Assembly: GCA_002269645.1 (NCBI GenBank)
Contig: NIVC01001686.1
Span: 1-64,000 of the forward strand
DNA length: 64,000 nt
Source: Macrostomum lignano
Taxonomy: Eukaryota
Direction of reading: 5' to 3'
Shown: positions 1-64,000 of the stretch, in pieces
Numbering within the stretch: position 1 is the first letter of the stretch
Layout: the number at the start of each line of letters is the position of its first letter
Position numbers and translations under genes: made by a program
The notes under the pieces: model-generated
Seen by the model: the letters and a program-made list of their open reading frames with translations, nothing else
Databases searched by the model: none
Told to the model about the DNA's origin: nothing

Positions 1-631
1 CAGCAGCAGCAGCAGCAGCAGCAGCCGCAGCTAGTCCGTGCAGGCAGTCAGTCTATTTGTGAATTTTCTGGTGGATCTGAAGAAAACCCGTCCGGCACAG
101 GATTAAGAGAAAGAGACGATCTGTTTTGGGTGAGTATTATCTGCTGTAGAAGTATTGTACACCAGAGTACTTGTGTTACTTGGTAGAGCACAATTCAAAA
201 GCAATGCAAAATCTCAGTGGCATTGTTGGACACAAGCTACAACGCAATGAATAGTAAACACAGCCAGCCTAGCTCAAGGCTAGTAATTTGTTGGGCATTT
301 ATTGGACATTGCAGCCAGGCTATTTTTTGAACAGCATTTGTTGGGTCGCACTTATTGGGACAATACTGATTCTAATCGCGACTACTTCTGAGTTCTGACT
401 TTTCAAAACAGACCCAGCATGTATGTTGAACACGTTCTATTAAAGGGTTCCTTTATAGCCTATTAATGATTACTAAAGCAAGCCTATCTTAATTGATTTC
501 TTTTCCTCGCAGATTCTGAAGTCAGCAACGCCAGCGACATGCCTAAGAGACAAGAATGCGCTTTAACGATCAGCAGCGAGCATTCTGATCTCGCCTGCAT
601 CCGTCATTTGTTCACTTGCTGCTCACAAGCC

Positions 632-681
<50 letters not shown>

Positions 682-1280
682 TATCCGTGCAGGCAGTCAG
701 TCTATTGTGAATTTTCTGGTGGATCTGAAGAAAACCCGTCCGGCACAGGATTAAAGAGAAAGAGACGATCTGTTTTGGGTGAGTATTATCTGCTGTAGAA
801 GTATTGTACACCAGAGTACTTGTGTTACTTGGTAGAGCACAATTCAAAAGCAATGCAACAATCTCAGTGGCATTGTTGGGACACAAGCTACAAACGCAAT
901 GAATAGTAAACACAGCCCAGCCTAGCTCAAGGCTAGTAATTTGTTGGGCATTTATTGGGACATTGCAGCCAGGCCTATTTTTGAACAGCATTTGTTGGGT
1001 CGCACTTATTGGACAATACTGATTCTAATCGCGACTACTTCTGAGTTCTGACTTTTCAAAACAGACCCAGCATTAGTTGAACACGTTCTATTAAAGGGTT
1101 CCTTTATAGCCTATTAATGATTACTAAAGGCAAGCCTATCTTAATTGATTTCTTTTCCTCGCAGATTCTGAAGTCAGCAACGCCAGCGACATGCCTAAGA
1201 GACAAGAATGCGCTTTAACGATCAGCAGCGAGCATTCTGATCTCGCCGCTGCATCCGTCATTTGGTTCACTTGCTGCTCA

Positions 1281-1323
<43 letters not shown>

Positions 1324-1927
1324 TATCCGTGCAGGCAGTCAGTCTATTTGTGAATTTTCTGGTGGATCTGAAGAAAACCCGTCCGGCACAGGATTAAAGA
1401 GAAAGAGACGATCTGTTTTGGGTGAGTATTATCTGCTGTAGAAGTATTGTACACCAGAGTACTTGTGTTACTGTAGAGCACAATTCAAAAGCAATGCAAC
1501 AATCTCAGTGGCATTGTTGGGACACAAGCTACAAACGCAATGAATAGTAAACACAGCCCAGCCTAGCTCAAGGCTAGTAATTTGTTGGGCATTTATTGGG
1601 ACATTGCAGCCAGGCCTATTTTTTGAACAGCATTTGTTGGGTCGCACTTATTGGGACAATACTGATTCTAATCGCGACTACTTCTGAGTTCTGACTTTTC
1701 AAAACAGACCCAGCATTAGTTGAACACGTTCTATTAAAGGGTTCCTTTATAGCCTATTAATGATTACTAAAGCAAGCCTATCTTAATTGATTTCTTTTCC
1801 TCGCAGATTCTGAAGTCAGCAACGCCAGCGACATGCCTAAGAGACAAGAATGCGCTTTAACGATCAGCAGCGAGCATTCTGATCTCGCCGCTGCATCCGT
1901 CATTTGGTTCACTTGCTGCTCCAAGCC

Positions 1928-1981
<54 letters not shown>

Positions 1982-2584
1982 GCTATCCGTGCAGGCAGTC
2001 AGTCTATTTGTGAATTTTCTGGTGGATCTGAAGAAAACCCGTCCGGCACAGGATTAAAGAGAAAGAGACGATCTGTTTTGGGTGAGTATTATCTGCTGTA
2101 GAAGTATTGTACACCAGAGTACTTGTGTTACTGGTAGAGCACAATTCAAAAGCAATGCAACAATCTCAGTGGCATTGTTGGGACACAAGCTACAAACGCA
2201 ATGAATAGTAAACACAGCCCAGCCTAGCTCAAGGCTAGTAATTTGTTGGCATTTATTGGGACATTGCAGCCAGGCCTATTTTTTGAACAGCATTTGTTGG
2301 GTCGCACTTATTGGGACAATACTGATTCTAATCGCGACTACTTCTGAGTTCTGACTTTTCAAAACAGACCCAGCATTAGTTGAACACGTTCTATTAAAGG
2401 GTTCCTTTATAGCCTATTAATGATTACTAAAGGCAAGCCTATCTTAATTGATTTCTTTTCCTCGCAGATTCTGAAGTCAGCAACGCCAGCGACATGCCTA
2501 AGAGACAAGAATGCGCTTTAACGATCAGCAGCGAGCATTCTGATCTCGCCGCTGCATCCGTCATTTGGTTCACTTGCTGCTCAC

Positions 2585-2625
<41 letters not shown>

Positions 2626-3238
2626 GCTATCCGTGCAGGCAGTCAGTCTATTTGTGAATTTTCTGGTGGATCTGAAGAAAACCCGTCCGGCACAGGATTA
2701 AAGAGAAAGAGACGATCTGTTTTGGGTGAGTATTATCTGCTGTAGAAGTATTGTACACCAGAGTACTTGTGTTACTTGGTAGAGCACAATTCAAAAGCAA
2801 TGCAACAATCTCAGTGGCATTGTTGGGACACAAGCTACAAACGCAATGAATAGTAAACACAGCCCAGCCTAGCTCAAGGCTAGTAATTTGTTGGGCATTT
2901 ATTGGACATTGCAGCCAGGCCTATTTTTTGAACAGCATTTGTTGGGTCGCACTTATTGGGACAATACTGATTCTAATCGCGACTACTTCTGAGTTCTGAC
3001 TTTTCAAAACAGACCCAGCATTAGTTGAACACGTTCTATTAAAGGGTTCCTTTATAGCCTATTAATGATTACTAAAGCAAGCCTATCTTAATTGATTTCT
3101 TTTCCTCGCAGATTCTGAAGTCAGCACGCCAGCGACATGCCTAAGAGACAAGAATGCGCTTTAACGATCAGCAGCGAGCATTCTGATCTCGCCGCTGCAT
3201 CCGTCATTTGGTTCACTTGCTGCTCAAGCCGCAGCAGC

Positions 3239-3279
<41 letters not shown>

Positions 3280-3886
3280 TATCCGTGCAGGCAGTCAGTC
3301 TATTTGTGAATTTTCTGGTGGATCTGAAGAAAACCCGTCCGGCACAGGATTAAAGAGAAAGAGACGATCTGTTTTGGGTGAGTATTATCTGCTGTAGAAG
3401 TATTGTACACCAGAGTACTTGTGTTACCTTGGTAGAGCACAATTCAAAAGCATGCAACAATCTCAGTGGCATTGTTGGGACACAAGCTACAAACGCAATG
3501 AATAGTAAACACAGCCCAGCCTAGCTCAAGGCTAGTAATTTGTTGGGCATTTATTGGGACATTGCAGCCAGGCCTATTTTTTGAACAGCATTTGTTGGGT
3601 CGCACTTATTGGGACAATACTGATTCTAATCGCGACTACTTCTGAGTTCTGACTTTTCAAAACAGACCCAGCATTAGTTGAACACGTTCTATTAAAGGGT
3701 TCCTTTATAGCCTATTAATGATTACTAAAGGCAAGCCTATCTTAATTGATTTCTTTCCTCGCAGATTCTGAAGTCAGCAACGCCAGCGACATGCCTAAGA
3801 GACAAGAATGCGCTTTAACGATCAGCAGTGAGCATTCTGATCTCGCCGCTGCATCCGTCATTTGGTTCACTTGCTGCTGCCAAGCC

Positions 3887-3944
<58 letters not shown>

Positions 3945-3947
<3 letters not shown>

Positions 3948-4842
3948 CTGCCTCCGGCCACCACGCCCCCGTTGGAGCGCTGTCTTGCCGCTCTCGACGT
4001 CATCCGGTCTCACCCGGCTGAGCTCGTCATTTACTGCGATGGTTCGGCGGCCGGCGGCTCCGAGGCTGGCGGGGCGGCCGCTGTGGTCACCATCGGAGAC
4101 CCGGCAGTCCCGACGACCGTGGAAGCCCGCACGTCCGCTGGCAGCCGCTACACCAGCTCCTTTGAAGAGAACTCCGCGCTCTGGTCTAGCCCTCGACTAC
4201 CTCCGCTCGCACCCCACGCCCCTGCCATCATCTGCTCTGACAGTCAGTCTCTTCTGCGCGCCCTTCAGCGTCCTTCAGCCGCCTGGCCTCTTCCCCCGCC
4301 TTCCCGCACAACTGCCGCGCTCTCCTGTGGGTCCCGGGTCATGTCGGCATTCGCGGGCAATGAACTCGCGACCGCGCTGCTAACTCCGCTGCCGCCAACG
4401 CCGATGAAGCACCGCGCCCTCAGCATCAGTTTTCCCACTGCCGCCTCGGTGATCCGCCGCACTCTGGTTGACAAGCCGGTCACCCACGCGAGATCTCGTC
4501 TCACCTATGCCTCCGCCGACGCCGAAAAGGAACGTCGCTTATTACTAACCGCAAAGACGCTGTCCTTCTGCCCGGCTGCGCTCCGGCCACTCCAGCCTCT
4601 TCGAGCCTTCCGCGCCCTCATGGACCCCACGGTGGATCCGACGTGCCAAAGGTGCTTCCTCGAACCAGAACACCCTTGAGCACTGGACAGCGTGCCCTGC
4701 TCTCGAGGCCGCCCGCCGTCGCTTCATTGGAGCTCCGCTCTCCCTCAGCAACTTGTCCGATTACCCTGATGGTTTGTCGCGCTGGCCAGGTTCTGCATGG
4801 ATCCTGGGCGCGTTTGGGCCAACTAACAACAACAACAACAAC
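3945..4842 (+). mobile_element. 5'-truncated non-LTR retrotransposon (I-group-like: RNase H + C-terminal Cys/His knuckle), inserted in a CAG tract
   Basis: RNase H motifs YCDGS, SSFEE, ICSDSQS, and WVPGH/GNELA across frameshifts. Then LLARLRSGH-like and CxxC..EHW..C sequence, a short 3' end and an (AAC)n tail at 4825-4842. Both flanks are the CAG tract of the unit starting at 3765. Confidence 0.88.
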
Positions 4843-5465
4843 AGCAGCAGCAGCAGGCAGCAGCCGCTATCCGTGCAGGCAGTCAGTCTATTTGTGAATT
4901 TTCTGGTGGATCTGAAGAAAACCCGTCCGGCACAGGATTAAAGAGAAAGAGACGATCTGTTTTGGGTGAGTATTATCTGCTGTAGAAGTATTGTACACCA
5001 GAGTACTTGTGTTACTTGGTAGAGCACAATTCAAAAGCAATGCAACAATCTCAGTGGCATTGTTGGGACACAAGCTACAAACGCAATGAATAGTAAACAC
5101 AGCCCAGCCTAGCTCAAGGCTAGTAATTTGTTGGGCATTTATTGGGACATTGCAGCCAGGCCTATTTTTTGAACAGCATTTGTTGGGTCGCACTTATTGG
5201 GACAATACTGATTCTAATCGCGACTACTTCTGAGTTCTGACTTTTCAAAACAGACCCAGCATTAGTTGAACACGTTCTATTAAAGGGTTCCTTTATAGCC
5301 TATTAATGATTACTAAAGCAAGCCTATCTTAATTGATTTCTTTTCCTCGCAGATTCTGAAGTCAGCACGCCAGCGACATGCCTAAGAGACAAGAATGCGC
5401 TTTAACGATCAGCAGCGAGCATTCTGATCTCGCCGCTGCATCCGTCATTTGGTTCACTTGCTGCT

Positions 5466-5536
<71 letters not shown>

Positions 5537-6143
5537 TATCCGTGCAGGCAGTCAGTCTATTTGTGAATTTTCTGGTGGATCTGAAGAAAACCCGTCCGGC
5601 ACAGGATTAAAGAGAAAGAGACGATCTGTTTTGGGTGAGTATTATCTGCTGTAGAAGTATTGTACACCAGAGTACTTGTGTTACTTGGTAGAGCACAATT
5701 CAAAAGCTATGCAACAATCTCAGTGGCATTGTTGGGACACAAGCTACAAACGCAATGAATAGTAAACACAGCCCAGCCTAGCTCAAGGCTAGTAATTTGT
5801 TGGGCATTTATTGGGACATTGCAGCCAGGCCTATTTTTTGAACAGCATTTGTTGGGTCGCACTTATTGGGACAATACTGATTCTAATCGCGACTACTTCT
5901 GAGTTCTGACTTTTCAAAACAGACCCAGCATTAGTTGAACACGTTCTATTAAAGGGTTCCTTTATAGCCTATTAATGATTACTAAAGCAAGCCTATCTTA
6001 ATTGATTTCTTTTCCTCGCAGATTCTGAAGTCAGCACGCCAGCGACATGCCTAAGAGACAAGAATGCGCTTTAACGATCAGCAGCGAGCATTCTGATCTC
6101 GCCGCTGCATCCGTCATTTGGTTCACTTGCTGCTGCACAAGCC

Positions 6144-6190
<47 letters not shown>

Positions 6191-6675
6191 TATCCGTGCA
6201 GGCAGTCAGTCTATTTGTGAATTTTCTGGTGGATCTGAAGAAAACCCGTCCGGCACAGGATTAAAGAGAAAGAGACGATCTGTTTTGGGTGAGTATTATC
6301 TGCTGTAGAAGTATTGTACACCAGAGTACTTGTGTTACTTGGTAGAGCACAATTCAAAAGCAATGCAACAATCTCAGTGGCATTGTTGGGACACAAGCTA
6401 CAAACGCAATGAATAGTAAACACAGCCCAGCCTAGCTCAAGGCTAGTAATTTGTTGGGCATTTATTGGGACATTGCAGCCAGGCCTATTTTTTGAACAGC
6501 ATTTGTTGGGTCGCACTTATTGGGACAATACTGATTCTAATCGCGACTACTTCTGAGTTCTGACTTTTCAAAACAGACCCAGCATTAGTTGAACACGTTC
6601 TATTAAAGGGTTCCTTTATAGCCTATTAATGATTACTAAAGCAAGCCTATCTTAATTGATTTCTTTTCCTCGCAG

Positions 6676-6797
6676 ATTCTGAAGTCAGCAACGCCAGCGA
6701 CATGCCTAAGAGACAAGAATGCGCTTTAACGATCAGCAGCGAGCATTCTGATCTCGCCGCTGCATCCGTCATTTGGTTCACTTGCTGCTCACAAGCC

Positions 6798-6848
<51 letters not shown>

Positions 6849-7457
6849 GCTATCCGTGCAGGCAGTCAGTCTATTTGTGAATTTTCTGGTGGATCTGAAG
6901 AAAACCCGTCCGGCACAGGATTAAAGAGAAAGAGACGATCTGTTTTGGGTGAGTATTATCTGCTGTAGAAGTATTGTACACCAGAGTACTTGTGTTACTT
7001 GGTAGAGCACAATTCAAAAGCATGCAACAATCTCAGTGGCATTGTTGGGACACAAGCTACAAACGCAATGAATAGTAAACACAGCCCAGCCTAGCTCAAG
7101 GCTAGTAATTTGTTGGGCATTTATTGGGACATTGCAGCCAGGCCTATTTTTTGAACAGCATTTGTTGGGTCGCACTTATTGGGACAATACTGATTCTAAT
7201 CGCGACTACTTCTGAGTTCTGACTTTTCAAAACAGACCCAGCATTAGTTGAACACGTTCTATTAAAGGGTTCCTTTATAGCCTATTAATGATTACTAAAG
7301 GCAAGCCTATCTTAATTGATTTCTTTTCCTCGCAGATTCTGAAGTCAGCAACGCCAGCGACATGCCTAAGAGACAAGAATGCGCTTTAACGATCAGCAGC
7401 GAGCATTCTGATCTCGCCGCTGCATCCGTCATTTGGTTCACTTGCTGCTGCCAAGCC

Positions 7458-7523
<66 letters not shown>

Positions 7524-8132
7524 GCTATCCGTGCAGGCAGTCAGTCTATTTGTGAATTTTCTGGTGGATCTGAAGAAAACCCGTCCGGCACAGGATTAAA
7601 GAGAAAGAGACGATCTGTTTTGGGTGAGTATTATCTGCTGTAGAAGTATTGTACACCAGAGTACTTGTGTTACTTGGTAGAGCACAATTCAAAAGCAATG
7701 CAACAATCTCAGTGGCATTGTTGGACACAAGCTACAAACGCAATGAATAGTAAACACAGCCCAGCCTAGCTCAAGGCTAGTAATTTGTTGGGCATTTATT
7801 GGGACATTGCAGCCAGGCCTATTTTTTGAACAGCATTTGTTGGGTCGCACTTATTGGGACAATACTGATTCTAATCGCGACTACTTCTGAGTTCTGACTT
7901 TTCAAAACAGACCCAGCATTAGTTGAACACGTTCTATTAAAGGGTTCCTTTATAGCCTATTAATGATTACTAAAGGCAAGCCTATCTTAATTGATTTCTT
8001 TTCCTCGCAGATTCTGAAGTCAGCAACGCCAGCGACATGCCTAAGAGACAAGAATGCGCTTTAACGATCAGCAGCGAGCATTCTGATCTCGCCGCTGCAT
8101 CCGTCATTTGGTTCACTTGCTGCTCACAAGCC

Positions 8133-8195
<63 letters not shown>

Positions 8196-8805
8196 GCTAT
8201 CCGTGCAGGCAGTCAGTCTATTTGTGAATTTTCTGGTGGATCTGAAGAAAACCCGTCCGGCACAGGATTAAAGAGAAAGAGACGATCTGTTTTGGGTGAG
8301 TATTATCTGCTGTAGAAGTATTGTACACCAGAGTACTTGTGTTACTTGGTAGAGCACAATTCAAAAGCTATGCAACAATCTCAGTGGCATTGTTGGGACA
8401 CAAGCTACAAACGCAATGAATAGTAAACACAGCCCAGCCTAGCTCAAGGCTAGTAATTTGTTGGGCATTTATTGGGACATTGCAGCCAGGCCTATTTTTT
8501 GAACAGCATTTGTTGGGTCGCACTTATTGGGACAATACTGATTCTAATCGCGACTACTTCTGAGTTCTGACTTTTCAAAACAGACCCAGCATTAGTTGAA
8601 CACGTTCTATTAAAGGGTTCCTTTATAGCCTATTAATGATTACTAAAGGCAAGCCTATCTTAATTGATTTCTTTTCCTCGCAGATTCTGAAGTCAGCAAC
8701 GCCAGCGACATGCCTAAGAGACAAGAATGCGCTTTAACGATCAGCAGTGAGCATTCTGATCTCGCCGCTGCATCCGTCATTTGGTTCACTTGCTGCTGCC
8801 AAGCC

Positions 8806-8873
<68 letters not shown>

Positions 8874-9480
8874 TATCCGTGCAGGCAGTCAGTCTATTTG
8901 TGAATTTTCTGGTGGATCTGAAGAAAACCCGTCCGGCACAGGATTAAAGAGAAAGAGACGATCTGTTTTGGGTGAGTATTATCTGCTGTAGAAGTATTGT
9001 ACACCAGAGTACTTGTGTTACTTGGTAGAGCACAATTCAAAAGCAATGCAACAATCTCAGTGGCATTGTTGGACACAAGCTACAAACGCAATGAATAGTA
9101 AACACAGCCCAGCCTAGCTCAAGGCTAGTAATTTGTTGGGCATTTATTGGGACATTGCAGCCAGGCCTATTTTTTGAACAGCATTTGTTGGGTCGCACTT
9201 ATTGGGACAATACTGATTCTAATCGCGACTACTTCTGAGTTCTGACTTTTCAAAACAGACCCAGCATTAGTTGAACACGTTCTATTAAAGGGTTCCTTTA
9301 TAGCCTATTAATGATTACTAAAGGCAAGCCTATCTTAATTGATTTCTTTTCCTCGCAGATTCTGAAGTCAGCAACGCCAGCGACATGCCTAAGAGACAAG
9401 AATGCGCTTTAACGATCAGCAGCGAGCATTCTGATCTCGCCGCTGCATCCGTCATTTGGTTCACTTGCTGCTCACAAGCC

Positions 9481-9576
<96 letters not shown>

Positions 9577-10186
9577 GCTATCCGTGCAGGCAGTCAGTCT
9601 ATTTGTGAATTTTCTGGTGGATCTGAAGAAAACCCGTCCGGCACAGGATTAAAGAGAAAGAGACGATCTGTTTTGGGTGAGTATTATCTGCTGTAGAAGT
9701 ATTGTACACCAGAGTACTTGTGTTACTTGGTAGAGCACAATTCAAAAGCTATGCAACAATCTCAGTGGCATTGTTGGGACACAAGCTACAAACGCAATGA
9801 ATAGTAAACACAGCCCAGCCTAGCTCAAGGCTAGTAATTTGTTGGGCATTTATTGGGACATTGCAGCCAGGCCTATTTTTTGAACAGCATTTGTTGGGTC
9901 GCACTTATTGGGACAATACTGATTCTAATCGCGACTACTTCTGAGTTCTGACTTTTCAAAACAGACCCAGCATTAGTTGAACACGTTCTATTAAAGGGTT
10001 CCTTTATAGCCTATTAATGATTACTAAAGGCAAGCCTATCTTAATTGATTTCTTTTCCTCGCAGATTCTGAAGTCAGCAACGCCAGCGACATGCCTAAGA
10101 GACAAGAATGCGCTTTAACGATCAGCAGTGAGCATTCTGATCTCGCCGCTGCATCCGTCATTTGGTTCACTTGCTGCTGCCAAGCC

Positions 10187-10240
<54 letters not shown>

Positions 10241-10850
10241 GCTATCCGTGCAGGCAGTCAGTCTATTTGTGAATTTTCTGGTGGATCTGAAGAAAACCCG
10301 TCCGGCACAGGATTAAAGAGAAAGAGACGATCTGTTTTGGGTGAGTATTATCTGCTGTAGAAGTATTGTACACCAGAGTACTTGTGTTACTTGGTAGAGC
10401 ACAATTCAAAAGCTATGCAACAATCTCAGTGGCATTGTTGGGACACAAGCTACAAACGCAATGAATAGTAAACACAGCCCAGCCTAGCTCAAGGCTAGTA
10501 ATTTGTTGGGCATTTATTGGGACATTGCAGCCAGGCCTATTTTTTGAACAGCATTTGTTGGGTCGCACTTATTGGGACAATACTGATTCTAATCGCGACT
10601 ACTTCTGAGTTCTGACTTTTCAAAACAGACCCAGCATTAGTTGAACACGTTCTATTAAAGGGTTCCTTTATAGCCTATTAATGATTACTAAAGGCAAGCC
10701 TATCTTAATTGATTTCTTTTCCTCGCAGATTCTGAAGTCAGCAACGCCAGCGACATGCCTAAGAGACAAGAATGCGCTTTAACGATCAGCAGTGAGCATT
10801 CTGATCTCGCCGCTGCATCCGTCATTTGGTTCACTTGCTGCTGCCAAGCC

Positions 10851-10907
<57 letters not shown>

Positions 10908-11571
10908 GCTATCCGTGCAGGCAGTCAGTCTATTTGTGAATTTTCTGGTGGATCTGAAGAAAACCCGTCCGGCACAGGATTAAAGAGAAAGAGACGATCT
11001 GTTTTGGGTGAGTATTATCTGCTGTAGAAGTATTGTACACCAGAGTACTTGTGTTACTTGGTAGAGCACAATTCAAAAGCAATGCAACAATCTCAGTGGC
11101 ATTGTTGGGACACAAGCTACAAACGCAATGAATAGTAAACACAGCCCAGCCTAGCTCAAGGCTAGTAATTTGTTGGGCATTTATTGGGACATTGCAGCCA
11201 GGCCTATTTTTTGAACAGCATTTGTTGGGTCGCACTTATTGGGACAATACTGATTCTAATCGCGACTACTTCTGAGTTCTGACTTTTCAAAACAGACCCA
11301 GCATTAGTTGAACACGTTCTATTAAAGGGTTCCTTTATAGCCTATTAATGATTACTAAAGGCAAGCCTATCTTAATTGATTTCTTTTCCTCGCAGATTCT
11401 GAAGTCAGCAACGCCAGCGACATGCCTAAGAGACAAGAATGCGCTTTAACGATCAGCAGCGAGCATTCTGATCTCGCCGCTGCATCCGTCATTTGGTTCA
11501 CTTGCTGCTCACAAGCCGCAGCAGCAGCAGCAGCAGCAGCAGCAGCCGCTATCTGTGCAGCAGTCAGTTAA
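6676..11571 (+). CDS. Putative repeated-exon protein (intact run of poly-Ala/KRKRR modules plus a terminal copy with stop); function unknown
   Basis: Seven consecutive copies (6676-10729 starts) are open from acceptor to donor in one frame, phase 1 at both ends: DSEVSNASDMPKRQECALTISSEHSDLAAASVIWFTCC(S/C)Q-(A)19-34-IRAGSQSICEFSGGSEENPSGTGLKRKRRSVL(G). The copy at 11396 diverges to AAICAAVS-TAA (11569-11571), with AATAAA at 11691. No family recognised; several upstream copies are frameshifted. Confidence 0.4.
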
Positions 11572-11766
11572 TTCATGAGTTTTCTGGCGGAGCTGGTTAT
11601 TTTTTAATTTTCTGAATCGAGAAGCCGATTAACTGTTGTGTGCTTCACTGGAATATTATTCAGAGGACGCATTTTTTGCAGTCTGTTTCTAATAAAATCC
11701 GGTGCAATGACCGCGGTAGAGCTCTAGCATTTGCTTTTTATAGTATTTGTGTATATTCTTTTTCAA

Positions 11767-12022
11767 GCTATGCTGGAATTGTTGGGACAGCCCCATCCAC
11801 ACTGGCTATGGTGGAATTGTCGGGACAGCCCTATCCACACTGGCTATGGTGGAATTGTTGGGACAGCCCTATCCACACTGGCTATGGTGGAATTGTTGGG
11901 ACAGCCCTATCCACACTGGCTATGGTGGAATTGTTGGGACAGCCCTATCCACACTGGCTATGGTGGAATTGTTGGGACAGCCCTATCCACACTGGCTATG
12001 GTGGAATTGTTGGGACAGCCCC
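11767..12022. repeat. 38-bp minisatellite (~7 copies)
   Basis: gctatggtggaattgttgggacagccctatccacactg starts at 11767, 11805, 11843, 11881 and onward. Confidence 0.95.
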
Positions 12023-12695
12023 ATACTATAGTGTGTGCTGGCTTCTGCTATTGTGTGGTTCATTTCCGCATCCTTTTACGTAGCATTCTGTGGGTCCGAA
12101 TAGCTGACATGTACCTTTTGAGTAATTCTAGTGATTGTGTCATAATCAATAAAGTTCATTTTTATGAACAGTGGAGTTTCGCTACAGAATTGTTTTTTCC
12201 CAGTGGCACTAAATGTAGCAAATTTTGTTTATTCAGATCGTAAAATTTTTTTGATATGTGTCAATGTCGTTTGTCTTCGATAACCTTAAAGTCCCTTGCC
12301 ATTTACCATCCTGTCTTCTCTAATCTATGATCGCTGAAATTATCTGGTGAAATTTGACGCGCTGATATTATTGCCTTAGTGGAATTCAGCAAGACACCAG
12401 GGTTTTTTAATTCTGTTTTAGACAAGTATACATGTACAATCTGTTGTGAGTTCAATGCACCTCGAAAAATGCTTTCCAACTGTTTTCAGTAAGCCAAAAG
12501 CATGTTGTCAATAAAAATCTATTTGGTGGGTTGAAAATTGCCTGTGTGGGGACGTGTGTGTGTGTGATTTTTCGTGTGTCGGAGCAGTCCCAATATGTGC
12601 AAGTTTTTGCACACTTGGCCAATAAGTGCCTCGTGCACGTTTGTGTGTGTGTGTGTGTCTGTCTGTCTGTCTGTTTGTCTGTGTATCTGTGTGTC

Positions 12696-13027
12696 TGTCT
12701 CCATATCTACCTGTCTCCATATCTACCTGTCTCCATATCTACCTGTCTCCATATCTACCTGTCTCCATATCTACCTGTCTCCATATCTACCTGTCTCCAT
12801 ATCTACCTGTCTCCATATCTACCTGTCTCCATATCTACCTGTCTCCATATCTACCTGTCTCCATATCTACCTGTCTCCATATCTACCTGTCTCCATATCT
12901 ACCTGTCTCCATATCTACCTGTCTCCATATCTACCTGTCTCCATATCTACCTGTCTCCATATCTACCTGTCTCCATATCTACCTGTCTCCATATCTACCT
13001 GTCTCCATATCTACCTGTCTCCATATC
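12696..13027. repeat. 16-bp minisatellite (~21 copies), preceded by TG/TCTG microsatellite
   Basis: Unit tgtctccatatctacc; the array runs directly into the splice acceptor at 13036. Confidence 0.95.
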
Positions 13028-13036
13028 CACCCCCAG

Positions 13037-15437
13037 GTTCCGGAGAACTTTGCCGACCGGGCCAGACTGCTTGCTGAAGCTGAATACTTCGGCCTGCGCC
13101 ATTTGCAGGTGAGATTTCAGCGGATATTGTGAAACGATAAATTGTCTAATATGCGAGAGGTTTCATAGCATGGACTGTCAATCAAAACCTGAGTGGTACT
13201 CTACTCTCCCGGCATGTGTACATGCACAGACAGACCCCAGACCGTTTGGGGCGGACTGGGGCGGTAAGTTGCGGTCAAACGAAGACCACCCAGAGCTGGG
13301 GGGGGGTCGAGAAGGGATAGAGAAGTGAGGATCGGGGAGAGTTTTGGACTTTGGGGGAAAATGGGAAGAATTATTTTCAAGCTTCGCCTCCCTTCCCCGA
13401 TCCCGCTAGCCAACCAACCCGGGGCTGAATTTCCCGCCCCCCTTCTCCCCTCTCACCGCCTCCTTTGCCTTCCCAGCCCCTCCTGAGCCCTAAGTCCATC
13501 CCACCCTGCCAAGACTCGGCTTCAGCGCTGCAAGCCCTCCCCCTGTTTCTGGCAAGTTGCCAAGCTGTTTAAAAAGCAGTTAACCCGCACTTTTCTACCA
13601 AATCTGGATACGATCTGAGATTGACAAAGGGGAGAGGGGCCGCTTGGCAACTCGCTCTGCACTCCATCTGAGTAGATGGGTCGGTGAGCGACTCGAACAG
13701 AACTCAAGGAGACAGCCGGTCAACTAGAAAACATTTATTGTTCCTATTGATTATATTTTTGCTATACTAGTAGTTTAAATTTGTTTATTATTAAACCAAA
13801 AAAGCATTTTGCGACAAGGTGAGAACAGGTCATGCAGTTTGATGAAAACATGTTTTTAACTGCTCATTCATGACTGAAATTAATCATTGTACATGAGCTT
13901 CATCTGATGCTGTTTATGAGCTTCATCTGATGCTGTTTATGAGCTTGATCTGATGCTGTTTATGAGCTTCATCTGATGCTGTTTATGAGCTTCATCTGAT
14001 GCTGTTTAGGAGCTTCATCTGATGCTGTTTATGAGCTTGATCTGATGCTGTTTATGAGCTTCATCTGATGCTGTTTATGAGCTTCATCTGATGCTGTTTA
14101 TGAGCTTCATCTGATGCTGTTTATGAGCTTGATCTGACACTGTTTATGAGCTTGATCTGATGCTGTTTATGAGCTTCATCTGACACTGTTTATGAGCTTC
14201 ATCTGATGCTGTTTATAAGCTTCTTCTGATGCTGTCTATGAGCTTCATCTGATGCTGTCTATTAGATTCATCTGATGCTGTCTATGAGCTTCATCTGACA
14301 CTGCTTATGAGCTTGATCTGATGCTGTTTATAAGCTTCATCTGATGCTGTTTATGAGCTTGATCTGATGCTGTCTATTAGATTCATCTGATGCTGTCTAT
14401 GAGCTTCATCTGACACTGTTTATGAGCTTCATCTGACACTGTTTATGAGCTTCATCTGACACTGTTTATGAGCTTCATCTGACACTGTTTATGAGCTTGA
14501 TCTGATGCTGTTTATGAGCTTCATCTGATGCTGTTTATGAGCTTTATCTGACACTGTTTATAAGCTTGATCTGATGCTGTTTATGAGCTTGATCTGATGC
14601 TGTTTATGAGTTTCATCTGATGCTGTTTATGAGTTTCATCTGATGCTGTCTATTAGATTCATCTGATGCAGTTCATGAGCTTCATCTGACACTGTTTATG
14701 AGCTTCATCTGATGCTGTTTATGAGCTTCATCTGACACTTTTTATGAGCTTCATCTGATGCTATCTTTGAGCTTCATCTGATGCTGTTTATGAGCTTCAT
14801 CTGATGCTATCTTTGAGCTTCATCTGATGCTGTTTATAAGCTTCATCTGATGCTGTTTATGAGCTTCATCTGATGCTATCTTTGAGCTTCATCTGATGCT
14901 GTTTATGAGCTTCGTCTGACCCCGTCATTCGTATTAGATTTTTATTAGAATCTCAAAAATTACCTGACACCAACTGTGACCTGGCCAATTCCCCAGGAGC
15001 TGCTCACCAGCCACCGCTCCAGAATCAGCGGCCCCGAAGCCATCATCCACCGTCTGGAACTCGACTGCACCTGCCAGAGAGAGGACTCAAAGTTGGCGAG
15101 TACGCCAACCGAGCGCTCCCAGATGGACAGGTGTCGAACGATGCGTCTGGAGCTGCAGGACAATCAGGACAAGTTGAACTACCTCGCCGAGCTGTGCAGA
15201 ATTGGCGGCAGAATTGTCAGCCACAGCAGCAGCATGACGATTGACAGCCAGCCAAGCCCACCTTGCCATCGCAGCTTCGAACGCTACCTGCTCGAGTTCA
15301 GCTTTGTTGATCCCTCCGCTGAGCAGAAGGAGAATGACGGCGCTGGCGCTACTCAGGTCTGCGGCGACTGCGTGGGAGCCCGGCTGCCCTTGGGGTCGCT
15401 TATGGTTGACAAGGCGGTGCCCATTGTGATTGATTGA
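13037..15437 (+). CDS. KCTD-family (T1-type BTB/POZ) protein, 3' exons only
   Basis: Exon 13037-13108 (ccccag|...CAG|gtgaga, phase 0/0) encodes VPENFADRARLLAEAEYFGLRHLQ, matching the end of KCTD BTB domains (LP.DF.E..RL..EA.YF.L..L). It joins in frame to exon 14997-15437 (ELLTSHRSR...ELCRIGGRIVSHSS...FERYLLEF...stop). The last exon could instead end at an internal donor. The N-terminal BTB exon(s) were not found in the window. Confidence 0.7.
13893..14919. repeat. 23-bp minisatellite in KCTD intron (~44 copies)
   Basis: Unit atgagcttcatctgatgctgttt with variants. Confidence 0.95.
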
Positions 15438-15473
15438 TTGCTGTCAGTGCTGCGACAAGAGATGACCGGCTGC

Positions 15474-16370
15474 ATTCTTCCCCTTCTACCGCCTCCATTC
15501 TTCCCCTTCTACCGCCTCCATTCTTCCCCTTCTACCGCCTCCATTCTTCCCCTTCTATCACCTCCATTCTTCCCCTTCTACAACCTCCATTCTTCTCCAT
15601 CTACCACCTCCATTCTTCCCCTTCTACAACCTCCATTCTTCCCCTTCTACCGCTTCCATTCTTCCCCTTCTACAACCTCCATTCTTCCCCTTCTACCGCC
15701 TCCATTATTCCCCTTCTACCGCCTCCATTCTTCCCCTTCTACCGCCTCCATTCTTCCCCTTCTACCACCTCCATTCTTCCCCTTCTACAACCTCCATTCT
15801 TCCCCTTCTACCGCCTCCATTATTCCCCTTCTACCGCCTCCATTCTTCCCTCCATTCTTCCCCTTCTACCGCCTCCATTCTTCCCCTCTTCTACCACCTC
15901 CATTCTTCCTCTTCTACCGCCTCCATTTTTCCCCTTCTACCGCCTCCATTCTTCCCCTTCTACAACCTCCATTCTTCCCCTTCTACCGCCTCCATTATTC
16001 CCCTTCTACCGCCTCCATTCTTCCCCTTCTACCGCCTCCATTCTTCCCCTTCTACCACCTCCATTCTTCCCCTTCTACAACCTCCATTCTTCCCCTTCTA
16101 CCGCCTCCATTCTTCCCCTTCTACCGCCTCCATTCTTCCCCTCCATTCTTCCCCTTCTACCGCCTCCATTCTTCCCCTTCTACCACCTCCATTCTTCCTC
16201 TTCTACCGCCTCCATTTTTCCCCTTCTACCGCCTCCATTCTTCCCCTTCTACCGCCTCCATTCTTCCCCTCCATTCTTCCCCTTCTACCGCCTCCATTCT
16301 TCCTCTTCTACCCCCTCCATTTTTCCCCTTCTACCGCCTCCATCCTTCCCCTTCTACCACCTCCATTCTT
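15474..16370. repeat. 23-bp pyrimidine-rich minisatellite (~39 copies)
   Basis: Unit cccttctaccgcctccattcttc. Confidence 0.95.
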
Positions 16371-18346
16371 TCCTCAACCACCTCCGCGGTAGGAAGCCAG
16401 TTTTGCAGCAATAAATTCAGTCAACTCAGGTAAGCTTCAAAGTCACTCTAGCAAAAAATATTGAAATTCAAATTACAGAACTTTGGCAACTTTGGAAAGT
16501 CGAGGTTTTCAATAAAATAAAAGATACAACAAACTTTATTTTGTTTTGTCATTATCGAAATTGTTATAATTAGCAGAAATTTTCATTACAACCACTTCTC
16601 ATCGTGCGTTTTCAAGTTCACGAACTTCAGTCTCAGTGGTGCAGCCTGGCACCCAGTAGTTAAATGTTTTATTTGGTTAGTATTTGTTTTAACTTTATCA
16701 CTCGGTTTTAGTTAGTTTTCTTTAATAAGTAAAAAAATTACTAAGAAGCAACAGCAAGTTGACAACAGAATGCTACCTCACAGCCTTGGGCGCAGTTCTC
16801 TAATCCCTCTGATTGAGGTAAAACTGTACCCACAGGTGTAATAAATTTTACCTCGTGTCACGTAAAATATCGCAACAAGTTTTGTTATAATCGTATTCTT
16901 AATTCCATAATTTACCTAGGAATCCACAATGTCATTGTTAATATTCATATTGCTAAAATTTTTGTTTGATTTAACTACAAAACATTTTGTTTTGTGGAAC
17001 TAAAATTTCATGGCTGAAATTAAAAAAACAATTCTAGATTAAGTTCAAACTTTAATTTAAATGTATTTATTCACACAACTTATTAAAACTTTAACTTTTA
17101 GTTCATTTCGAAAAGGAAATCATACCAGGATTAATAAAAGCTACGAGTAATTAATTGAACTAATTAAAAGTTTAATCTCAATTGTGCTCTCATTTATCTG
17201 CTTCAATATTAAAACTATACAATTAAAACAAATATCATTTGTTAATTAACTAGTTAACTAAAGTGCCACGAAATTTATGAAAAACAATGCTATCGAAAAA
17301 GAGAAGAATTCGTTAATTTTGCTTTCTTTTCCTTTAATTTATTATAACAAATCAAATGTGCTCTCAACCGTGGACGAGATGGCGCCCGAAAGTTTGTAAA
17401 TAGAATTTAGTTTTTACCGTTCCTTAATCGCTAGGCTTAGGTCGTTCCCATACAAATTTATGCATCATTCACGCCATCACGTCGAACAAAATTGAAAATA
17501 AACGCAGCGTTTTGAAAGATCCCGAGAATGTCTGTACAATATTCAATATGGCTATTGCATGGTTTAGTATGGTCGGATAGAGAACCTGCTCTCACTTATT
17601 TTCTCATTAAAAATTCACGCCAATTGTAATAAAATCTTATTCGCTTCAATCATTTCTGTCGCTTTTGCTTTTTTGCTTATCTGATCCGAATCCAAAAATA
17701 ATAAAAATATTAAACCAAAAATCTTTTATTCTAGTGGTTTCTGCACTACTCTACTTAGATCACGATGTGTTAGAAGTGTGTGACGCGTTGTTTTACTTTT
17801 CAGTCTGATTCACTTGAAACTGTCTGATACTTTTCTGTGTTGTATTTTTTGTTAAAATTCAACAGCCAGTTATACTTGGCCGAGTTGCGGACGCGCTTCA
17901 ATGGTACACACTTCTGTATAGATTTGCCTGATCGATCTATTACGTACTTAAACTATTGAAATTGATCAATACATACGATTTGTACCCTTATTTTCTTAGC
18001 CGTTATCAAAACTATCCAACCTATTCAATTTGTTTAAATGCATGTCTACAAGTAGAATTACGAGGCTAAATATTTGTTGTTTTATTTTTTGGCGCTCTCC
18101 CATCTAAACACCCAGCTCTATTGAATGATGCAAGTTTTCCTGAAAGGTACTTCGGCTAGAGGAACAAATATATTTGCTGTCTAATGGGTCATCAACTCAT
18201 AGCTTTTGTTTGAATTTTTTCGTAAATTTGCGTCGCAAAAGATCGTAATATTGACTGACTCCTGGCACTGACGTGCAGTTGACCTACGCAGGAGTTTTCA
18301 TTTGGGGGGGCCGCAACCCTTGGGCGCCAATATTCGGTATCTATAT

Positions 18347-19950
18347 TGGCACCCCTGTCTCGGGTTGGCGCCCCTGTCTCTTCGTTGGCGCCCCTGTCTC
18401 TTCGTTGGCGCCCCTGTCTGTCTTGGGTTGGCGCCCCTGTCTCTTGGGTTGGCGCCCCTGTCTCTTGGTTGGCGCCCCTGTCTCTTGGGTTGGCGCCCCT
18501 GTCTCTTGGGTTGGCGCCCCTGTCTCTTGGTTGGCGCCCCTGTCTCTTGGGTTGGCGCCCCTGTCTCTTGGGTTGGCGCCCCTGTCTCTTGGGTTGGCGC
18601 CCCTGTCTCTTGGGTTGGCGCCCCTGTCTCTTGGTTGGCGCCCCCTGTTTCTTGGGTTGGCGCCCCTGTCTCTTGGGTTGGCGCCCCTGTCTCTTGGGTT
18701 GGCGCCCCTGTCTCTTGGGTTGGCGCCCCTGTCTCTTGGTTGGCGCCCCTGTCTCTTGGTTGGCGCCCCTGTCTCTTGGTTGGCGCCCTGTCTCTTGGTT
18801 GGCGCCCCTGTCTCTTGGTTGGCGCCCCTGTCTGTCTTGGGTTGGCGCCCCTGTCTCTTGGTTGGCGCCCCTGTCTCTTGGTTGGCGCCCCTGTCTCTTG
18901 GGTTGGCGCCCCTGTCTCTTGGGTTGGCGCCCCTGTCTCTTGGGTTGGCGCCCCTGTCTCTTGGTTGGCGCCCCTGTCTCTTGGGTTGGCGCCCCTGTCT
19001 CTTGGGTTGGCGCCCCTGTCTCTTGGGTTGGCGCCCCTGTTTCTTGGGTTGGCGCCCCTGTCTCTTGGGTTGGCGCCCCTGTCTCTTGGGTTGGCGCCCC
19101 TGTCTCTTGGTTGGCGCCCCTGTCTCTTGGGTTGGCGCCCCTGTCTCTTGGTTGGCGCCCTGTCTCTTGGTTGGCGCCCCTGTCTCTTGGGTTGGCGCCC
19201 CTGTCTGTCTTGGGTTGGCGCCCCTGTCTCTTGGTTGGCGCCCCTGTCTCTTGGGTTGGCGCCCCTGTCTCTTGGGTTGGCGCCCCTGTCTCTTGGGTTG
19301 GCGCCCCTGTCTCTTGGGTTGGCGCCCCTGTCTCTTGGTTGGCGCCCCTGTCTCTTGGGTTGGCGCCCCTGTCTCTTGGGTTGGCGCCCCTGTCTCTTGG
19401 GTTGGCGCCCCTGTCTCTTGGGTTGGCGCCCCTGTCTCTTGGTTGGCGCCCCTGTCTCTTGGGTTGGCGCCCCTGTCTCTTGGGTTGGCGCCCCTGTCTC
19501 TTGGGTTGGCGCCCCTGTCTCTTGGGTTGGCGCCCCTGTCTCTTGGTTGGCGCCCCTGTCTCTTGGGTTGGCGCCCCTGTCTCTTGGGTTGGCGCCCCTG
19601 TCTCTTGGGTTGGCGCCCCTGTCTCTTGGGTTGGCGCCCCTGTCTCTTGGGTTGGCGCCCCTGTTTCTTGGGTTGGCGCCCCTGTCTCTTGGGTTGGCGC
19701 CCCTGTCTCTTGGGTTGGCGCCCCTGTCTCTTGGGTTGGCGCCCCTGTCTCTTGGGTTGGCGCCCCTGTCTCTTGGTTGGCGCCCCTGTCTCTCGGGTTG
19801 GCGCCCCTGTCTCTTGGGTTGGCGCCCCTGTCTCTTGGGTTGGCGCCCCTGTCTCTTGGGTTGGCACCCCTGTCTCGGGTTGGCGCCCCTGTCTGTCTTG
19901 GGTTGGCGCCCCTGTCTGTCTTGGGTTGGCGCCCTGTCTCTTCGTTGGCG
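18347..19950. repeat. 20/21-bp minisatellite (~75 copies)
   Basis: Unit ttggcgcccctgtctcttgg(g); source of the 500-600 aa spurious ORFs on both strands. Confidence 0.97.
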
Positions 19951-20319
19951 CGCCACTCCTGTCTCAGCTACATGTAGGCCTGTGGATGCCAGGTCTAAGA
20001 GGTGATAAAAGTTGCGCTCCTGTCATTTTTGTCAGCTTGGTTGCAGCTCTTTCATCTTCAGTTTTTTGACGATCGTGGCCCCCTCCCCCTGCCCCAATCT
20101 GTGTAGGCCATTTGTGTTGTAAAAAAGGCTTTATTCAAAATGCTTTTGCCATTTAGCATGCCGATACCATGAGCATGCAAGGGTTGCCACGCCCATTAAT
20201 TACATGTAATAACTGGCAATTTTAATGTACAAAGGTAATTATAAATTGGTAAACAATATTAGATCTCAGTCTAAATTCCTGCCTTCTAAAATTTATGAGG
20301 TATATCATATTTTTATCCC

Positions 20320-21478
20320 AAGATGGCGCTCCCAAGATGGCGCTCCCAAGATGGCGCCCCCAAAAGATGGCGCTCCCAAAATAGCGCTCCCAAGATGGCG
20401 CTATCAAGATGGCGCTACCAAGATGGCGCCTCTATGGTGCGACCCCCAGGACAGAGCCCCAAGATGGCGCTATCAAGATGGCGCTACCAAGATGGCGCTG
20501 CCAAGATGGCGCTCCCAAAAGATGGCGCTCCCAAAATAGCGCTCCCAAGATGGCGCTGCCAAGATGGCGCTCCCAAAATATGGCGCTCCCAAGATGGCGC
20601 TCCAAAAGATGGCGCTACCAAGATGGCGCTATCAAGATGGCGCTACCAAGATGGTGCTCCCAAAAGATGGAGCTACCAAGATGGCGCTACTAAGATGGCG
20701 CTATCAAGATGGCGCTACCAAGATGGCGCTACCAAGATGGCGCCTCTATGGTGCGACCCCCAGGACAGAGCCCCAAGATGGCGCTATCAAGATGGCGCTA
20801 CCAAGATGGCGCTGCCAAGATGGCGCTCCCAAAAGATGGCGCTCCCAAAATAGCGCTCCCAAGATGGCGCTGCCAAGATGGCGCTCCCAAAATATGGCGC
20901 TCCCAAGATGGCGCTCCCAAAAGATGGCGCTACCAAGATGGCGCTATCAAGATGGCGCTACCAAGATGGTGCTCCCAAAAGATGGAGCTACCAAGATGGC
21001 GCTACTAAGATGGCGCTATCAAGATGGCGCTACCAATATGGCGCTACCAAGATGGCGCCTCTATGGTGCGACCCCCAGGACAGAGCCCCAAGATGGCGCT
21101 ATCAAGATGGCGCTACCAAGATGGCGCTGCCAAGATGGCGCTCCCAAAAGATGGCGCTCCCAAAATAGCGCTCCCAAGATGGCGCTGCCAAGATGGCGCT
21201 CCCAAAATATGGCGCTCCCAAGATGGCGCTCCCAAAAGATGGCGCTACCAAGATGGTGCTATCAAGATGGCGCTACCAAGATGGCGCTCCCAAAAGATGG
21301 CGCTCCCAAAATAGCGCTCCCAAGATGGCGCTATCAAGATGGCGCTACCAAGATGGCGCTGCCAAGATGGCGCTCCCAAAAGATGGCGCTCCCAAGATGG
21401 CGCTCCCAAAAGATGGCGCTACCAAGATGGCGCCTCTATGGTGCGACCCCAAGGACAGAGCCCCAAAATGGCGCCCCA
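20320..21478. repeat. AAGATGGCGCT-core satellite with ~315-bp higher-order repeat
   Basis: Units of ~14-16 bp, aagatggcgct(ccc/acc/atc/gcc). Marker tctatggtgcgacccc at 20431, 20745, 21060, 21435 (spacing 314, 315, 375). Confidence 0.95.
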
Positions 21479-22175
21479 AGGCATCCCCACTTCATGCAGC
21501 TAATTAGCTGGCCATTGTAAGCCCTAGAATACCCTGGAGCGTGATTAAGGCTATTTAGCTAACAACGGGACCACAGGTACCCGCGCAGCTCCTGCTTCAA
21601 ACGGCCTTATGCAGGTAGCTAATGATGAAGCTCTATACAACCCGTCTATCTCACCTCATGCATCATGCTGTAAAACAACCACCCCCTGCAGAGGCCAATG
21701 CAAATCAAAATAATAAAGCGATGAAATTATCCAGTAGGAATTTATGACTATCAATCTATTTATCAATTATATTAGTTTAAATATTTAATGACTTTATGAG
21801 GCTGACGCATAATGACTGTACATCTGCGCTGTCTTTGATGAATTTCAACGCATTTCATTGGTTGGAGTTTGAGCAATCAGTTTGCCCAGAGCCCTGTCCC
21901 CATTCTCCCACCCCATTTGTGTTGATATTCTGTTGCAGCGGACTCACTTGAGACTGGAATCCCCGTAGCCCTCAGCTGCACTCCACTATAGCTACACTGT
22001 AGCATCTGACTGGTTTCCTACTGCTGATCAAACGCACCAGCAGTTTGTTCAACAATTTAAATCTGCTTAGCTTTGCGAATCTCTTCTACTCCATTTGGGG
22101 TAAGCTTGGCGTTGCTTCGGTGTGGTTACTGCTTGACGTGTGTTGCACTTTAGCGATTGTAGCTGTAGCTATCGA

Positions 22176-22998
22176 GTCATCTTGTCATCTAATCTAGGTG
22201 TCTCTTAGGTATCTAGTCATTTTGTCATCTAATCTAGGTGTCTCTTAGGTATCTAGTCATTTTGTCATCTAATCTAGGTGTCTCTTAGGTATCTAGTCAT
22301 TTTTTCATCTAATCTAGGTGTCTCTTAGGTATCTAGTCATTTTGTCATCTAATCTAGGTGTCTCTTAGGTATCTAGTCATCTTGTCATCTAATCTAGGTG
22401 TCTCTTAGGTATCTAGTCATTTTGTCATCTAATCTAGGTGTCTCTTAGGTATCTAGTCATTTTGTTATCTAATCTAGGTGTCTCTTAGGTATCTAGTCAT
22501 CTTGTCATCTAATCTAGGTGTCTCTTAGGTATCTAGTCATTTTGTCATCTAATCTAGGTGTCTCTTAGGTATCTAGTCATCTTGTCATCTAATCTAGCTG
22601 TCTCTCAGGTATCTAGTAATCTTGTCATCTAATCTAGCTGTCTCTTAGGTATCTAGTCATCTTGTCATCTAATCTAGGTGTCTCTCAGGTATCTAGTCAT
22701 TTTGTCATCTAATCTAGGTGTCTCTTAGGTATCGAGTCATCTTGTCATCTAATCTAGGTGTCTCTCAGGTATCTAGTCATCTTGTCATCTAATCTAGGTG
22801 TCTCTCAGGTATCTAGTCATCTTGTCATCTAATCTAGGTGTCTCTCAGGTATCTAGTCATTTTGTCATCTAATCTAGCTGTCTCTTAGGTATCTAGTCAT
22901 CTTGTCATCTAATCTAGGTGTCTCTCAGGTATCTAGTCATCTTGTCATCTAATCTAGCTGTCTCTTAGGTATCTAGTCATCTTGTCATCTAATCTAGC
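22176..22998. repeat. 40-bp minisatellite (~21 copies)
   Basis: Unit tctcttaggtatctagtcattttgtcatctaatctaggtg. Confidence 0.95.
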
Positions 22999-23436
22999 TA
23001 GGTAAGCATCTAGTCATCTAATTCAAAACTATCTAAAACTCACTCATCTGCAGTTCGTACTCAAAGTTTAACAAAGTCATCTAAAGGCAGAGGGACAAAT
23101 CAAGTTTCAACTAAGCAGCATGCAGCCCCATCATCATTGAATGCCAGTCTCCGCTCAGGACTGTTGGATTGGGAGGGCGCATATTTTGATTAAATTAACT
23201 GGTTTTTTCACTTCATACGCGTCCGCTCCCATCTGTATGCAGCGCCTGCAGTATTTCTCGATTCTCTTCTCTTTTTGGCGTGTTCGATTTGCGGCAGAAA
23301 AAAGCTGGACTATGGGAACGCATTGTCTGTCAGTTCAGTCAGCTGGGCCTCCTGTCGTTTACTCTGCTGTGTATCCGGATTTTTTTATTGCATCCTCTGC
23401 TGCATCATCGTTTGACCGACACTGCTGCCTCATCTC

Positions 23437-24580
23437 CTAGTCTCTAGATTGTTGTCTCTAGTCTCTATATTAATGCTCTAGTCTCTAGATTGATGCCTCT
23501 AGTCTCTAGATTGATGCCTCTAGTCTCTAGATTGTTGTCTCTAGTCTCTAGATTGATGCCTCTAGTATCTAGATTGTTGTCTCTAGTCTCTATATTAATG
23601 CCTCTAGTCTCTAGATTGATGCCTCTATAGTCTCTAGATTGATGCCTCTAGTCTCTAGATTGTTGTCTCTAGTCTCTATATTAATGCCTCTAGTCTCTAG
23701 ATTGATGCCTCTATAGTCTCTAGATTGATGCCTCTAGTCTCTAGATTGTTGTCTCTAGTCTCTATATTAATGCCTCTAGTCTCTAGATTGATGCTTCTAT
23801 AGTCTCTAGATTGATGCCTCTAGTCTCTAGATTGTTGTCTCTAGTCTCTAGATTGTTGTCTCTAGTCTCTATATTAATGCCTCTAGTCTCTAGATTGATG
23901 CCTCTAGTCTCTAGATTGATGCCTCTATAGTCTCTAGATTGATGCCTCTAGTCTCTAGATTGTTGTCTCTAGTCTCTAGATTGTTGTCTCTAGTCTCTAT
24001 ATTAATGCCTCTAGTCTCTAGATTGATGCCTCTAGTCTCTAGATTGTTGTCTCTAGTCTCTAGATTGTTGTCTCTAGTCTCTAGATTGATGCCTCTATAG
24101 TCTCTAGATTGATGCCTCTAGTCTCTAGATTGTTGTCTCTAGTCTCTAGATTGTTGTCTCTAGTCTCCAGATTGTTGTCTCTAGTCTCTATATTAATGCC
24201 TCTAGTCTCTAGATTGATGCCTCTAGTCTCTAGATTGATGCCTCTATAGTCTCTAGATTGATGCCTCTAGTCTCTAGATTGTTGTCTCTAGTCTCCAGAT
24301 TGTTGGCTCTAGTCTCTAGATTGTGGTCTTTAGTCTCTAGATTGTTGTCTCTAGTCTCCAGATGGTTGGCTCTAGTCTCTAGATTGTGGTCTCTAGTCTC
24401 TAGATGGTTGGCGCTAGTCTCTAGATGGTTGTCTCTAGTCTCTAGATGGTTGGCTCTTGTCTTTTGATTGTTGCCTCTAGTCCCTAGATTATTGTCTCTA
24501 GTCTCTAGATCAGTGTCTCTAGATTATATATATTTGTCTCTAAGTCTCTAGAATATTGTCTCAAGTTTCTAGATTACTCT
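23437..24580. repeat. 21-bp TCTAGA-rich minisatellite
   Basis: Unit ctctagtctctagattg(ttgt/atgc), degenerating at the right end. Confidence 0.93.
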
Positions 24581-25131
24581 CTAGACGCTAGATTATTGTT
24601 TAAATAGTCTAGTCTCGGTCTCTAGTATCTAGGTATCTACACACTTCTCTGTCCTCCATTCCCTCCCTCTTCCCTCTGCACAGTTTATCTGGAAAGTCTA
24701 ATGTAATAATGTTCTTAAACCGCCACAGAAACTAAGACTACACTATTTTATGCAGTTACATGCCACTAGCGCCTGCTCAACCGCAAGGCGGCCTGGACTG
24801 GTTCATCTGAATAATTGAGATTCTGAAACTCTCCGGAGGGGGGGGGAAACTTCTCTAACAACACCTGCATCGTACGAGCGTATCTTTGGCGCTATCGTGA
24901 ATCTAAAATTCCGCTATCTATCGATGCGTTGTTGGATGTCTGATATTGAGGTCAGCGGAATGTAGACACACAATCAACTGCCCGCCCGCTTCAAGCCCTA
25001 GCCCCCCCCCCCCTGATACCTTTAGCTGAAGGATTTCTTTATTTATTTATGTATTCACACCGGGGCACCGTTGAGATTTGATCTCAAATTACTCAGAAAT
25101 TGCGTTTGAATTAGACAGCTTCACCGCCGTA

Positions 25132-27104
25132 TCTCTCCCTCTCCCTCTCACCTTCCCCTCTCTTCTCTCCCTCTCACCTCTCCCTCTCTTCTCTTTCTCT
25201 CACCTCTCCCTCTCTTCTCTTTCTCTCACCTCTCCCTCTCTTCTCTCCCTCTCACCTCCCCTCTCTTCTCTCCCTCTCCCTCTCTTCTCTCCCTCTCTTC
25301 TCTCCCTCTCTTCTCTCCCTCTCACCTCTCCCTCTCACCTCTCCCTCTTTTATCTCCCTCTCACTTCTCCCTCTCTTCTCTCCCTCTCACCTCCCCTCTC
25401 TTCTCTCCCTCTCCCTCTCTTCTCTCCCTCTCACCTCTCCCTCTCACCTCTCCCTCTCACCTCTCCCTCTTTTATCTCCCTCTCACTTCTCCCTCTCTTC
25501 TCTCCCTCTCACCTCCCCTCTCTTCTCTCCCTCTCCCTCTCTTCTCTCCCTCTCACCTCTCCCTCTCACCTCTCCCTCTCACCTCTCCCTCTCACCTCTC
25601 CCTCTTTTATCTCCCTCTCTTCTCTCCCTCTCTTCTCTCCCTCTCACCTCTCCCTCTCTTCTCTCCCTCTCACCTCTCCCTCTCTTCTCTCCCTCTCACC
25701 TCCCCTCTCTTCTCTCCCTCTCCCTCTCTTCTCTCCCTCTCTTCTCTCCCTCTCACCTCTCCCTCTCTTCTCTTTCTCTCACCTCTCCCTCTCTTCTCTC
25801 CCTCTCACCTCCCCTCTCTTCTCTCCCTCTCCCTCTCTTCTCTCCCTCTCTTTTCTCCCTCTCTTCTCTCCCTCTCACCTCTCCCTCTCACCTCTCCCTC
25901 TTTTATCTCCCTCTCACTTCTCCCTCTCTTCTCTCCCTCTCACCTCCCCTCTCTTCTCTCCCTCTCACCTCTCCATCTCACCTCTCCCTCTCTTCTCTCC
26001 CTCTCACCTCCCCTCTCTTCTCTCCCTCTCCCTCTCTTCTCTCCCTCTCTTCTCTCCCTCTCACCTCTCCCTCTCACCTCTCCCTCTCTTCTCTCCCTCT
26101 CACCTCTCCCTCTCTTCTCTCCCTCTCACCTCTCCCTCTCTTCTCTCCCTCTCACCTCTCCCTCTCACCTCTCCCTCTCTTCTCTCCTCTCACCTCCCCT
26201 CTCTTCTCTCCCTCTCCCTCTCTTCTCTCCCTCTCTTCTCTCCCTCTCACCTCTCCCTCTCACCTCTCCCTCTTTTATCTCCCTCTCACTTCTCCCTCTC
26301 TTCTCTCCCTCTCACCTCTCCCTCTCTTCTCTCCCTCTCACCTCTCCCTCTCACCTCTCCCTCTCTTCTCTCCCTCTCACCTCTCCCTCTCTTCTCTCCC
26401 TCTCACCTCTCCCTCTCTTCTCTCCCTCTCACCTCTCCCTCTCTTCTCTCCCTCTCACCTCTCCCTCTCTTCTCTCCCTCTCACCTCTCCCTCTCTTCTC
26501 TCCCTCTCACCTCTCCCTCTCTTCTCTCCCTCTCACCTCTCCCTCTCTTCTCTCCCTCTCACCTCTCCCTCTCTTCTCTCCCTCTCACCTCTCCCTCTCT
26601 TCTCTCCCTCTCACCTCTCCCTCTCTTCTCTCCCTCTCTTCTCTCCCTCTCACCTCTCCCTCTCACCTCTCCCTCTTTTATCTCCCTCTCACTTCTCCCT
26701 CTCTTCTCTCCCTCTCACCTCTCCCTCTCTTCTCTCCCTCTCACCTCTCCATCTCACCTCTCCCTCTCTTCTCTCCCTCTCACCTCTCCCTCTCTTCTCT
26801 CCCTCTCACCTCTCCCTCTCTTCTCTCCCTCTCACCTCTCCCTCTCTTCTCTCCCTCTCACCTCTCCCTCTCTTCTCTCCCTCTCACCTCTCCCTCTCTT
26901 CTCTCCCTCTCACCTCTCCCTCTCTTCTCTCCCTCTCACCTCTCCCTCTCTTCTCTCCCTCTCACCTCTCCCTCTCTTCTCTCCCTCTCACATCTCCCTC
27001 TCTTCTCTCCCTCTCACCTCTCCCTCTCTTCTCTCCCTCTCACCTCTCCCTCTCTTCTCTCCCTCTCACCTCTCCCTCTCTTCTCTCCCTCTCACCTCTC
27101 CCTC
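25132..27104. repeat. ~2-kb polypyrimidine (C/T) low-complexity satellite
   Basis: ctctccctctcac / ctctccctctctt alternation, with almost no purines on the + strand. Confidence 0.95.
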
Positions 27105-27639
27105 TACCGCTCTTCTACTCTCCATCTCCAATCTCCCTCTCCGCTGTCTCGCTACTTCTCATCTCCAGTTTCCCTATAAAGAAGACTACTGATAGCAGTA
27201 ACGCTCTCAGCTGAGCCATAACACATCCCAGTTCCACTTCGTCATACATTCACGTTGATTCCCCCGCAAATGTCAAACATGCAGTGCAATGCAGCAGCTT
27301 AGCGAGTCTCAACAATCTAAGCAAGTCTACATTAGTAGGCCTGTGTTTTTCAATATAATACTATGGGGCAATGCCCAGGACTCAAACTGCTCACTACTCA
27401 GTCTCTCTGTTGCTAAGCCTAAGCTTCCTCATAGCATAGTCCCATTCTGTGGTAAATTTAGCACTGAGATCCTTCTACTCTCCCTGCCACAGCTTTCTGT
27501 TTTGTTTCATCCCAAACTGCTCAATCTAGCCGCCTACTGAACAGGAACTGGGTACAGTCTATTAATTTCTGCACTTCTCGTCCAGGTAGGAACTCTGCAG
27601 TCTCCAATCTCCATCAATTACTGCTCTAATCTTCTATCT

Positions 27640-27990
27640 CTCTTTCTACTCTTCGTCTACTCTCTCACATTCTCTAGCCTCTCTCTACTCTCTACTCTCA
27701 AATCTACTCTACTCTCTCACGAACTCTCTACTCTCTACTCTCTCTACTCTCTCTACTCTCTCTACCCTCTCTACTCTTTACTCTGTCCACTCTGTATTCT
27801 CTACTCTCTCTACTCTCTCTACTCTCTCTACTCTTTCTACCTATAATCACTACTCTCTCTACCCTCTCTACTCTTCACTCTGTCCACTCTGTATTCTCTA
27901 ATGTCTCTACTCTCTCTACTATCTACCCTTCATTTACACTTTACTCTCCCACTACTCTCTACTCTCTACTCTCTACTCTCTCTAATTCCT
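27640..27990. repeat. Degenerate ctctctact repeat
   Basis: Repeated ctctctact/ctctactct motifs. Confidence 0.8.
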
Positions 27991-29204
27991 TTACTCTCGC
28001 CTGTCGCTTCATCGCAAGCTGAAACATTCACTCAAAAATTCTCAACACAAATTTCAGCAATCTCTGCATTCTAATTGCAGACTTAGAAAAGCGTGCGATA
28101 ACAATGAGGGTCTTGTGTGGCCTATGCAAAAGAAATGAGAATAGATGCGCTTAGAGGACATTTGAATAGGTAAAAGCAATTGAGGCCTACGTAAACTGTA
28201 GAAAACTGTCACCTTGCCCTCCCACTGAGTCTGAATTCCCACTGAGTGTGAGTTTTCCTCCGCAAACTGTCCTTATTCATCAGCGGGCGCATCACTTTAT
28301 AGACTTTTTCTCGAGTGTTTTAACACAACCTACCCACTGACACAGCTTGAAGCCGCCTGAAATTCCTTTGAGTAATTAAAAAATTTTCATTACTCGTAGT
28401 TTTATGATAATATGAGGATTATTTAAGGATTACATGTAGGAAAATAGGGAGAGGAGAGAAAGGGGAGAGAGAGGGAGGGAGAAGAGACGAGGAGAGGGAC
28501 AGGTAGAGGGAGGAGGCAGAGAGGGAGGGGTAGAGGGAGAGAGGAGGGTGAGAGTCAGAGGAGTGGGAGAGGGAGAGAGAGAGAGACAGGGAGAGAAGGA
28601 GGGTGAGAGGGAGAGAGGTATGTGATGAATTTTAGTGTTATAAAATAAAATAAATTTTCAAGTTTAATCGAATACCATACGAATACAGACAAAGCAGTAA
28701 ATATGACTAATTAAACTAATTAAAAGGTCAAAAACAGCAACACTCCGAAGTATCTACTTTAAAAACAATTGAGTTTGTTTGGCATCGATCTCTATATTCA
28801 CTTTACCCCCGAGCTTCCCTCTCGCTCGTCAATAAAAGTTGAATTCATCCCGACAACGCAGCCCCAATCTGGGAGAATCTGGGGAGGAGAGATGCAGGAA
28901 GCCTTCTGCTCGGTCGGAGAGTTGAGTAGCTGCCTCATCAAATCAGAGAGCCGGGGTCATTTTCGCCGCTATTAAAAATGTCTTAAAACCGATATTATTT
29001 AGCTATCGCCTAGCTAAGCAGGTACATATATATGGGTGTTTTTTCAACCCAATATATCTGACTGGCAGGTGGGGATAGATCAGACAGGAATCTGATGAGG
29101 ATGATGAGAGAGCTGCTGCTGCTGCTGGTCAATCGAGTATGCTCGGCTTGTTCATTATATTAGAGTGACGGAACACTTCACAGCTGCTGCCCTCCAATCG
29201 TCTC

Positions 29205-29324
<120 letters not shown>

Positions 29325-29507
29325 CTGCTCCTTTCGTCAGATCGATGGACCGCAGGACATGCCTTGGATGTGAGGGGGAGGCAGGACATGGATAATGATG
29401 ACCCCTCACTCCATAGGAATTGGAGCGTTTATCTGTTGTCTTAAATTTGTGCTACTTTTCTTATTCTGAGGGAAAGAGAAGTAGACAGTTAAAGAATTAG
29501 ACAGCCA

Positions 29508-29897
29508 GGAGCTTGAGAAGTAGGCAGTTAGGAGCTTGAGAAGTAGGCAGTTAGGAGCTTGAGAAGTAGGCAGTTAGGAGCTTGAGAAGTAGACAGCTAG
29601 GAGCTTGAGAAGAAGACAGCTACGAGCTTGAGAAGCAGACAGTTACGATCTTGCGAAGTAGTCAGTTAGGAGCTTGAGAAGCAGGCAGTTAGGAGCTTGA
29701 GAAGTAGACAATTAGGAGCTTGAGAAGTAGACAGCTAGGAGCTTGAGAAGTAGACAGGAGCTTGAGAAGTAGACAATTAGGAGCTTGAGAAGTAGACAGT
29801 CTGGAGCTTGAGAAGTAGACAGTTACGAGCTTGAGAATTAGACAGTCTGGAGCTTGAGAAGTAGACAGTCTGGAGCTTGAGAAGTAGACAGTTAGGA
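29508..29897. repeat. 23-bp minisatellite (~17 copies)
   Basis: Unit ggagcttgagaagtagacagtta. Confidence 0.93.
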
Positions 29898-30379
29898 GTC
29901 AAAGAACTAGACAGCTTGCAGTTATAGAAGTAGACAAAAGTTTGAGAAGTACATGTAGATAGATAGTTGAGAAGTAGATGGTGGAGAATTGAGTAGAGGT
30001 AAGACTACCTACCAGCAAGATAAGGAGAGAAAGCATCAGTATGCAATGAGCAAACAGCCAATACAAATTAAAATTTATCATAAGGTATTACAATAGGAAA
30101 ATATTAATTTCTCAAAGTGCCCCTATCGCTGCCCTGAGACGCGGCATGGAATTCGTTTGTGTGCACTTCTTATGTGCGGGATTTCTGGTTAGAGACTTTT
30201 CAGGTTTACTTGTGGCAATTATTTTTTTTGCTTCTGGGTGGGAGCTTCTGCCCAGTGGATATGAGTAATGCTTTGCTTCCGGTAGGATAAATCCTCTTAG
30301 TCTCCAAAGCCCGCCGGTCCACGCAGCTTTTACCTTTATTAATTTGCTTATCTGGGATGCTGCTACTTATAGGTAGCTG

Positions 30380-30851
<472 letters not shown>

Positions 30852-31140
30852 CTTTCGCACGCCATCGCAGCCTTTACTAAGCTAAATAATTATTCCAACA
30901 GTGAACTGATTGCAGGACAAGGATAAATGGATAGATCCCCATCCCATTGTATTCCTGCTCCGCATTAATGCGTGTAACTGAATGATTCTAAAATTAGATT
31001 CGCTGTCGATGACAGAAGCAGCAGAGCTCGTACTGAATCAATAGATAATAATCGCGCGAAAAAAACAGTCGGGATGACAGACAGACAAAATAGCAGGCGA
31101 CGTCAACAAGCGGCTCCTGGATTAGGATATATCAAAAAAG

Positions 31141-31518
31141 AGTGGACCAGACAGACACAGAGTGGACCAGACAGACACAGAGTGGACCAGACAGACACAG
31201 AGTGGACCAGACAGACACAGAGTGGACCAGACAGACGCATACTGGACCAGACAGACGCATAGTGGACCAGACAGACGCATAGTGGACCAGACAGACACAG
31301 AGTGGACCAGACAGACACAGAGTGGACCAGAGTGATATAAAGTGGACCAGACAGACACAGAGTGGACCAGACAGACACAGAGTGGACCAGACAGACACAG
31401 AGTGGACCAGAGTGATATAAAGTGGACCAGACAGACACAGAGTGGACCAGACAGACACAGAGTGGACCAGACAGACACAAAGTGGACCAGACAGACACAG
31501 AGTGGACCAGACAGACAG
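31141..31518. repeat. 20-bp minisatellite (~19 copies)
   Basis: Unit agtggaccagacagacacag. Confidence 0.95.
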
Positions 31519-31821
31519 AACGGTTCGGATGGAAGCAGACAAATGATTTAAAGCGATTTAACTGGTCAGCTATACATGCAGTCTATTGGCTCAATGCTGC
31601 CCTTATCGTGGACAAATATTGATAAAACATACGTGCTACACTAATCTATATGCAGCTACATAACTGCCATCCCTTTTTCAATAGCATTTATTGTCAGAAA
31701 TTGTATGCGAAACTGCGGACCACTTGACCACTGCTGAACCTCCTGGCATTCGTTGGCGCAATGTCCCCGACTCTCTCCCTAGACCTAAAGATCCTGAGCT
31801 CGATTCCGAGCACACTCTACC

Positions 31822-33800
31822 AGCACCAAGGGATGTCAGCACCAAAGGATGTCAGCACCAAGGGATGTCAGCACCAAGGGATGTCAGCACCAAGGGATGT
31901 CAGCACCAAGGGATGTCAGCACCAAGGGATGTCAGCACCAAGGGATGTCAGCACCAAGGGATGTCAGCACCAAGGGATGTCAGCACCAAGGGATGTCAGC
32001 ACCAAGGGATGTCAGCACCAAGGGATGTCAGCACCAAGGGATGTCAGCACCAAGGGATGTCAGCACCAAGGGATGTCAGCACCAAGGGATGTCAGCACCA
32101 AGGGATGTCAGCACCAAGGGATGTCAGCACCAAGGGATGTCAGCACCAAGGGATGTCAGCACCAAGGGATGTCAGCACCAAGGGATGTCAGCACCAAGGG
32201 ATGTCAGCACCAAGGGATGTCAGCACCAAGGGATGTCAGCACCAAGGGATGTCAGCACCAAGGGATGTCAGCACCAAGGGATGTCAGCACCAAGGGATGT
32301 CAGCACCAAGGGATGTCAGCACCAAGGGATGTCAGCACCAAGGGATGTCAGCACCAAGGGATGTCAGCACCAAGGGATGTCAGCACCAAGGGATGTCAGC
32401 ACCAAGGGATGTCAGCACCAAGGGATGTCAGCACCAAGGGATGTCAGCACCAAGGGATGTCAGCACCAAGGGATGTCAGCACCAAGGGATGTCAGCACCA
32501 AGGGATGTCAGCACCAAGGGATGTCAGCACCAAGGGATGTCAGCACCAAGGGATGTCAGCACCAAGGGATGTCAGCACCAAGGGATGTCAGCACCAAGGG
32601 ATGTCAGCACCAAGGGATGTCAGCACCAAGGGATGTCAGCACCAAGGGATGTCAGCACGAAGGGATGTCAACACCAAGGGATGTCAACACGAAGGGATGT
32701 CAGCACCAAGGGATGTCAACACCAAGGGATGTCAACACCAAGGGATGTCAACACCAAGGGATGTCAACACCAAGGGATGTCAACACCAAGGGATGTCAAC
32801 ACCAAGGGATGTCAACACCAAGGGATGTCAGCACCAAGGGATGTCAGCACCAAGGGATGTCAGCACCAAGGGATGTCAGCACCAAGGGATGTCAGCACGA
32901 AGGGATGTCAACACCAAGGGATGTCAACACGAAGGGATGTCAGCACCAAGGGATGTCAACACCAAGGGATGTCAACACCAAGGGATGTCAACACCAAGGG
33001 ATGTCAACACCAAGGGATGTCAACACCAAGGGATGTCAACACCAAGGGATGTCAACACCAAGGGATGTCAGCACCAAGGGATGTCAGCACCAAGGGATGT
33101 CAGCACCAAGGGATGTCAACACCAAGGGATGTCAGCACCAAGGGATGTCAACACCAAGGGATGTCAACACCAAGGGATGTCAACACCAAGGGATGTCAAC
33201 ACCAAGGGATGTCAGCACCAAGGGATGTCAGCACGAAGGGATGTCAGCACCAAGGGATGTCAGCACCAAGGGATGTCAGCACCAAGGGATGTCAACACCA
33301 AGGGATGTCAACACCAAGGGATGTCAGCACCAAGGGATGTCAACACCAAGGGATGTCAACACCAAGGGATGTCAACACCAAGGGATGTCAGCACCAAGGG
33401 ATGTCAGCACCAAGGGATGTCAGCACCAAGGGATGTCAGCACCAAGGGATGTCAGCACCAAGGGATGTCAGCACCAAGGGATGTCAGCACCAAGGGATGT
33501 CAGCACCAAGGGATGTCAGCACCAAGGGATGTCAGCACCAAGGGATGTCAGCACCAAGGGATGTCAGCACCAAGGGATGTCAGCACCAAGGGATGTCAGC
33601 ACCAAGGGATGTCAGCACCAAGGGATGTCAACACCAAGGGATGTCAGCACCAAGGGATGTCAGCACCAAGGGATGTCAGCACCAAGGGATGTCAGCACCA
33701 AGGGATGTCAACACCAAGGGATGTCAACACCAAGGGATGTCAACACCAAGGGATGTCAGCACCAAGGGATGTCAGCACCAGGGGATGTCAGCACCAAGGG
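31822..33800. repeat. 16-bp minisatellite (~124 copies)
   Basis: Unit cagcaccaagggatgt; source of three ~710 aa spurious ORFs. Confidence 0.98.
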
Positions 33801-34231
33801 GCGCCTTCAGATCGTCTGTTACCTTTACTTGTTGGCAGTTTGGCTGCCAAACTACGAGCTAATTACATTCTTGCGATGGTTAGAATCCTTGATGAAATTT
33901 AACACCTTTAATATTGAGACTCTGAACTTAATTTTCTTTGTTCCCTTGCAGATTAACTTACATAGTATACAGTTATGAATTTCTTTATAAATCCTAAATT
34001 TCAGTTTTGAAACCCGATCTCACTGATCAATTATTTAATCTGATCTGAACGGAAGTTGTCAAAAAATTTGATACTTTGCAACTTTAAACAAAGCTTTTGA
34101 AAACCTCAAACAATGGGGAGCAAAACTTTGGGAACTTTGGGCTCATCAGTGCTAACGAAATCCAACAGGTATCAAGGGGCAACGTTGCATAGAGATCTGA
34201 AGCACCTGTTTGCTTTAGACAATAGATGGAG

Positions 34232-34766
34232 ACACCTGTTAGATATTAGACTAAGACAACTGTTAGATATTAGACTGACACAACTGTTAGATATTAGACT
34301 GAGACAACTGTTAGATATTAGACTAAGACACCTGTTAGACAGGAGAGTGAGACACCTGTTAGATAACAGGTTGAGACACATGTTAGATATCATGTTGAGA
34401 CACCTGTTAGATATCAGGTCGAGACACCTGTTAGATATCAGGTTGAGACACCTGTTAGATATCAGGTTGAGACACCTGCTAGATATCATGTTGAGACACC
34501 TGTTAGATATCATGTTGAGACACCTGTTAGATATCAGGTTGAGACACCTTTTAGACATGAGAGACGCCTGTTAGATATTAGACTGAGACACCTGTTAGAT
34601 ATTAGACTGAGACACCTGTTAGATATGAGAGTGAGACACCTGTTAGATATGAGAGTGAGACACCTGTTAGATATTAGACTGAGACACCTGTTAGATATTA
34701 GACTGAGACACCTGTTAGATATTAGACTGAGACACCTGTTAGATATTAGACTGAGACACCTGTTAG
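34232..34766. repeat. 24-bp minisatellite (~22 copies) just upstream of the ion-channel gene
   Basis: Unit gagacacctgttagatattagact. Confidence 0.93.
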
Positions 34767-34893
34767 ATGCTATAATAAGAATCCCTGTTAGATCGATCAT
34801 GAAATTCCAGAATTTTTCAGTCGCCAAGCAGTCGCAATCCAGCAGGAATATGAAACAGTTAAAAAAACAAACAATAAACAAATTTCAGTCGCT

Positions 34894-37800
34894 ATGCGAT
34901 CATTTCTTCGCGACCGTCAGCGACTGAACGCGGCGGCGGCGGCGACAGCAGCGGCGACTTCTTCGCAGCTGTCGAGCGCAGAAGTCGGCGACGAAGCCGA
35001 CATGTCGAGGCGGCGCGCGTCCTGCTTCCAGCACGGCAATCACGGAGGTGACGATAGCGATGAAGAGCAGAGGCTGATCAAGGTAACAGTTTCTTTATTC
35101 CGGCATTGATTTTTGTTTATCTTGCCTTGTAAAATTTGTTATAATTTACGAATGCGAAAGGAATTCTAATTAAAATTCTCTTAAAAGGTTTACAAAAGTT
35201 AAATGAAGCAAAACCATCTCGAAAGACAGATTGTCTACATCAGCTCCGGCTTGTTGAGAGAGGCGATGGCGTCTGGATGAGGACTGAATGCTGGAGAGAC
35301 TGGCTAAGGATGTCCAGCAGTTGAGGTTTCCCCAATGTCGAGGCTTGATCAGTTTGCAACACGTGTCCATAGTCACATTGTGCCACCTGTTGAAGGTCCA
35401 GAAGCTCCGCTTGGGTGAAGTCTAGTGACCAAGGAAGTCAACCAAGGAAGTTGACCATGTGGTCAACGTGCTAAGGCGCAGTGCTGATTGGCGCACAGGG
35501 GTACACTGAATACACTGGCGCTTATGGGAAAAATCCGACCTTCTGGCAGTGCTATTGAATATCTCGACGGCCCGGAAGGCTGGCGAATTGATTCTCGTTT
35601 GACAAGGTTGCGCAACAAAAGTTAGCCCTAAAGAAAGTTATTTGATTTCGTGTGCCTGGGTTTCTCCGAAATGGCTTGGTACTTGTATCCCTACTGATAA
35701 AACGAGCCATTTAAGATTTTCTAGGAAACAAAGTCTTATTTCTAAGAAATAAGAAACAAAATTAATTTAAAAAGTGGCATGCCATCGACGAATCGCAGTC
35801 CTACACCCCAGACATCGTAAAAACAAGTTAAAAAGACGTTAAAGAAGTCAACACGCCCAAATTCTAGCAGTTTTTGAAGGCCTAATTAAGGACTAAGGCC
35901 GATTGACGGACTTTTTTGCTTTTATTCATTCCCGACTTAATCTTTTCTTCTACATGTTGAACCTACAAAAAGAAAATGTCAACTGGTTCGTGCTTTGTCA
36001 GAGATACTCGTAGTTGCACATTTTTAGACTACTCTATTTTCCAAAAATTGGAAGCATTAATTACAACAAAGTTTTGAATTTTTTAAATTTAAACTTTACA
36101 TCACATCGTGACATCTATACTGGCTAATTAAATCTATTTGCAAATATATGAGATTCAATTTTGATAGTTTATGTTTCAATTTACTTAAAAATTAAACTTT
36201 TTTCTATCATAAAAAAACAAAAAAAATCTGAATCGAAAGAAGTGAATTGAAAAATACAAACTCAAACAAATTATGTACAACAAATGGCACCTCAGACTAA
36301 CAAGGGATACTTAGGTGATTCACCTCTCAAACAGGTTACACTGTCCAATCAAACGGGTTACACTGTCCAATCAAACGGGTTACACTGTCCAATCAAACGA
36401 GTTACACTGTCCAATCAAACGGGTTACACTGTCCAATCAAACAGGTTACACTGTCCAATCAAACAGGGTACACTGTCCAATCAAACGGGTTACACTGTCC
36501 AATCAAACAGGGTACACTGTCCAATCAAACGGGTTACACTGTCCAATCAAACGGGGTACACTGTCCAATCAAACAGGTTACACTGTCCAATCAAACGGGT
36601 TACACTGTCCAATCAAACGGGTTACACTGTCCAATCAAACAGGGTACACTGTCCAATCAAACGGGTTACACTGTCCAATCAAACAGGGTACACTGTCCAA
36701 TCAAACAGGTTACACTGTCCAATCAAACGGGTTACACTGTCCAATCAAACGGGTTACACTGTCCAATCAAACAGGTTACACTGTCCAATCAAACAGGTTA
36801 CACTGTCCAATCAAACGGGTTACACTGTCCAATCAAACAGGTTACACTGTCCAATCAAACAGGGTACACTGTCCAATCAAACGGGTTACACTGTCCAATC
36901 AAACGGGTTACACTGTCCAATCAAACGGGTTACACTGTCCAATCAAACAGGTTACACTGTCCAATCAAACAGGTTACACTGTCCAATCAAACGGGTTACA
37001 CTGTCCAATCAAACGGGTTACACTGTCCAATCAAACAGGTTACACTGTCCAATCAAACAGGTTACACTGTCCAATCAAACGGGTTACACTGTCCAATCAA
37101 ACGGGTTACACTGTCCAATCAAACGGGTTAAACTGTCCAATCAAACAGGTTACACTGTCCAATCAAACGGGTTACACTGTCCAATCAAACAGGTTACACT
37201 GTCCAATCAAACGGGTTACACTGTCCAATCAAACGGGTTACACTGTCCAATCAAACGGGTTACACTGGATTTCAAGCTCAATGCAGAGTGTTTCTAATGT
37301 ACACGCCCGAAATAATTCGAAAACCTCTTCCAACCCTCACTGAAGCGTCAAGTGTACATCTGCGTGGTGTTCATGAAAATCGGCGAAATTGACACCATCA
37401 AGGAGCAATTCGCTGCAGACGTGCTGATCAAAGCCAAATGGAGAGAACCGGAGCTTGACCATATGAACGCTCAGGAGGGGAGGCTTGTGAGTTATAAAAA
37501 TCCTATTTCTCAAGTTCCTACCTCTCATGTTTCCCACATCCTAATTCCCATACCACAAATTTCCCACACTCTAATTCCCATCCTACAAGTTTTCCCACAC
37601 CCCAATTACCATCCCACAAGTTTTCCATACCCTAATTATCATCCCACAAGTTTCCTACCCCCTAAATCCCATATCACAAGTTTCCCACACCCTAATTCCC
37701 ATCCTAAAAGTTTCCTTCACTCTAATTCCCATACCACAAGTTTCCCACACTCTAATTCCCATGCCACAAATTTCCCACACTCTAATTCCAATCCTACAAG

Positions 37801-40800
37801 TTTCCCACACCCCAATTACCATCCCACAACTTTCCTACTCCCTAAATTCCATAGCACAAGTTTCCCACACCCTAATTCCCATCCTAAAAGTTTTCCTACA
37901 CCCTAATTCCCATCCTAAAAGTTTTCCCACACCCTAATTCCCATCCTAGAAGTTTTCCTACACTCTAATTCCCATACCACAAGTTTAGTTATAAAAGAAG
38001 TCCTACGATAAATATCTGAACTTTCTGCGTCCACTCCAGCAATACGACTGGGCTAATAGCTGGACCCCGAAGCTCTACATCGAGAACACCATTGGCGAGA
38101 GCAAGGAGAACGTCTACCAGATGATCTCCTTCAACGAAGTCGGTCACGCGTTTTTATTCGAGAAGCGGAGAGTGTCCGGTGTATTCTTGGAAAATCTCGA
38201 GCTCAACCATTTCCCGTTTGATGTCCAGGTGAGGATGCGATTTGGGTAAGGAGTCAGGTGAATGATTGGGTCAGGAGTCACGTGAATGATTGGGTCAGGA
38301 GTCAGGTGAATGATTGGGTCAGGAGTCAGGTGAATGATTGGGTCAGGAGTCAGGTGAGCGATTGGGTCAGGAGTCAGGTGAATGATTGGGTCAGGAGTCA
38401 GGTGAGCTATTGGGTCAGGAGTCAGGTGAATGATTGGGTCAGGAGTCAGGTGAGCTATTGGGTCAGGAGTCAGGTGAATGATTGGGTCAGGAGTCACGTG
38501 AATGATTGGGTCAGGAGTCAGGTTAATGATTGGGTCAGGAGTCAGGTGAGCGATTGGGTCAGAAGTCAGGTGAGCTATTGGGTCAGGAGTCAGGTGAATA
38601 ATTGGGTCAGGAGTCAGGTGAGCGATTGGGTCAGGAGTCACGTGAATGATTGGGTCAGGATGCAGGTGAGCGATTGGGTCAGGAGTCAGCTGAATGATTG
38701 GGTCAGGAGTCACTTGAATGATTGGGTCAGGAGTCAGGTGAATGATTGGATCAGGAGTCAGGTGAATGATTGGGTCAGGAGTCAGGTGAATGATTGGGTC
38801 AGGAGTCAGGTGAATGATTGGGTCAGGAGTCAGGTGAATGATTGGGTCAGGAGTCAGGTGAGCGATTGGGTCAGGAGTCAGGTGAATGATTGGGTCAGGA
38901 GTCAGGTGAGCGATTGGGTCAGGAGTCAGGTGAGCTATTGGGTCAGGAGTCAGGTGAGCTATTGGGTCAGGAGTCAGGTGAGCTATTGGGTCAGAAGTCA
39001 GGTGAGCTATTGTGTCAGGAGTCAGGTGAGCTTTTGGGTCAGGAGTCAGGTGAATGATTGGGTCAGGATGCAGGTGAATGATTGGGTCAGGAGTCAGGTG
39101 AATGATTGGGTCAGGATGCAGGTGAATGATTGGGTCAGGAGTCAGGTGAACGATTGGGTCAGGAGTCAGGTGAGCGATTGGGTCAGGAGTCAGGTGAGCT
39201 ATTGGGTCAGGAGTCAGGTGAGCGATTGGGTCAGGAGTCAATTGAACTATTGGTGAGGACTCGGGAATCGGGTGAATGATTGGGTCAGGAGTCAGGTGAG
39301 CGATTGGGTCAGGAGTCAATTGAACTATTGGTGAGGACTCGGGAATCGGGTGAATGATTGGATCAGGAGTCAGGTGAGCGATTGGGTCAGGAGTCAATTG
39401 AACTATTGGTGAGGACTCGGGAATCGGGTGAATGATTGGGTCAGGAGTCAGGTGAATGATTGGGTCAGGAGTCAGGTGAATGATTGGGTCAGGAGTCACG
39501 TGAATGATTGGGTCAGGAGTCAGGTGAATGATTGGATCAGGAGTCAGGTTAATGATTGAGTCAGGAGTCAGGTGAATGATTGGGTCAGGAGTCAGGTGAA
39601 TGATTGGGTCAGGAGTCAGGTGAATGATTGGGTCAGGAGTCAGGTGAGCGATTGGGTCAGGAGTCAGGTGAATGATTGGGTCAGGAGTCAGGTGAGCGAT
39701 TGGGTCAGGAGTCAGGTGAGCTATTGGGTCAGGAGTCAGGTGAGCTATTGGGTCAGGAGTCAGGTGAGCTATTGGGTCAGAAGTCAGGTGAGCTATTGTG
39801 TCAGGAGTCAGGTGAGCTTTTGGGTCAGGAGTCAGGTGAATGATTGGGTCAGGATGCAGGTGAATGATTGGGTCAGGAGTCAGGTGAATGATTGGGTCAG
39901 GATGCAGGTGAATGATTGGGTCAGGAGTCAGGTGAACGATTGGGTCAGGAGTCAGGTGAGCGATTGGGTCAGGAGTCAGGTGAGCTATTGGGTCAGGAGT
40001 CAGGTGAGCGATTGGGTCAGGAGTCAATTGAACTATTGGTGAGGACTCGGGAATCGGGTGAATGATTGGGTCAGGAGTCAGGTGAGCGATTGGGTCAGGA
40101 GTCAATTGAACTATTGGTGAGGACTCGGGAATCGGGTGAATGATTGGGTCAGGAGTCAGGTGAGCGATTGGGTCAGGAGTCAATTGAACTATTGGTGAGG
40201 ACTCGGGAATCGGGTGAATGATTGGGTCAGGAGTCAGGTGAGCGATTGGGTCAGGAGTCAATTGAACTATTGGTGAGGACTCGGGAATCGGGTGAATGAT
40301 TGGGTCAGGAGTCATGTGAGCGATTTGATAAGAAGTCATGAGACAAATCACGATAAAAAAGCGCTCAGGTATATAGTTTCTATTTCAGATCATTACTAAC
40401 ACATCCAACAGCAGGCCTCCATGAAACGCACCAGCGGATTGGGATCTGGCTAATTATATATCATAGTTACAGTTGTGCTCCATTAAAAAAATACCCCAGT
40501 CAGCAGGTAACTGAAACTCCAGACAGGGAGATAGAGAGACATTGGGAAGAGATTTTTTTAGTCGGGAAATGTGAACGTTTTTAGATGATTTGCCAATTTA
40601 TTTGATGGGACTTTACGTGCACCAGTAGTTAGTCGCAAATATGATCATATATTAGATTGCCGAGATTCGTAATTAAGTCATGCATCAGCAATCGGGCTGA
40701 GAAGTTTTGGCGCAATTAGACTATGGGTCCGTCCTAACATATATGATATAGGGATTTATAAGGTGTTTAATGGCTTTGCAATAGATAACCAGGCGCTTCA

Positions 40801-43800
40801 TCTCTTGGGCAGCACCCAAAGACATTCCCAAAGACAGCCTCCCTTTCCTAAAGACAGCGTCCCTTTCTCAAAGACAGCGTCCCTTTCTCAAAGACAGCGT
40901 CCCTTTCTCAAAGACAGCGTCCCTTTCCCAAAGACAGCGTCCCTTTCTCAAAGACAGCGTCCCTTTCTCAAAGACAGCGTCCCTTTCTCAAAGACAGCGT
41001 CCCTTTCTCAAAGACAGCGTCCCTTTCTCAAAGACAGCGTCCCTTTCCCAAAGACAGCGTCCCTTTCTCAAAGACAGCGTCCCTTTCTCAAAGACAGCGT
41101 CCCTTTCTCAAAGACAGCGTCCCTTTCCCAAAGACAGCGCTTCCTCCCAAAGACAGCGCTCCCTCCCAAAGAAAGCACTCCCTCCCAAAGACAGCGTCCC
41201 TTTCTCAAAGACAGAGTCCCTTTCTCAAAGACAGCGTCCCTTTCTCAAAGACGCGTCCCTTTCCCAAAGACGCTCCCTCTCAAAGAGCCTCTTCACGGCA
41301 ATCGGTTCTAGAACCAGAATAAATTCGAGTTCTGTAACCAGAACCAGTGTGAAATAAGGAGCTTCGAACCCATTTTATGTTTGACAGTCTTTACAATTTA
41401 ATTTTGTCGTTTTTTGACTTTGTTTCCTCTTGGATATGACAAAAACGGAATAATTATACAATAATAATAGAAAATTGACGATTTCAAATACATTTTACTG
41501 TTAAAGTGTAAACATGACAACGGTTCGAGAAAATTTCTCGAACCATATTCCAGAACCTGAACCATGTTCCGGAACTGATTCTGTTTTTCGAACCATCGAT
41601 ATGAAGAGCGTCGAACTCGTTCGGAACTGGTTCTGTTTTTCGAACCGGCGATATGAAGAGGCTCAAAGACAGCGCTCCCTCCCAAAGACAGCGTACTTTC
41701 GCAAAGACAACAACCCTTACCAAATGCAGCACCCCTCCCTTACGACAGCAGCCCTTTTCAAGGACACGGTTGTTACCTAAGGACAGCACAAAAAACTTTT
41801 GATATGAGAAGAAGCAAAAACCACTTTCTAAATATTTCCAACACTATAGTCCGCCTCTATTCGTGTTTCTCAGGACTTAACTATCACTGTGGCTTCGAAT
41901 CTGTCGTCGGCAGAAATTCGTTTAGTGAACGACCCAGATGAGCCGCACAGAATCAATAAGCAATCTTTTATCGGTGAGTCGTATTTGAAACGATATTAGC
42001 TATCAATTAAAATTCAGTTGAGCTCCAGTTCACCCTGATGCGATTGGGTTGCAGCTCTGAGCTGCCGTAGAAATACAGGACCCTACACAGTGCCAGAACT
42101 GTACAAGGCCGTTGGCTGCCACACCTGGCCACCTTACTGCAACGGGTCCAGAGTATTTCCATATGCAGGTACATGTAAACGCGAATTACCTGCAAAGATT
42201 CAGCTTGCTTGTGTACTGATCGTTGCGTGCGCTTTTATAACGCACGTTAGGATCCGGCCCTCCTGGTTGCACAAGCAAACCCAAAATCGACATGCAACCA
42301 CCCTGACATGTTCATGTCAAACTGTACCAATTTGGCACGAACACAACTTGAACATTTCAATCAATCATTTTGCAAATGAGCAGATGAGCAAGAGTGGTTC
42401 CTGTACAAGCACATCGAGACGGAGCAGAAAGAGCTGGCATGCGAGTACACGGACCCTGGCTCGATCCGGCCAGCCCTGTCTGTCAAGTGCAGAGCGGCTC
42501 GGAGACCGGCTTATTTTATTTGGAATATTTTTCTGGTCACGGTAAGATGCTGATTGTTTGGGTGTGATCAATCACTGTCTAGCTAAAATGACTCTGACTC
42601 TCAAACCACACGACCCCAATCTGGCGTTGTGGTGCGATTAACGCCAGCAGGACCAGTTTACACATGCCTGACGATTAAAAGTAACACCCTGTGCGAGAGT
42701 GTGCATGAGTGCAGTGCCTGAGTTCAGTATTGGCGCACCTAAATGTGCTCAGGAGGGAAGAATTGCCTCAGCGCTAGTGGTCCGGGACGATGTCTCCCGA
42801 AGCTCTGCGCCAGCTCAGCCGTCCTGTTTATATTATTATTTTAAATATTATTAGTAACTGTTGCTCGAAAATATATTCGTCCGTGAGGCTATAGTGTGCT
42901 TATATTTATTTTATAAGCGGAACAATGGCTTTTTAGAGTCGAGAAGAGTCTCAATAAAATCTATATATAAATTCGGGGGCTATTTAGGCACTTAATTAAC
43001 TCTCTCAATATGAATTTACTTCATCACAATTGCATTCAATTAATTCTCTCGTCGCCTACTGCAGTTCCTAATCTGCTCCCTGTCGCTAGTGACATTCGCG
43101 GTGAAGCGCGATCTGCCTCAGAACCGGCTCCAGCTGACGTTCACTCTCGTGCTCACTTTGGTCGCCTTTAAATTTGTCGTCAATCAATGCCTGCCTAAGA
43201 TATCCTACTTAACTTATTTGGTAAGTAGCAAATTAAGCGTTTTTTCAGTAAATTTACGATTATCATTTTTACTCAAAATAAATAATTTCGATATTTTTCG
43301 GACCAGGACAAGTACGTGATCAGTAGTTTGTTTATCCTGACACTGATCTGTCTCTGGCACGGACTCATAGTAGTTATTGACAAGATCATTCTGGAGCACT
43401 TCGGCATGGTTTGGGACAACCTTGAGACCTACGTCATCATTGGCATGGCGTTCAGCTATGTGGCTTACAATGTTGGCTTTGTAATCATGATCTTTTCTGT
43501 GGTAAGTTACACTGAAGACACAAAGATCGAATGAATACTACTGTAGTTGTAGTATGATAACTTTCCTAATATTGTCGTTCGCATTTCAAACCCCAGGCAT
43601 GCAAGAGACGGAGAATCATGAAACAAAAGGACAGAGAGTACACGGTAAGCTGATCCAGGCTACATAATAACATATACATGTACTAATTGTTAAGTCCCTG
43701 TGTTTGGTAAGGGTTAATGATAGCACCTTTCAGTAGGTACGTATAGGTGACAGGGTTAATGATACTATCTTCGATCAAGCACCTGTCAATAAGTCTGTAG

Positions 43801-44053
43801 GTATGAGGGTTAATATGATACTATCCTTAGGCGCATGTCTGCTAGTCTGTATAGGTTACGGGGGGCTAGTACTATCCTCCCAATGAAGTGGTGCCTGTAA
43901 ATACTGTCCAGTTTACTAAAATTGGCAATGTAGGAGCGAGTGAAAATGCAGATGCGCTCAAAAGGAATGCGAGCGAAACGGATGCTGCAACAGACGCATC
44001 AGCTGCACGAGGTGAAGGAGAACGGACAGTCGCCTGCGGTTGCATTCATATAA
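34894..44053 (+). CDS. Cys-less (Pro-loop) pentameric ligand-gated ion channel subunit, 9 exons, ~431 aa
   Basis: Exons 34894-35082, 37346-37486, 38040-38228, 41874-41973, 42384-42541, 43065-43220, 43307-43501, 43597-43644, 43934-44053, all GT-AG with consistent phases. Motifs: KIGEIDTIKEQFAADV..KAKWREPELD; WTPKLYIEN; GVFLENLELNHFPFDVQ|DLTITVAS (Pro-loop without Cys); EQEW; RRPAYFIWNIFL (M1); NRLQLTFTLVLTLVAFK (M2); LPKISYLTYLDKY (M2-M3); M4. The first and last exons are less certain than the core. Confidence 0.9.
36332..37267. repeat. 22-bp minisatellite in channel intron 1 (~42 copies)
   Basis: Unit gttacactgtccaatcaaac(g/a)g. Confidence 0.96.
37530..37985. repeat. Degenerate 30-bp minisatellite in channel intron 2
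   Basis: Unit tttcccacaccctaattcccatcctaaaag. Confidence 0.9.
38229..40325. repeat. 24-bp minisatellite starting at the intron-3 donor, with an internal ~786-bp duplication
   Basis: Unit gggtcaggagtcaggtga(atg/gcg/gct)att. The variant order ending at 39256 is repeated ending at 40042. Confidence 0.95.
40820..41760. repeat. 20-bp minisatellite interrupted by a MITE
   Basis: Unit aaagacagcgtccctttctc at 40820-41284, resuming degenerately from 41665. Confidence 0.9.
41285..41664. mobile_element. PIF/Harbinger-like MITE (380 bp)
   Basis: 11-bp TIRs gagcctcttca...tgaagaggctc, a 3-bp flanking duplication (aaa/aaa) and subterminal gaacc/ggttc motifs shared with the element at 46718. Confidence 0.7.
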
Positions 44054-44409
44054 ACGTAAAAACAATGACTTTTTTCTCAATTCCCAAAATCTTATTCTGC
44101 ATGTACTTCGTAATTTTGATAGTATATGTACCTGCTTTTACACGATGTACATGTAACTAAGGTTGTTGGTATCGAAACTTTTTTGAACTCGACTTTAAGA
44201 ATACTTTTAAAAACCCAGTGATATTACTCGTATATAATAAGTCATAATTATAGATGTATGACCTGCACGAATTGCAGCAATTTGTACCGATTTGCATAAA
44301 TTTGGATAACCTGAAGAATGTACATATATGAATGGCTATGCCACTGCAACACTGTAAAATGATTGTTTTCTTGATAGAGGAAACTTCCACCAAAGAATTT
44401 TCGCCAAGC

Positions 44410-44950
44410 TGTTAGATAGGAACTTCACCTGTTAGACAAGAGTGTCACCTGTTAGACAGGAGTGTCACCTGATGGATAGGGATGTCACCTGTTAGACAGA
44501 GGTGTTATCTGTTAGACAGGGATGTTATCTTTTAGACAGAGATGTCATCTGTTAGACAGGGATGTTACCTGTTAGACAGAGATGTCATCTGTTAGACAGG
44601 GATGTTTTTTGTTAGACAGAGATGTTATCTGCTAGACAGGGATGTTATTTGTTAGACAGAGATGTTATCTGCTAGACAGAGATGTTATCTGTTAGACAGG
44701 GATGTTATTTGTTAGACAGAGATGTTATCTGTTAGACAGGGATGTTATTTGTTAGACAGAGATGTTATCTGCTAGACAGAGATGTTATCTGTTAGACAGG
44801 GATGTCACCTGTTAGACAGGGATGTCACCTGTTAGACAGGGATGTCATCTAGACAGGGATGTCACCTGTTAAACAGGGATGTCACCTGTTAAACAGGGAT
44901 GTCACCTGTTAAACAGGGATGTCATCTGTTAGCCAACAGTGTTACCTGTT
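44410..44950. repeat. 20-bp minisatellite downstream of the channel gene
   Basis: Unit gatgt(c/t)a(c/t)ctgttagacagg; shares cacctgttaga with the 34232 array. Confidence 0.92.
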
Positions 44951-46437
44951 AGAAAATATGACCAAACTTTTTATCAAATCACGGCGTGTGGGATGACCTT
45001 TACAATAAGCTACCAACTCTTAGCACCTTAAAAACGAGAAACCCTTAATCAGTTCATACTACCCATAGTACCCATACCATCCACAGCGCTTCATATAACT
45101 TTAAGATTGCTTGCACTACGAGTATACACTAGTTCAATACTACATAATTGACATATCATACAAATATACATAAACTTAAGTTATTATTCGTTCGATTTCG
45201 TACAAACATATTTTCCTAACACTTTTTAGATTTGCTTAACAATTTTATATAACATCTGTTGCGATACTACTACTGATACTATTTTGTAGCTGCAGTATCG
45301 TGCAACTTTTGTTAATTTACTACTTGTAAATAGTTTCTCACGTTACTTGGTTATTTCGAAAATTACCTAAATTACAATTGAGTATATTACATGTACCTAA
45401 ATATTATGATTGTCATTTTCGCATACTTCGTACTTAATCAAATGAACTCTGAATTTTATTTGACCATATAGGGGTTGTCGATCAAATATGTGTACCATTA
45501 TTTTAACTGCAATCTATATTGCACTTAAAGCGACTACATACAATGTCTCAATTTCTTCTCTTTGATTATATTTTAAAATGTGACTACTTTTTTACTTAAC
45601 ACGAATCTATCATACTTATCCTTGCAAAGAACTTGTCATAATTACGCTCATATACTCAACAATACAGACCTAACAACCGATTTTGAGTCTGTTGCAAAAT
45701 TTTCTCTAATATTTTGCACGCCTACTTGTAGTAGTGTAAATAGGAACTGCATCTCAGTTGAATAATAATTCATAAAATATTATCTATTTTCCAAATAAAT
45801 GAACACGTGACTTCATTTGTTGCAGTTTCATGTTTTTGTAGCTTTAAAAAGCAACGCAAGTGAGTCTAAACAACTGACAAGAAGTTTCAGCTGCATGGGG
45901 ACAAGTTATAAAAAACAACTGCAGTTATGATTTTTTTCTAGATCTTTCGCCTTCAGCTCAAAGATAGAGACTACAGGTAATACTTTTTATCTGACACAAA
46001 AACGGAATTAGCCCGAGACGAGAGAGAAAGGTCACGAGCTGAGCTGGGTAAAAGTAGAACATTATTTTCAATACGATACATTAGTTTTAATCCAATGACG
46101 TCTAATTTGCTTCACCCGTCAGATCTACTGTAATAATCGTACTGATCGTGACTAACACAAGTGAAGCCTGCTGCAGCAACAAGACAATTTCCCTGACTGA
46201 ATCTCTCTCTGACCTACGCATTTCCTTGCCCCCACCCCACCACCTCATTTACTTCGTGCGTCACGCATTTGCCTCGTGCTTTTGGGGAAAAAGGGGCAAA
46301 GGGCCTTGTCGCAAGACCTGAGACAGCTAGGTCCTGGGGAGGGGGGAGTCGGGAGGTTACGGTTGTGTTTGATGACGGCTTCAACCTTTTCTGGTTAGTT
46401 AAAGACAGCTGCCCTCGGCCCGGCCCGTCCCCTCAGG

Positions 46438-47331
46438 TAGGGATTCCAAAATCCCGACATTTTACAATCCCGGGATTGAATAGTCCCGAAATCCCGATGC
46501 TGTTGAAATCCCGGGATTCAAAATCCCGGAATCCCGGTGCTTTTGCAATCCCGGGATTAAAAATCCCGGGATTCGATTCCCAAAAAAATCCCGGGATTCA
46601 AATCCCGGATTTTTGGCCCCAATCCCGGGATCCCGGGATCCCGGGATTGGAATCCTAAGACGGACTGTGCGGCGTGCCGCGTGCAGTAGTCATGGTCTCG
46701 CGACTCTCAGAGTCTCAGGGCCTTTTCATATTACCAATTCCAGAACCAGAATCGGTTCGGAATTCCAAGAAAAACAGCAGTATAACTATTAAACTCTGTT
46801 AATATTTGACTGCCTTAACAGCCTCACTTTGCACGATTTTTCACTTTCTTTTTGGCGACTGTCATTCAATGATAAAAACTTTATAGCACGTATCTCCCTC
46901 TAGTTATGGAGACAAAAAGTTATACTTCACAAATTGGTTCTGGTTCTGGAACCAGAACAAGCACTATGAAAAGGCCCTCAGTCTCGTCTCGTGGTGTAAA
47001 ACGAAAAAAAGTTAAAATTATCTATCATTTACAGTTCACATTAACAATTTTTAGCTCAATTAGGACAGGAGCTTTGCAAAATGTTTAACGTTTCATTGAG
47101 AAACAGCAAAAACAAATAAATGTTTTATTATTCAAATAAACGTTTAGACTTTAAATTATCTAATTTAGGCATCGAAAGGTTGTTCTAATCCCGGACCAAT
47201 CCCGGGATTAAGGCCTTGAAATCCCGGGATCCCGATCCCGGACTTTTGCAATCCCGGGATTAGAAATCCCGGGATTCGATTCCCAAAAAAATCCCGGGAT
47301 TCAAATCCCGGATTTTTGGCCCCAATCCCTA
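46438..47331. mobile_element. Non-autonomous hAT-like element (894 bp) with aatcccgggatt subterminal palindromes
   Basis: Termini tagggatt...aatcccta; exact 8-bp target duplication ccctcagg at 46430-46437 and 47332-47339. Confidence 0.85.
46718..46977. mobile_element. PIF/Harbinger-like MITE (260 bp) nested in the hAT element
   Basis: Perfect 13-bp TIRs gggccttttcata...tatgaaaaggccc; 3-bp TSD tca/tca. Confidence 0.85.
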
Positions 47332-47844
47332 CCCTCAGGCCTCAGGCTAACTAAGAATTAACAGCCATCTTTCTCCGGCAACTGCACTGCACTGCATAGT
47401 GCATACAGGCGTATAGTTGTAGGTCAATTTCTTTAGCATTTCTATCTATTCCTATAGCTGTGCCATAAATTTTACCGTCAATTGTAGCTCGTATTAGCTC
47501 GAGAATGCAGTGCAGACAAAAGCGATATAAAGATCCAGACTCAGTTCTCTCTGCATATACTACGAGTGTAGGTCAGACTGAATAAACTTGAGATTGAGAG
47601 CGTCCATGTGCAGTTATTATAATTGCCCCCAGCGATATCCAGGCCTAGCTCTCAACCTGCAACTGCAACCAACAGAATAAAAGGCCCCTGGGGTCTGGAC
47701 TCCGTCTCGTGTCTATATTCAATTGACGAGATGCGTATACGATACAACTCACATGAAAACAATTTTGCTCCGACTGGTTTTAATTTGTTTTAAAATGAGC
47801 ACAAAGTTTGAACTCTAATTTAAGCCGGTTCGGTCCAGACTCCG

Positions 47845-48424
47845 GAGTCCGGCTTGCGGGCCATATGCGGCCCGCAAAGCCTCTCTATCCGGTTCATTGG
47901 ACACTTAAGAATAGCAATCCGGCCCGCTCAAGGTTTGTCTCTTCTCAGCTATCTCTCCTGTTCTCCTCTCATCTCTCCTCTCCTCTCCTCTTGGCTCTCT
48001 ACTCTTCTCTCCGCTTCTCTTCTCTCCTCTCTTCTCTCCTCTTCTCTCCTCTCCTCTCTTCGACTCTACTCTCTCGTCTCATCTCATCTCCTCCTCCCTC
48101 TCATCTCCTCTCTCCTCTCCTCTCCTCTCCGCTCCTCTCCTCTCCTCTTGACTCTCTTATCTCCTCTCCTTTTCTCTTCTCTCCGCTCCTCTACTCTACT
48201 CTCTCATCTCATCTCTCCCCTCTCATCTCAGCTCCTCTCCCCTCTCCTCTATCTCTTTTCTCATAGCCGCTCTCATCTCGCTTCTCACCTCTACTCTCTT
48301 TTGTCATCTCTCATCTTATCTTTATTCTCTCTCCCATTCCCTCTCCTTTCCACTCTCATCTGGCCCGCAGCCATGAGCTTGATTCTTTATCTGGCCCTTG
48401 AGGTCAAAAGTTTGCCCACCCCTG
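47845..48424. mobile_element. hAT (Charlie-like) MITE remnant with an internal CT-rich expansion
   Basis: The right end aaaagtttgcccacccctg is the reverse complement of a CAGGGGTGGGCAAACT-type TIR, and the left part has gcgggccatatgcggcccg, typical of such elements. The left TIR and TSD are not resolved. Confidence 0.5.
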
Positions 48425-50000
48425 CTCTAAGAGCGCCAGAATGTACGCTCTTAAGTCTGCACATGTTACTGTCGTGTGCAGTTACAGTCGCGTGGACCAC
48501 CCACGAGTTCGTGTGTGATTCAAGCGATTCGTACAGTATAGCAAAACAACAATGCAACCTATGCGAGGCAACATGACAATAAGTGATCATAGAAATTTCT
48601 CAACAAGGCCAAAAGTCATGTTCGCATTATTTAACGTGTGAATCATGGACTGATCAACTATGCGAGACTAATCACGAAGCCATTTTAGTAGCCTATATTT
48701 ACTGTATGCATGCCATAAGTCTACTCAAATCGAATTCTAATGGTTTATATTTTTGCCAATTGCCAGTATTGAAAAAGAAATTAATACATTATTAATACAC
48801 GCTATTGCGTGGTATATGTATCAAGTATGTACAGTTATTTAAAGGAAATATTAAATTGACAATGCCAATACGCTTGCCACTGCTAATGAATAAGTGTGCA
48901 TCTGTAGATTACCACTCTGCACGAACACGAACATGCACATAGCTAGACTAGGTACACATTCATCCTTGACTGCACAGGCATGGCAAAGACATCGCTAGCT
49001 ACTTCGCTATAGGTAGAGGCCCAGAGGGGCAGATTATATGATATGACAAGTACATGTATAGCTACATGCATATTACTATGTTGCGCATTTCCGGCAACAG
49101 ACCAACAGCTGCAATATTGTGCATGTGCATGCAGTACAGAACCGGCCAGCTGCCACTACAGTATAATTACGAGTCTATTTAATTGAATCATAATCATAAC
49201 TATTGTAATAATTGTAATTGGGCGGGTCTCTTAATCACTGCCAATTGCCCATGTATTATAATATAATACATATTAGCTAGCTAGCTTACCACGTTATTTA
49301 CATTGTCATTGAGTAATGCAGTAGTAGGCCCTAGTAGGGCTTGCTTAGTAATGAATGAGTAAGTCAGTAAAATTCTACCCCACCGTCTTTCCGCACACCG
49401 CATGAACGTGCACAAATGGTATTATAATAGCCGAATGTCTAGAAAATGCTGAAAGAAAAACGAATGTACGCGCTTGTTACTATTGTACTGTTGTACATAC
49501 TGCCATTAAACGTACCAAGCATAACGTACATAAATCGTTGCCCCAGTGTACAATAAACAAATGCCTTACTTTTTACTGTAAGTAGGTAAAACGAATTTTG
49601 CATACAAACTTTATCTACCAACTTAGTCAACACTACAATGCTGAAGCCAGCAGTGACAGTTCATGCTTGCTCTTGTGCAATAATAACGACCTTGAAATTT
49701 CTGTTACAAAACTTTTATCAGAAAATTGTAAATTGACTCTTACTGTTTTTAATTATTGATTTTAAAAGGAATGAGAAAGGTTTTGAGTTTAATTTTTGTC
49801 AACAAATAAGGAAATAATTGTGTAGAAAAATAGTGGATCTACTTCATCCTACTTCACAGAGAAAACGTGACTCAGGCGAGTGGTGCCTTAAAAACGCTAC
49901 TTCTTCACGTTAGACTCGTTTGATATCTCATCGAAAGCGCGCACGCACCGACATTTTACGTCTGCATTCTACATATCTTGCCGAATAATCAAAACTCAGT

Positions 50001-51901
50001 ATGTCGTCCTCCATGTCTGGCTGGCTCACTTCCTCCAACATCTCTGGACGGGAGGATCTGGTGCACATTGCGAAGCTCGCCGAGCAGGCTGAGCGATATG
50101 ACGACATGGCGACTGCCATGAAGGCCGTGACTGAAAAAGGTCAGGAGCTGGGTAATGAGGAGAGAAATCTGCTCTCTGTTGCCTACAAAAACGTTGTCGG
50201 CGCTAGGAGGTCTTCGTGGCGTGTGATCTCTAGCATCGAGAGCAAGACCGAGGGCAGCGAGAGGAAGCAGTCAATGGCTAAAGAATACCGTCAGAAGATT
50301 GAGAGCGAACTGCAGAGGATCTGCAAGGAAGTGTTGGTAAGTCGCTCATCATTTTGAAAGTAAATTGAAATTTATGTAACGTTGTTATTATGGCATGGAG
50401 CTTGTCGCTTATTGCCATATTGTATAGTACTAGTATCTTATTAATTATTAATTTAAAAAGTTCACAGGTAATGTCAATGACAATGTTCAGTGACTGATCA
50501 ATAATAATATTAGCCCTTTAGCATTAGGGAATTAAAAATACAAATTCTCATAGGTAGGGGCCTAGGCTAGTATCAATGCCAATTGCTAATAGTATCATCT
50601 AATATGGCAAAATCTATTGCTAGTACTGGTATCAATTAGACATGTCTTGTGATTCTTAAATTTAAGATTAGGCCTAAGACAATTATATTTTAATTTTTGT
50701 TACACTTAAGCTATAAGGTAAATATAGTCAATTTAATTTAATAATACTTGTTGCTCTAAATCTATATTATTCATTATTACAATAAAATAATTTTAGTAAG
50801 TATAGATGATTCTTAGACTGTTTTATTGTTAAACTATTGATTAAATGATAAAGTAATATATTTGTGATAAATTTAAAGAAAACATATCTATAAAGACTAT
50901 ATCAATGATATGGCCTATCATAGCTTCAGTTTTTTTGTTGAGTATATTTTTTTGTAATTCTTGCATGCTTAATCAAATTCATGAATATTATATAATTAAT
51001 AAAGTAATCCTATAAATAACTGAATAATTCAAATTAATTTTTTTAAATGTTAGCAAAAATTTGGTTTTGTTGAACTCAACTTTCAATGCATGAAGACTGA
51101 AATCTGTATAGTAAGGTGCAACATTAAGGATTAAGCTTGAAAATTTGCATGATTCTGTTTGTTTGATCCCATTTTTTGCTTCTAGTGCATGTTGGTACAA
51201 TAATGTTTGCTGTGTTATGCCATTTTTTCAACTAACATTTTTAGAGCCTCTTGGATGACTACCTAATTAAGAATGCTCCTAACTCGGAGTCGAAGGTTTT
51301 CTACTTCAAGATGAAGGGCGATTATTTCCGCTACCTAGCCGAGGTGGCCACCGGCGACGAGCGCAAGAATGTTGTCGACAGCTCCGAGGGCGCCTACAAG
51401 TCCGCCACTGACCACGCCGAAACTGAGCTGGCCACCACCCATCCCATCCGCCTTGGCCTGGCCCTCAATTATTCAGTGTTCTTCTACGAGATCAAGAACG
51501 ACCCGGAGCGGGCTTGCCAACTGGCCAAGAAGGTGGGTGATTTGTTTATTTCACGATGGCTTGCTGTAAATTTTACTGGCCTTTTAAGCACTTGGATGAT
51601 TTTAAAGTTCTCGTCGCACTTTTTTTATACAGGCCTTCGACAATGCGATTGCGGATCTCGACGATCTGGCCGAAGAGTCCTACAAGGATTCCACTCTGAT
51701 AATGCAGTTGCTGAGGGACAATCTGACTGTAAGTATATTAGCAAATTTATTAAATTCTGTCCAAGAGATCAATTTCTTTTCATTTAATATAAATTATTAC
51801 ACAATACACTTTTCTGATTAATTGTTTCTCCAAACCCTTCAAATTTGCAGCTCTGGACCTCCGAGCAGGGCGGCGACGATGGCGAACAGCAGGACAACTG
51901 A
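50001..51901 (+). CDS. 14-3-3: 14-3-3 protein, proximal isoform/copy A (256 aa)
   Basis: Exons 50001-50336, 51245-51532, 51633-51728, 51851-51901, all phase 0 and GT-AG. Motifs [76 protein letters not shown]. Confidence 0.96.
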
Positions 51902-53704
51902 AATTAATTTATTAATAATTAATCATAAATCATACTAAGCGCAAATGTAGTACAGAAGCAACACTCGCTACACGAATCAAACCAGTTTATTCAATTAGTT
52001 ACTGAAGTATTTGAGACCATTATTGAACACATTCAACACGGACTGGCATATTAATAATAACTTATATATGTATACAATTTAATGTAATATACGCGTACTT
52101 GTTCTCTGCTAAGCATACAAGACTGACTAAAAGTACTAAATGCTAATCTTAGGCGTTGGTTTTGACCGCAACTGAGGCGTGTAAATCTTGCTGTGTTTCT
52201 TTTTAAAAACAAAGTCTGTCATTGGATTATAGAATAGCATAAATTGCTTCGCGCATTCTGCATATATATTTTTTACAAATTCGGTATATATATTTATAGA
52301 TCTATATTAGCGTAAATAGTGGATTTCAAAAGAAATGAGTTTTTTACGCTGAGAGAGATGGTTTCGCACAACAAGTCAAAGTAAAGAATGGACTTTTACT
52401 ATATATCTAGCCAGGCATAAAATTAGCAAAGAACTAGGCTTGTTATCTGTTGTCCGTGGCTAATATTATTCGTCAAATAATCTTTGAGCATCGTATAAAG
52501 CTTATTTGAGCTACTTTTTTTAGTTGGCGTGCTTTTCAATTTGTCCATCCGTAAGCTTTTCTGTTATCAACTTTATTAACCCTATATAAACTCGACCTCT
52601 CTTTTCGGCCACCCTTTTTCTACTGTCTCGAATCAGTCAAATCTGCGTTTAGGCGAAAGAAAGCTTTGGTTGAGCTTTAATTATTTGGTTATTATTAGTT
52701 AAAAAATCTGCCGTTAGAGTCAATTCTATTCAGGTCAGCATCTAAGTAGTAATGCTAGAATTCGTTAATATATTTCAGAAACCGTAGTTGGTTTGTTAGT
52801 ATTTTATATATAACTGTGTAAGCAAAGCACAAAGTTGCATTCAAGTTATTATTATTCACAATAGGAATTCGGTACGCCTCTGGCGAAACGGTGTTCTAAG
52901 ATCTGTCGCTTTGTACTCAGTCTGCAGCATCGTCAGTCTGTCCTTTTTGGCTTTTTGAGCTTGATCAATAAAAATAAGCTTTCTTATCCAATTCAACACA
53001 CCCAAATATATATTTGGCCTTGCTGCGCTTGACTTCAAATCAATTACTAATTTCTGCTTTGAAAAGCATGTGCGTTGTTTTCTGTTGCATGAGCATGCAG
53101 AAGATTGGAATGTTGCATTATAATATGTAGTGTGCTCTGCTCATTGTACCTGAGTAACAAAACCAATCAAATATCAATTATTACGCATTTCAGTGTCTTA
53201 AAATAGCACGTTGAGCTTAATCCACATCAGCCGCAGAAAATATAATATATGGCTCCGCGTTCTCTAAAATTCCTGAAACCCTATTTTCAACCGGAAAAGC
53301 AACAACAAGTATAGAAGTGGCTCAGGTGTTTCATTCCTTTTGCCCTGCCCATATTTGGAGAATCTTTCACTGATCTACGAGAGCGCATATTGCGTAAACA
53401 AGAAAAATCTGATCAAAAAGTAATAATTTCGTACACTCAATTTGCCCTACTTTCAGTAATAAAGGGTGCTTTGTATGTCGATTTTCAGTCAGTACAATAG
53501 AAAACCAAATAGTTCAGCGGATTAAACACTGGTAAGGTTTTTACAAGGCCCTTATTTTATGAAGCTTCTTATAGCCACGATCAAACTAAATAAATGAACA
53601 AAATTACATGTGCACTATGCAACACGCTTTTGGAACTGCTAAATTGGTATTTAAAAATCCCCGGCCAATATATTAATAAATTGATCTGTCTCACGAAATG
53701 CCAG

Positions 53705-54079
53705 GACCTTCTCGACGAGCATCTGATCCAGAAGGCCACTCTGTCTGAGAGTCGAGTGTTCTACCTAAAGATGAAAGGCGATTATTACAGATATCTTGCC
53801 GAGGTAAGAATTCTTATAATTACCAATGTTGTACGAGTATGTACAATTGTACAATGTACATATACGAGCCGTACCATTTAGTGATTTGGAGGGTGAGAGT
53901 AAAAGTATAGAGATGCAGGGAGCTGGGCGACGAGGTTAAATACAGCTAGTATTGTTTTTGAGAGAGTAATATTTCAGAGAGGGTGATCAAGCGGAGTTGG
54001 GAGGGCGAAGGAGAAAGCAGAGTTGGGAGGGCGAGGGAGAGAGCAGAGAGTTGCGAGGGCGAGGGAGAGAGAGCCGGGA

Positions 54080-54165
<86 letters not shown>

Positions 54166-54210
54166 AGATTTGGGAGGGTAAGAGAGAGGAGAGAGAGCAG
54201 ATTTGGGAGG

Positions 54211-54241
<31 letters not shown>

Positions 54242-54287
54242 CAGATTTGGGAGGGTAAGAGAGAGGAGAGAGAGCAGATTTGGGAGG

Positions 54288-54343
<56 letters not shown>

Positions 54344-54453
54344 GGCGCCTCCAATCTCAGGCACGGACGCGGTACATGTAAAAAGGACAAACAAGTCAAG
54401 TTGATTTAAGTTGCCGATATTTCGAATTAGGTAAATTCTTCGTCAGGGCAAGT

Positions 54454-54552
<99 letters not shown>

Positions 54553-56590
54553 TCGGGAGGGCGAGAGAGAGTCAAGATCAGTTGGAAATTCTCGTCTCTG
54601 CATGTACATCCACAAATATTTGCAGCACAAATTAAGTATTTGCCTCACTGATCTCAACGCCGCAGACCGCGGTCCTCAAACCATCCTCAAAGTACTTGTC
54701 AATCCCTCGCACACGCAGGTGGCAGTTGGCGAGCAGCGCACAGACGTGGTCGACAAGAGCATGGAGGCTTACAAAGCGGCTACGAAAAGTGCGGAAGAGA
54801 AACTGCCCACCACTCATCCGATTCGGCTGGGCCTGGCGCTGAACTTCTCCGTTTTCTACTACGAGATCCGCAGCGAGCCAGACCAGGCCTGCCAGCTCGC
54901 CAAGAAAGCCTTCGACGAGGCCATCGCCGAGCTTGATAATCTGCCAGAGGATTCTTACAAGGATAGCACGCTCATTATGCAGCTGCTTCGGGACAACCTC
55001 ACGGTAAGGCTGCTCACATGTTGTTTTTTATTGTAGCCGAAAATACCATTTTAGAAGATTTTCGCCACAGGAATCCCATATTGGATGATTTTAGCTACAG
55101 GAATCCCATTTGGGAGATTTTAGCGACAGGATTCCCATTTTTGATTATTTTAGCTTCAGAAATCCCATTTTGGATGATTTTAGCTACAGGAATCCCATTT
55201 TAGGATTTTTATCCAGGAATCCCTACTTTGGGAGATTTTAGCGACAGGAATCTCATTTTGGGAGATTTTAGCCACAGGAATCCCATTTGGGAGATTTTAG
55301 CCACAGGATTCCCATTTTGGATGATTTTAGCCACCTAGGATTCCCATTTTTGGATTTTTTATCCAGGAATCCCTACTTTGGGAGATTTTAGCGACAGGAA
55401 TCCCATTTTGGATGATTTTAGCGACAGGAATCCCATTTTGGATGATTTTAGCTACAGGAATCCCATTTTGGATGATTTTAGCTACAGGAATCCCATTTGG
55501 GAGATTTTAGCGACAGGATTCCCATTTTGGATGATTTTAGCTACAGGAATCCCATTTTGGGAGATTTTAGCTACAGGATTCCCATTTTGGATGATTTTAG
55601 CTACAGGAATCCCATTTTTGGATTTTTTATCCAGGAATCTTTACTTTGGGAGATTTTAGCGACAGGAATCCCATTTTAGGAGATTTTAGCTACAGAAATC
55701 CCATTTTGGATGATTTTAGCTACAGGATTCCCATTTTTGGATTTTTTATCCAGGAATCCCTACTTTGGGAGATTTTAGCGACAGAAATCTGATTTTGGGA
55801 GATTTTTAGCGAAATGAGTCGTGATTTTAGCCAAGAATCCCAATTAGTGTGGATGAGGAGGAGTGGGTAGGAGGGGCAGATTCCGGAGGGAATGAGGGGC
55901 GGATTCCGGAGGAAATGAGGGGATCCAGGAATCCGTTTTGGGAGATTTTAGCTACAGAAATCCCATTTTGAATGATTTTAGCTACAGGAATCCCATTTTC
56001 GGAAATTTTTAGCGACAGGAATCCCATTGTGGGAGATTTTATCCAGGAATCCCTTTTTGGGAGATGTTAGCGACAGAAATCCCATTTTGCGAGATTTTAA
56101 GTGACAGGAATCCCATTTTGGAAGATTTTAGCCACAGGAATCCCATTTTGGGAGATTTTTAGCGACAGGAATCCCATTGTGGGAGATTTTATCCAGGAAT
56201 CCCTTTTTGGGAGATGTTAGCGACAGAAATCCCATTTTGGGAGATTTTATCCAGGAATTCTTACTTTGGGAGATTTTAGTGACAGGAATCCCATTTGGAA
56301 GATTTTTAGCGAAAGGAGTCCTATTTTGGATGATTTTAGCCAAGAATCCCATTTTGGGATTTTTTGTATAGGAATCTCATTACCGACGGGAATCCCACAT
56401 TGGAAGATTTTTAGCGACAGTAATCCCATTTTGGAAGTCTCCTTTCAGCCAATACTGCACCACTAAACCAAATCTTTAAGTGTAAACTACATGTTGCTCA
56501 TAGTTTATCCGCAATCCTGTTTTACAATAACAGCTGTGGACATCTGAGCAGGATGCTGGAGAAGATGCTGATGGCGGGGATCATCATTGA
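53705..56590 (+). CDS. 14-3-3: 14-3-3 C-terminal exon set B (no separate N-terminal exon seen; probably spliced to exon 50001-50336)
   Basis: Exons 53705-53803 (DLLDEHL...DYYRYLAE), 54719-55003 (VAVGEQR...RDNLT) and 56534-56590 (LWTSEQ...HH-TGA). All are phase 0, open and have canonical splice sites. Confidence 0.9.
53995..54545. repeat. (GA)n microsatellites and GA-rich repeats in a 14-3-3 B intron
   Basis: GA runs at ~54085-54160, 54295-54342 and 54455-54545, with agcagatttgggagggtaag spacers. Confidence 0.93.
55050..56430. repeat. Degenerate 30-bp minisatellite in the last 14-3-3 B intron
   Basis: Unit gattttagc(t/g)acaggaatcccattttggat. Confidence 0.92.
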
Positions 56591-57344
56591 GCAGAGAATG
56601 CGTTTCTATCCAATGCGCTGCATAGAGACAAGGTCACCCATAATCAAATCATTATATCATCGTTGCTGCAGCCGCAGACAAGTAGAAGTACATCGCTTGC
56701 AGTCTGCACTTTATTTATAAATTTAGCGTCAGTTATTTCACAGACTTTATTTGACAAGAAATGCCTCTCCTACAGTATTTATGGCTACTATAAATTTAAT
56801 AGCAAGGTGTTAGTTCATATTTTTTTGGTCTCGCATGCCTAGTTGACTTTTGGCTATAAGCCGCTTACAATTATATTTATAAGATTGTTCACTGCCGTTT
56901 AAAGTGGACCTCAACTATCAAGTCGCATAAATTGTTCTTTACTGGACGCTTAGTAGATTAACCAAATTCAGCAATATCTTAATTATTTCTCTCGCAAACC
57001 AGCAAATATATCACCGGGATATCTGCTTTCCTATCCACCGAATGCTTTCCTTTGTTTAAGTATCTAATTTAAACGATTCTAATTTTGTTAAAATCTATTC
57101 GAAAAACTATTGATTTAAAGTTATTGACAAAAATTTAACGAAGCTCTACGCTAGTAAAAACAAGTACAAATTAAATTATTTTCTCTTTTGTTTAAGTTTC
57201 CCTAAAAAAATAAATATTTCGAATCTTTAAAGCCTGGAGCTTATATTGCTTTCAATTGTTGCCTTGCAGCAGCTGACTACTCCACGTTTTTCCTTTGCGT
57301 TCCTAAAGACTTTTTCTTCCATGCCATCTCTCTTTTGCCTAACC

Positions 57345-60300
57345 GTCTCCTCCTCCTACTCACTTCTCTCTCTACTCTCTCCTCTCCCTACTCTGCTCTC
57401 CCTACTCTCCTCTCCCTACTCTCCTCTCCCTACTCTCCTCTCCCTACTCTCCTCTCCCTACTCTCCTCTCCCTACTCTCCTCTCCCTACTCTCCTCTCCC
57501 TACTCTCCTCTCCCTACTCTCCTCTCCCTACTCTCCTCTCCCTACTCTGCTCTCCCTACTCTGATCTCCCTAGTCTCCTCTCCCTACTCTCTCCTCTCCC
57601 TACTCTGCTCTCCCTACTCTGCTCTCCCTACTCTGTTCTCCCTACTCTCTCCTCTCCCTACTCTCCTCTCCCTACTCTCTCCTCTCCCTACTCTCCTCTC
57701 CCTACTCTGCTCTCCCTACTCTCCTCTCCCTACTCTCCTCTCCCTACTCTCCTCTCCCTACTCTCCTCTCCCTACTCTCCTCTCCCTACTCTTCTCTCCC
57801 TACTCTTCTCTCCCTACTCTCCTCTCCCTACTCTCCTCTCCCTACTCTCTCCTCTCCCTACTCTCCTCTCCCTACTCTCCTCTCCCTACTCTCCTCTCCC
57901 TACTCTCCTCTCCCTACTCTGCTCTCCCTACTCTGCTCTCCCTACTCTGCTCTCCCTACTCTGCTCTCCCTACTCTGCTCTCCCTACTCTGATCTCCCTA
58001 GTCTCCTCTCCCTACTCTCTCCTCTCCCTACTCTGCTCTCCCTACTCTGCTCTCCCTACTCTGTTCTCCCTACTCTCTCCTCTCCCTACTGTCCTCTCCC
58101 TACTCTGCTCTCCCTACTCTGCACTCCCTACTCTGCTCTCCCTACTCTGCACTCCCTACTCTGCTCTCCCTACTCTGCTCTCCCTACTCTCTCCTCTCCC
58201 TACTCTCCTCTCCCTACTCTGCTCTCCCTACTCTGCTCTCCCTACTCTGCTCTCCCTACTCTGCTCTCCCTACTCTCCTCTCCCTACCCTCTCCTCTCCC
58301 TACTCTCTCCTCTCCCTACTCTGCTCTCCCTACTCTGCTCTCCCTACTCTGCTCTCCCTACTCTGCTCTCCCTACTCTGCTCTCCCTACTCTGCTCTCCC
58401 TACTCTGTTCTCCCTACTCTGCTCTCCCTACTCTGCTCTCCCTACTCTGCTCTCCCTACTCTGCTCTCCCTACTCTGTTCTCCCTACTCTCTCCTCTCCC
58501 TACTGTCCTCTCCCTACTCTGCTCTCCCTACTCTGCACTCCCTACTCTGCTCTCCCTACTCTGTTCTCCCTACTCTCTCCTCTCCCTACTGTCCTCTCCC
58601 TACTCTGCTCTCCCTACTCTGCTCTCCCTACTCTGCTCTCCCTAGTCTCCTCTCCATACTCTCTCCTCTCCCTACTCTGCTCTCTCTACTCTCTCTCCTC
58701 TCCCTACTCTCTCCTCTCCCTACTCTCCTCTCCCTACTCTGCACTCCCTACTCTCCTCTCCCTACTCTGCTCTCCCTACTCTGCTCTCCCTACTCTGCTC
58801 TCCCTACTCTGTTCTCCCTACTCTGCTCTCCCTACTCTGCTCTCCCTACTCTGCTCTCCCTACTCTGCTCTCCCTACTCTGTTCTCCCTACTCTCTCCTC
58901 TCCCTACTGTCCTCTCCCTACTCTGCTCTCCCTACTCTGCACTCCCTACTCTGCTCTCCCTACTCTCCTCTCCCTACTCTGCACTCCCTACTCTGCTCTC
59001 CCTACTCTGCTCTCCCTACTCTGCTCTCCCTACTCTGCTCTCCCTACTCTGCTCTCCCTACTCTGCTCTTCCTACTCTGCTCTCCCTACTCTGCTCTCCC
59101 TACTCTGCTCTCCCTACTCTCCTCTCCCTACCCTCTCCTCTCCCTACTCTCTCCTCTCCCTACTCTCCTCTCCCTACTCTCTCCTCTCCCTACTCTCCTC
59201 TCCCTACTCTCCTCTCCCTACTCTCCTCTCCCTACTCTCCTCTCCCTACTCTCCTCTCCCTACTCTCCTCTCCCTACTCTCCTCTCCCTACTCTCCTCTC
59301 CCTACTCTTCTCTCCCTACTCTTCTCTCCCTACTCTCCTCTCCCTACTCTCCTCTCCCTACTCTCTCCTCTCCCTACTCTCCTCTCCCTACTCTCCTCTC
59401 CCTACTCTCCTCTCCCTACTCTCCTCTCCCTACTCTGCTCTCCCTACTCTGCTCTCCCTACTCTGCTCTCCCTACTCTGCTCTCCCTACTCTGCTCTCCC
59501 TACTCTGATCTCCCTAGTCTCCTCTCCCTACTCTCTCCTCTCCCTACTCTGCTCTCCCTACTCTGCTCTCCCTACTCTGTTCTCCCTACTCTCTCCTCTC
59601 CCTACTGTCCTCTCCCTACTCTGCTCTCCCTACTCTGCACTCCCTACTCTGCTCTCCCTACTCTGCACTCCCTACTCTGCTCTCCCTACTCTGCTCTCCC
59701 TACTCTCTCCTCTCCCTACTCTCCTCTCCCTACTCTCTCCTCTCCCTACTCTGCTCTCCCTACTCTGCACTCCCTACTCTGCTCTCCCTACTCTGCTCTC
59801 CCTACTCTGCTCTCCCTACTCTGCTCTCCCTACTCTGCTCTCCCTACTCTGCTCTCCCTACTCTGCTCTCCCTACTCTCTCCTCTCCCTACTCTCCTCTC
59901 CCTACTCTGCTCTCCCTACTCTGCTCTCCCTACTCTGCTCTCCCTACTCTGCTCTCCCTACTCTGCTCTCCCTACTCTGCTCTCCCTACTCTGCTCTCCC
60001 TACTCTGCTCTCCCTACTCTGGTCTCCCTACTCTGCTCTCCCTACTCTGCTCTCCCTACTCTGCTCTCCCTACTCTGCTCTCCCTACTCTGCTCTCCCTA
60101 CTCTGCTCTCCCTACTCTGCTCTCCCTACTCTGCTCTCCCTAGTCTCCTCTCCATACTCTCTCCTCTCCCTACTCTGCTCTCTCTACTCTCTCTCCTCTC
60201 CCTACTCTGCTCTCCCTACTCTGCTCTCCCTACTCTGCTCTCCCTACTCTGCTCTCCCTACTCTGCTCTTCCTACTCTGCTCTCCCTACTCTGCTCTCCC

Positions 60301-60540
60301 TACTCTGTTCTCCCTACTCTGCTCTCCCTAGTCTCCTCTCCATACTCTCTCCTCTCCCTACTCTGCTCTCTCTACTCTCTCTCCTCTCCCTACTCTGCTC
60401 TCCCTACTCTGCTCTCCCTACTCTGCTCTCCCTACTCTCCTCTCCCTACTCTCCTCTCCCTACCCTCTCCTCTCCCTACTCTCTCCTCTCCCTACTCTCC
60501 TCTCTCTACTCCCTACTCTCTCTACTCTCTCCTCTCCCTC
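57345..60540. repeat. 14-bp pyrimidine-rich satellite (~3.2 kb)
   Basis: Unit ctactct(g/c)ctctcc, lying between the convergent 14-3-3 and MCT 3' ends. Confidence 0.96.
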
Positions 60541-60926
60541 AACCCACTCTCTTTTTACACGCCTATTTTCCACATCCTGATGATGAAAAAATGAGTCGAT
60601 TTGAATAAGTATCGGATTCTAAAATCGAATTTGAAGAACAGAACCAACTGATTATTGTCTCAGCAAAGATGATGAAAAGGAAAATTATCGAAATAGGAAC
60701 TCATACTTCAGTGGTTATTTTATCCAGCTTGTTTACTCAATGACACAGATTGGTTCAAGCTTATATGTAGCTGTCAGATTTATAATGTAGGCTGTAAATA
60801 TTTTCATACATGTACTGTATCAAATATTGTATCAATAGCATGCACACGTTTAGTTTTGAAAATTAAAAATATGATTTCAATACCAGTATGTCAGCTAATA
60901 AATCTTGTTCATCAAAACAGTGACTA

Positions 60927-63900
60927 TCAGTCCGAGCAGTCATTCTCATCAGCTTTCGCTTTGTTCGACTTCTTCTTCAAGGTCACCATTTTGCGCAGCG
61001 GCAAGCAGAGCAGTCCGGCGAGCAGAATCACTGCTCCGGCAAAGTAGAATGTGCTCACCACACTGCCCGTGATGTCTGCCAGGAAGCCTGCGGGTTTTAA
61101 CACAGTGTGCCCAGGTGTGCGTTAAGTTGGTTGGCTTCATGCCAGATTGTGTAGCAATGACCCAATTTCTTTCTAATGTGCTTTTCTATGTAAAAACTCT
61201 CCTCTCCTTCGCTCCTCTCCCTACTCTATCCTCTCCCTACTCTCCTCTCCCTACTCTCTCCTCTCCCCACTCTCTCCTCTCCCTACTCTCCTCTCCCTAC
61301 TCTCCTCTCCCTACTCTCTCCTCTCTCCACTCTATCCTCTCCCTACTCTCCTCTCCCTAATCTCCTCTCCCTACTCTATCCTCTCCCTACTCTATCCTCT
61401 CCCTACTCTCTCCTCTCCCTACTCTCCTCTCCCTACTCTCCTCTCCCTACTCTCCTCTCCTACTCTCCTCTCCCTACTCTCCTCTCCTACTCTCCTCTCC
61501 CTACTCTGCTCTCCCTACTCTCCTCTCCCTATACTTCTCTCCCTTCTCTCTCCTCTCCCTAATCTCATCTCCCTACTCTCCTCTCCCTACTCTCCTCTCC
61601 CTACTCTTTCTCCCTACTCTCCTCTCCCTATACTTCTCTCCCTTCTCTCTCCTCTCCCTAATCTCATCTCCCTATTCTCATCTCCCTACTCTCATCTCCC
61701 TACTCTCCTCTCCCTACTCTCATCTCCCTACTCTCCTCTCCCTACTCTCCTCACCCTATTCTCCTCTCCATACTCTCTACTCTCTAGTAAGCATCAGCAT
61801 CAGCCTATCAGAAAAATCGATATCTGAATTTTTTTGAAACTTGAAACTAAAGCTCACCAATCTCAGATGAGGAATTTGCACTTTGTTCTTTGGTTACGCA
61901 AGATTGTCATTAATATTTACTATTTGTCAGCTACATGCACTCATGTAATACACTGCACACCCTGAAGTTACCTGCTAGTGGCGTGCCGATGAAAGCGGAC
62001 AGGCCCTGGCATAAAATGATAAACCCGAACGCCTCTGACAAGTTGTCAATGCCGACCAGTTCAATGCCGATGATTGATCGAAGGGCAACGAAAATGGCTG
62101 AAATTGGCAGCATATACTCACGGCATATTGACAGGCCTATCGTAGGATTGTAGCAAATGCTCAAGACCGTATAGAATGATTGGTACGAGAGTGTCTTAGG
62201 AAGAATAGAACAGCGAGGATAGAACAAAGACCAAAATGAGTTGAGGACAAAGTTAAAACCAAGAAGAGTTAGAGGATACAAAGACCAGGAAGAGTTAGGT
62301 GGCACATAGACCAGCAAGAGAAACTATTAAACAAAGACTAGGAAGAGAACGGAGGACACAAGGATCCGAAAGAGTTAGCGGATACAAAGTCCAAAAAGAG
62401 AAAGAAAGGACACAAAGACCAGCAAGTGTTTGAAAACACAAAGACAAGGAAGAGAGCGGTGGACACAAAACTAATCAATAAATTAAAAACGCAGAAAAAA
62501 CAGGTAAGAATTGCCAATTTTCTGGTTGCCCCCTCATACGCACCGATGCAGCTCCCAAACACCACACACGCCATCACCAGCAGAGCGAAGCTCCGATACA
62601 GAACAAAAAATCCAGTAGCGATTCCACCAATAGTCAACGAGAAGCTGTTAATCAACAGACTGTCGGCCCAAGGTCGATCAGCCACCCAGCCAACAAGAAG
62701 GCGAGACACGAGGTTCACCCAGCCGGTGACGGAGATCAAGTCCTGCGGCGCCGAGTCTCTCAGCGACAGAGACTTAGCGTACACGGGTATGTAGGTGAAC
62801 GGAATGTAGAATCCTGTGGGATGCGGTAACGAACGAATGCAATAATTTTAAGAATTGAGTAGCAATCTGAAATTCATTTAGCATATCGCAAAGTACTATC
62901 TGAAGCTAGGAATAGGAGTTTCTCGGAAGCCTCACCGGCCATGCAGAGGAAGCAGGCTGCTCCATAGATGGCCAAAGCTGGATTTCCTCGCAGCAGCCGG
63001 AGCAGTTTCAAAGCCTCCCGGCTCAGTCGTCGAAGTCGAGCTTTCAAGCTGTCATTCTCATCGTCGGCTGTTGAAGCCTGCGGCATCTCCTGCGAGGCCT
63101 CCAGTCGCAGAATTTCATCTCGAAGTACGTCTAGGTTAGTTGTAGAAGCGGCCGCCGCAGCCAACTGCCAGTCGCTGCCACCGACTGAACGATATTTCGG
63201 TCGAGAGATGTCGATCCGGTGTAGTCGACGTTGGCGATGCTGCTGAACGTTCGATGCACTACTCTGGGCGAGGCCTGTAAGGCTGCTGCGATTTGAGTAA
63301 GTATTTGATGCGATGCTTAAATTCTGAGAGGTGATTCATGAGGTTCTCTACGTTGCTTTGCACGAAACCTAAAACCCTCCAGAGTGCTCATCTGGAAGTG
63401 ATTCATGAGGTTCTCTACGTTGCTTTGCACGAAACCTAAAACCCTCCAGAGTGCTCATCTGGAAGTGATTCATTCATGAGGTTCTCTACGTTGCTTTGCA
63501 CGAAACCTAAAACCCTCCAGAGTGCTCATCTGGAAGTGATTCATTCATGAGGTTCTCTACGTTGCTTTGCACGAAACCTAAAACCCTCCAGAGTGCTCAT
63601 CTGGAAGTGATTCATGAGGTTCTCTACGTCGCTTTCCGCGAAACCTAAAACCCTCCAGAGTGCTCTGCATGATCTATTAGGCTCTCTACTGTTTTTTATC
63701 ATGTCTGAAGCATAATTCCTAAGTGTTTTGAGCGATAATAGCACCTATGTGTCGATTTCAGTCTTCTCTTGAAGTTTCTAAACAAGTTCAGTGGTTGCTT
63801 TATCAAGCTAGGACGGCAATATTAAACTAGATCGGAACTAGCCATGAATAGCTAGAACAACCATACCTCGCTGCATCAGCCTGTTGCTGCTTCTGCTGCT

Positions 63901-64000
63901 GATTCTTTGTAGCCGGTGGCTGCTTCTGCGGCTGCGTATGAAGATTCAACAACAGCATTGGCTGCGAGCCAGTCGTGTCGCCGCCACCGGCGCCATGGAC
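60927..64000 (-). CDS. Monocarboxylate transporter (SLC16/MFS) family, 3' part (5' end beyond window)
   Basis: Minus-strand exons ~63867-64000+, ~62936-63282 (acceptor chosen by phase, less certain), 62544-62813, 61972-62097, 60927-61087. They read [19 protein letters not shown] (TM7), [19 protein letters not shown] (MFS loop), [21 protein letters not shown]...[20 protein letters not shown]...FYFAG...stop, typical of SLC16. Confidence 0.88.
61198..61785. repeat. 14-bp pyrimidine-rich satellite in the last MCT intron
   Basis: Same ctactctcctctcc family as 57345-60540. Confidence 0.93.
63331..63665. repeat. 67/71-bp tandem repeat (5 copies) in an MCT intron
   Basis: gtgattcatgaggttctctacg...catctggaa starts at 63331, 63398, 63465, 63536, 63607. 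Confidence 0.93.

Follow-up and report, generated by a model that had tools for sequence, protein, structure and literature searches.

Element-borne satellites and exon-bearing repeats

Satellite arrays that are borne by or derived from transposons are represented by Tetris and DINE-TR1 in Drosophila and by the Helitron-like 'pearl' elements with their internal satellites in bivalves. Exons or open reading frames, on the other hand, are carried by macrosatellites and VNTRs such as the human LPA kringle-IV-2 repeat, D4Z4/DUX4 and the NBPF Olduvai exon doublets; these are host genes that occupy one locus each and for which products or constraint have been demonstrated. With respect to insertion into microsatellites, the R1-clade LINEs Waldo and Mino target (ACAY)n/(AC)n. 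Chlamys Penelope-like elements sit in (C)n, while in Crypton-type (tyrosine-recombinase) elements insertion proceeds through recombination of a motif at their terminus with a nearly identical target (PMC9977147).

The window analysed here, a stretch of 64,000 nucleotides of Macrostomum lignano DNA, can be compared with each of these systems. We consider it rather likely that positions 1-11575 represent the tandem array inside a non-autonomous, dispersed and probably mobile M. lignano element, and that this array is a transcribed and spliced satellite. As in Tetris, DINE-TR1 and the pearl elements, the repeats lie between conserved arms, vary in copy number from insertion to insertion, spread with the element, are homogenised within arrays and share motifs with the element termini. 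Unlike in these elements, each repeat unit constitutes an entire exon-intron cassette of symmetric phase, equipped with consensus splice sites, which is spliced in vivo, and the element adjoins (TG)n at every copy. In common with LPA, D4Z4 and NBPF, the unit is coding-like, an in-frame change in copy number would alter the length of a product and unequal exchange is involved, but the array is found at multiple loci, inside a repeat element and without detected coding constraint.

The tandem array and its exon copies

Tandem Repeats Finder (TRF), an in-register repeat search and a splice-site scan delineate 17 head-to-tail cassettes on the forward strand at 1-11575, the first of which is cut by the window edge and the last of which is shortened and diverged. 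Each cassette is composed of a consensus acceptor, an exon of 257-318 nt that contains (GCA)12-31, the donor GTGAGT and an intron of 387 nt, with a period of 643-706 bp and >99% identity among units once the (GCA)n tract is left aside. The tandem array reported in the first-pass annotation is thereby confirmed, with (AGC)n tracts at steps of approximately 650 bp from 1 to 11546 (TRF), 15 in-register copies 643-706 bp apart, and the acceptor TTTCTTTTCCTCGCAG/ATTCTG and the donor TTTTGG/GTGAGTAT each present in 16 of 16 cases. The single deviating spacing of 1588 bp is due to an insertion in that unit. The representative intron at 10341-10728 (forward strand, 387 nt) reads GTGAGT...TACTAAAG...TTTCTTTTCCTCGCAG and contains three times the motif GCAYTTVTTGGGMC, 46 matches of which occur in the 64-kb window, all within the element, versus 0.22 expected. 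Read-through from the exon into the intron encounters a stop 7 codons beyond the donor.

That each unit is open in exactly one frame with phase 1 at both ends had been proposed previously; this description, together with a module content of 14-34 alanines and KRKRR, holds for the intact exons but not for the broken copies. Intact exons have a length divisible by 3, possess phase 1 at both ends and are open solely in the frame in which (GCA)n encodes alanine, the other frames containing 2 and 5-6 stops. This symmetry of phase and length allows each such copy to be joined in frame to its downstream neighbour by splicing. Eight of the 14 uninterrupted full exon copies in the window are open (all forward strand), namely the exon at 2468-2725 (14 Ala, phase 1 at both ends) and seven consecutive exons spanning 6676-11007. 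The latter begin at 6676-6948 (19 Ala) and continue with 7336-7623 (CCCQ variant), 8011-8295, 8684-8971 (CCCQ variant), 9359-9676 (with 34 Ala the longest tract), 10065-10340 and 10729-11007, the last of which has an internal ATG at 10755-10757 (MPKRQEC...). The remaining six full exons (513-778, 1165-1421, 1807-2081, 3112-3377, 5353-5634 and 6022-6288, forward strand) are disrupted by 1-2-base deletions, and the partial exon at 1-129 is likewise frameshifted.

As most of these frameshifts alter run lengths within repeats, where polishing is difficult, they may partly represent assembly errors. The clustering of run-length indels in the first 6.5 kb of the window, and (GCA)n tracts of 12-31 here versus a median of 9 in the Mlig_3_7 assembly, would even be in line with the entire array being an artefact, a collapsed or mis-joined repeat. 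This is hardly credible, as the architecture recurs with identical arms in 12 independent contigs of Mlig_3_7, an independent assembly, and transcripts match.

The chance of a non-repeat stretch of approximately 71 codons being open is about 3% per frame, so that the open frame by itself is just modestly above chance; it is the splice signals and the public spliced transcript models that make the exon reading real. KRKRR, present in every open module of the window, is encoded by the purine-rich run AAAGAGAAAGAGACGA that ends 10 nt 5' of the donor. Its suggested role as a classical nuclear localization signal (NLS) amounts to a match to the K-K/R-x-K/R pattern, and the same bases and residues fit other readings equally well, as they could constitute a splicing-enhancer-like element or an R-x-K/R-R convertase site. 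The conserved purine-rich stretch in combination with the strong splice signals would most likely contribute to exon definition at the RNA level. A junction or module peptide of the predicted frame is exemplified by SVLDSEVSNASDMPK.

Two units deviate from the common organization. The exon copy at 3765-4965 (forward strand) is interrupted within its (GCA)n tract by a GC-rich insertion of approximately 0.9 kb (3946-4842, forward strand), which we interpret as a 3' retroelement fragment. Within the insertion, the open reading frame at 3948-4676 is RNase H-like (...VIYCDGSA..., Pfam RNase_H, E=0.018) with P0031, assigned to PF00075, as sole relative, and a (CAA)n tail at the end of the insertion runs on into (CAG)n. 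The diverged last unit (11396-11571, forward strand) lacks a donor, and its frame closes at TAA 11569-11571, followed by an AATAAA poly(A) signal at 11691-11696 on the same strand. The matching terminal exon in the Mlig_3_7 copy L001 reads ...AGSQLIDEFSGRAGYFLSF and then a stop.

Dispersal of the array within a repeat element

In Mlig_3_7, the M. lignano array is located between a shared 2.46-kb left arm and a shared 1.08-kb right arm at at least 8 unrelated sites, with 7 left and 9 right junctions ending at the identical base, while the flanks outside the element are mutually unrelated with the exception of the duplicate pair L007 and L011. Copies reside in or near unrelated genes, including those for myosin, a TIR_2 gene (antisense), cathepsin L and eIF5, and those in introns occur in both orientations. 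The identical array and arms at these unrelated sites indicate a dispersed and, judged from the sequence of the copies, probably mobile element. The left arm (approximately 2.46 kb) falls outside the window. The right arm (approximately 1.08 kb; 11576-12650, forward strand) is 98-99% identical to those at L001, L003, L005, L006, L007, L013 and L014. Within it, a 38-bp minisatellite of 6.7 copies (11767-12021, forward strand, TRF), which varies in copy number and is many times longer in L014, contains ATTGTTGGGAC, related to the intron motif. The right terminus (12587-12638, reverse strand) comprises an inverted copy of the motif at 12587-12600 as well as the right-hand half of a terminal inverted repeat, imperfect and 38 bp in length, which ends with ...CTCGTGCAC and is followed by GTTTG(TG)n; the adjoining (TG)n/(TGTC)n microsatellite extends over 12639-12708 (TRF).

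All element copies examined are flanked left and right by TG-rich sequence, in most cases by runs of (TG)n, and neither a clear target-site duplication nor an empty site was found. GTTT/GTTTGTG is present in direct orientation at both element ends, though masked by the (TG)n context. Like the Cryptons, the element is devoid of a long perfect inverted repeat or a clear target duplication and carries at both junctions, beside (TG)n, a GTTTGTG that resembles the target; in contrast to the Cryptons, neither a transposase nor a recombinase gene was found in or near it, the arms containing no open reading frame >143 aa and no Pfam match. The imperfect terminal inverted repeat (29 matches, score 29; 14.9 +/- 2.1 in 500 shuffles, maximum 28), combined with a putative GTTT duplication of 4 bp, would describe the ends equally well. 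As with Waldo, Mino and the Chlamys Penelope-like elements, the same kind of microsatellite surrounds each copy, but these are retrotransposons subject to 5' truncation, whereas all 7 left ends of the present element are complete and its introns are retained, which argues for copying at the DNA level.

The array behaves as a satellite, with head-to-tail units of high identity, concerted evolution and copy-number variation from array to array. Arrays with both arms contain 6-9 full exons and contig-truncated arrays up to 21. Divergence amounts to 0.2-0.5% within versus 0.4-1.1% between arrays, and variants such as D/A, N/H and W/stop are array-specific. The earlier proposal of a satellite born from one exon-intron unit agrees with these data and can be extended, as the satellite is in addition carried in a dispersed element and spliced from unit to unit. 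We propose that the cassette originated from a former exon with its intron and was amplified through unequal exchange. Arrays are transcribed, with the consensus sites serving unit-to-unit cis-splicing at the level of the family, and in the window copy the diverged last unit provides the stop and the AATAAA signal. Copies are homogenised within arrays and decay neutrally: nonsense and frameshift variants arise and spread, (GCA)n slips and one unit has received a retroelement.

Coding constraint and candidate products

Public gene models derived from RNA-seq join units at exactly the predicted GT-AG sites. P0007 is the exact translation of three array exons joined in this way, P0040 comprises two unit-to-unit junctions and P0004 is a transcript-derived NCBI model that equally joins units at the predicted sites; the NCBI models of Mlig_3_7 rest on RNA-seq and de novo transcripts (PMC5730564). 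Splicing between units over the predicted junction TTTTGG/ATTCTG, the absence of which would have argued against the exon reading, is thus real at the family level. As models at many loci were apparently mapped from one transcript, this evidence for expression concerns the family and not the window locus.

Transcription and splicing would also be compatible with a genuine lineage-specific multi-copy protein gene, whose product would owe its length to the number of units, to exon skipping and to slippage of (GCA)n. Such a product could be nuclear, in which case KRKRR would be an NLS, or it could be secreted and processed, the hydrophobic VIWFTCC-polyAla segment then acting as signal or membrane anchor and RKRR as convertase site. 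On this view, the broken units and arrays are explained as pseudogenes or as errors of sequencing. Besides the spliced models, the open state of 100 of the 147 exons over 13 arrays, the seven open exons in succession at 6676-11007 and the in-frame stop of the last unit, with AATAAA behind it, speak for this view. Two thirds of the exons remain open. Several models that begin at an internal methionine bear the automatic UniProt name 'Secreted protein', and the VIWFTCC-polyAla segment reaches a Kyte-Doolittle maximum of 1.6, which is borderline. Repeated internal hydrophobic segments speak against a simple secretory precursor.

The pattern of variation, on the other hand, speaks against a maintained protein. 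Each array with at least 10 full exons has several broken ones, and a TGG>TAG stop has been amplified through one array, L002, where 11 of the 16 exon copies have it; among the 116 aligned units, 12 carry it. Frameshifting indels are no rarer in the exon than in the intron (indel variants at 20 of 213 bp versus 36 of 387 bp; OR 1.0, p=1), substitution variants are commoner in the exon (24/213 versus 22/387; OR 2.1, p=0.016), and between-locus divergence is 0.8-1.1% for the exon and 0.4% for the intron. The exon substitutions, although few events, comprise 5 synonymous among 23 (17 non-synonymous, 1 nonsense), which fits the neutral expectation of 22% (p=1). No sign of purifying selection on the exons was thus detected in frame integrity, exon and intron rates, indels or synonymous share. 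In addition, one unit has been hit by a retroelement, copies lie within introns of unrelated genes in both orientations, and searches for domain, fold and homologue were all empty. Neither a Pfam domain in the module nor a credible homologue outside M. lignano among 1.84 billion representatives was found, a single-sequence structure model of the module has a mean pLDDT of 42 without a confident fold, and the literature and supplements searched do not mention the array gene identifiers. The statement that no known family is recognised is correct with respect to Pfam, but the modules are already deposited in UniProt and NCBI as M. lignano hypothetical proteins, the species of origin of all 30 protein matches.

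Cumulatively, a host protein gene is unlikely. Although the array is transcribed and spliced, its evolution resembles that of non-coding DNA, so that it probably does not encode a working modular nuclear protein; the notion of such a protein tuned by copy number is not borne out, as exon and intron change alike and the frame is not preserved. Within the favoured reading as an element-borne satellite, the poly-Ala/KRKRR frame would most likely be an inherited by-product.

M. lignano possesses a second family of far greater divergence (P0033, P0036 and P0037), which is open through at least 10 modules that read ...AKRKRRSAQA/SEVESSADAS..., and a diverged unit in P0029 retains the frame and the KRKRRSVL end. 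These open frames, which also speak for a protein gene, represent the pattern that selection on a master copy would be expected to leave. The frame could be the element's own product, for example a nucleic-acid-binding or nuclear-targeted accessory protein, selected in a few active masters while inserted copies decay. Neutral decay within the family along with a frame and junction motif kept across F1, P0029 and P0033, the weak homology of the second family's right arm to that of the window element, and the absence of any other open reading frame >143 aa in the element are consistent with this proposal. We nevertheless regard it as distinctly unlikely, as the module lacks similarity to known transposon proteins, and the likeness between families is limited to the last approximately 31 residues and the junction and could reflect conservation of splice signals. 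As only open frames enter protein databases, the evidence from the diverged families is moreover subject to ascertainment bias. To our knowledge, a variable number of poly-Ala modules is without precedent among transposition proteins.

Going further, and in our opinion very unlikely, the family may represent an undescribed class of DNA-level mobile elements that targets (TG)n and has as its sole gene a self-expanding string of symmetric exons, kept in masters either as a variable-length protein or as a portable exon or terminator trap in host introns. If true, selection on master copies in a (TG)n-targeting element would explain the presence of the frame and the junction motif in two to three deeply diverged families.

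Exon-intron cassettes and their splicing

An (AGC)n tract recurs at ~650-bp intervals between bases 1 and 11546 of the window (Tandem Repeats Finder), and a repeat search recovers 15 long in-register copies spaced 643-706 bp apart with a single gap of 1588 bp. Anchoring on splice-like motifs, 16 acceptors (TTTCTTTTCCTCGCAG followed by ATTCTG) and 16 donors (TTTTGG followed by GTGAGTAT), delimits 17 exon copies, separated by 16 'introns' each ~387 nt long. A partial, frameshifted exon copy (1-129) precedes 15 full copies starting at 513, 1165, 1807, 2468, 3112, 3765, 5353, 6022, 6676, 7336, 8011, 8684, 9359, 10065 and 10729 and a diverged last copy from 11396, which lacks a donor and in which similarity ends after ...EFSGG; its TAA stop lies at 11569-11571, with the poly(A) signal AATAAA downstream at 11691-11696. 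No Rfam match was found in the entire window.

Intact exons measure 258-318 nt, always a multiple of three, with phase 1 at both ends, and their sole open frame is the one that reads (GCA)n as alanine, giving the translation (D)SEVSNASDMPKRQECALTISSEHSDLAAASVIWFTCC(S/C)Q-Ala14-34-IRAGSQSICEFSGGSEENPSGTGLKRKRRSVL (predicted module peptide AGSQSICEFSGGSEENPSGTGLK; predicted junction peptides SVLDSEVSNASDMPK and SVLASEVSNASDMPK). The first-pass annotation had ascribed this architecture to each unit, an observation that is real yet overstated; it describes eight exons (2468; 6676 through 10729), and the remaining copies are damaged. Six exons carry 1-2-base deletions, chiefly within short homopolymer runs, three units share one short exon deletion, and in the exon at 3765-4965 the (GCA)n tract is interrupted by a ~0.9-kb GC-rich insertion. 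All broken exons and nearly all short deletions lie in window 1-6500, and seven perfect exons stand consecutively in the right 5 kb; the left 6.5 kb either is older and decaying or has poorer consensus quality. The (GCA)n tracts count 12-31 triplets in the window (median 17) and 3-27 in arrays of the assembly Mlig_3_7 (median 9), a difference due either to true expansion in a different line or locus or to collapse in the older assembly.

A two-module query retrieved 30 protein matches, every one from Macrostomum lignano and labelled 'uncharacterized', 'secreted protein' or with spurious names of unrelated domains; several contain the junction ...KRKRRSVL(D/A)SEVS(N/H)ASD..., others being mixed-frame junk. 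The NCBI entries (BOX15_Mlig...) come from Mlig_3_7, the annotation of which combined RNA-seq (StringTie/TACO) and a de novo transcriptome prior to TransDecoder (PMC5730564). Splicing three adjacent array exons of locus L003 at the predicted GT-AG sites and translating the product yields the protein P0007 exactly; P0004 likewise joins exons of locus L002 at predicted GT-AG sites and terminates at an in-frame stop within a unit. Unit-to-unit cis-splicing is documented at the family level by these public transcript models; that the array is an artefact is hardly credible.

The protein model P0040, represented by many identical 130-aa entries, consists of one whole exon flanked by the 3' portion of the exon before it and the 5' portion of the exon after it, with both cuts at (CAG)n tracts. 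At locus L012 the genome encodes 11 Ala and the P0040-type model 7, so one assembled transcript has been mapped onto many arrays. The regularity of the 130-aa models at first suggested a polycistron in which each unit is its own SL-trans-spliced mini-gene, with a stop 7 codons into the intron and ATTAAA near the intron end as cues; the cuts are those of one transcript broken at (CAG)n tracts and mapped repeatedly, which leaves the polycistron without support.

Array-derived entries amount to ~30 in UniProt and at least 20 in NCBI, and neither the gene identifiers nor the repeat are mentioned in the papers and supplements searched. The UniProt names Dymeclin, UCH, Rho-GAP and SANT on array-only fragments appear spurious. 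P0036 (UniProt A0A1I8J6G4), an ab initio model which combines an array of a second, diverged M. lignano module family with an unknown sequence of ~300 residues and with C-terminal cadherin repeats, is an annotation chimera due to these arrays.

Reading frame and coding potential

Substitutions between the units of the window are almost absent, which leaves no selection test within it, and 13 arrays were therefore compared instead. Together these arrays have 147 exons, 100 of which are open, and several broken exons are present in each array that has at least ten full ones. A stop created by TGG>TAG (ASVI*FTCC) is present in 11 of the 16 exon copies of L002 and in 12/116 aligned units; seven of the copies with the TAG stop are otherwise intact, and one such copy lies in L004.

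Among the 116 aligned units, which derive from 12 arrays, 24 substitutions fall in the exon (213 bp non-repeat) and 22 in the intron (387 bp; odds ratio 2.1, p 0.016), and indels number 20 and 36, respectively (odds ratio 1.0, p 1), although the numbers of events are small and assembly errors may account for some of the run-length indels. Substitutions are thus commoner in the exon, while indels, which shift the frame there, are equally common in exon and intron. The 23 exon substitutions divide into 5 synonymous changes, 17 non-synonymous ones and a single nonsense change, with 22% expected to be synonymous. Between loci, mean pairwise substitution divergence is 1.13% and 0.77% for the exon halves, 0.41% for the intron, 0.59% for the right arm and 1.84% for the left arm of the surrounding element; within arrays it is 0.2-0.5%. 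This pattern is one of concerted evolution and shows nothing to indicate constraint on coding. Neither the small number of events nor possible assembly errors bear on the amplified stop, on the indel load being equal in exon and intron or on a retroelement insertion. The modular nuclear protein proposed earlier fails the tests of constraint.

The module contains no Pfam domain; the PF14442 label carried by database entries comes from a low-complexity score that was summed and lies at threshold, and Pfam searches of modules, arms and the second family returned just low-complexity or repeat-summed noise (e.g. PF14442, QIL1, L35p). A single-sequence AlphaFold2 model of 2.5 modules is uninformative (mean pLDDT 42). 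The hydrophobic VIWFTCC together with poly-Ala reaches a Kyte-Doolittle mean of up to 1.6, which is probably the reason for the automatic 'Secreted protein' names in UniProt. KRKRR, previously noted as resembling a nuclear localization signal, does fit that pattern, but fits the R-x-K/R-R convertase pattern equally well. The run encoding it, AAAGAGAAAGAGACGA, ends 10 nt upstream of the donor. As purine-rich runs of this kind promote exon definition, AAAGAGAAAGAGACGA may, by analogy, act in this way.

Profile searching against 1.84 billion representative proteins returned only M. lignano entries and one Caenorhabditis remanei repeat protein, P0035 (XP_053583940.1), which has nine modules with a junction-like motif, SKRLRSILPADVSERSD, resembling KRKRRSVLASEVSNASD. 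Its score sums nine weak junction-motif matches, and P0035 was rejected as a homologue, its likeness being probably chance inflated by repetition.

Within M. lignano, the protein P0029 joins a 44-47% identical unit by splicing to a canonical one, while the second family (P0033, P0036 and P0037) has at least 10 modules SEVESSADAS...PPAQQQPP...SANAKRKRRSAQA, with significant similarity to the window module only in the last ~31 residues and the junction, a triplet tract translated as Gln, not Ala, and a tail weakly similar to the element's right arm. Neither the diverged unit of P0029 nor the second family is present in the fetched loci L001-L014, and a word-based protein search with a segment of P0036 gave no match. 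These open diverged frames are the main evidence of some past or master-copy constraint, subject to ascertainment as protein databases admit only open frames. They would speak for a real host protein family or for an element-encoded protein maintained in master copies only; of these two readings, the former is unlikely and the latter quite improbable.

The dispersed element and its surroundings

Comparison of fourteen Mlig_3_7 loci (L001-L014) places the array in an element with a left arm of 2463 bp, complete in every case, and a right arm of 1076 bp, corresponding to window 11576-12650. Arrays hold 6-9 full exon copies where the locus has both arms and up to 21 where the array runs off the contig. 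The right arm includes a 38-bp minisatellite of visibly varying copy number, with a many-fold expansion in L014. Homology ends at the same base at 7 left (...(tg)n GTGTGTTT GTGCATTAGGCATTTCTTGGGAC...) and 9 right (...GGCCAATAAGTGCCTCGTGCAC GTTTGTG(tg)n) junctions, all of which adjoin TG-rich sequence, mostly (TG)n runs. Since the outer flanks are unrelated, one duplicated pair (L007=L011) excepted, at least 8 distinct sites are occupied, among them sites in a myosin intron on the same strand, at a TIR-domain gene in antisense, beside cathepsin L and beside eIF5. Homeology as the origin of the extra copies was rejected on two grounds, the end point of homology common to every copy and the unrelated flanks.

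The left and right termini of the element pair as an imperfect inverted repeat of 38 bp, in which 29 positions match (score 29 vs 14.9 +/- 2.1, maximum 28, in 500 shuffles). The 14-nt motif GCAYTTVTTGGGMC (TTGGGAC core) occurs 46 times in the 64-kb window, all within the element (334-12600), with 0.22 expected by chance; each intron bears three copies, one inverted copy lies near the right end and an inverted 21-nt copy near the left end (L001 4519-4539). The motif looks like a candidate subterminal binding-site motif. A variant is found in the 38-bp minisatellite, and the most conserved part of the unit is the intron, which bears the motif.

The arms contain no ORF >143 aa and no Pfam match. 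We read the element as non-autonomous and copied at the DNA level, because introns are retained and 5' truncation is absent. Its ends can be read in two ways, as inverted repeats with a 4-bp GTTT duplication, or as the outcome of Crypton-like recombination, in which the terminal GTTTGTG would recombine with a (TG)n target by analogy to a published model (PMC9977147).

The insertion in the exon at 3765-4965 is a GC-rich retroelement 3' fragment (3946-4842) located exactly within the (CAG)n tract, its (CAA)n end running into (CAG)n. Among 5.8 billion proteins, its RNase H-like ORF has a single relative, a metagenomic RNase_H protein, and no further copies of the fragment were found in the window or the 14 fetched loci; it may be a LINE with triplet repeats as target or primer.

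Beyond the element, 11700-63700 holds more than 25 separate minisatellite arrays of 13-40-bp units interleaved with short gene exons, several of them 1-3 kb long (e.g. 18346-19951, 25133-27141, 31821-33800, 38242-40319 and 57377-60528), a richness in agreement with the figure of 15% simple and tandem repeats reported for M. lignano (PMC5730564). Two 14-3-3 exons of different proteins on the forward strand (51251-51541 and 54719-55006; Pfam 14-3-3, E about 1e-42 each), ~3.5 kb apart, are probably tandem paralogues. Two sites with short ORF pieces, 37352-37470 (+) and 61931-62784 (-), gave no Pfam match at E<=0.01; the former may resemble the start of a Cys-loop receptor ligand-binding domain, and the latter a monocarboxylate-transporter-like membrane protein. 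Directly after the element and a 16-bp minisatellite follows the exon-like segment VPENFADRARLLAEAEYFGLRHLQ (13037-13110, +), the best PDB matches of which are KCTD16 BTB domains at E=0.1 only; if it belongs to a KCTD-like gene with upstream exons left of the window, the whole element would lie in its intron in sense orientation.

A probable spliced satellite and its possible consequences

The reading we favour, and hold to be probable if far from certain, is that the array is a spliced satellite without coding constraint. This bears out the first-pass suggestion of a satellite born from one exon-intron unit and extends it: the satellite is carried by a dispersed, (TG)n-associated element and undergoes splicing in vivo. 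Its nearest known counterparts are satellites borne by transposons and macrosatellites that carry exons; the present combination is new, falls within those two known kinds and creates no new category.

With respect to applicability, the element is concrete enough to be curated in M. lignano, with defined termini and (TG)n context, and array-derived gene models would be flagged as repeat-derived. M. lignano is a transgenesis-capable model, in which a direct cassette-splicing assay is feasible. If the favoured reading is true, a whole exon-intron cassette is able to act as a satellite monomer and to be moved around the genome by a repeat element, whereby introns of unrelated genes would receive dozens of strong, in-frame-compatible splice sites together with a terminal exon and a poly(A) signal. 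The cassette would then readily give rise to exonisation, premature termination and misannotation.

Follow-up and report, generated by a model that had tools for sequence, protein, structure and literature searches.

The window, a stretch of 64,000 nucleotides from a Macrostomum lignano contig, holds on its forward strand, at positions 34894-44053, a gene for one subunit of a ligand-gated ion channel of the pentameric type (pLGIC), which comprises nine exons and eight introns and has a product of 431 aa. An independently rebuilt gene model gave a coding sequence of 1296 nt (431 aa plus stop) with the same start and end as in the preliminary description, which had reported a complete Cys-less pLGIC gene at this position. 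Splice sites are GT-AG in all eight introns. The exons, together with the tandem repeats that fill introns 1-3, are as follows:

34894-35082, + strand: exon 1, ATG and then a 63-aa hydrophilic N-terminal extension (MRSFLRDRQRLNAAAAATAAATSS...)
37346-37486, + strand: exon 2, beta1-beta2, with the family hallmark KIGEIDTIKEQ (beta1-beta2 loop, gating interface)
38040-38228, + strand: exon 3, loop A motif WTPKLYIEN to Pro-loop residues 1-16 (VFLENLELNHFPFDVQ), including E161 (at the Cys1 position) and P169
41874-41973, + strand: exon 4, last residues of the Pro-loop (DLTI, with L175 at the Cys2 position), loop B (ASNLSSAE, without an aromatic residue) and loop F (HRINKQSFI)
42384-42541, + strand: exon 5, joined by a phase-1 junction that completes D207; conserved DEQEW, beta9, short loop C, pre-M1 VKCRAARRP and first half of M1
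43065-43220, + strand: exon 6, second half of M1, M1-M2 loop, M2 (PQNRLQLTFTLVLTLVAFKFVV, placed by alignment to ELIC M2) and M2-M3 loop LPKISYLTYL
43307-43501, + strand: exon 7, M3, 16-aa M3-M4 loop (43379-43426) and M4
43597-43644, + strand: exon 8, 48 nt coding exactly for the basic post-M4 motif ACKRRRIMKQKDREYT
43934-44053, + strand: exon 9, the last 39 aa of the protein, a basic tail of variable sequence, and the TAA stop
36327-41286, strand not applicable: minisatellite arrays in introns 1-3, namely
36327-37267: 22-mer, 43 copies
37529-37986: 30-mer, 15 copies
38242-40319: 24-mer, 85 copies
40825-41286: 20-mer, 23 copies

Of the 9160 bases that the gene spans, 3939 (43%) are minisatellite sequence.

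The exon structure is shared with relatives. Introns were found at all eight positions in the Sparganum orthologue, with exactly matching exon boundaries; the nemertean Tubulanus shares no fewer than five of these positions. The intron position of exon 2 is also present in Sparganum, that of exon 5 in Sparganum but not in Tubulanus, and both the DVQ|DLT intron between exons 3 and 4 and the intron position of exon 9 are common to the two. Further, an equivalent of the 48-nt exon 8 was found in both species. At the 3' end, the acceptor of exon 9 has a weak polypyrimidine tract. At the 5' end, the ATG of exon 1 is a predicted start of the coding region: an in-frame stop lies upstream of it at 34798-34800, a search among homologues for sequence support for exon 1 found none, and the start stays provisional because a good splice-acceptor-like site lies 5 nt before this ATG.

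Protein signature and predicted fold

The Pro-loop (residues 158-177, VFLENLELNHFPFDVQDLTI) spans the junction of exons 3 and 4 (38181-38228 plus 41874-41885). In an alignment anchored on FPxD, E161 and L175 occupy the positions of the Cys-loop cysteines (C-x13-C), whose disulfide is therefore absent, and P169 is kept within the motif F168-P169-F170-D171. The same residues prevail across the family, with E161 at 94% and L175 at 96% in sequence logos, and P169 conserved in 100% of approximately 247 family sequences. Loop C (ACEYTDPGS) contains a single, non-conserved Cys and no vicinal pair, and the spacer between the hydrophobic cores of M3 and M4, DKIILEHFGMVWDNLE, is 16 aa long with one K/R and is devoid of a long basic MA-helix loop. 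In all these respects, namely the retained Pro, both absent cysteines, the missing loop C pair and an M3-M4 loop of about 16 aa, the preliminary description was accurate; a 55-aa tail following M4 was absent from it.

The HMM search that had been proposed as a check was run and returned Pfam Neur_chan_LBD at an E-value of 3.9e-9 (36.7 bits, cut-off 26) and Neur_chan_memb at 22.9 bits, under its cut-off of 28.1. Among solved structures, ELIC was the best match by sequence for both the single protein (3.4e-18) and the family profile (3.1e-23), in agreement with the ELIC/GLIC-like architecture initially proposed. An AF2 monomer model showed a pLGIC fold (pLDDT 83), with a beta-sandwich (strands 64-246) followed by four helices (248-271, 277-301, 308-339 and 344-401), the last of which, M4, runs on through the basic post-M4 motif at pLDDT >90. 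Residues 27-60, immediately before beta1, are disordered in the model, and no N-terminal alpha-helix precedes beta1. Foldseek matched the model to GABA-A, GlyR and ELIC at approximately 1e-19, with GABA-A and GlyR chains ranked at the top.

The elements that couple the ligand-binding domain (LBD) to the transmembrane domain are conserved, i.e., GEIDTIKEQ, the Pro-loop segment ENLELNHFPFDVQD, the pre-M1 sequence CRAARRP and the M2-M3 loop LPKISYLTYLDK. In the family logos, pre-M1 R246 reaches 100% and M2 9' L289 99%, and P303 in the M2-M3 loop is invariant in the family alignment. By sequence and modelled fold, the match of this gene to the pLGICs is far beyond chance.

Family membership

Database searches retrieved homologues with E-values down to 7e-172. 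Identity to the window protein was 75-76% in cestodes and a monogenean, and 45-58% in nemerteans, molluscs, annelids, brachiopods and rotifers. Every named match among the best 120 relatives listed was a spiralian Cys-less pLGIC. In a profile search of a representative library, the best 150 matches were family members only, each named one that was checked being spiralian, and one of the top matches of the family profile (P0243) was the Schistosoma mansoni protein A0A5K4EMP5, which Johnson et al. 2023 (PMC9874803) gave as an example of a Cys-less subunit. The preliminary description had therefore pointed to the right invertebrate clade. However, its characterization of that clade as scattered was not upheld, as the profile search delineated a large Spiralia-wide family with 747 clusters (50% identity) at E<=1e-30.

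Metazoan 'Cys-less Pro-loop receptors' were described by Jaiteh, Taly and Henin in 2016 (PMC4795631), and in published trees (PMC4795631, PMC9874803) the lophotrochozoan/platyhelminth group forms a Cys-less clade of its own. The family, which has been suggested as an anthelmintic target, is missing from vertebrates, insects and C. elegans (PMC9874803). Like the window gene, the metazoan clade has polar and hydrophobic residues in place of the Cys-loop flanks, retains FPxD, is devoid of a second Cys loop and has a lophotrochozoan/platyhelminth range. It includes the schistosome Cys-less LGICs and the planarian gabrg3L genes. Within it, the window gene, which has PQNR before M2, falls into a subgroup with short loops and with orthologues in cestodes, a monogenean, nemerteans and molluscs, whereas the schistosome Cys-less members have been described as having PENR, with an acidic residue at -2', together with M3-M4 loops that are long. 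An acidic residue at -2' or -1' does not strictly define the clade. In the window protein, these positions of M2 are not acidic (Q278-N279-R280); across the family, logos give Q at -2' in 56% and E in 19%.

By the HMM scores of the family profile (ELIC, 85 bits; GABA-A gamma2, 69; GlyR, 67; a moderate margin for ELIC) and the published trees, which support the separation of the clade, the gene would fall outside the cationic and anionic Cys-loop clades. We consider it very probable that this is an intact animal gene encoding one subunit of the known Cys-less pLGIC family of flatworms, molluscs and their kin. As the clade has already been published (Jaiteh 2016; Johnson 2023), the gene is a new member and not a new kind. 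The literature searched reported no functional characterization, ligand, ion selectivity or localization for the Cys-less clade, in line with the initial view of an orphan receptor, and contained nothing on its signal peptide or topology. The lack of a signal peptide, the motif after M4 and the reversal of the charge bias, which are reported below, are mentioned in neither Jaiteh 2016 nor Johnson 2023.

Ten large family members with long N-terminal extensions were searched with Pfam, and no domain was found in these extensions. One leech gene model carries a C-terminal DUF4706 domain, which is likely a fused gene prediction.

Comparison with ELIC

ELIC (Erwinia/Dickeya; e.g. PDB 2VL0, 2YN6) is approximately 20% identical to the window protein and resembles it in the absence of a Cys-loop disulfide and of an N-terminal helix, in the short M3-M4 loop and in the M2 pore face, which is the same at 2'Q, 6'T, 9'L, 13'A and 16'F. 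The subunit is predicted to form a pentamer and gate an ELIC-like pore. On the other hand, the window gene differs from prokaryotic ELIC/GLIC genes by its eight introns, by its lack of a signal peptide and by its tail after M4. The ELIC-like bacterial proteins carry a signal peptide in 89% of cases and an M3-M4 loop with four K/R, and they end a median of 4 aa after M4 without any K/R (n = 115), compared to 55 aa in the window protein.

The -1' Glu of ELIC is replaced by Asn. With Asn at -1' and Gln at -2', the sequence gives no indication of charge selectivity; the subunit may be weakly selective or may depend on a PENR-type partner subunit. Of the four aromatic residues of the ELIC cage, Y38 aligns with L90 and Y175 with C226, and F133 and F188 fall opposite gaps, in an alignment that is uncertain for loop positions at 20% identity; loop C is six residues shorter than that of ELIC. 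The ligand is probably other than a classical amine transmitter.

Acidic residues cluster at the domain interface (E77, D79, E83, E161, E164, D171, D207 and E210). According to the alignment, D207 is the counterpart of D158 in loop F of ELIC, and E210-W211 that of E159-W160. This cluster would be the best-conserved candidate sensor and suggests control by divalent cations or protons.

Signal peptides, charge distribution and the post-M4 helix

Exon 1 encodes no signal-peptide-like hydrophobic core, its best 10-residue Kyte-Doolittle window reaching 1.3. At the family level, an 8-residue hydropathy window with a threshold of 2.3, calibrated on GlyR and ELIC-like sets, was adopted because a 10-residue window separated GlyR signal peptides poorly and was dropped (medians 1.15 vs. 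1.91; 19% of GlyR reached 2.0). By this measure, a crude hydropathy proxy and not SignalP or DeepTMHMM, applied to N-termini many of which are gene predictions, a signal-peptide-like N-terminus was detected in 5 of 129 family members (4%), compared to 73% in the GlyR set and 89% in the bacterial ELIC-like set. The best 8-residue window of the window protein was under the threshold. The N-terminal extensions of the family, 25-600 aa in length, are hydrophilic and K/R-rich. In two of three family transcript contigs, an in-frame stop precedes the start Met with no ATG in between; in the third (L003), a single ATG lies upstream in frame, which would add six residues and no signal peptide.

An alternative first exon encoding a signal peptide and ending in a phase-0 donor was also sought between 28000 and 37345, excluding repeats, and two weak loci were detected, consisting of three overlapping ORFs (MMTPHSIGIGAFICCLKF and MEFVCVHFLCAGFLVRDFSGLL) 4.7-5.5 kb upstream. 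A reading of the Arg/Ala-rich N-terminus as a mitochondrial presequence was rejected, as N-termini are unconserved across orthologues.

With regard to charge, family members have 11 Lys+Arg on the LBD side of the membrane vs. 3 on the opposite side, and the LBD side was higher in 206 of 206 members; the corresponding control values were 6 vs. 13 in GlyR and 4 vs. 5 in ELIC-like proteins. In the same 206 members without exception, positive charges are gone from the M3-M4 loop and have been gained by the post-M4 tail, where a basic helix, [KR][KR]RRxMxxKD[RK]EY, is conserved family-wide.

The LBD of the family contains one conserved unpaired Cys, no LBD column other than 242 having 20% Cys or more, and a search for a conserved N-glycosylation sequon in this domain found none. 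In the members with long M3-M4 loops (n = 18), sequons occurred at 2.87 per 100 aa in the loop vs. 0.33 per 100 aa in the LBD, an enrichment that comes from 18 related, low-complexity loops. Two long-loop members (P0088 and P0092) have a basic stretch before M4 similar to the cytoplasmic MA helix of canonical receptors.

Predicted orientation in the membrane

The lack of a signal peptide, the positive charges on the LBD side and the conserved basic helix continuing M4 led us to predict that the whole spiralian Cys-less pLGIC family is inserted N-in/C-in, with a cytosolic ligand-binding domain. The argument is statistical, and we give it an even chance of being correct.

The preliminary description had assumed the conventional alternative, in which the beta-sandwich of the same gene and family is extracellular and the protein is a cell-surface orphan receptor for an extracellular ligand. 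This would require that the lumen is reached without a cleavable signal peptide or by means of unannotated 5' exons; exon 1 is unsupported, and the weak signal-peptide-like ORFs lie upstream of it. To our knowledge, the ligand domain is extracellular or periplasmic in every characterised pLGIC. The MA-like basic stretch before M4 in long-loop paralogues also fits a conventional insertion, as do the pre-M1 arginines; these are conserved in all pLGICs, and part of the charge bias is therefore inherited. Further, PMC9874803 (citing Ross 2018) and PMC8602322 report that planarian homologues occur in mechanosensory neurons and are associated with neural RNAi phenotypes; these homologues point to ciliated neurons of that kind. 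Against this stand the absence of a signal-peptide-like segment from 96% of the 129 members in the face of largely positive controls, the three transcript contigs, whose N-termini are bounded by an upstream in-frame stop and none of which encodes a signal peptide, the hydrophilic, K/R-rich extensions, and the uniform transfer of charge from the M3-M4 loop to the post-M4 tail. We regard the conventional orientation as a serious possibility, with a probability slightly under one half.

If the family is inserted N-in/C-in, the cytosol would contain both the beta-sandwich domain and the basic helix after M4, with the short M1-M2 and M3-M4 loops exposed outside or to a lumen. The channel, whether in the plasma membrane or in that of an organelle, would be gated from the cell interior, with the acidic interface cluster as a candidate Ca2+ or proton sensor. 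A reducing compartment would naturally account for the lost Cys-loop disulfide and glycosylation sites.

Other explanations

The protein might instead be 'secondarily' Cys-less, i.e., a canonical anionic (GABA/Gly/GluCl-type) Cys-loop subunit whose cysteines disappeared, as in the lgc-34/Dirofilaria group of nematodes. GlyR and GABA-A share with it the overall fold (Foldseek E ~1e-19, TM ~0.7, with their chains leading the ranking), the loop A motif WxPxxxxxN, the pre-M1 Arg, the 9' Leu and the M2-M3 sequence LPK(V/I)SY (LPKISY here, LPKVSY in GlyR/GABA-A), and in the family profile GABA-A gamma2 and GlyR fall just ~16-20 bits under ELIC. The window protein differs from GlyR and GABA-A in that it lacks the Cys-loop and loop C disulfides, the signal peptide, the alpha1 helix before beta1 (absent in AF2) and the long M3-M4 loop, has PQNR in place of PAR, and shows the opposite K/R bias. 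Against a secondary origin stand the missing loop C Cys pair, which anionic receptors and the nematode secondary group keep (PMC9874803), the missing helix before beta1, the short M3-M4 loop, the ELIC-like pore face, the best sequence match of both protein and profile to ELIC, and the separate Cys-less clade in published trees (PMC4795631, PMC9874803). We consider this origin improbable.

A decaying pseudogene, or chance ORF fragments among minisatellites, could be suspected from the proportion of tandem repeat in the gene span, the weak acceptor of exon 9 and the unsupported exon 1. Yet the frame is open over nine exons with canonical splice sites, exon boundaries are identical to those of the Sparganum orthologue, and 36 of 36 family-conserved columns are retained. 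Because dS vs. Sparganum is saturated, NG86 dN/dS was unusable, and we report LWL85 and codon-position identities in its place: dN was 0.17 (LWL85), and identity at codon positions 1, 2 and 3 was 0.79, 0.89 and 0.39, third positions diverging far more than first and second. By this codon pattern the gene is under purifying selection, and we hold decay or chance to be very unlikely.

Bacterial contamination or recent horizontal transfer of an ELIC-like gene, which ELIC as nearest solved structure might suggest, is negligibly probable: the spliceosomal introns, mostly shared across phyla (Sparganum, Tubulanus), exclude contamination, as the preliminary description had argued from their presence, neighbouring sequence is of eukaryotic type, with coding stretches for 14-3-3 that were interpreted as split exons, and ELIC-like proteins share just ~20% identity and differ in tail, charge pattern and signal peptide. 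Elsewhere in the window, minus-strand ORFs at 61931-62784 were suspected to encode a transporter; Pfam gave no confirmation.

Significance for the family

The gene itself is one further member of a clade known since 2016. What is new here are features of the family, namely the loss of the signal peptide, the relocation of positive charges and a conserved basic M4 extension encoded on its own microexon. If the topogenic reading is true, the assumption that all pLGICs sense extracellular ligands would be overturned. An N-in/C-in insertion would make these proteins the first pLGICs with gating from the cytoplasmic side and would explain why the Cys-loop disulfide is dispensable in the spiralian Cys-less family. 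Screens for their deorphanization would then move away from transmitters applied in the bath and turn to intracellular messengers and inside-out patches.

Gene model and genomic surroundings

In a three-frame translation of 34800-44300 (+), successive pLGIC-like coding segments were found, with minisatellite-rich DNA between them. Reading of the junctions resulted in a model of nine exons, whose boundaries coincide with the gene coordinates of the preliminary description:

Exons of the window gene (junction reading)
34894-35082 (+), exon 1
37346-37486 (+), exon 2
38040-38228 (+), exon 3
41874-41973 (+), exon 4
42384-42541 (+), exon 5
43065-43220 (+), exon 6
43307-43501 (+), exon 7
43597-43644 (+), exon 8 (48 nt)
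43934-44053 (+), exon 9

All eight introns are of the GT-AG type (seven in phase 0, one in phase 1) and the 1296-nt coding sequence is translated into 431 aa. A splice acceptor of good quality is located at 34870-34893 (aaacaaatttcag^TCGCT; ^, junction), 5 nt upstream of the proposed start ATG, so that a 5'-UTR intron or an unrecognised upstream exon may precede exon 1. Minisatellites (26 arrays between 11767 and 63665, with periods of 13-40 nt and up to 220 copies) account for about 37% of the window (64 kb) and for 43% of the gene span. Introns 1-3 are filled by such arrays (36327-37267, 37529-37986, 38242-40319 and 40825-41286), and the arrays look like long ORFs on both strands.

Downstream are two separate 14-3-3 coding regions in three stretches, which resemble a tandem gene pair whose first member is interrupted by an intron of about 0.9 kb:

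14-3-3 coding stretches (Pfam 14-3-3 E-values)
50001-50357 (+), 2.7e-34
51251-~51541 (+), 2.5e-42
54719-55036 (+), 1.6e-41

Two adjoining ORFs at 61931-62784 (-) encode hydrophobic, transporter-like sequence; a resemblance to monocarboxylate/MFS transporters was not confirmed by Pfam, in which no match was obtained. Within a GC-richer block (4001-6000), a 283-aa ORF at 3828-4679 (+), Ala/Pro-rich and with a 20-residue poly-Gln, had as its sole Pfam match a weak TFIIA hit caused by the poly-Gln. Short repeats on a palindromic CCCGGG core are clustered at 46460-46647 (a 40-mer x2.7, a 25-mer x1.9 and ATCCCGGG x3.2).

A Cys-less pLGIC subunit of a published clade

Judged from sequence and predicted structure, the product is a pLGIC subunit. 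Its Pfam match to Neur_chan_LBD (3.9e-9) was over the gathering score and that to Neur_chan_memb (1.2e-4) under it. With phmmer, ELIC was the first match among PDB sequences (3.4e-18; GlyR, about 1e-10), and a profile built from 62 Cys-less family members also retrieved ELIC first (3.1e-23, 85 bits), followed by GABA-A gamma2 (69 bits) and GlyR (67 bits). AlphaFold2, supplied with the same 62-member alignment, predicted (pLDDT 83, pTM 0.74) residues 64-246 as a beta-sandwich and residues 248-271, 277-301, 308-339 and 344-401 as helices, without a helix before beta1, as in prokaryotic channels. In Foldseek the model matched GABA-A, GlyR, ELIC, DeCLIC and sTeLIC chains (E about 1e-19, TM about 0.7).

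The architecture already proposed for this protein was borne out. The signature loop, VFLENLELNHFPFDVQDLTI (residues 158-177, split by intron 3), carries E161 and L175 at the Cys-loop positions when aligned on FPxD; loop C contains a single Cys and no vicinal pair, and the M3-M4 loop, DKIILEHFGMVWDNLE, is only 16 aa long.

The best 120 database relatives were all of the same kind. Identity to the window protein was 75-76% in the cestodes Sparganum and Spirometra, 76% in the monogenean Cichlidogyrus, 72% in Mesocestoides and 40-58% in nemerteans, molluscs, a brachiopod, annelids, rotifers, Macrostomum and schistosomes. The window protein itself was absent from the database, and judged from these identities it most likely comes from a neodermatan flatworm that lacks a protein annotation. 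An exhaustive family-profile search returned 747 clusters (50% identity) at E<=1e-30; the best 150 of these all had E<1e-68, and the named members checked among the matches listed were all spiralian. These 150 include S. mansoni A0A5K4EMP5, given as an example of the schistosome "Cys-less" clade (Johnson et al. 2023, PMC9874803); a metazoan Cys-less clade, mostly of Lophotrochozoa and with a platyhelminth group, had been described earlier (Jaiteh et al. 2016, PMC4795631). Since its relatives fall in this clade, the window gene is a further member of a published, uncharacterised clade rather than new in kind, and as a gene find it is ordinary; the earlier view of an orphan receptor with the architecture of a poorly characterised invertebrate Cys-less clade is supported.

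Molluscan orthologues (P0020, P0022, P0025, P0027, P0030, P0033, P0039 and P0050; loci L002 and L003) begin, or nearly begin, with a short conserved peptide, (M)ASVAYNFM(V)V or TAIAYSFM(A/T)M, after which comes a stretch rich in Ser, Arg and Lys; the peptide is absent from flatworm and nemertean proteins. In the predictions for several members, 300-860 aa without a domain lie ahead of the beta-sandwich, the pLGIC stretch occurs twice or a DUF4706 is present at the C-terminus (P0241, Pinctada, 1034 aa; P0243, S. mansoni, 1136 aa; P0252, Helobdella, 873 aa; P0309, Aplysia, 1264 aa). Part of these are probably fused gene models, and their long N-terminal extensions had no Pfam match.

The gene is old and functional. 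It carries the consensus at 36/36 columns that are at least 90% conserved among other members, and the comparison with the Sparganum orthologue (dN 0.17 with saturated dS, LWL85 2.2; codon-position identities 0.79/0.89/0.39) shows strong purifying selection. All eight intron positions are identical in Sparganum. The nemertean Tubulanus has the introns DVQ^DLT, L(V/I)T^FLIC, TYL^DKY, x^AC(K/R)RR and EY(T/M)^(E/D), and its introns 1 and 2 lie within 1-3 codons of those of the window gene; only SFI^DEQ is missing. Bacterial contamination, which the introns had been taken to exclude from the outset, and recent transfer are thus both ruled out.

Pore, agonist site and candidate sensor

In the HMMER alignment, M2 of the window protein (R0' L Q2' L T F T6' L V L9' T L V A13' F K F16') and of ELIC (R L Q T S F T L M L T V V A Y A F) are identical at the pore-facing positions 2', 6', 9', 13' and 16' (Q, T, L, A, F). 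ELIC has a Glu directly ahead of the 0' Arg, where the window protein has Asn, with Gln at -2' (PQNR). Across the family, -2' is Q in 56% and E in 19%; schistosome Cys-less members have been described with Glu at this position (Johnson et al., PMC9874803), unlike the subgroup of the window gene. The charge selectivity of the subunit cannot be read from its sequence.

The agonist cage of ELIC is formed by Y38, F133, Y175 and F188 (numbers that agree with the chain numbering in the PDB alignment). Y38 and Y175 align with L90 and C226, and F133 and F188 with gaps, in loop alignments that are soft at 20% identity. The cage aromatics are not kept, loop B has the sequence ASNLSSAE and loop C is shorter than that of ELIC by six residues; a cation-pi amine site is therefore unlikely, within the softness of these alignments. 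Strong conservation in the family is found at the domain interface and loop F:

Conserved family regions
GEIDT-KE, beta1-beta2
ENLEL-FPFDVQD, Pro-loop
F-DEQEW, loop F and beta9
CRAARRP, pre-M1
LP(K/R)ISYLTY-DKY, M2-M3

ELIC D158, part of its divalent-cation site, and E159-W160 align with D207 and E210-W211. The acidic cluster in these conserved regions is the best candidate sensor, possibly for divalent cations or protons.

Reversed topogenic signals

The 19 homologues read all combine a variable hydrophilic N-terminal extension with a conserved basic motif after M4, and no signal peptide was found in them. By a proxy (an 8-residue Kyte-Doolittle window >=2.3 within residues 1-60 of the sequence that precedes beta1), and with many of the N-termini being predictions, 5/129 (4%) of the Cys-less family, 73% of 95 vertebrate GlyR alpha and 89% of 106 bacterial ELIC-like proteins were positive. 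Two intron-free transcript contigs, L001 and L002, have an in-frame stop ahead of the start Met and no ATG between the two; in a third (L003) a single upstream in-frame ATG lengthens the protein by six residues but supplies no signal peptide.

For the ligand-domain side (pre-M1, M2-M3 and the 15 aa that follow M4) and the opposite side (M1-M2 and M3-M4), counts of basic residues (K+R) in flanks and loops amounted to 11 and 3 in the Cys-less family, 6 and 13 in GlyR, and 4 and 5 in ELIC-like proteins; the ligand-domain side was the richer in 206/206 family sequences. The charge across M1 (N-flank +5, C-flank +2) also favours N-in. The post-M4 tail comprises 20-140 aa and opens with [KR][KR]RRxMxxKD[RK]EY (65-90% conservation per column, about 210 sequences), whereas ELIC-like proteins have a median of 4 aa beyond M4 and no K/R. 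The window gene has ACKRRRIMKQKDREYT as its version of the motif and devotes a separate 48-nt exon (43597-43644) to it; this exon is also present in Sparganum and Tubulanus. In the AlphaFold2 model the motif prolongs the M4 helix unbroken to residue 401 (pLDDT >90).

The family ligand domain lacks the hallmarks of a lumenal location: it has a single conserved Cys, C242 (74%), without a conserved partner, and no conserved N-glycosylation sequon (mean 0.57 per domain), in contrast with GlyR and its two disulfides and one conserved sequon. In 18 members with a long M3-M4 loop, sequons per 100 aa were 2.87 in the loop vs. 0.33 in the ligand domain, which is weak evidence on topology because these sequences are related and low in complexity.

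The established rules of topogenesis that apply here concern the lack of a signal sequence, a large N-terminal domain able to fold, the retention of the more positive flank in the cytosol, and positive-inside. By these rules the family features predict N-in/C-in insertion, which would place the beta-sandwich in the cytosol; we give this about an even chance. Against this inverted orientation, an MA-like basic stretch precedes M4 in long-loop paralogues, and no pLGIC is known to be oriented in this way.

In the literature searched, no family member had been expressed or deorphanised, and the only functional hints came from putative planarian homologues: PMC9874803 (citing Ross 2018) and PMC8602322 describe expression of gabrg3L genes in putative mechanosensory neurons with pkd1L-2 and, upon RNAi, seizure-like movement, sensory defects and altered fission behaviour. 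That literature likewise contained no report or test of reversed topogenic signals or orientation in the Cys-less family, which points to a family feature not described before. The reversal of orientation signals extends across the family and is cheaply testable.

Follow-up and report, generated by a model that had tools for sequence, protein, structure and literature searches.

14-3-3 proteins act as dimeric hubs of phospho-signalling, and their diversification in animals usually proceeds by duplication of whole genes, while insects swap one internal exon. Alternative 3′ exon blocks provided with alternative poly(A) sites are represented by CALCA (calcitonin/CGRP) and by Drosophila lola and fruitless. 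Within the 14-3-3 family, Drosophila 14-3-3 zeta (leonardo) carries a cluster of three alternative exons, and tandem duplicated alternative exons are used by insect 14-3-3 zeta genes (PMC6071210). Gene models of arthropods, nematodes and annelids show concatenated duplicate 14-3-3 exons in our comparison. In the flatworm Macrostomum lignano, approximately 30% of genes are trans-spliced to a spliced leader (SL), CGGTCTCTTACTGCGAAGACTCAATTTATTGCATG, which ends in AUG, and approximately 15% reside in operons, for which a threshold of at most 1 kb between genes was adopted (PMC8629364). Here, we analysed a window of 64,000 nucleotides of M. lignano DNA (contig NIVC01001686.1, positions 1 to 64,000), in which one 14-3-3 gene is followed by an intact and conserved extra copy of the back half only, having no front half of its own. 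This locus represents a clean test case for the competition of cis-splicing with SL trans-splicing for one flatworm acceptor, and also for the ability of an SL-donated AUG to yield truncated proteins, in an animal that is tractable by transgenesis and for which RNA-seq, SL and poly(A) tracks exist.

Arrangement of the 14-3-3 locus

All features described below lie on the + strand. The 5′ UTR of the gene occupies positions 49950–50000, as indicated by a transcript of a related Macrostomum (L019) aligning from 49950 into exon 1; since this 5′ UTR is collinear with the genome, the mRNA of the upstream gene is not SL trans-spliced, at least in the close relative. Exon 1 (50001–50336; 336 nt, ATG and 112 codons) encodes helices A to mid-D, carries the equivalents of K49 and R56 with the conserved motif around them, and terminates in phase 0 at the donor GTTG/gtaagt after 50336. 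It is followed by two complete 3′ sets, A and B, starting from the same protein position, for all of which the coordinates in the initial annotation are exact. On the path to set A, the AT-rich intron 1 (50337–51244; 908 nt), diverged between locus copies by 2.7% substitutions plus indels, leads to exon A2 (51245–51532; 96 codons, SLLDDYL...QLAKK), matching spliced A-type transcripts L001 and L019 of related species, in which the exon 1–A2 junction is present. Exon A3 (51633–51728; 32 codons, AFDNAI...RDNLT) and exon A4 (51851–51901), the latter ending with TGA at 51899–51901, complete isoform A of 256 aa, which is UniProt A0A1I8II35. The A 3′ UTR together with the inter-block spacer spans 51902–53704 (1803 nt, 34% GC), contains no relic of 14-3-3 and bears poly(A) hexamers AATAAA at 52967, 53458, 53589 and 53675 and ATTAAA at 53521; only the first of these AATAAA motifs had been noticed earlier, at about 52966, along with the one at 57209. 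The earlier description of the spacer as AT-rich and devoid of + strand ORFs of 60 aa or more holds, but it overlooked the only + strand ORF present there, 37 codons from the ATG at 53594 (53594–53704) reading in frame into set B.

Exon B2 (53705–53803; 33 codons, DLLDEHL...RYLAE) begins in phase 0 after the acceptor tgccag/GAC located at the ancestral intron-1 position. The next intron (53804–54718), occupied by (GA)n together with a 77-nt repeat, is 915 nt long here, 1764 nt in locus copy L012 and 918 nt in locus copy L013, and it is followed by exon B3 (54719–55003; 95 codons, VAVGEQ...RDNLT), which has no counterpart of the KK/AF intron present in set A. An intron at 55004–56533, mostly made of a 30-nt minisatellite (55042–56359, about 44 copies), separates it from exon B4 (56534–56590), ending with TGA at 56588–56590. 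A candidate B poly(A) signal, AATAAA at 57209–57214, is found 619 nt past the stop, with ATTAAA at 57170. Splice sites in exon 1 and in both sets are AG/GT without exception, and all boundaries are in phase 0, so the locus has the anatomy of alternative last exons: one donor (50336), two phase-0 acceptors (51245 and 53705), and an individual stop codon and poly(A) signal for each set. Public annotation is discordant at this place, three gene models (A0A1I8II35, A0A1I8IT57 and PAA66868.1) being in conflict.

Two further assembled copies in GCA_002269645.1, on NIVC01001523.1 and NIVC01000797.1, are collinear and have the same structure, the equivalents of the exon 1 donor and B2 acceptor being at 61256→64631 and 259987→263367, respectively; an assembly artefact is thereby ruled out. 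Paralogue loci Mlig010039 and Mlig006670 do not contain the B block. Apart from exon 1, neither tblastn nor an HMM of the 14-3-3 N-half applied to all six frames detected any N-terminal 14-3-3 sequence in the 64 kb, which confirms that set B has no visible first exon, as was supposed by the initial annotation.

Conservation of set B and its deficiency in a start codon

Set B is an intact ORF of 146 codons distributed over three exons. Its identity to set A, evaluated previously as 73%, was about right and comes to 72% (102/142) by recount. In two comparisons between locus copies, the B coding sequence has 0–1 substitutions in 441 nt (0–0.23%) and no indels, versus 1.7% substitutions in non-coding DNA; the Poisson probability of this deficit is 0.0006–0.0045, or about 0.01–0.07 if the lower local non-coding rate is used. 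Per 1.8 kb, 12–14 indel events are seen in the flanks, and the lengths of the B introns vary by hundreds of bases while the exons stay fixed. Exon 1 and exon B2 are both 100% identical in L012 and L013. Set B has a GC3 of 0.65 as against 34% GC in the spacer, and its ORF, acceptor, donors and stop are intact in three copies, without signs of a pseudogene. By these substitution and composition data, set B clearly looks functional and maintained by selection.

Comparison with the family profile PF00244 (gathering cut-off 33.2) gave 348.2 bits for exon 1 joined to A and 348.4 bits for exon 1 joined to B, both covering profile positions 2–223 of 223, while the B half alone covers positions 93–223; in the PDB, 14-3-3 zeta chains were the best relatives (E 5e-112). 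The groove of human zeta, which we take to be composed of K49 and R56 in the N-half and of K120, R127, Y128, L172, N173, V176, E180, L216, I217, L220, D223, N224, L227 and W228 in the C-half, is reproduced throughout its C-half part in A as well as in B. The assumption that the two sets confer different client surfaces was therefore overstated: no groove residue differs between A and B, and the divergence is confined to helix F, loops and the tail. The C-half of B groups with full-length 14-3-3s, its branch is not accelerated and every groove residue is kept, a conservation as expected for a piece that would still be working inside a whole 14-3-3.

The first Met of set B is preceded by 22 codons conserved as 14-3-3 sequence. 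The ATG at 53594 was considered as the B start and rejected, because two in-frame stops (AAA→TAA and TGG→TAG) interrupt this frame in L013, where the B exons are identical; the in-frame extension of 37 codons is thus regarded as a chance, non-coding one. Since the conserved codons stand ahead of the first Met and L013 has stops in the upstream ATG frame, the start codon must come by splicing. Set B is unable to start translation on its own and needs an external start codon.

Possible donors of the start codon

The donor that we favour is exon 1, since the conservation of B is that of a canonical 14-3-3. On the sequence evidence, we give roughly even chances to the locus being a single transcription unit in which two alternative sets of 3′ exons depend on one first exon and B, spliced to exon 1, makes a second isoform. 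Transcription would begin near 49950 and usually lead to splicing of the donor at 50336 with the A2 acceptor at 51245 and to cleavage at the A poly(A) sites, yielding isoform A (256 aa), the abundant product. In a smaller share of transcripts, polymerase would pass these sites, and the donor at 50336 would be joined to the B2 acceptor at 53705 with skipping of the whole A block; the mRNA, terminated at the poly(A) site of B close to 57230, would encode a 258-aa 14-3-3 (exon 1 plus B). Both isoforms would possess the same helices A to mid-D, with the dimer interface and K49/R56, and an identical phosphopeptide groove, the differences between them falling in helix F, loops and the acidic tail. 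Set B may be what is left of a paralogue that was older and more canonical; its present place is behind an A-type gene specific to Macrostomum, and it lacks exon 1 and, as far as can be judged from the sequence, a start codon. The 50336→53705 junction is what we infer from this arrangement, and the same acceptor may also take a spliced leader.

The initial annotation had likewise suggested one gene with two isoforms. The anatomy of the locus, the selection acting on B and the complete profile of exon 1 plus B speak for this suggestion, for which the duplicated alternative exons of insect zeta genes also set a precedent; against it, the corresponding transcript or protein was found nowhere in the collections searched, and a leader ending in AUG had been left out of consideration. 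The exon 1 plus B sequence was absent from about 15 billion public proteins in an exact look-up, homology searches and JGI scans returned no B fragments, the exon 1–B2 junction was not found in the protein and contig collections searched, and related Macrostomum transcriptomes that yielded three A-type paralogues gave no B-type transcript. Set B is covered by an RNA-seq-derived GenBank gene model (PAA66868.1/PAA76752.1), and therefore the absence of its transcription, named earlier as a possible refutation, is very unlikely. This model includes neither exon 1 nor the 53594 ATG and starts at an internal Met near B2, which is weak counter-evidence, since the same pipeline dropped the real exon 1 of the paralogue Mlig006670g3. 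The A2 acceptor has a better polypyrimidine tract than that of B2 and is transcribed 2.4 kb earlier, so that its skipping needs explaining. The search for long-range RNA pairing able to loop out block A produced nothing convincing beyond short AT-rich inverted repeats; the best candidate, 51142–51168 with 53579–53605 (27 nt), is 70% complementary, and three near-identical copies give no covariation power.

The main competitor of exon 1 is the leader itself: where SL trans-splicing is in use, an acceptor that follows a poly(A) site is joined to the leader by default, which counts against the shared-exon isoform. It is possible, although less probable, that B is an operon-like downstream cistron, transcribed by read-through or from a promoter in the spacer, whose acceptor at 53705 receives the 35-nt leader ending ...UUGCAUG. 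Because B2 begins in phase 0, the leader AUG would be in frame and open a product of 147 aa (M followed by DLLDEHL...), running from the last part of helix D up to and including helix I and having no dimer interface and no K49/R56. The abundance of trans-splicing and operons in this species, the poly(A) hexamers 30–740 nt upstream of the B2 acceptor and the start of the RNA-based B model near B2 are in keeping with this possibility, as is the fact that the A gene is not trans-spliced in the relative, like 18% of first operon genes. Leader AUGs do initiate translation in flatworms, 28% of them being in frame and more than 40 S. mansoni cDNAs depending on them (Cheng 2006, as cited in PMC9851317). 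On the other hand, the B2 acceptor TGCCAG deviates from the enriched trans-splice motif [T/C]TNCAG, which only 44% of real sites have, and the exact protein MDLLDEHL... is absent from the public protein collection. SL sequence occurs neither in the window nor in the loci. Use of the leader would not exclude the cis-spliced isoform either, since common internal acceptors serve SL and cis-splicing in S. mansoni (PMC5832876).

A half 14-3-3 might bind clients as a monomer or act as a dominant-negative fragment; alternatively, its mRNA might be unproductive. That SL addition at 53705 feeds a selected and translated cistron for this 147-aa C-terminal half, which would be unable to dimerise and would have no K49/R56, appears doubtful. 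Other 14-3-3 genes of M. lignano could make use of this device at their homologous exon-2 acceptor; in GenBank, the Mlig006670g3 model likewise starts at exon 2. Against an operon-like cistron in general, a half 14-3-3 would bare the hydrophobic face of helix E, yet B is conserved over its full length at the rate of full-length 14-3-3s, and a functionless orphan half should have decayed.

Quite unlikely is the reading of B as the remainder of a tandem paralogue that was orphaned recently, its exon 1 and promoter having been deleted just before the copies diverged, and that is transcribed incidentally with no selected product. The locus copies are only about 1.7% apart, leaving therefore little time for decay, the substitution deficit becomes marginal under the lower local rate, and the failure to find B-type mRNA in related species and a B block in the paralogue loci agrees with such a history; opposed to it are the coding sequence free of indels between flanks rich in them, the acceptor, donors and stop intact in three copies, and the retained codon bias. 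Still less probable is an unseen N-terminal exon belonging to B itself, situated more than 50 kb upstream, supplied from elsewhere by trans-splicing between pre-mRNAs (known in other systems; PMC9258826) or missing from all assemblies: the B lineage once had an N-half, since its nearest relatives P0006, P0063 and P0070 are full length, but no N-half of its own is detected by the HMM on either strand of the 64 kb, three independently assembled copies agree, the mean M. lignano intron is 1.1–1.4 kb, and a complete A gene would intervene before B2.

If the shared-exon isoform is real, it would constitute a third route to 14-3-3 diversity, by keeping one dimerisation half and swapping the entire other half, and a tandem paralogue that lost its first exon would have been rescued by the upstream gene. 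The resulting pair of isoforms would be alike in groove and dimer interface but unlike in outer surfaces and tails.

Relation to known systems

Flatworm operons resemble the locus in the same-strand position of B, in the distance of under 1 kb between its acceptor and candidate poly(A) signals upstream, and in the lack of an own AUG combined with an SL AUG that would be in frame; operon genes, however, normally encode complete unrelated proteins, whereas B encodes just the back half of a fold of the same family as the upstream gene. As in a partial tandem duplicate or unprocessed pseudogene, a paralogous copy without promoter or first exon stands directly downstream of a complete gene, but unlike a pseudogene, B has no disabling mutations, keeps its splice sites and codon bias, and exhibits the substitution deficit relative to the flanks in three copies. 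With Drosophila 14-3-3 zeta, the locus has in common the family itself, tandem homologous coding exons within one gene, common N-terminal exons and, for the proposed isoforms, differences in the helix F–H region. In Drosophila a single internal exon is swapped, after which common downstream exons are rejoined, whereas in M. lignano the whole 3′ half would be exchanged (three exons provided with a separate stop, 3′ UTR and poly(A) signal). The Drosophila cluster makes its choice by docking/selector RNA pairing, of which no convincing equivalent was found in the M. lignano locus, and assignment to mutually exclusive exons of this type was rejected, as nothing downstream is common to A and B. The similarity to CALCA, lola and fruitless consists in one promoter and common 5′ exon(s), a choice of 3′ sets and individual poly(A) sites, the outcome in those genes being set by competition between splicing and cleavage. 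Their blocks are usually not homologous halves of one globular domain, whereas the blocks of M. lignano are paralogous, and each of them completes the same fold.

Exon arrangement at the locus

The 14-3-3 gene occupies the forward strand and opens with a single N-terminal exon of 112 codons (exon 1, from the ATG at 50001 to 50336, ending in QRICKEVL and closed by a GT donor), downstream of which two three-exon blocks lie in the same orientation: set A (51245-51532, 51633-51728, and 51851-51901) and set B (53705-53803, 54719-55003, and 56534-56590), each terminated by TGA. All exon boundaries of both sets are AG/GT and in phase 0, and the predicted products comprise 256 aa for exon 1 joined to A and 258 aa for exon 1 joined to B, their C-halves being identical at 102 of 142 positions (72%). 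The latter combination scores like isoform A against the Pfam 14-3-3 profile (348 bits over the full profile length). The 1.8 kb spacer between the sets (34% GC) carries forward-strand AATAAA motifs at 52967, 53458, 53589, and 53675, and one more is located 3′ of the B stop codon at 57209. The difference in intron content amounts to two losses, of the intron between AE and VA from A and of that between KK and AF from B.

One exon 1 followed by two 3′ sets, with no first exon for B, was described in the initial annotation, and this observation proved right in every detail checked (coordinates, splice sites, and stops): tblastn at E ≤ 10 and a six-frame search with a profile HMM built from 19 14-3-3 N-halves detect no N-terminal 14-3-3 sequence besides exon 1 in the 64 kb, which rules out a second such exon inside the window. 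An assembly artefact is excluded, since two other contigs of GCA_002269645.1 (NIVC01001523.1 and NIVC01000797.1, hereafter L012 and L013) align collinearly with the window and share its exon 1 and both of its 3′ exon sets. Isoform A exactly matches UniProt A0A1I8II35 of M. lignano, and set B is 100% identical to the GenBank protein PAA66868.1/PAA76752.1 (BOX15_Mlig017350g1/g2). This architecture is not a trait of all M. lignano 14-3-3 genes, as the paralogue loci Mlig010039 (four copies) and Mlig006670 (three copies) consist of exon 1 and A-type exons with no B-like block within 10 kb.

The flanks are rich in repeats. Within the 50 kb 5′ of the gene, positions 11700-49000 are almost wholly made up of minisatellites, in more than 20 unrelated arrays (periods of 13-40 nt, 0.4-2 kb each) that form a mosaic, and the long ORFs upstream of the gene, almost all inside these arrays, are likely artefacts. 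An array of 14-nt units (CTCTGCTCTCCCTA, about 220 copies, 3.1 kb) starts 170 nt past the B poly(A) signal (57377-60528) and varies in length among the copies of the locus; a related array is found at 61196-61784. The MFS_1 (major-facilitator) gene annotated in the GenBank copy L012 (19366-23707) corresponds to about 61000-64000 of the window, on the minus strand downstream of B, and positions 63323-63665 hold a tandem repeat with a 71-nt unit.

Constraint, transcription, and public models of set B

Between the window and L012/L013, non-coding DNA differs by 1.7% substitutions and many indels, the coding sequence of A by 0.39%, and that of B by 0-0.23%, with neither indels nor amino-acid changes. 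The introns of B, packed with (GA)n and a 30-nt minisatellite, are as much as 850 nt longer or shorter from copy to copy, while its exons are fixed; GC3 of B reaches 0.65 in surroundings of 34% GC, and all groove residues of the C-half are kept. In the neighbor-joining tree B has a branch of ordinary length and joins full-length environmental 14-3-3 proteins (P0006, P0063, and P0070) outside the clade of Macrostomum genes resembling isoform A (A-type), within which exon 1 is nested. Low divergence, fixed exons, GC3, groove residues, tree position, and the intron losses together mark B as half of an old and more canonical paralogue that is still constrained. Its nearest full-length relative, P0006, is represented in JGI soil and litter metatranscriptomes (L002-L011) by at least three synonymously diverged mRNA variants having different 5′ UTRs, AT-rich codons, and one identical protein, a pattern suggestive of degenerate polyploidy, as in bdelloid rotifers.

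Set B is transcribed, since its GenBank model stems from an RNA-seq-based pipeline. Several related Macrostomum species readily yield A-type transcripts (P0004 and P0217-P0219), and isoform A is thus evidently expressed; for B, homology searches, exact look-up, and degenerate-DNA scans of JGI contigs return P0122 and P0220 only, suggesting that it is weakly expressed or restricted to M. lignano. The exact sequences of exon 1-B and of the half protein MDLLDEHL... are absent from a collection of 15 billion proteins (exact look-up), and the supplementary text of the M. lignano papers searched makes no mention of Mlig017350. In the annotation of GCA_002269645.1 isoform A is missing from all copies of the locus and the B fragment is annotated.

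The three public models of the locus conflict: A0A1I8II35 contains A alone, A0A1I8IT57 (P0220, 367 aa) chains exon 1, A2, A3, B2, and B3, and the GenBank model of B alone (124 aa) starts at an internal methionine. In none of the three is exon 1 joined directly to B2. A0A1I8IT57 was not taken as proof of an A3-B2 junction; it was read as a chain of one and a half 14-3-3 domains from a predictor maximizing ORF length, and is probably a prediction artefact needing correction.

Source of the start codon

The first methionine of B (MKGDYY) lies 22 codons inside exon B2, and the codons ahead of it are conserved 14-3-3 sequence. The sole in-frame genomic ATG upstream of B (53594) opens a 37-codon stretch that is broken by two in-frame stops in L013, where the B exons are identical, ruling out initiation at this position. 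Translating the conserved part of B hence requires a start codon brought by splicing to the acceptor at 53705. Either the exon 1 donor would be cis-spliced to this acceptor, giving a complete 14-3-3 protein, or the spliced leader (SL) would be trans-spliced to it, giving a half protein of 147 aa from the leader AUG, which is in frame because B2 starts in phase 0. The M. lignano SL is 35 nt long (CGGTCTCTTACTGCGAAGACTCAATTTATTGCATG, 3′ end ...TTTATTGCATG) and is added to about 30% of genes, about 15% of genes being in operons (PMC8629364); flatworm leaders end in AUG, with initiator use in S. mansoni, as Cheng (2006) is quoted in PMC9851317. Since internal acceptors in S. mansoni are contested by the leader and by cis donors (PMC5832876), both routes may operate at the B2 acceptor by analogy.

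That exon 1 is spliced to either A or B was the interpretation of the initial annotation, and it is plausible and partly supported: the constraint on B and the full Pfam match of exon 1 with B speak for it, the absence of an exon 1-B2 join from public models against. We give this reading, with its putative junction 50336->53705, about an even chance, favoring it because after the loss of B's first exon no other route would give an immediately functional product.

SL trans-splicing is a specific rival that the initial annotation did not consider. By the logic of RNA processing, an acceptor lying 3′ of a poly(A) site would receive the leader by default, and exon 1 would have to bypass the A2 acceptor, which is closer and has the better pyrimidine tract. 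Nevertheless, a fragment beginning in mid-helix D, devoid of the dimer interface and of two of the four phosphate-binding residues, should not stay conserved like a whole 14-3-3, and we hold it possible but doubtful that B is a half gene started by the leader alone. The 124-aa model could seem to favor this route and to prove B devoid of exon 1, but its weight is reduced by the ordinary paralogue Mlig006670g3, which the same annotation also begins at exon 2 despite an intact exon 1 lying 5.4-6.1 kb upstream; the pipeline cuts transcripts at SL peaks or sites and applies a strict isoform filter. The GenBank CDS of Mlig006670g3 (L020 9998-11296 and L021 9998-11264) is partial, from codon 2 of exon 2, so that either the annotation dropped exon 1 or the exon-2 acceptor is an SL trans-splice site, at which the SL AUG would also be in frame. 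A marine-eukaryote 14-3-3 ORF (P0131, MERC, 148 aa, MGLDKHLIPK...) starts with a methionine placed practically at the equivalent exon-2 boundary and could represent either a further half-length transcript or a fragment.

That B is a recently orphaned relic is improbable, its exons having remained nearly free of change among the copies, and that it possesses an N-terminal exon escaping view, given searches finding exon 1 alone in the window, is the least probable of all.

Isoform differences and relation to known 14-3-3 systems

A and B diverge mainly in helix F (at 12 of 25 positions), in the loops, and in the tail, whereas the groove has no differences, so that the initial proposal of different client surfaces, with its implied change in the core groove, goes too far; if both isoforms exist, outer surfaces and tail regulation would differ and the core client groove would not. 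Docking or selector RNA pairing was looked for at the locus with nothing convincing found.

Public 14-3-3 gene models of arthropods, nematodes, and annelids show similar duplications of internal exons, which predictors have read through. Many public 14-3-3 zeta models of 285-390 aa contain such tandem duplications, including P0019 (Dracunculus), P0010 (Frankliniella), P0117 (Lamellibrachia), and P0002 (Habropoda); the two exon copies of P0019 differ by the same paired F/Y swap as B and A here. The Elysia chlorotica model P0001 (389 aa, two identical halves) was not counted among the precedents, since its duplication looks to have arisen in assembly or gene prediction.

Among 14-3-3 genes the nearest parallel is insect 14-3-3 zeta with its mutually exclusive exon cluster (PMC6071210), but the M. 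lignano locus lacks the defining feature of such a cluster, common exons flanking the alternative ones on either side. It belongs instead to the class of genes whose alternative 3′ exon blocks each end at a poly(A) site of their own, and is unusual in that its two blocks are paralogues of each other, both corresponding to the same half of a single fold; if exon 1 is indeed shared, the locus would represent a new form of this class.
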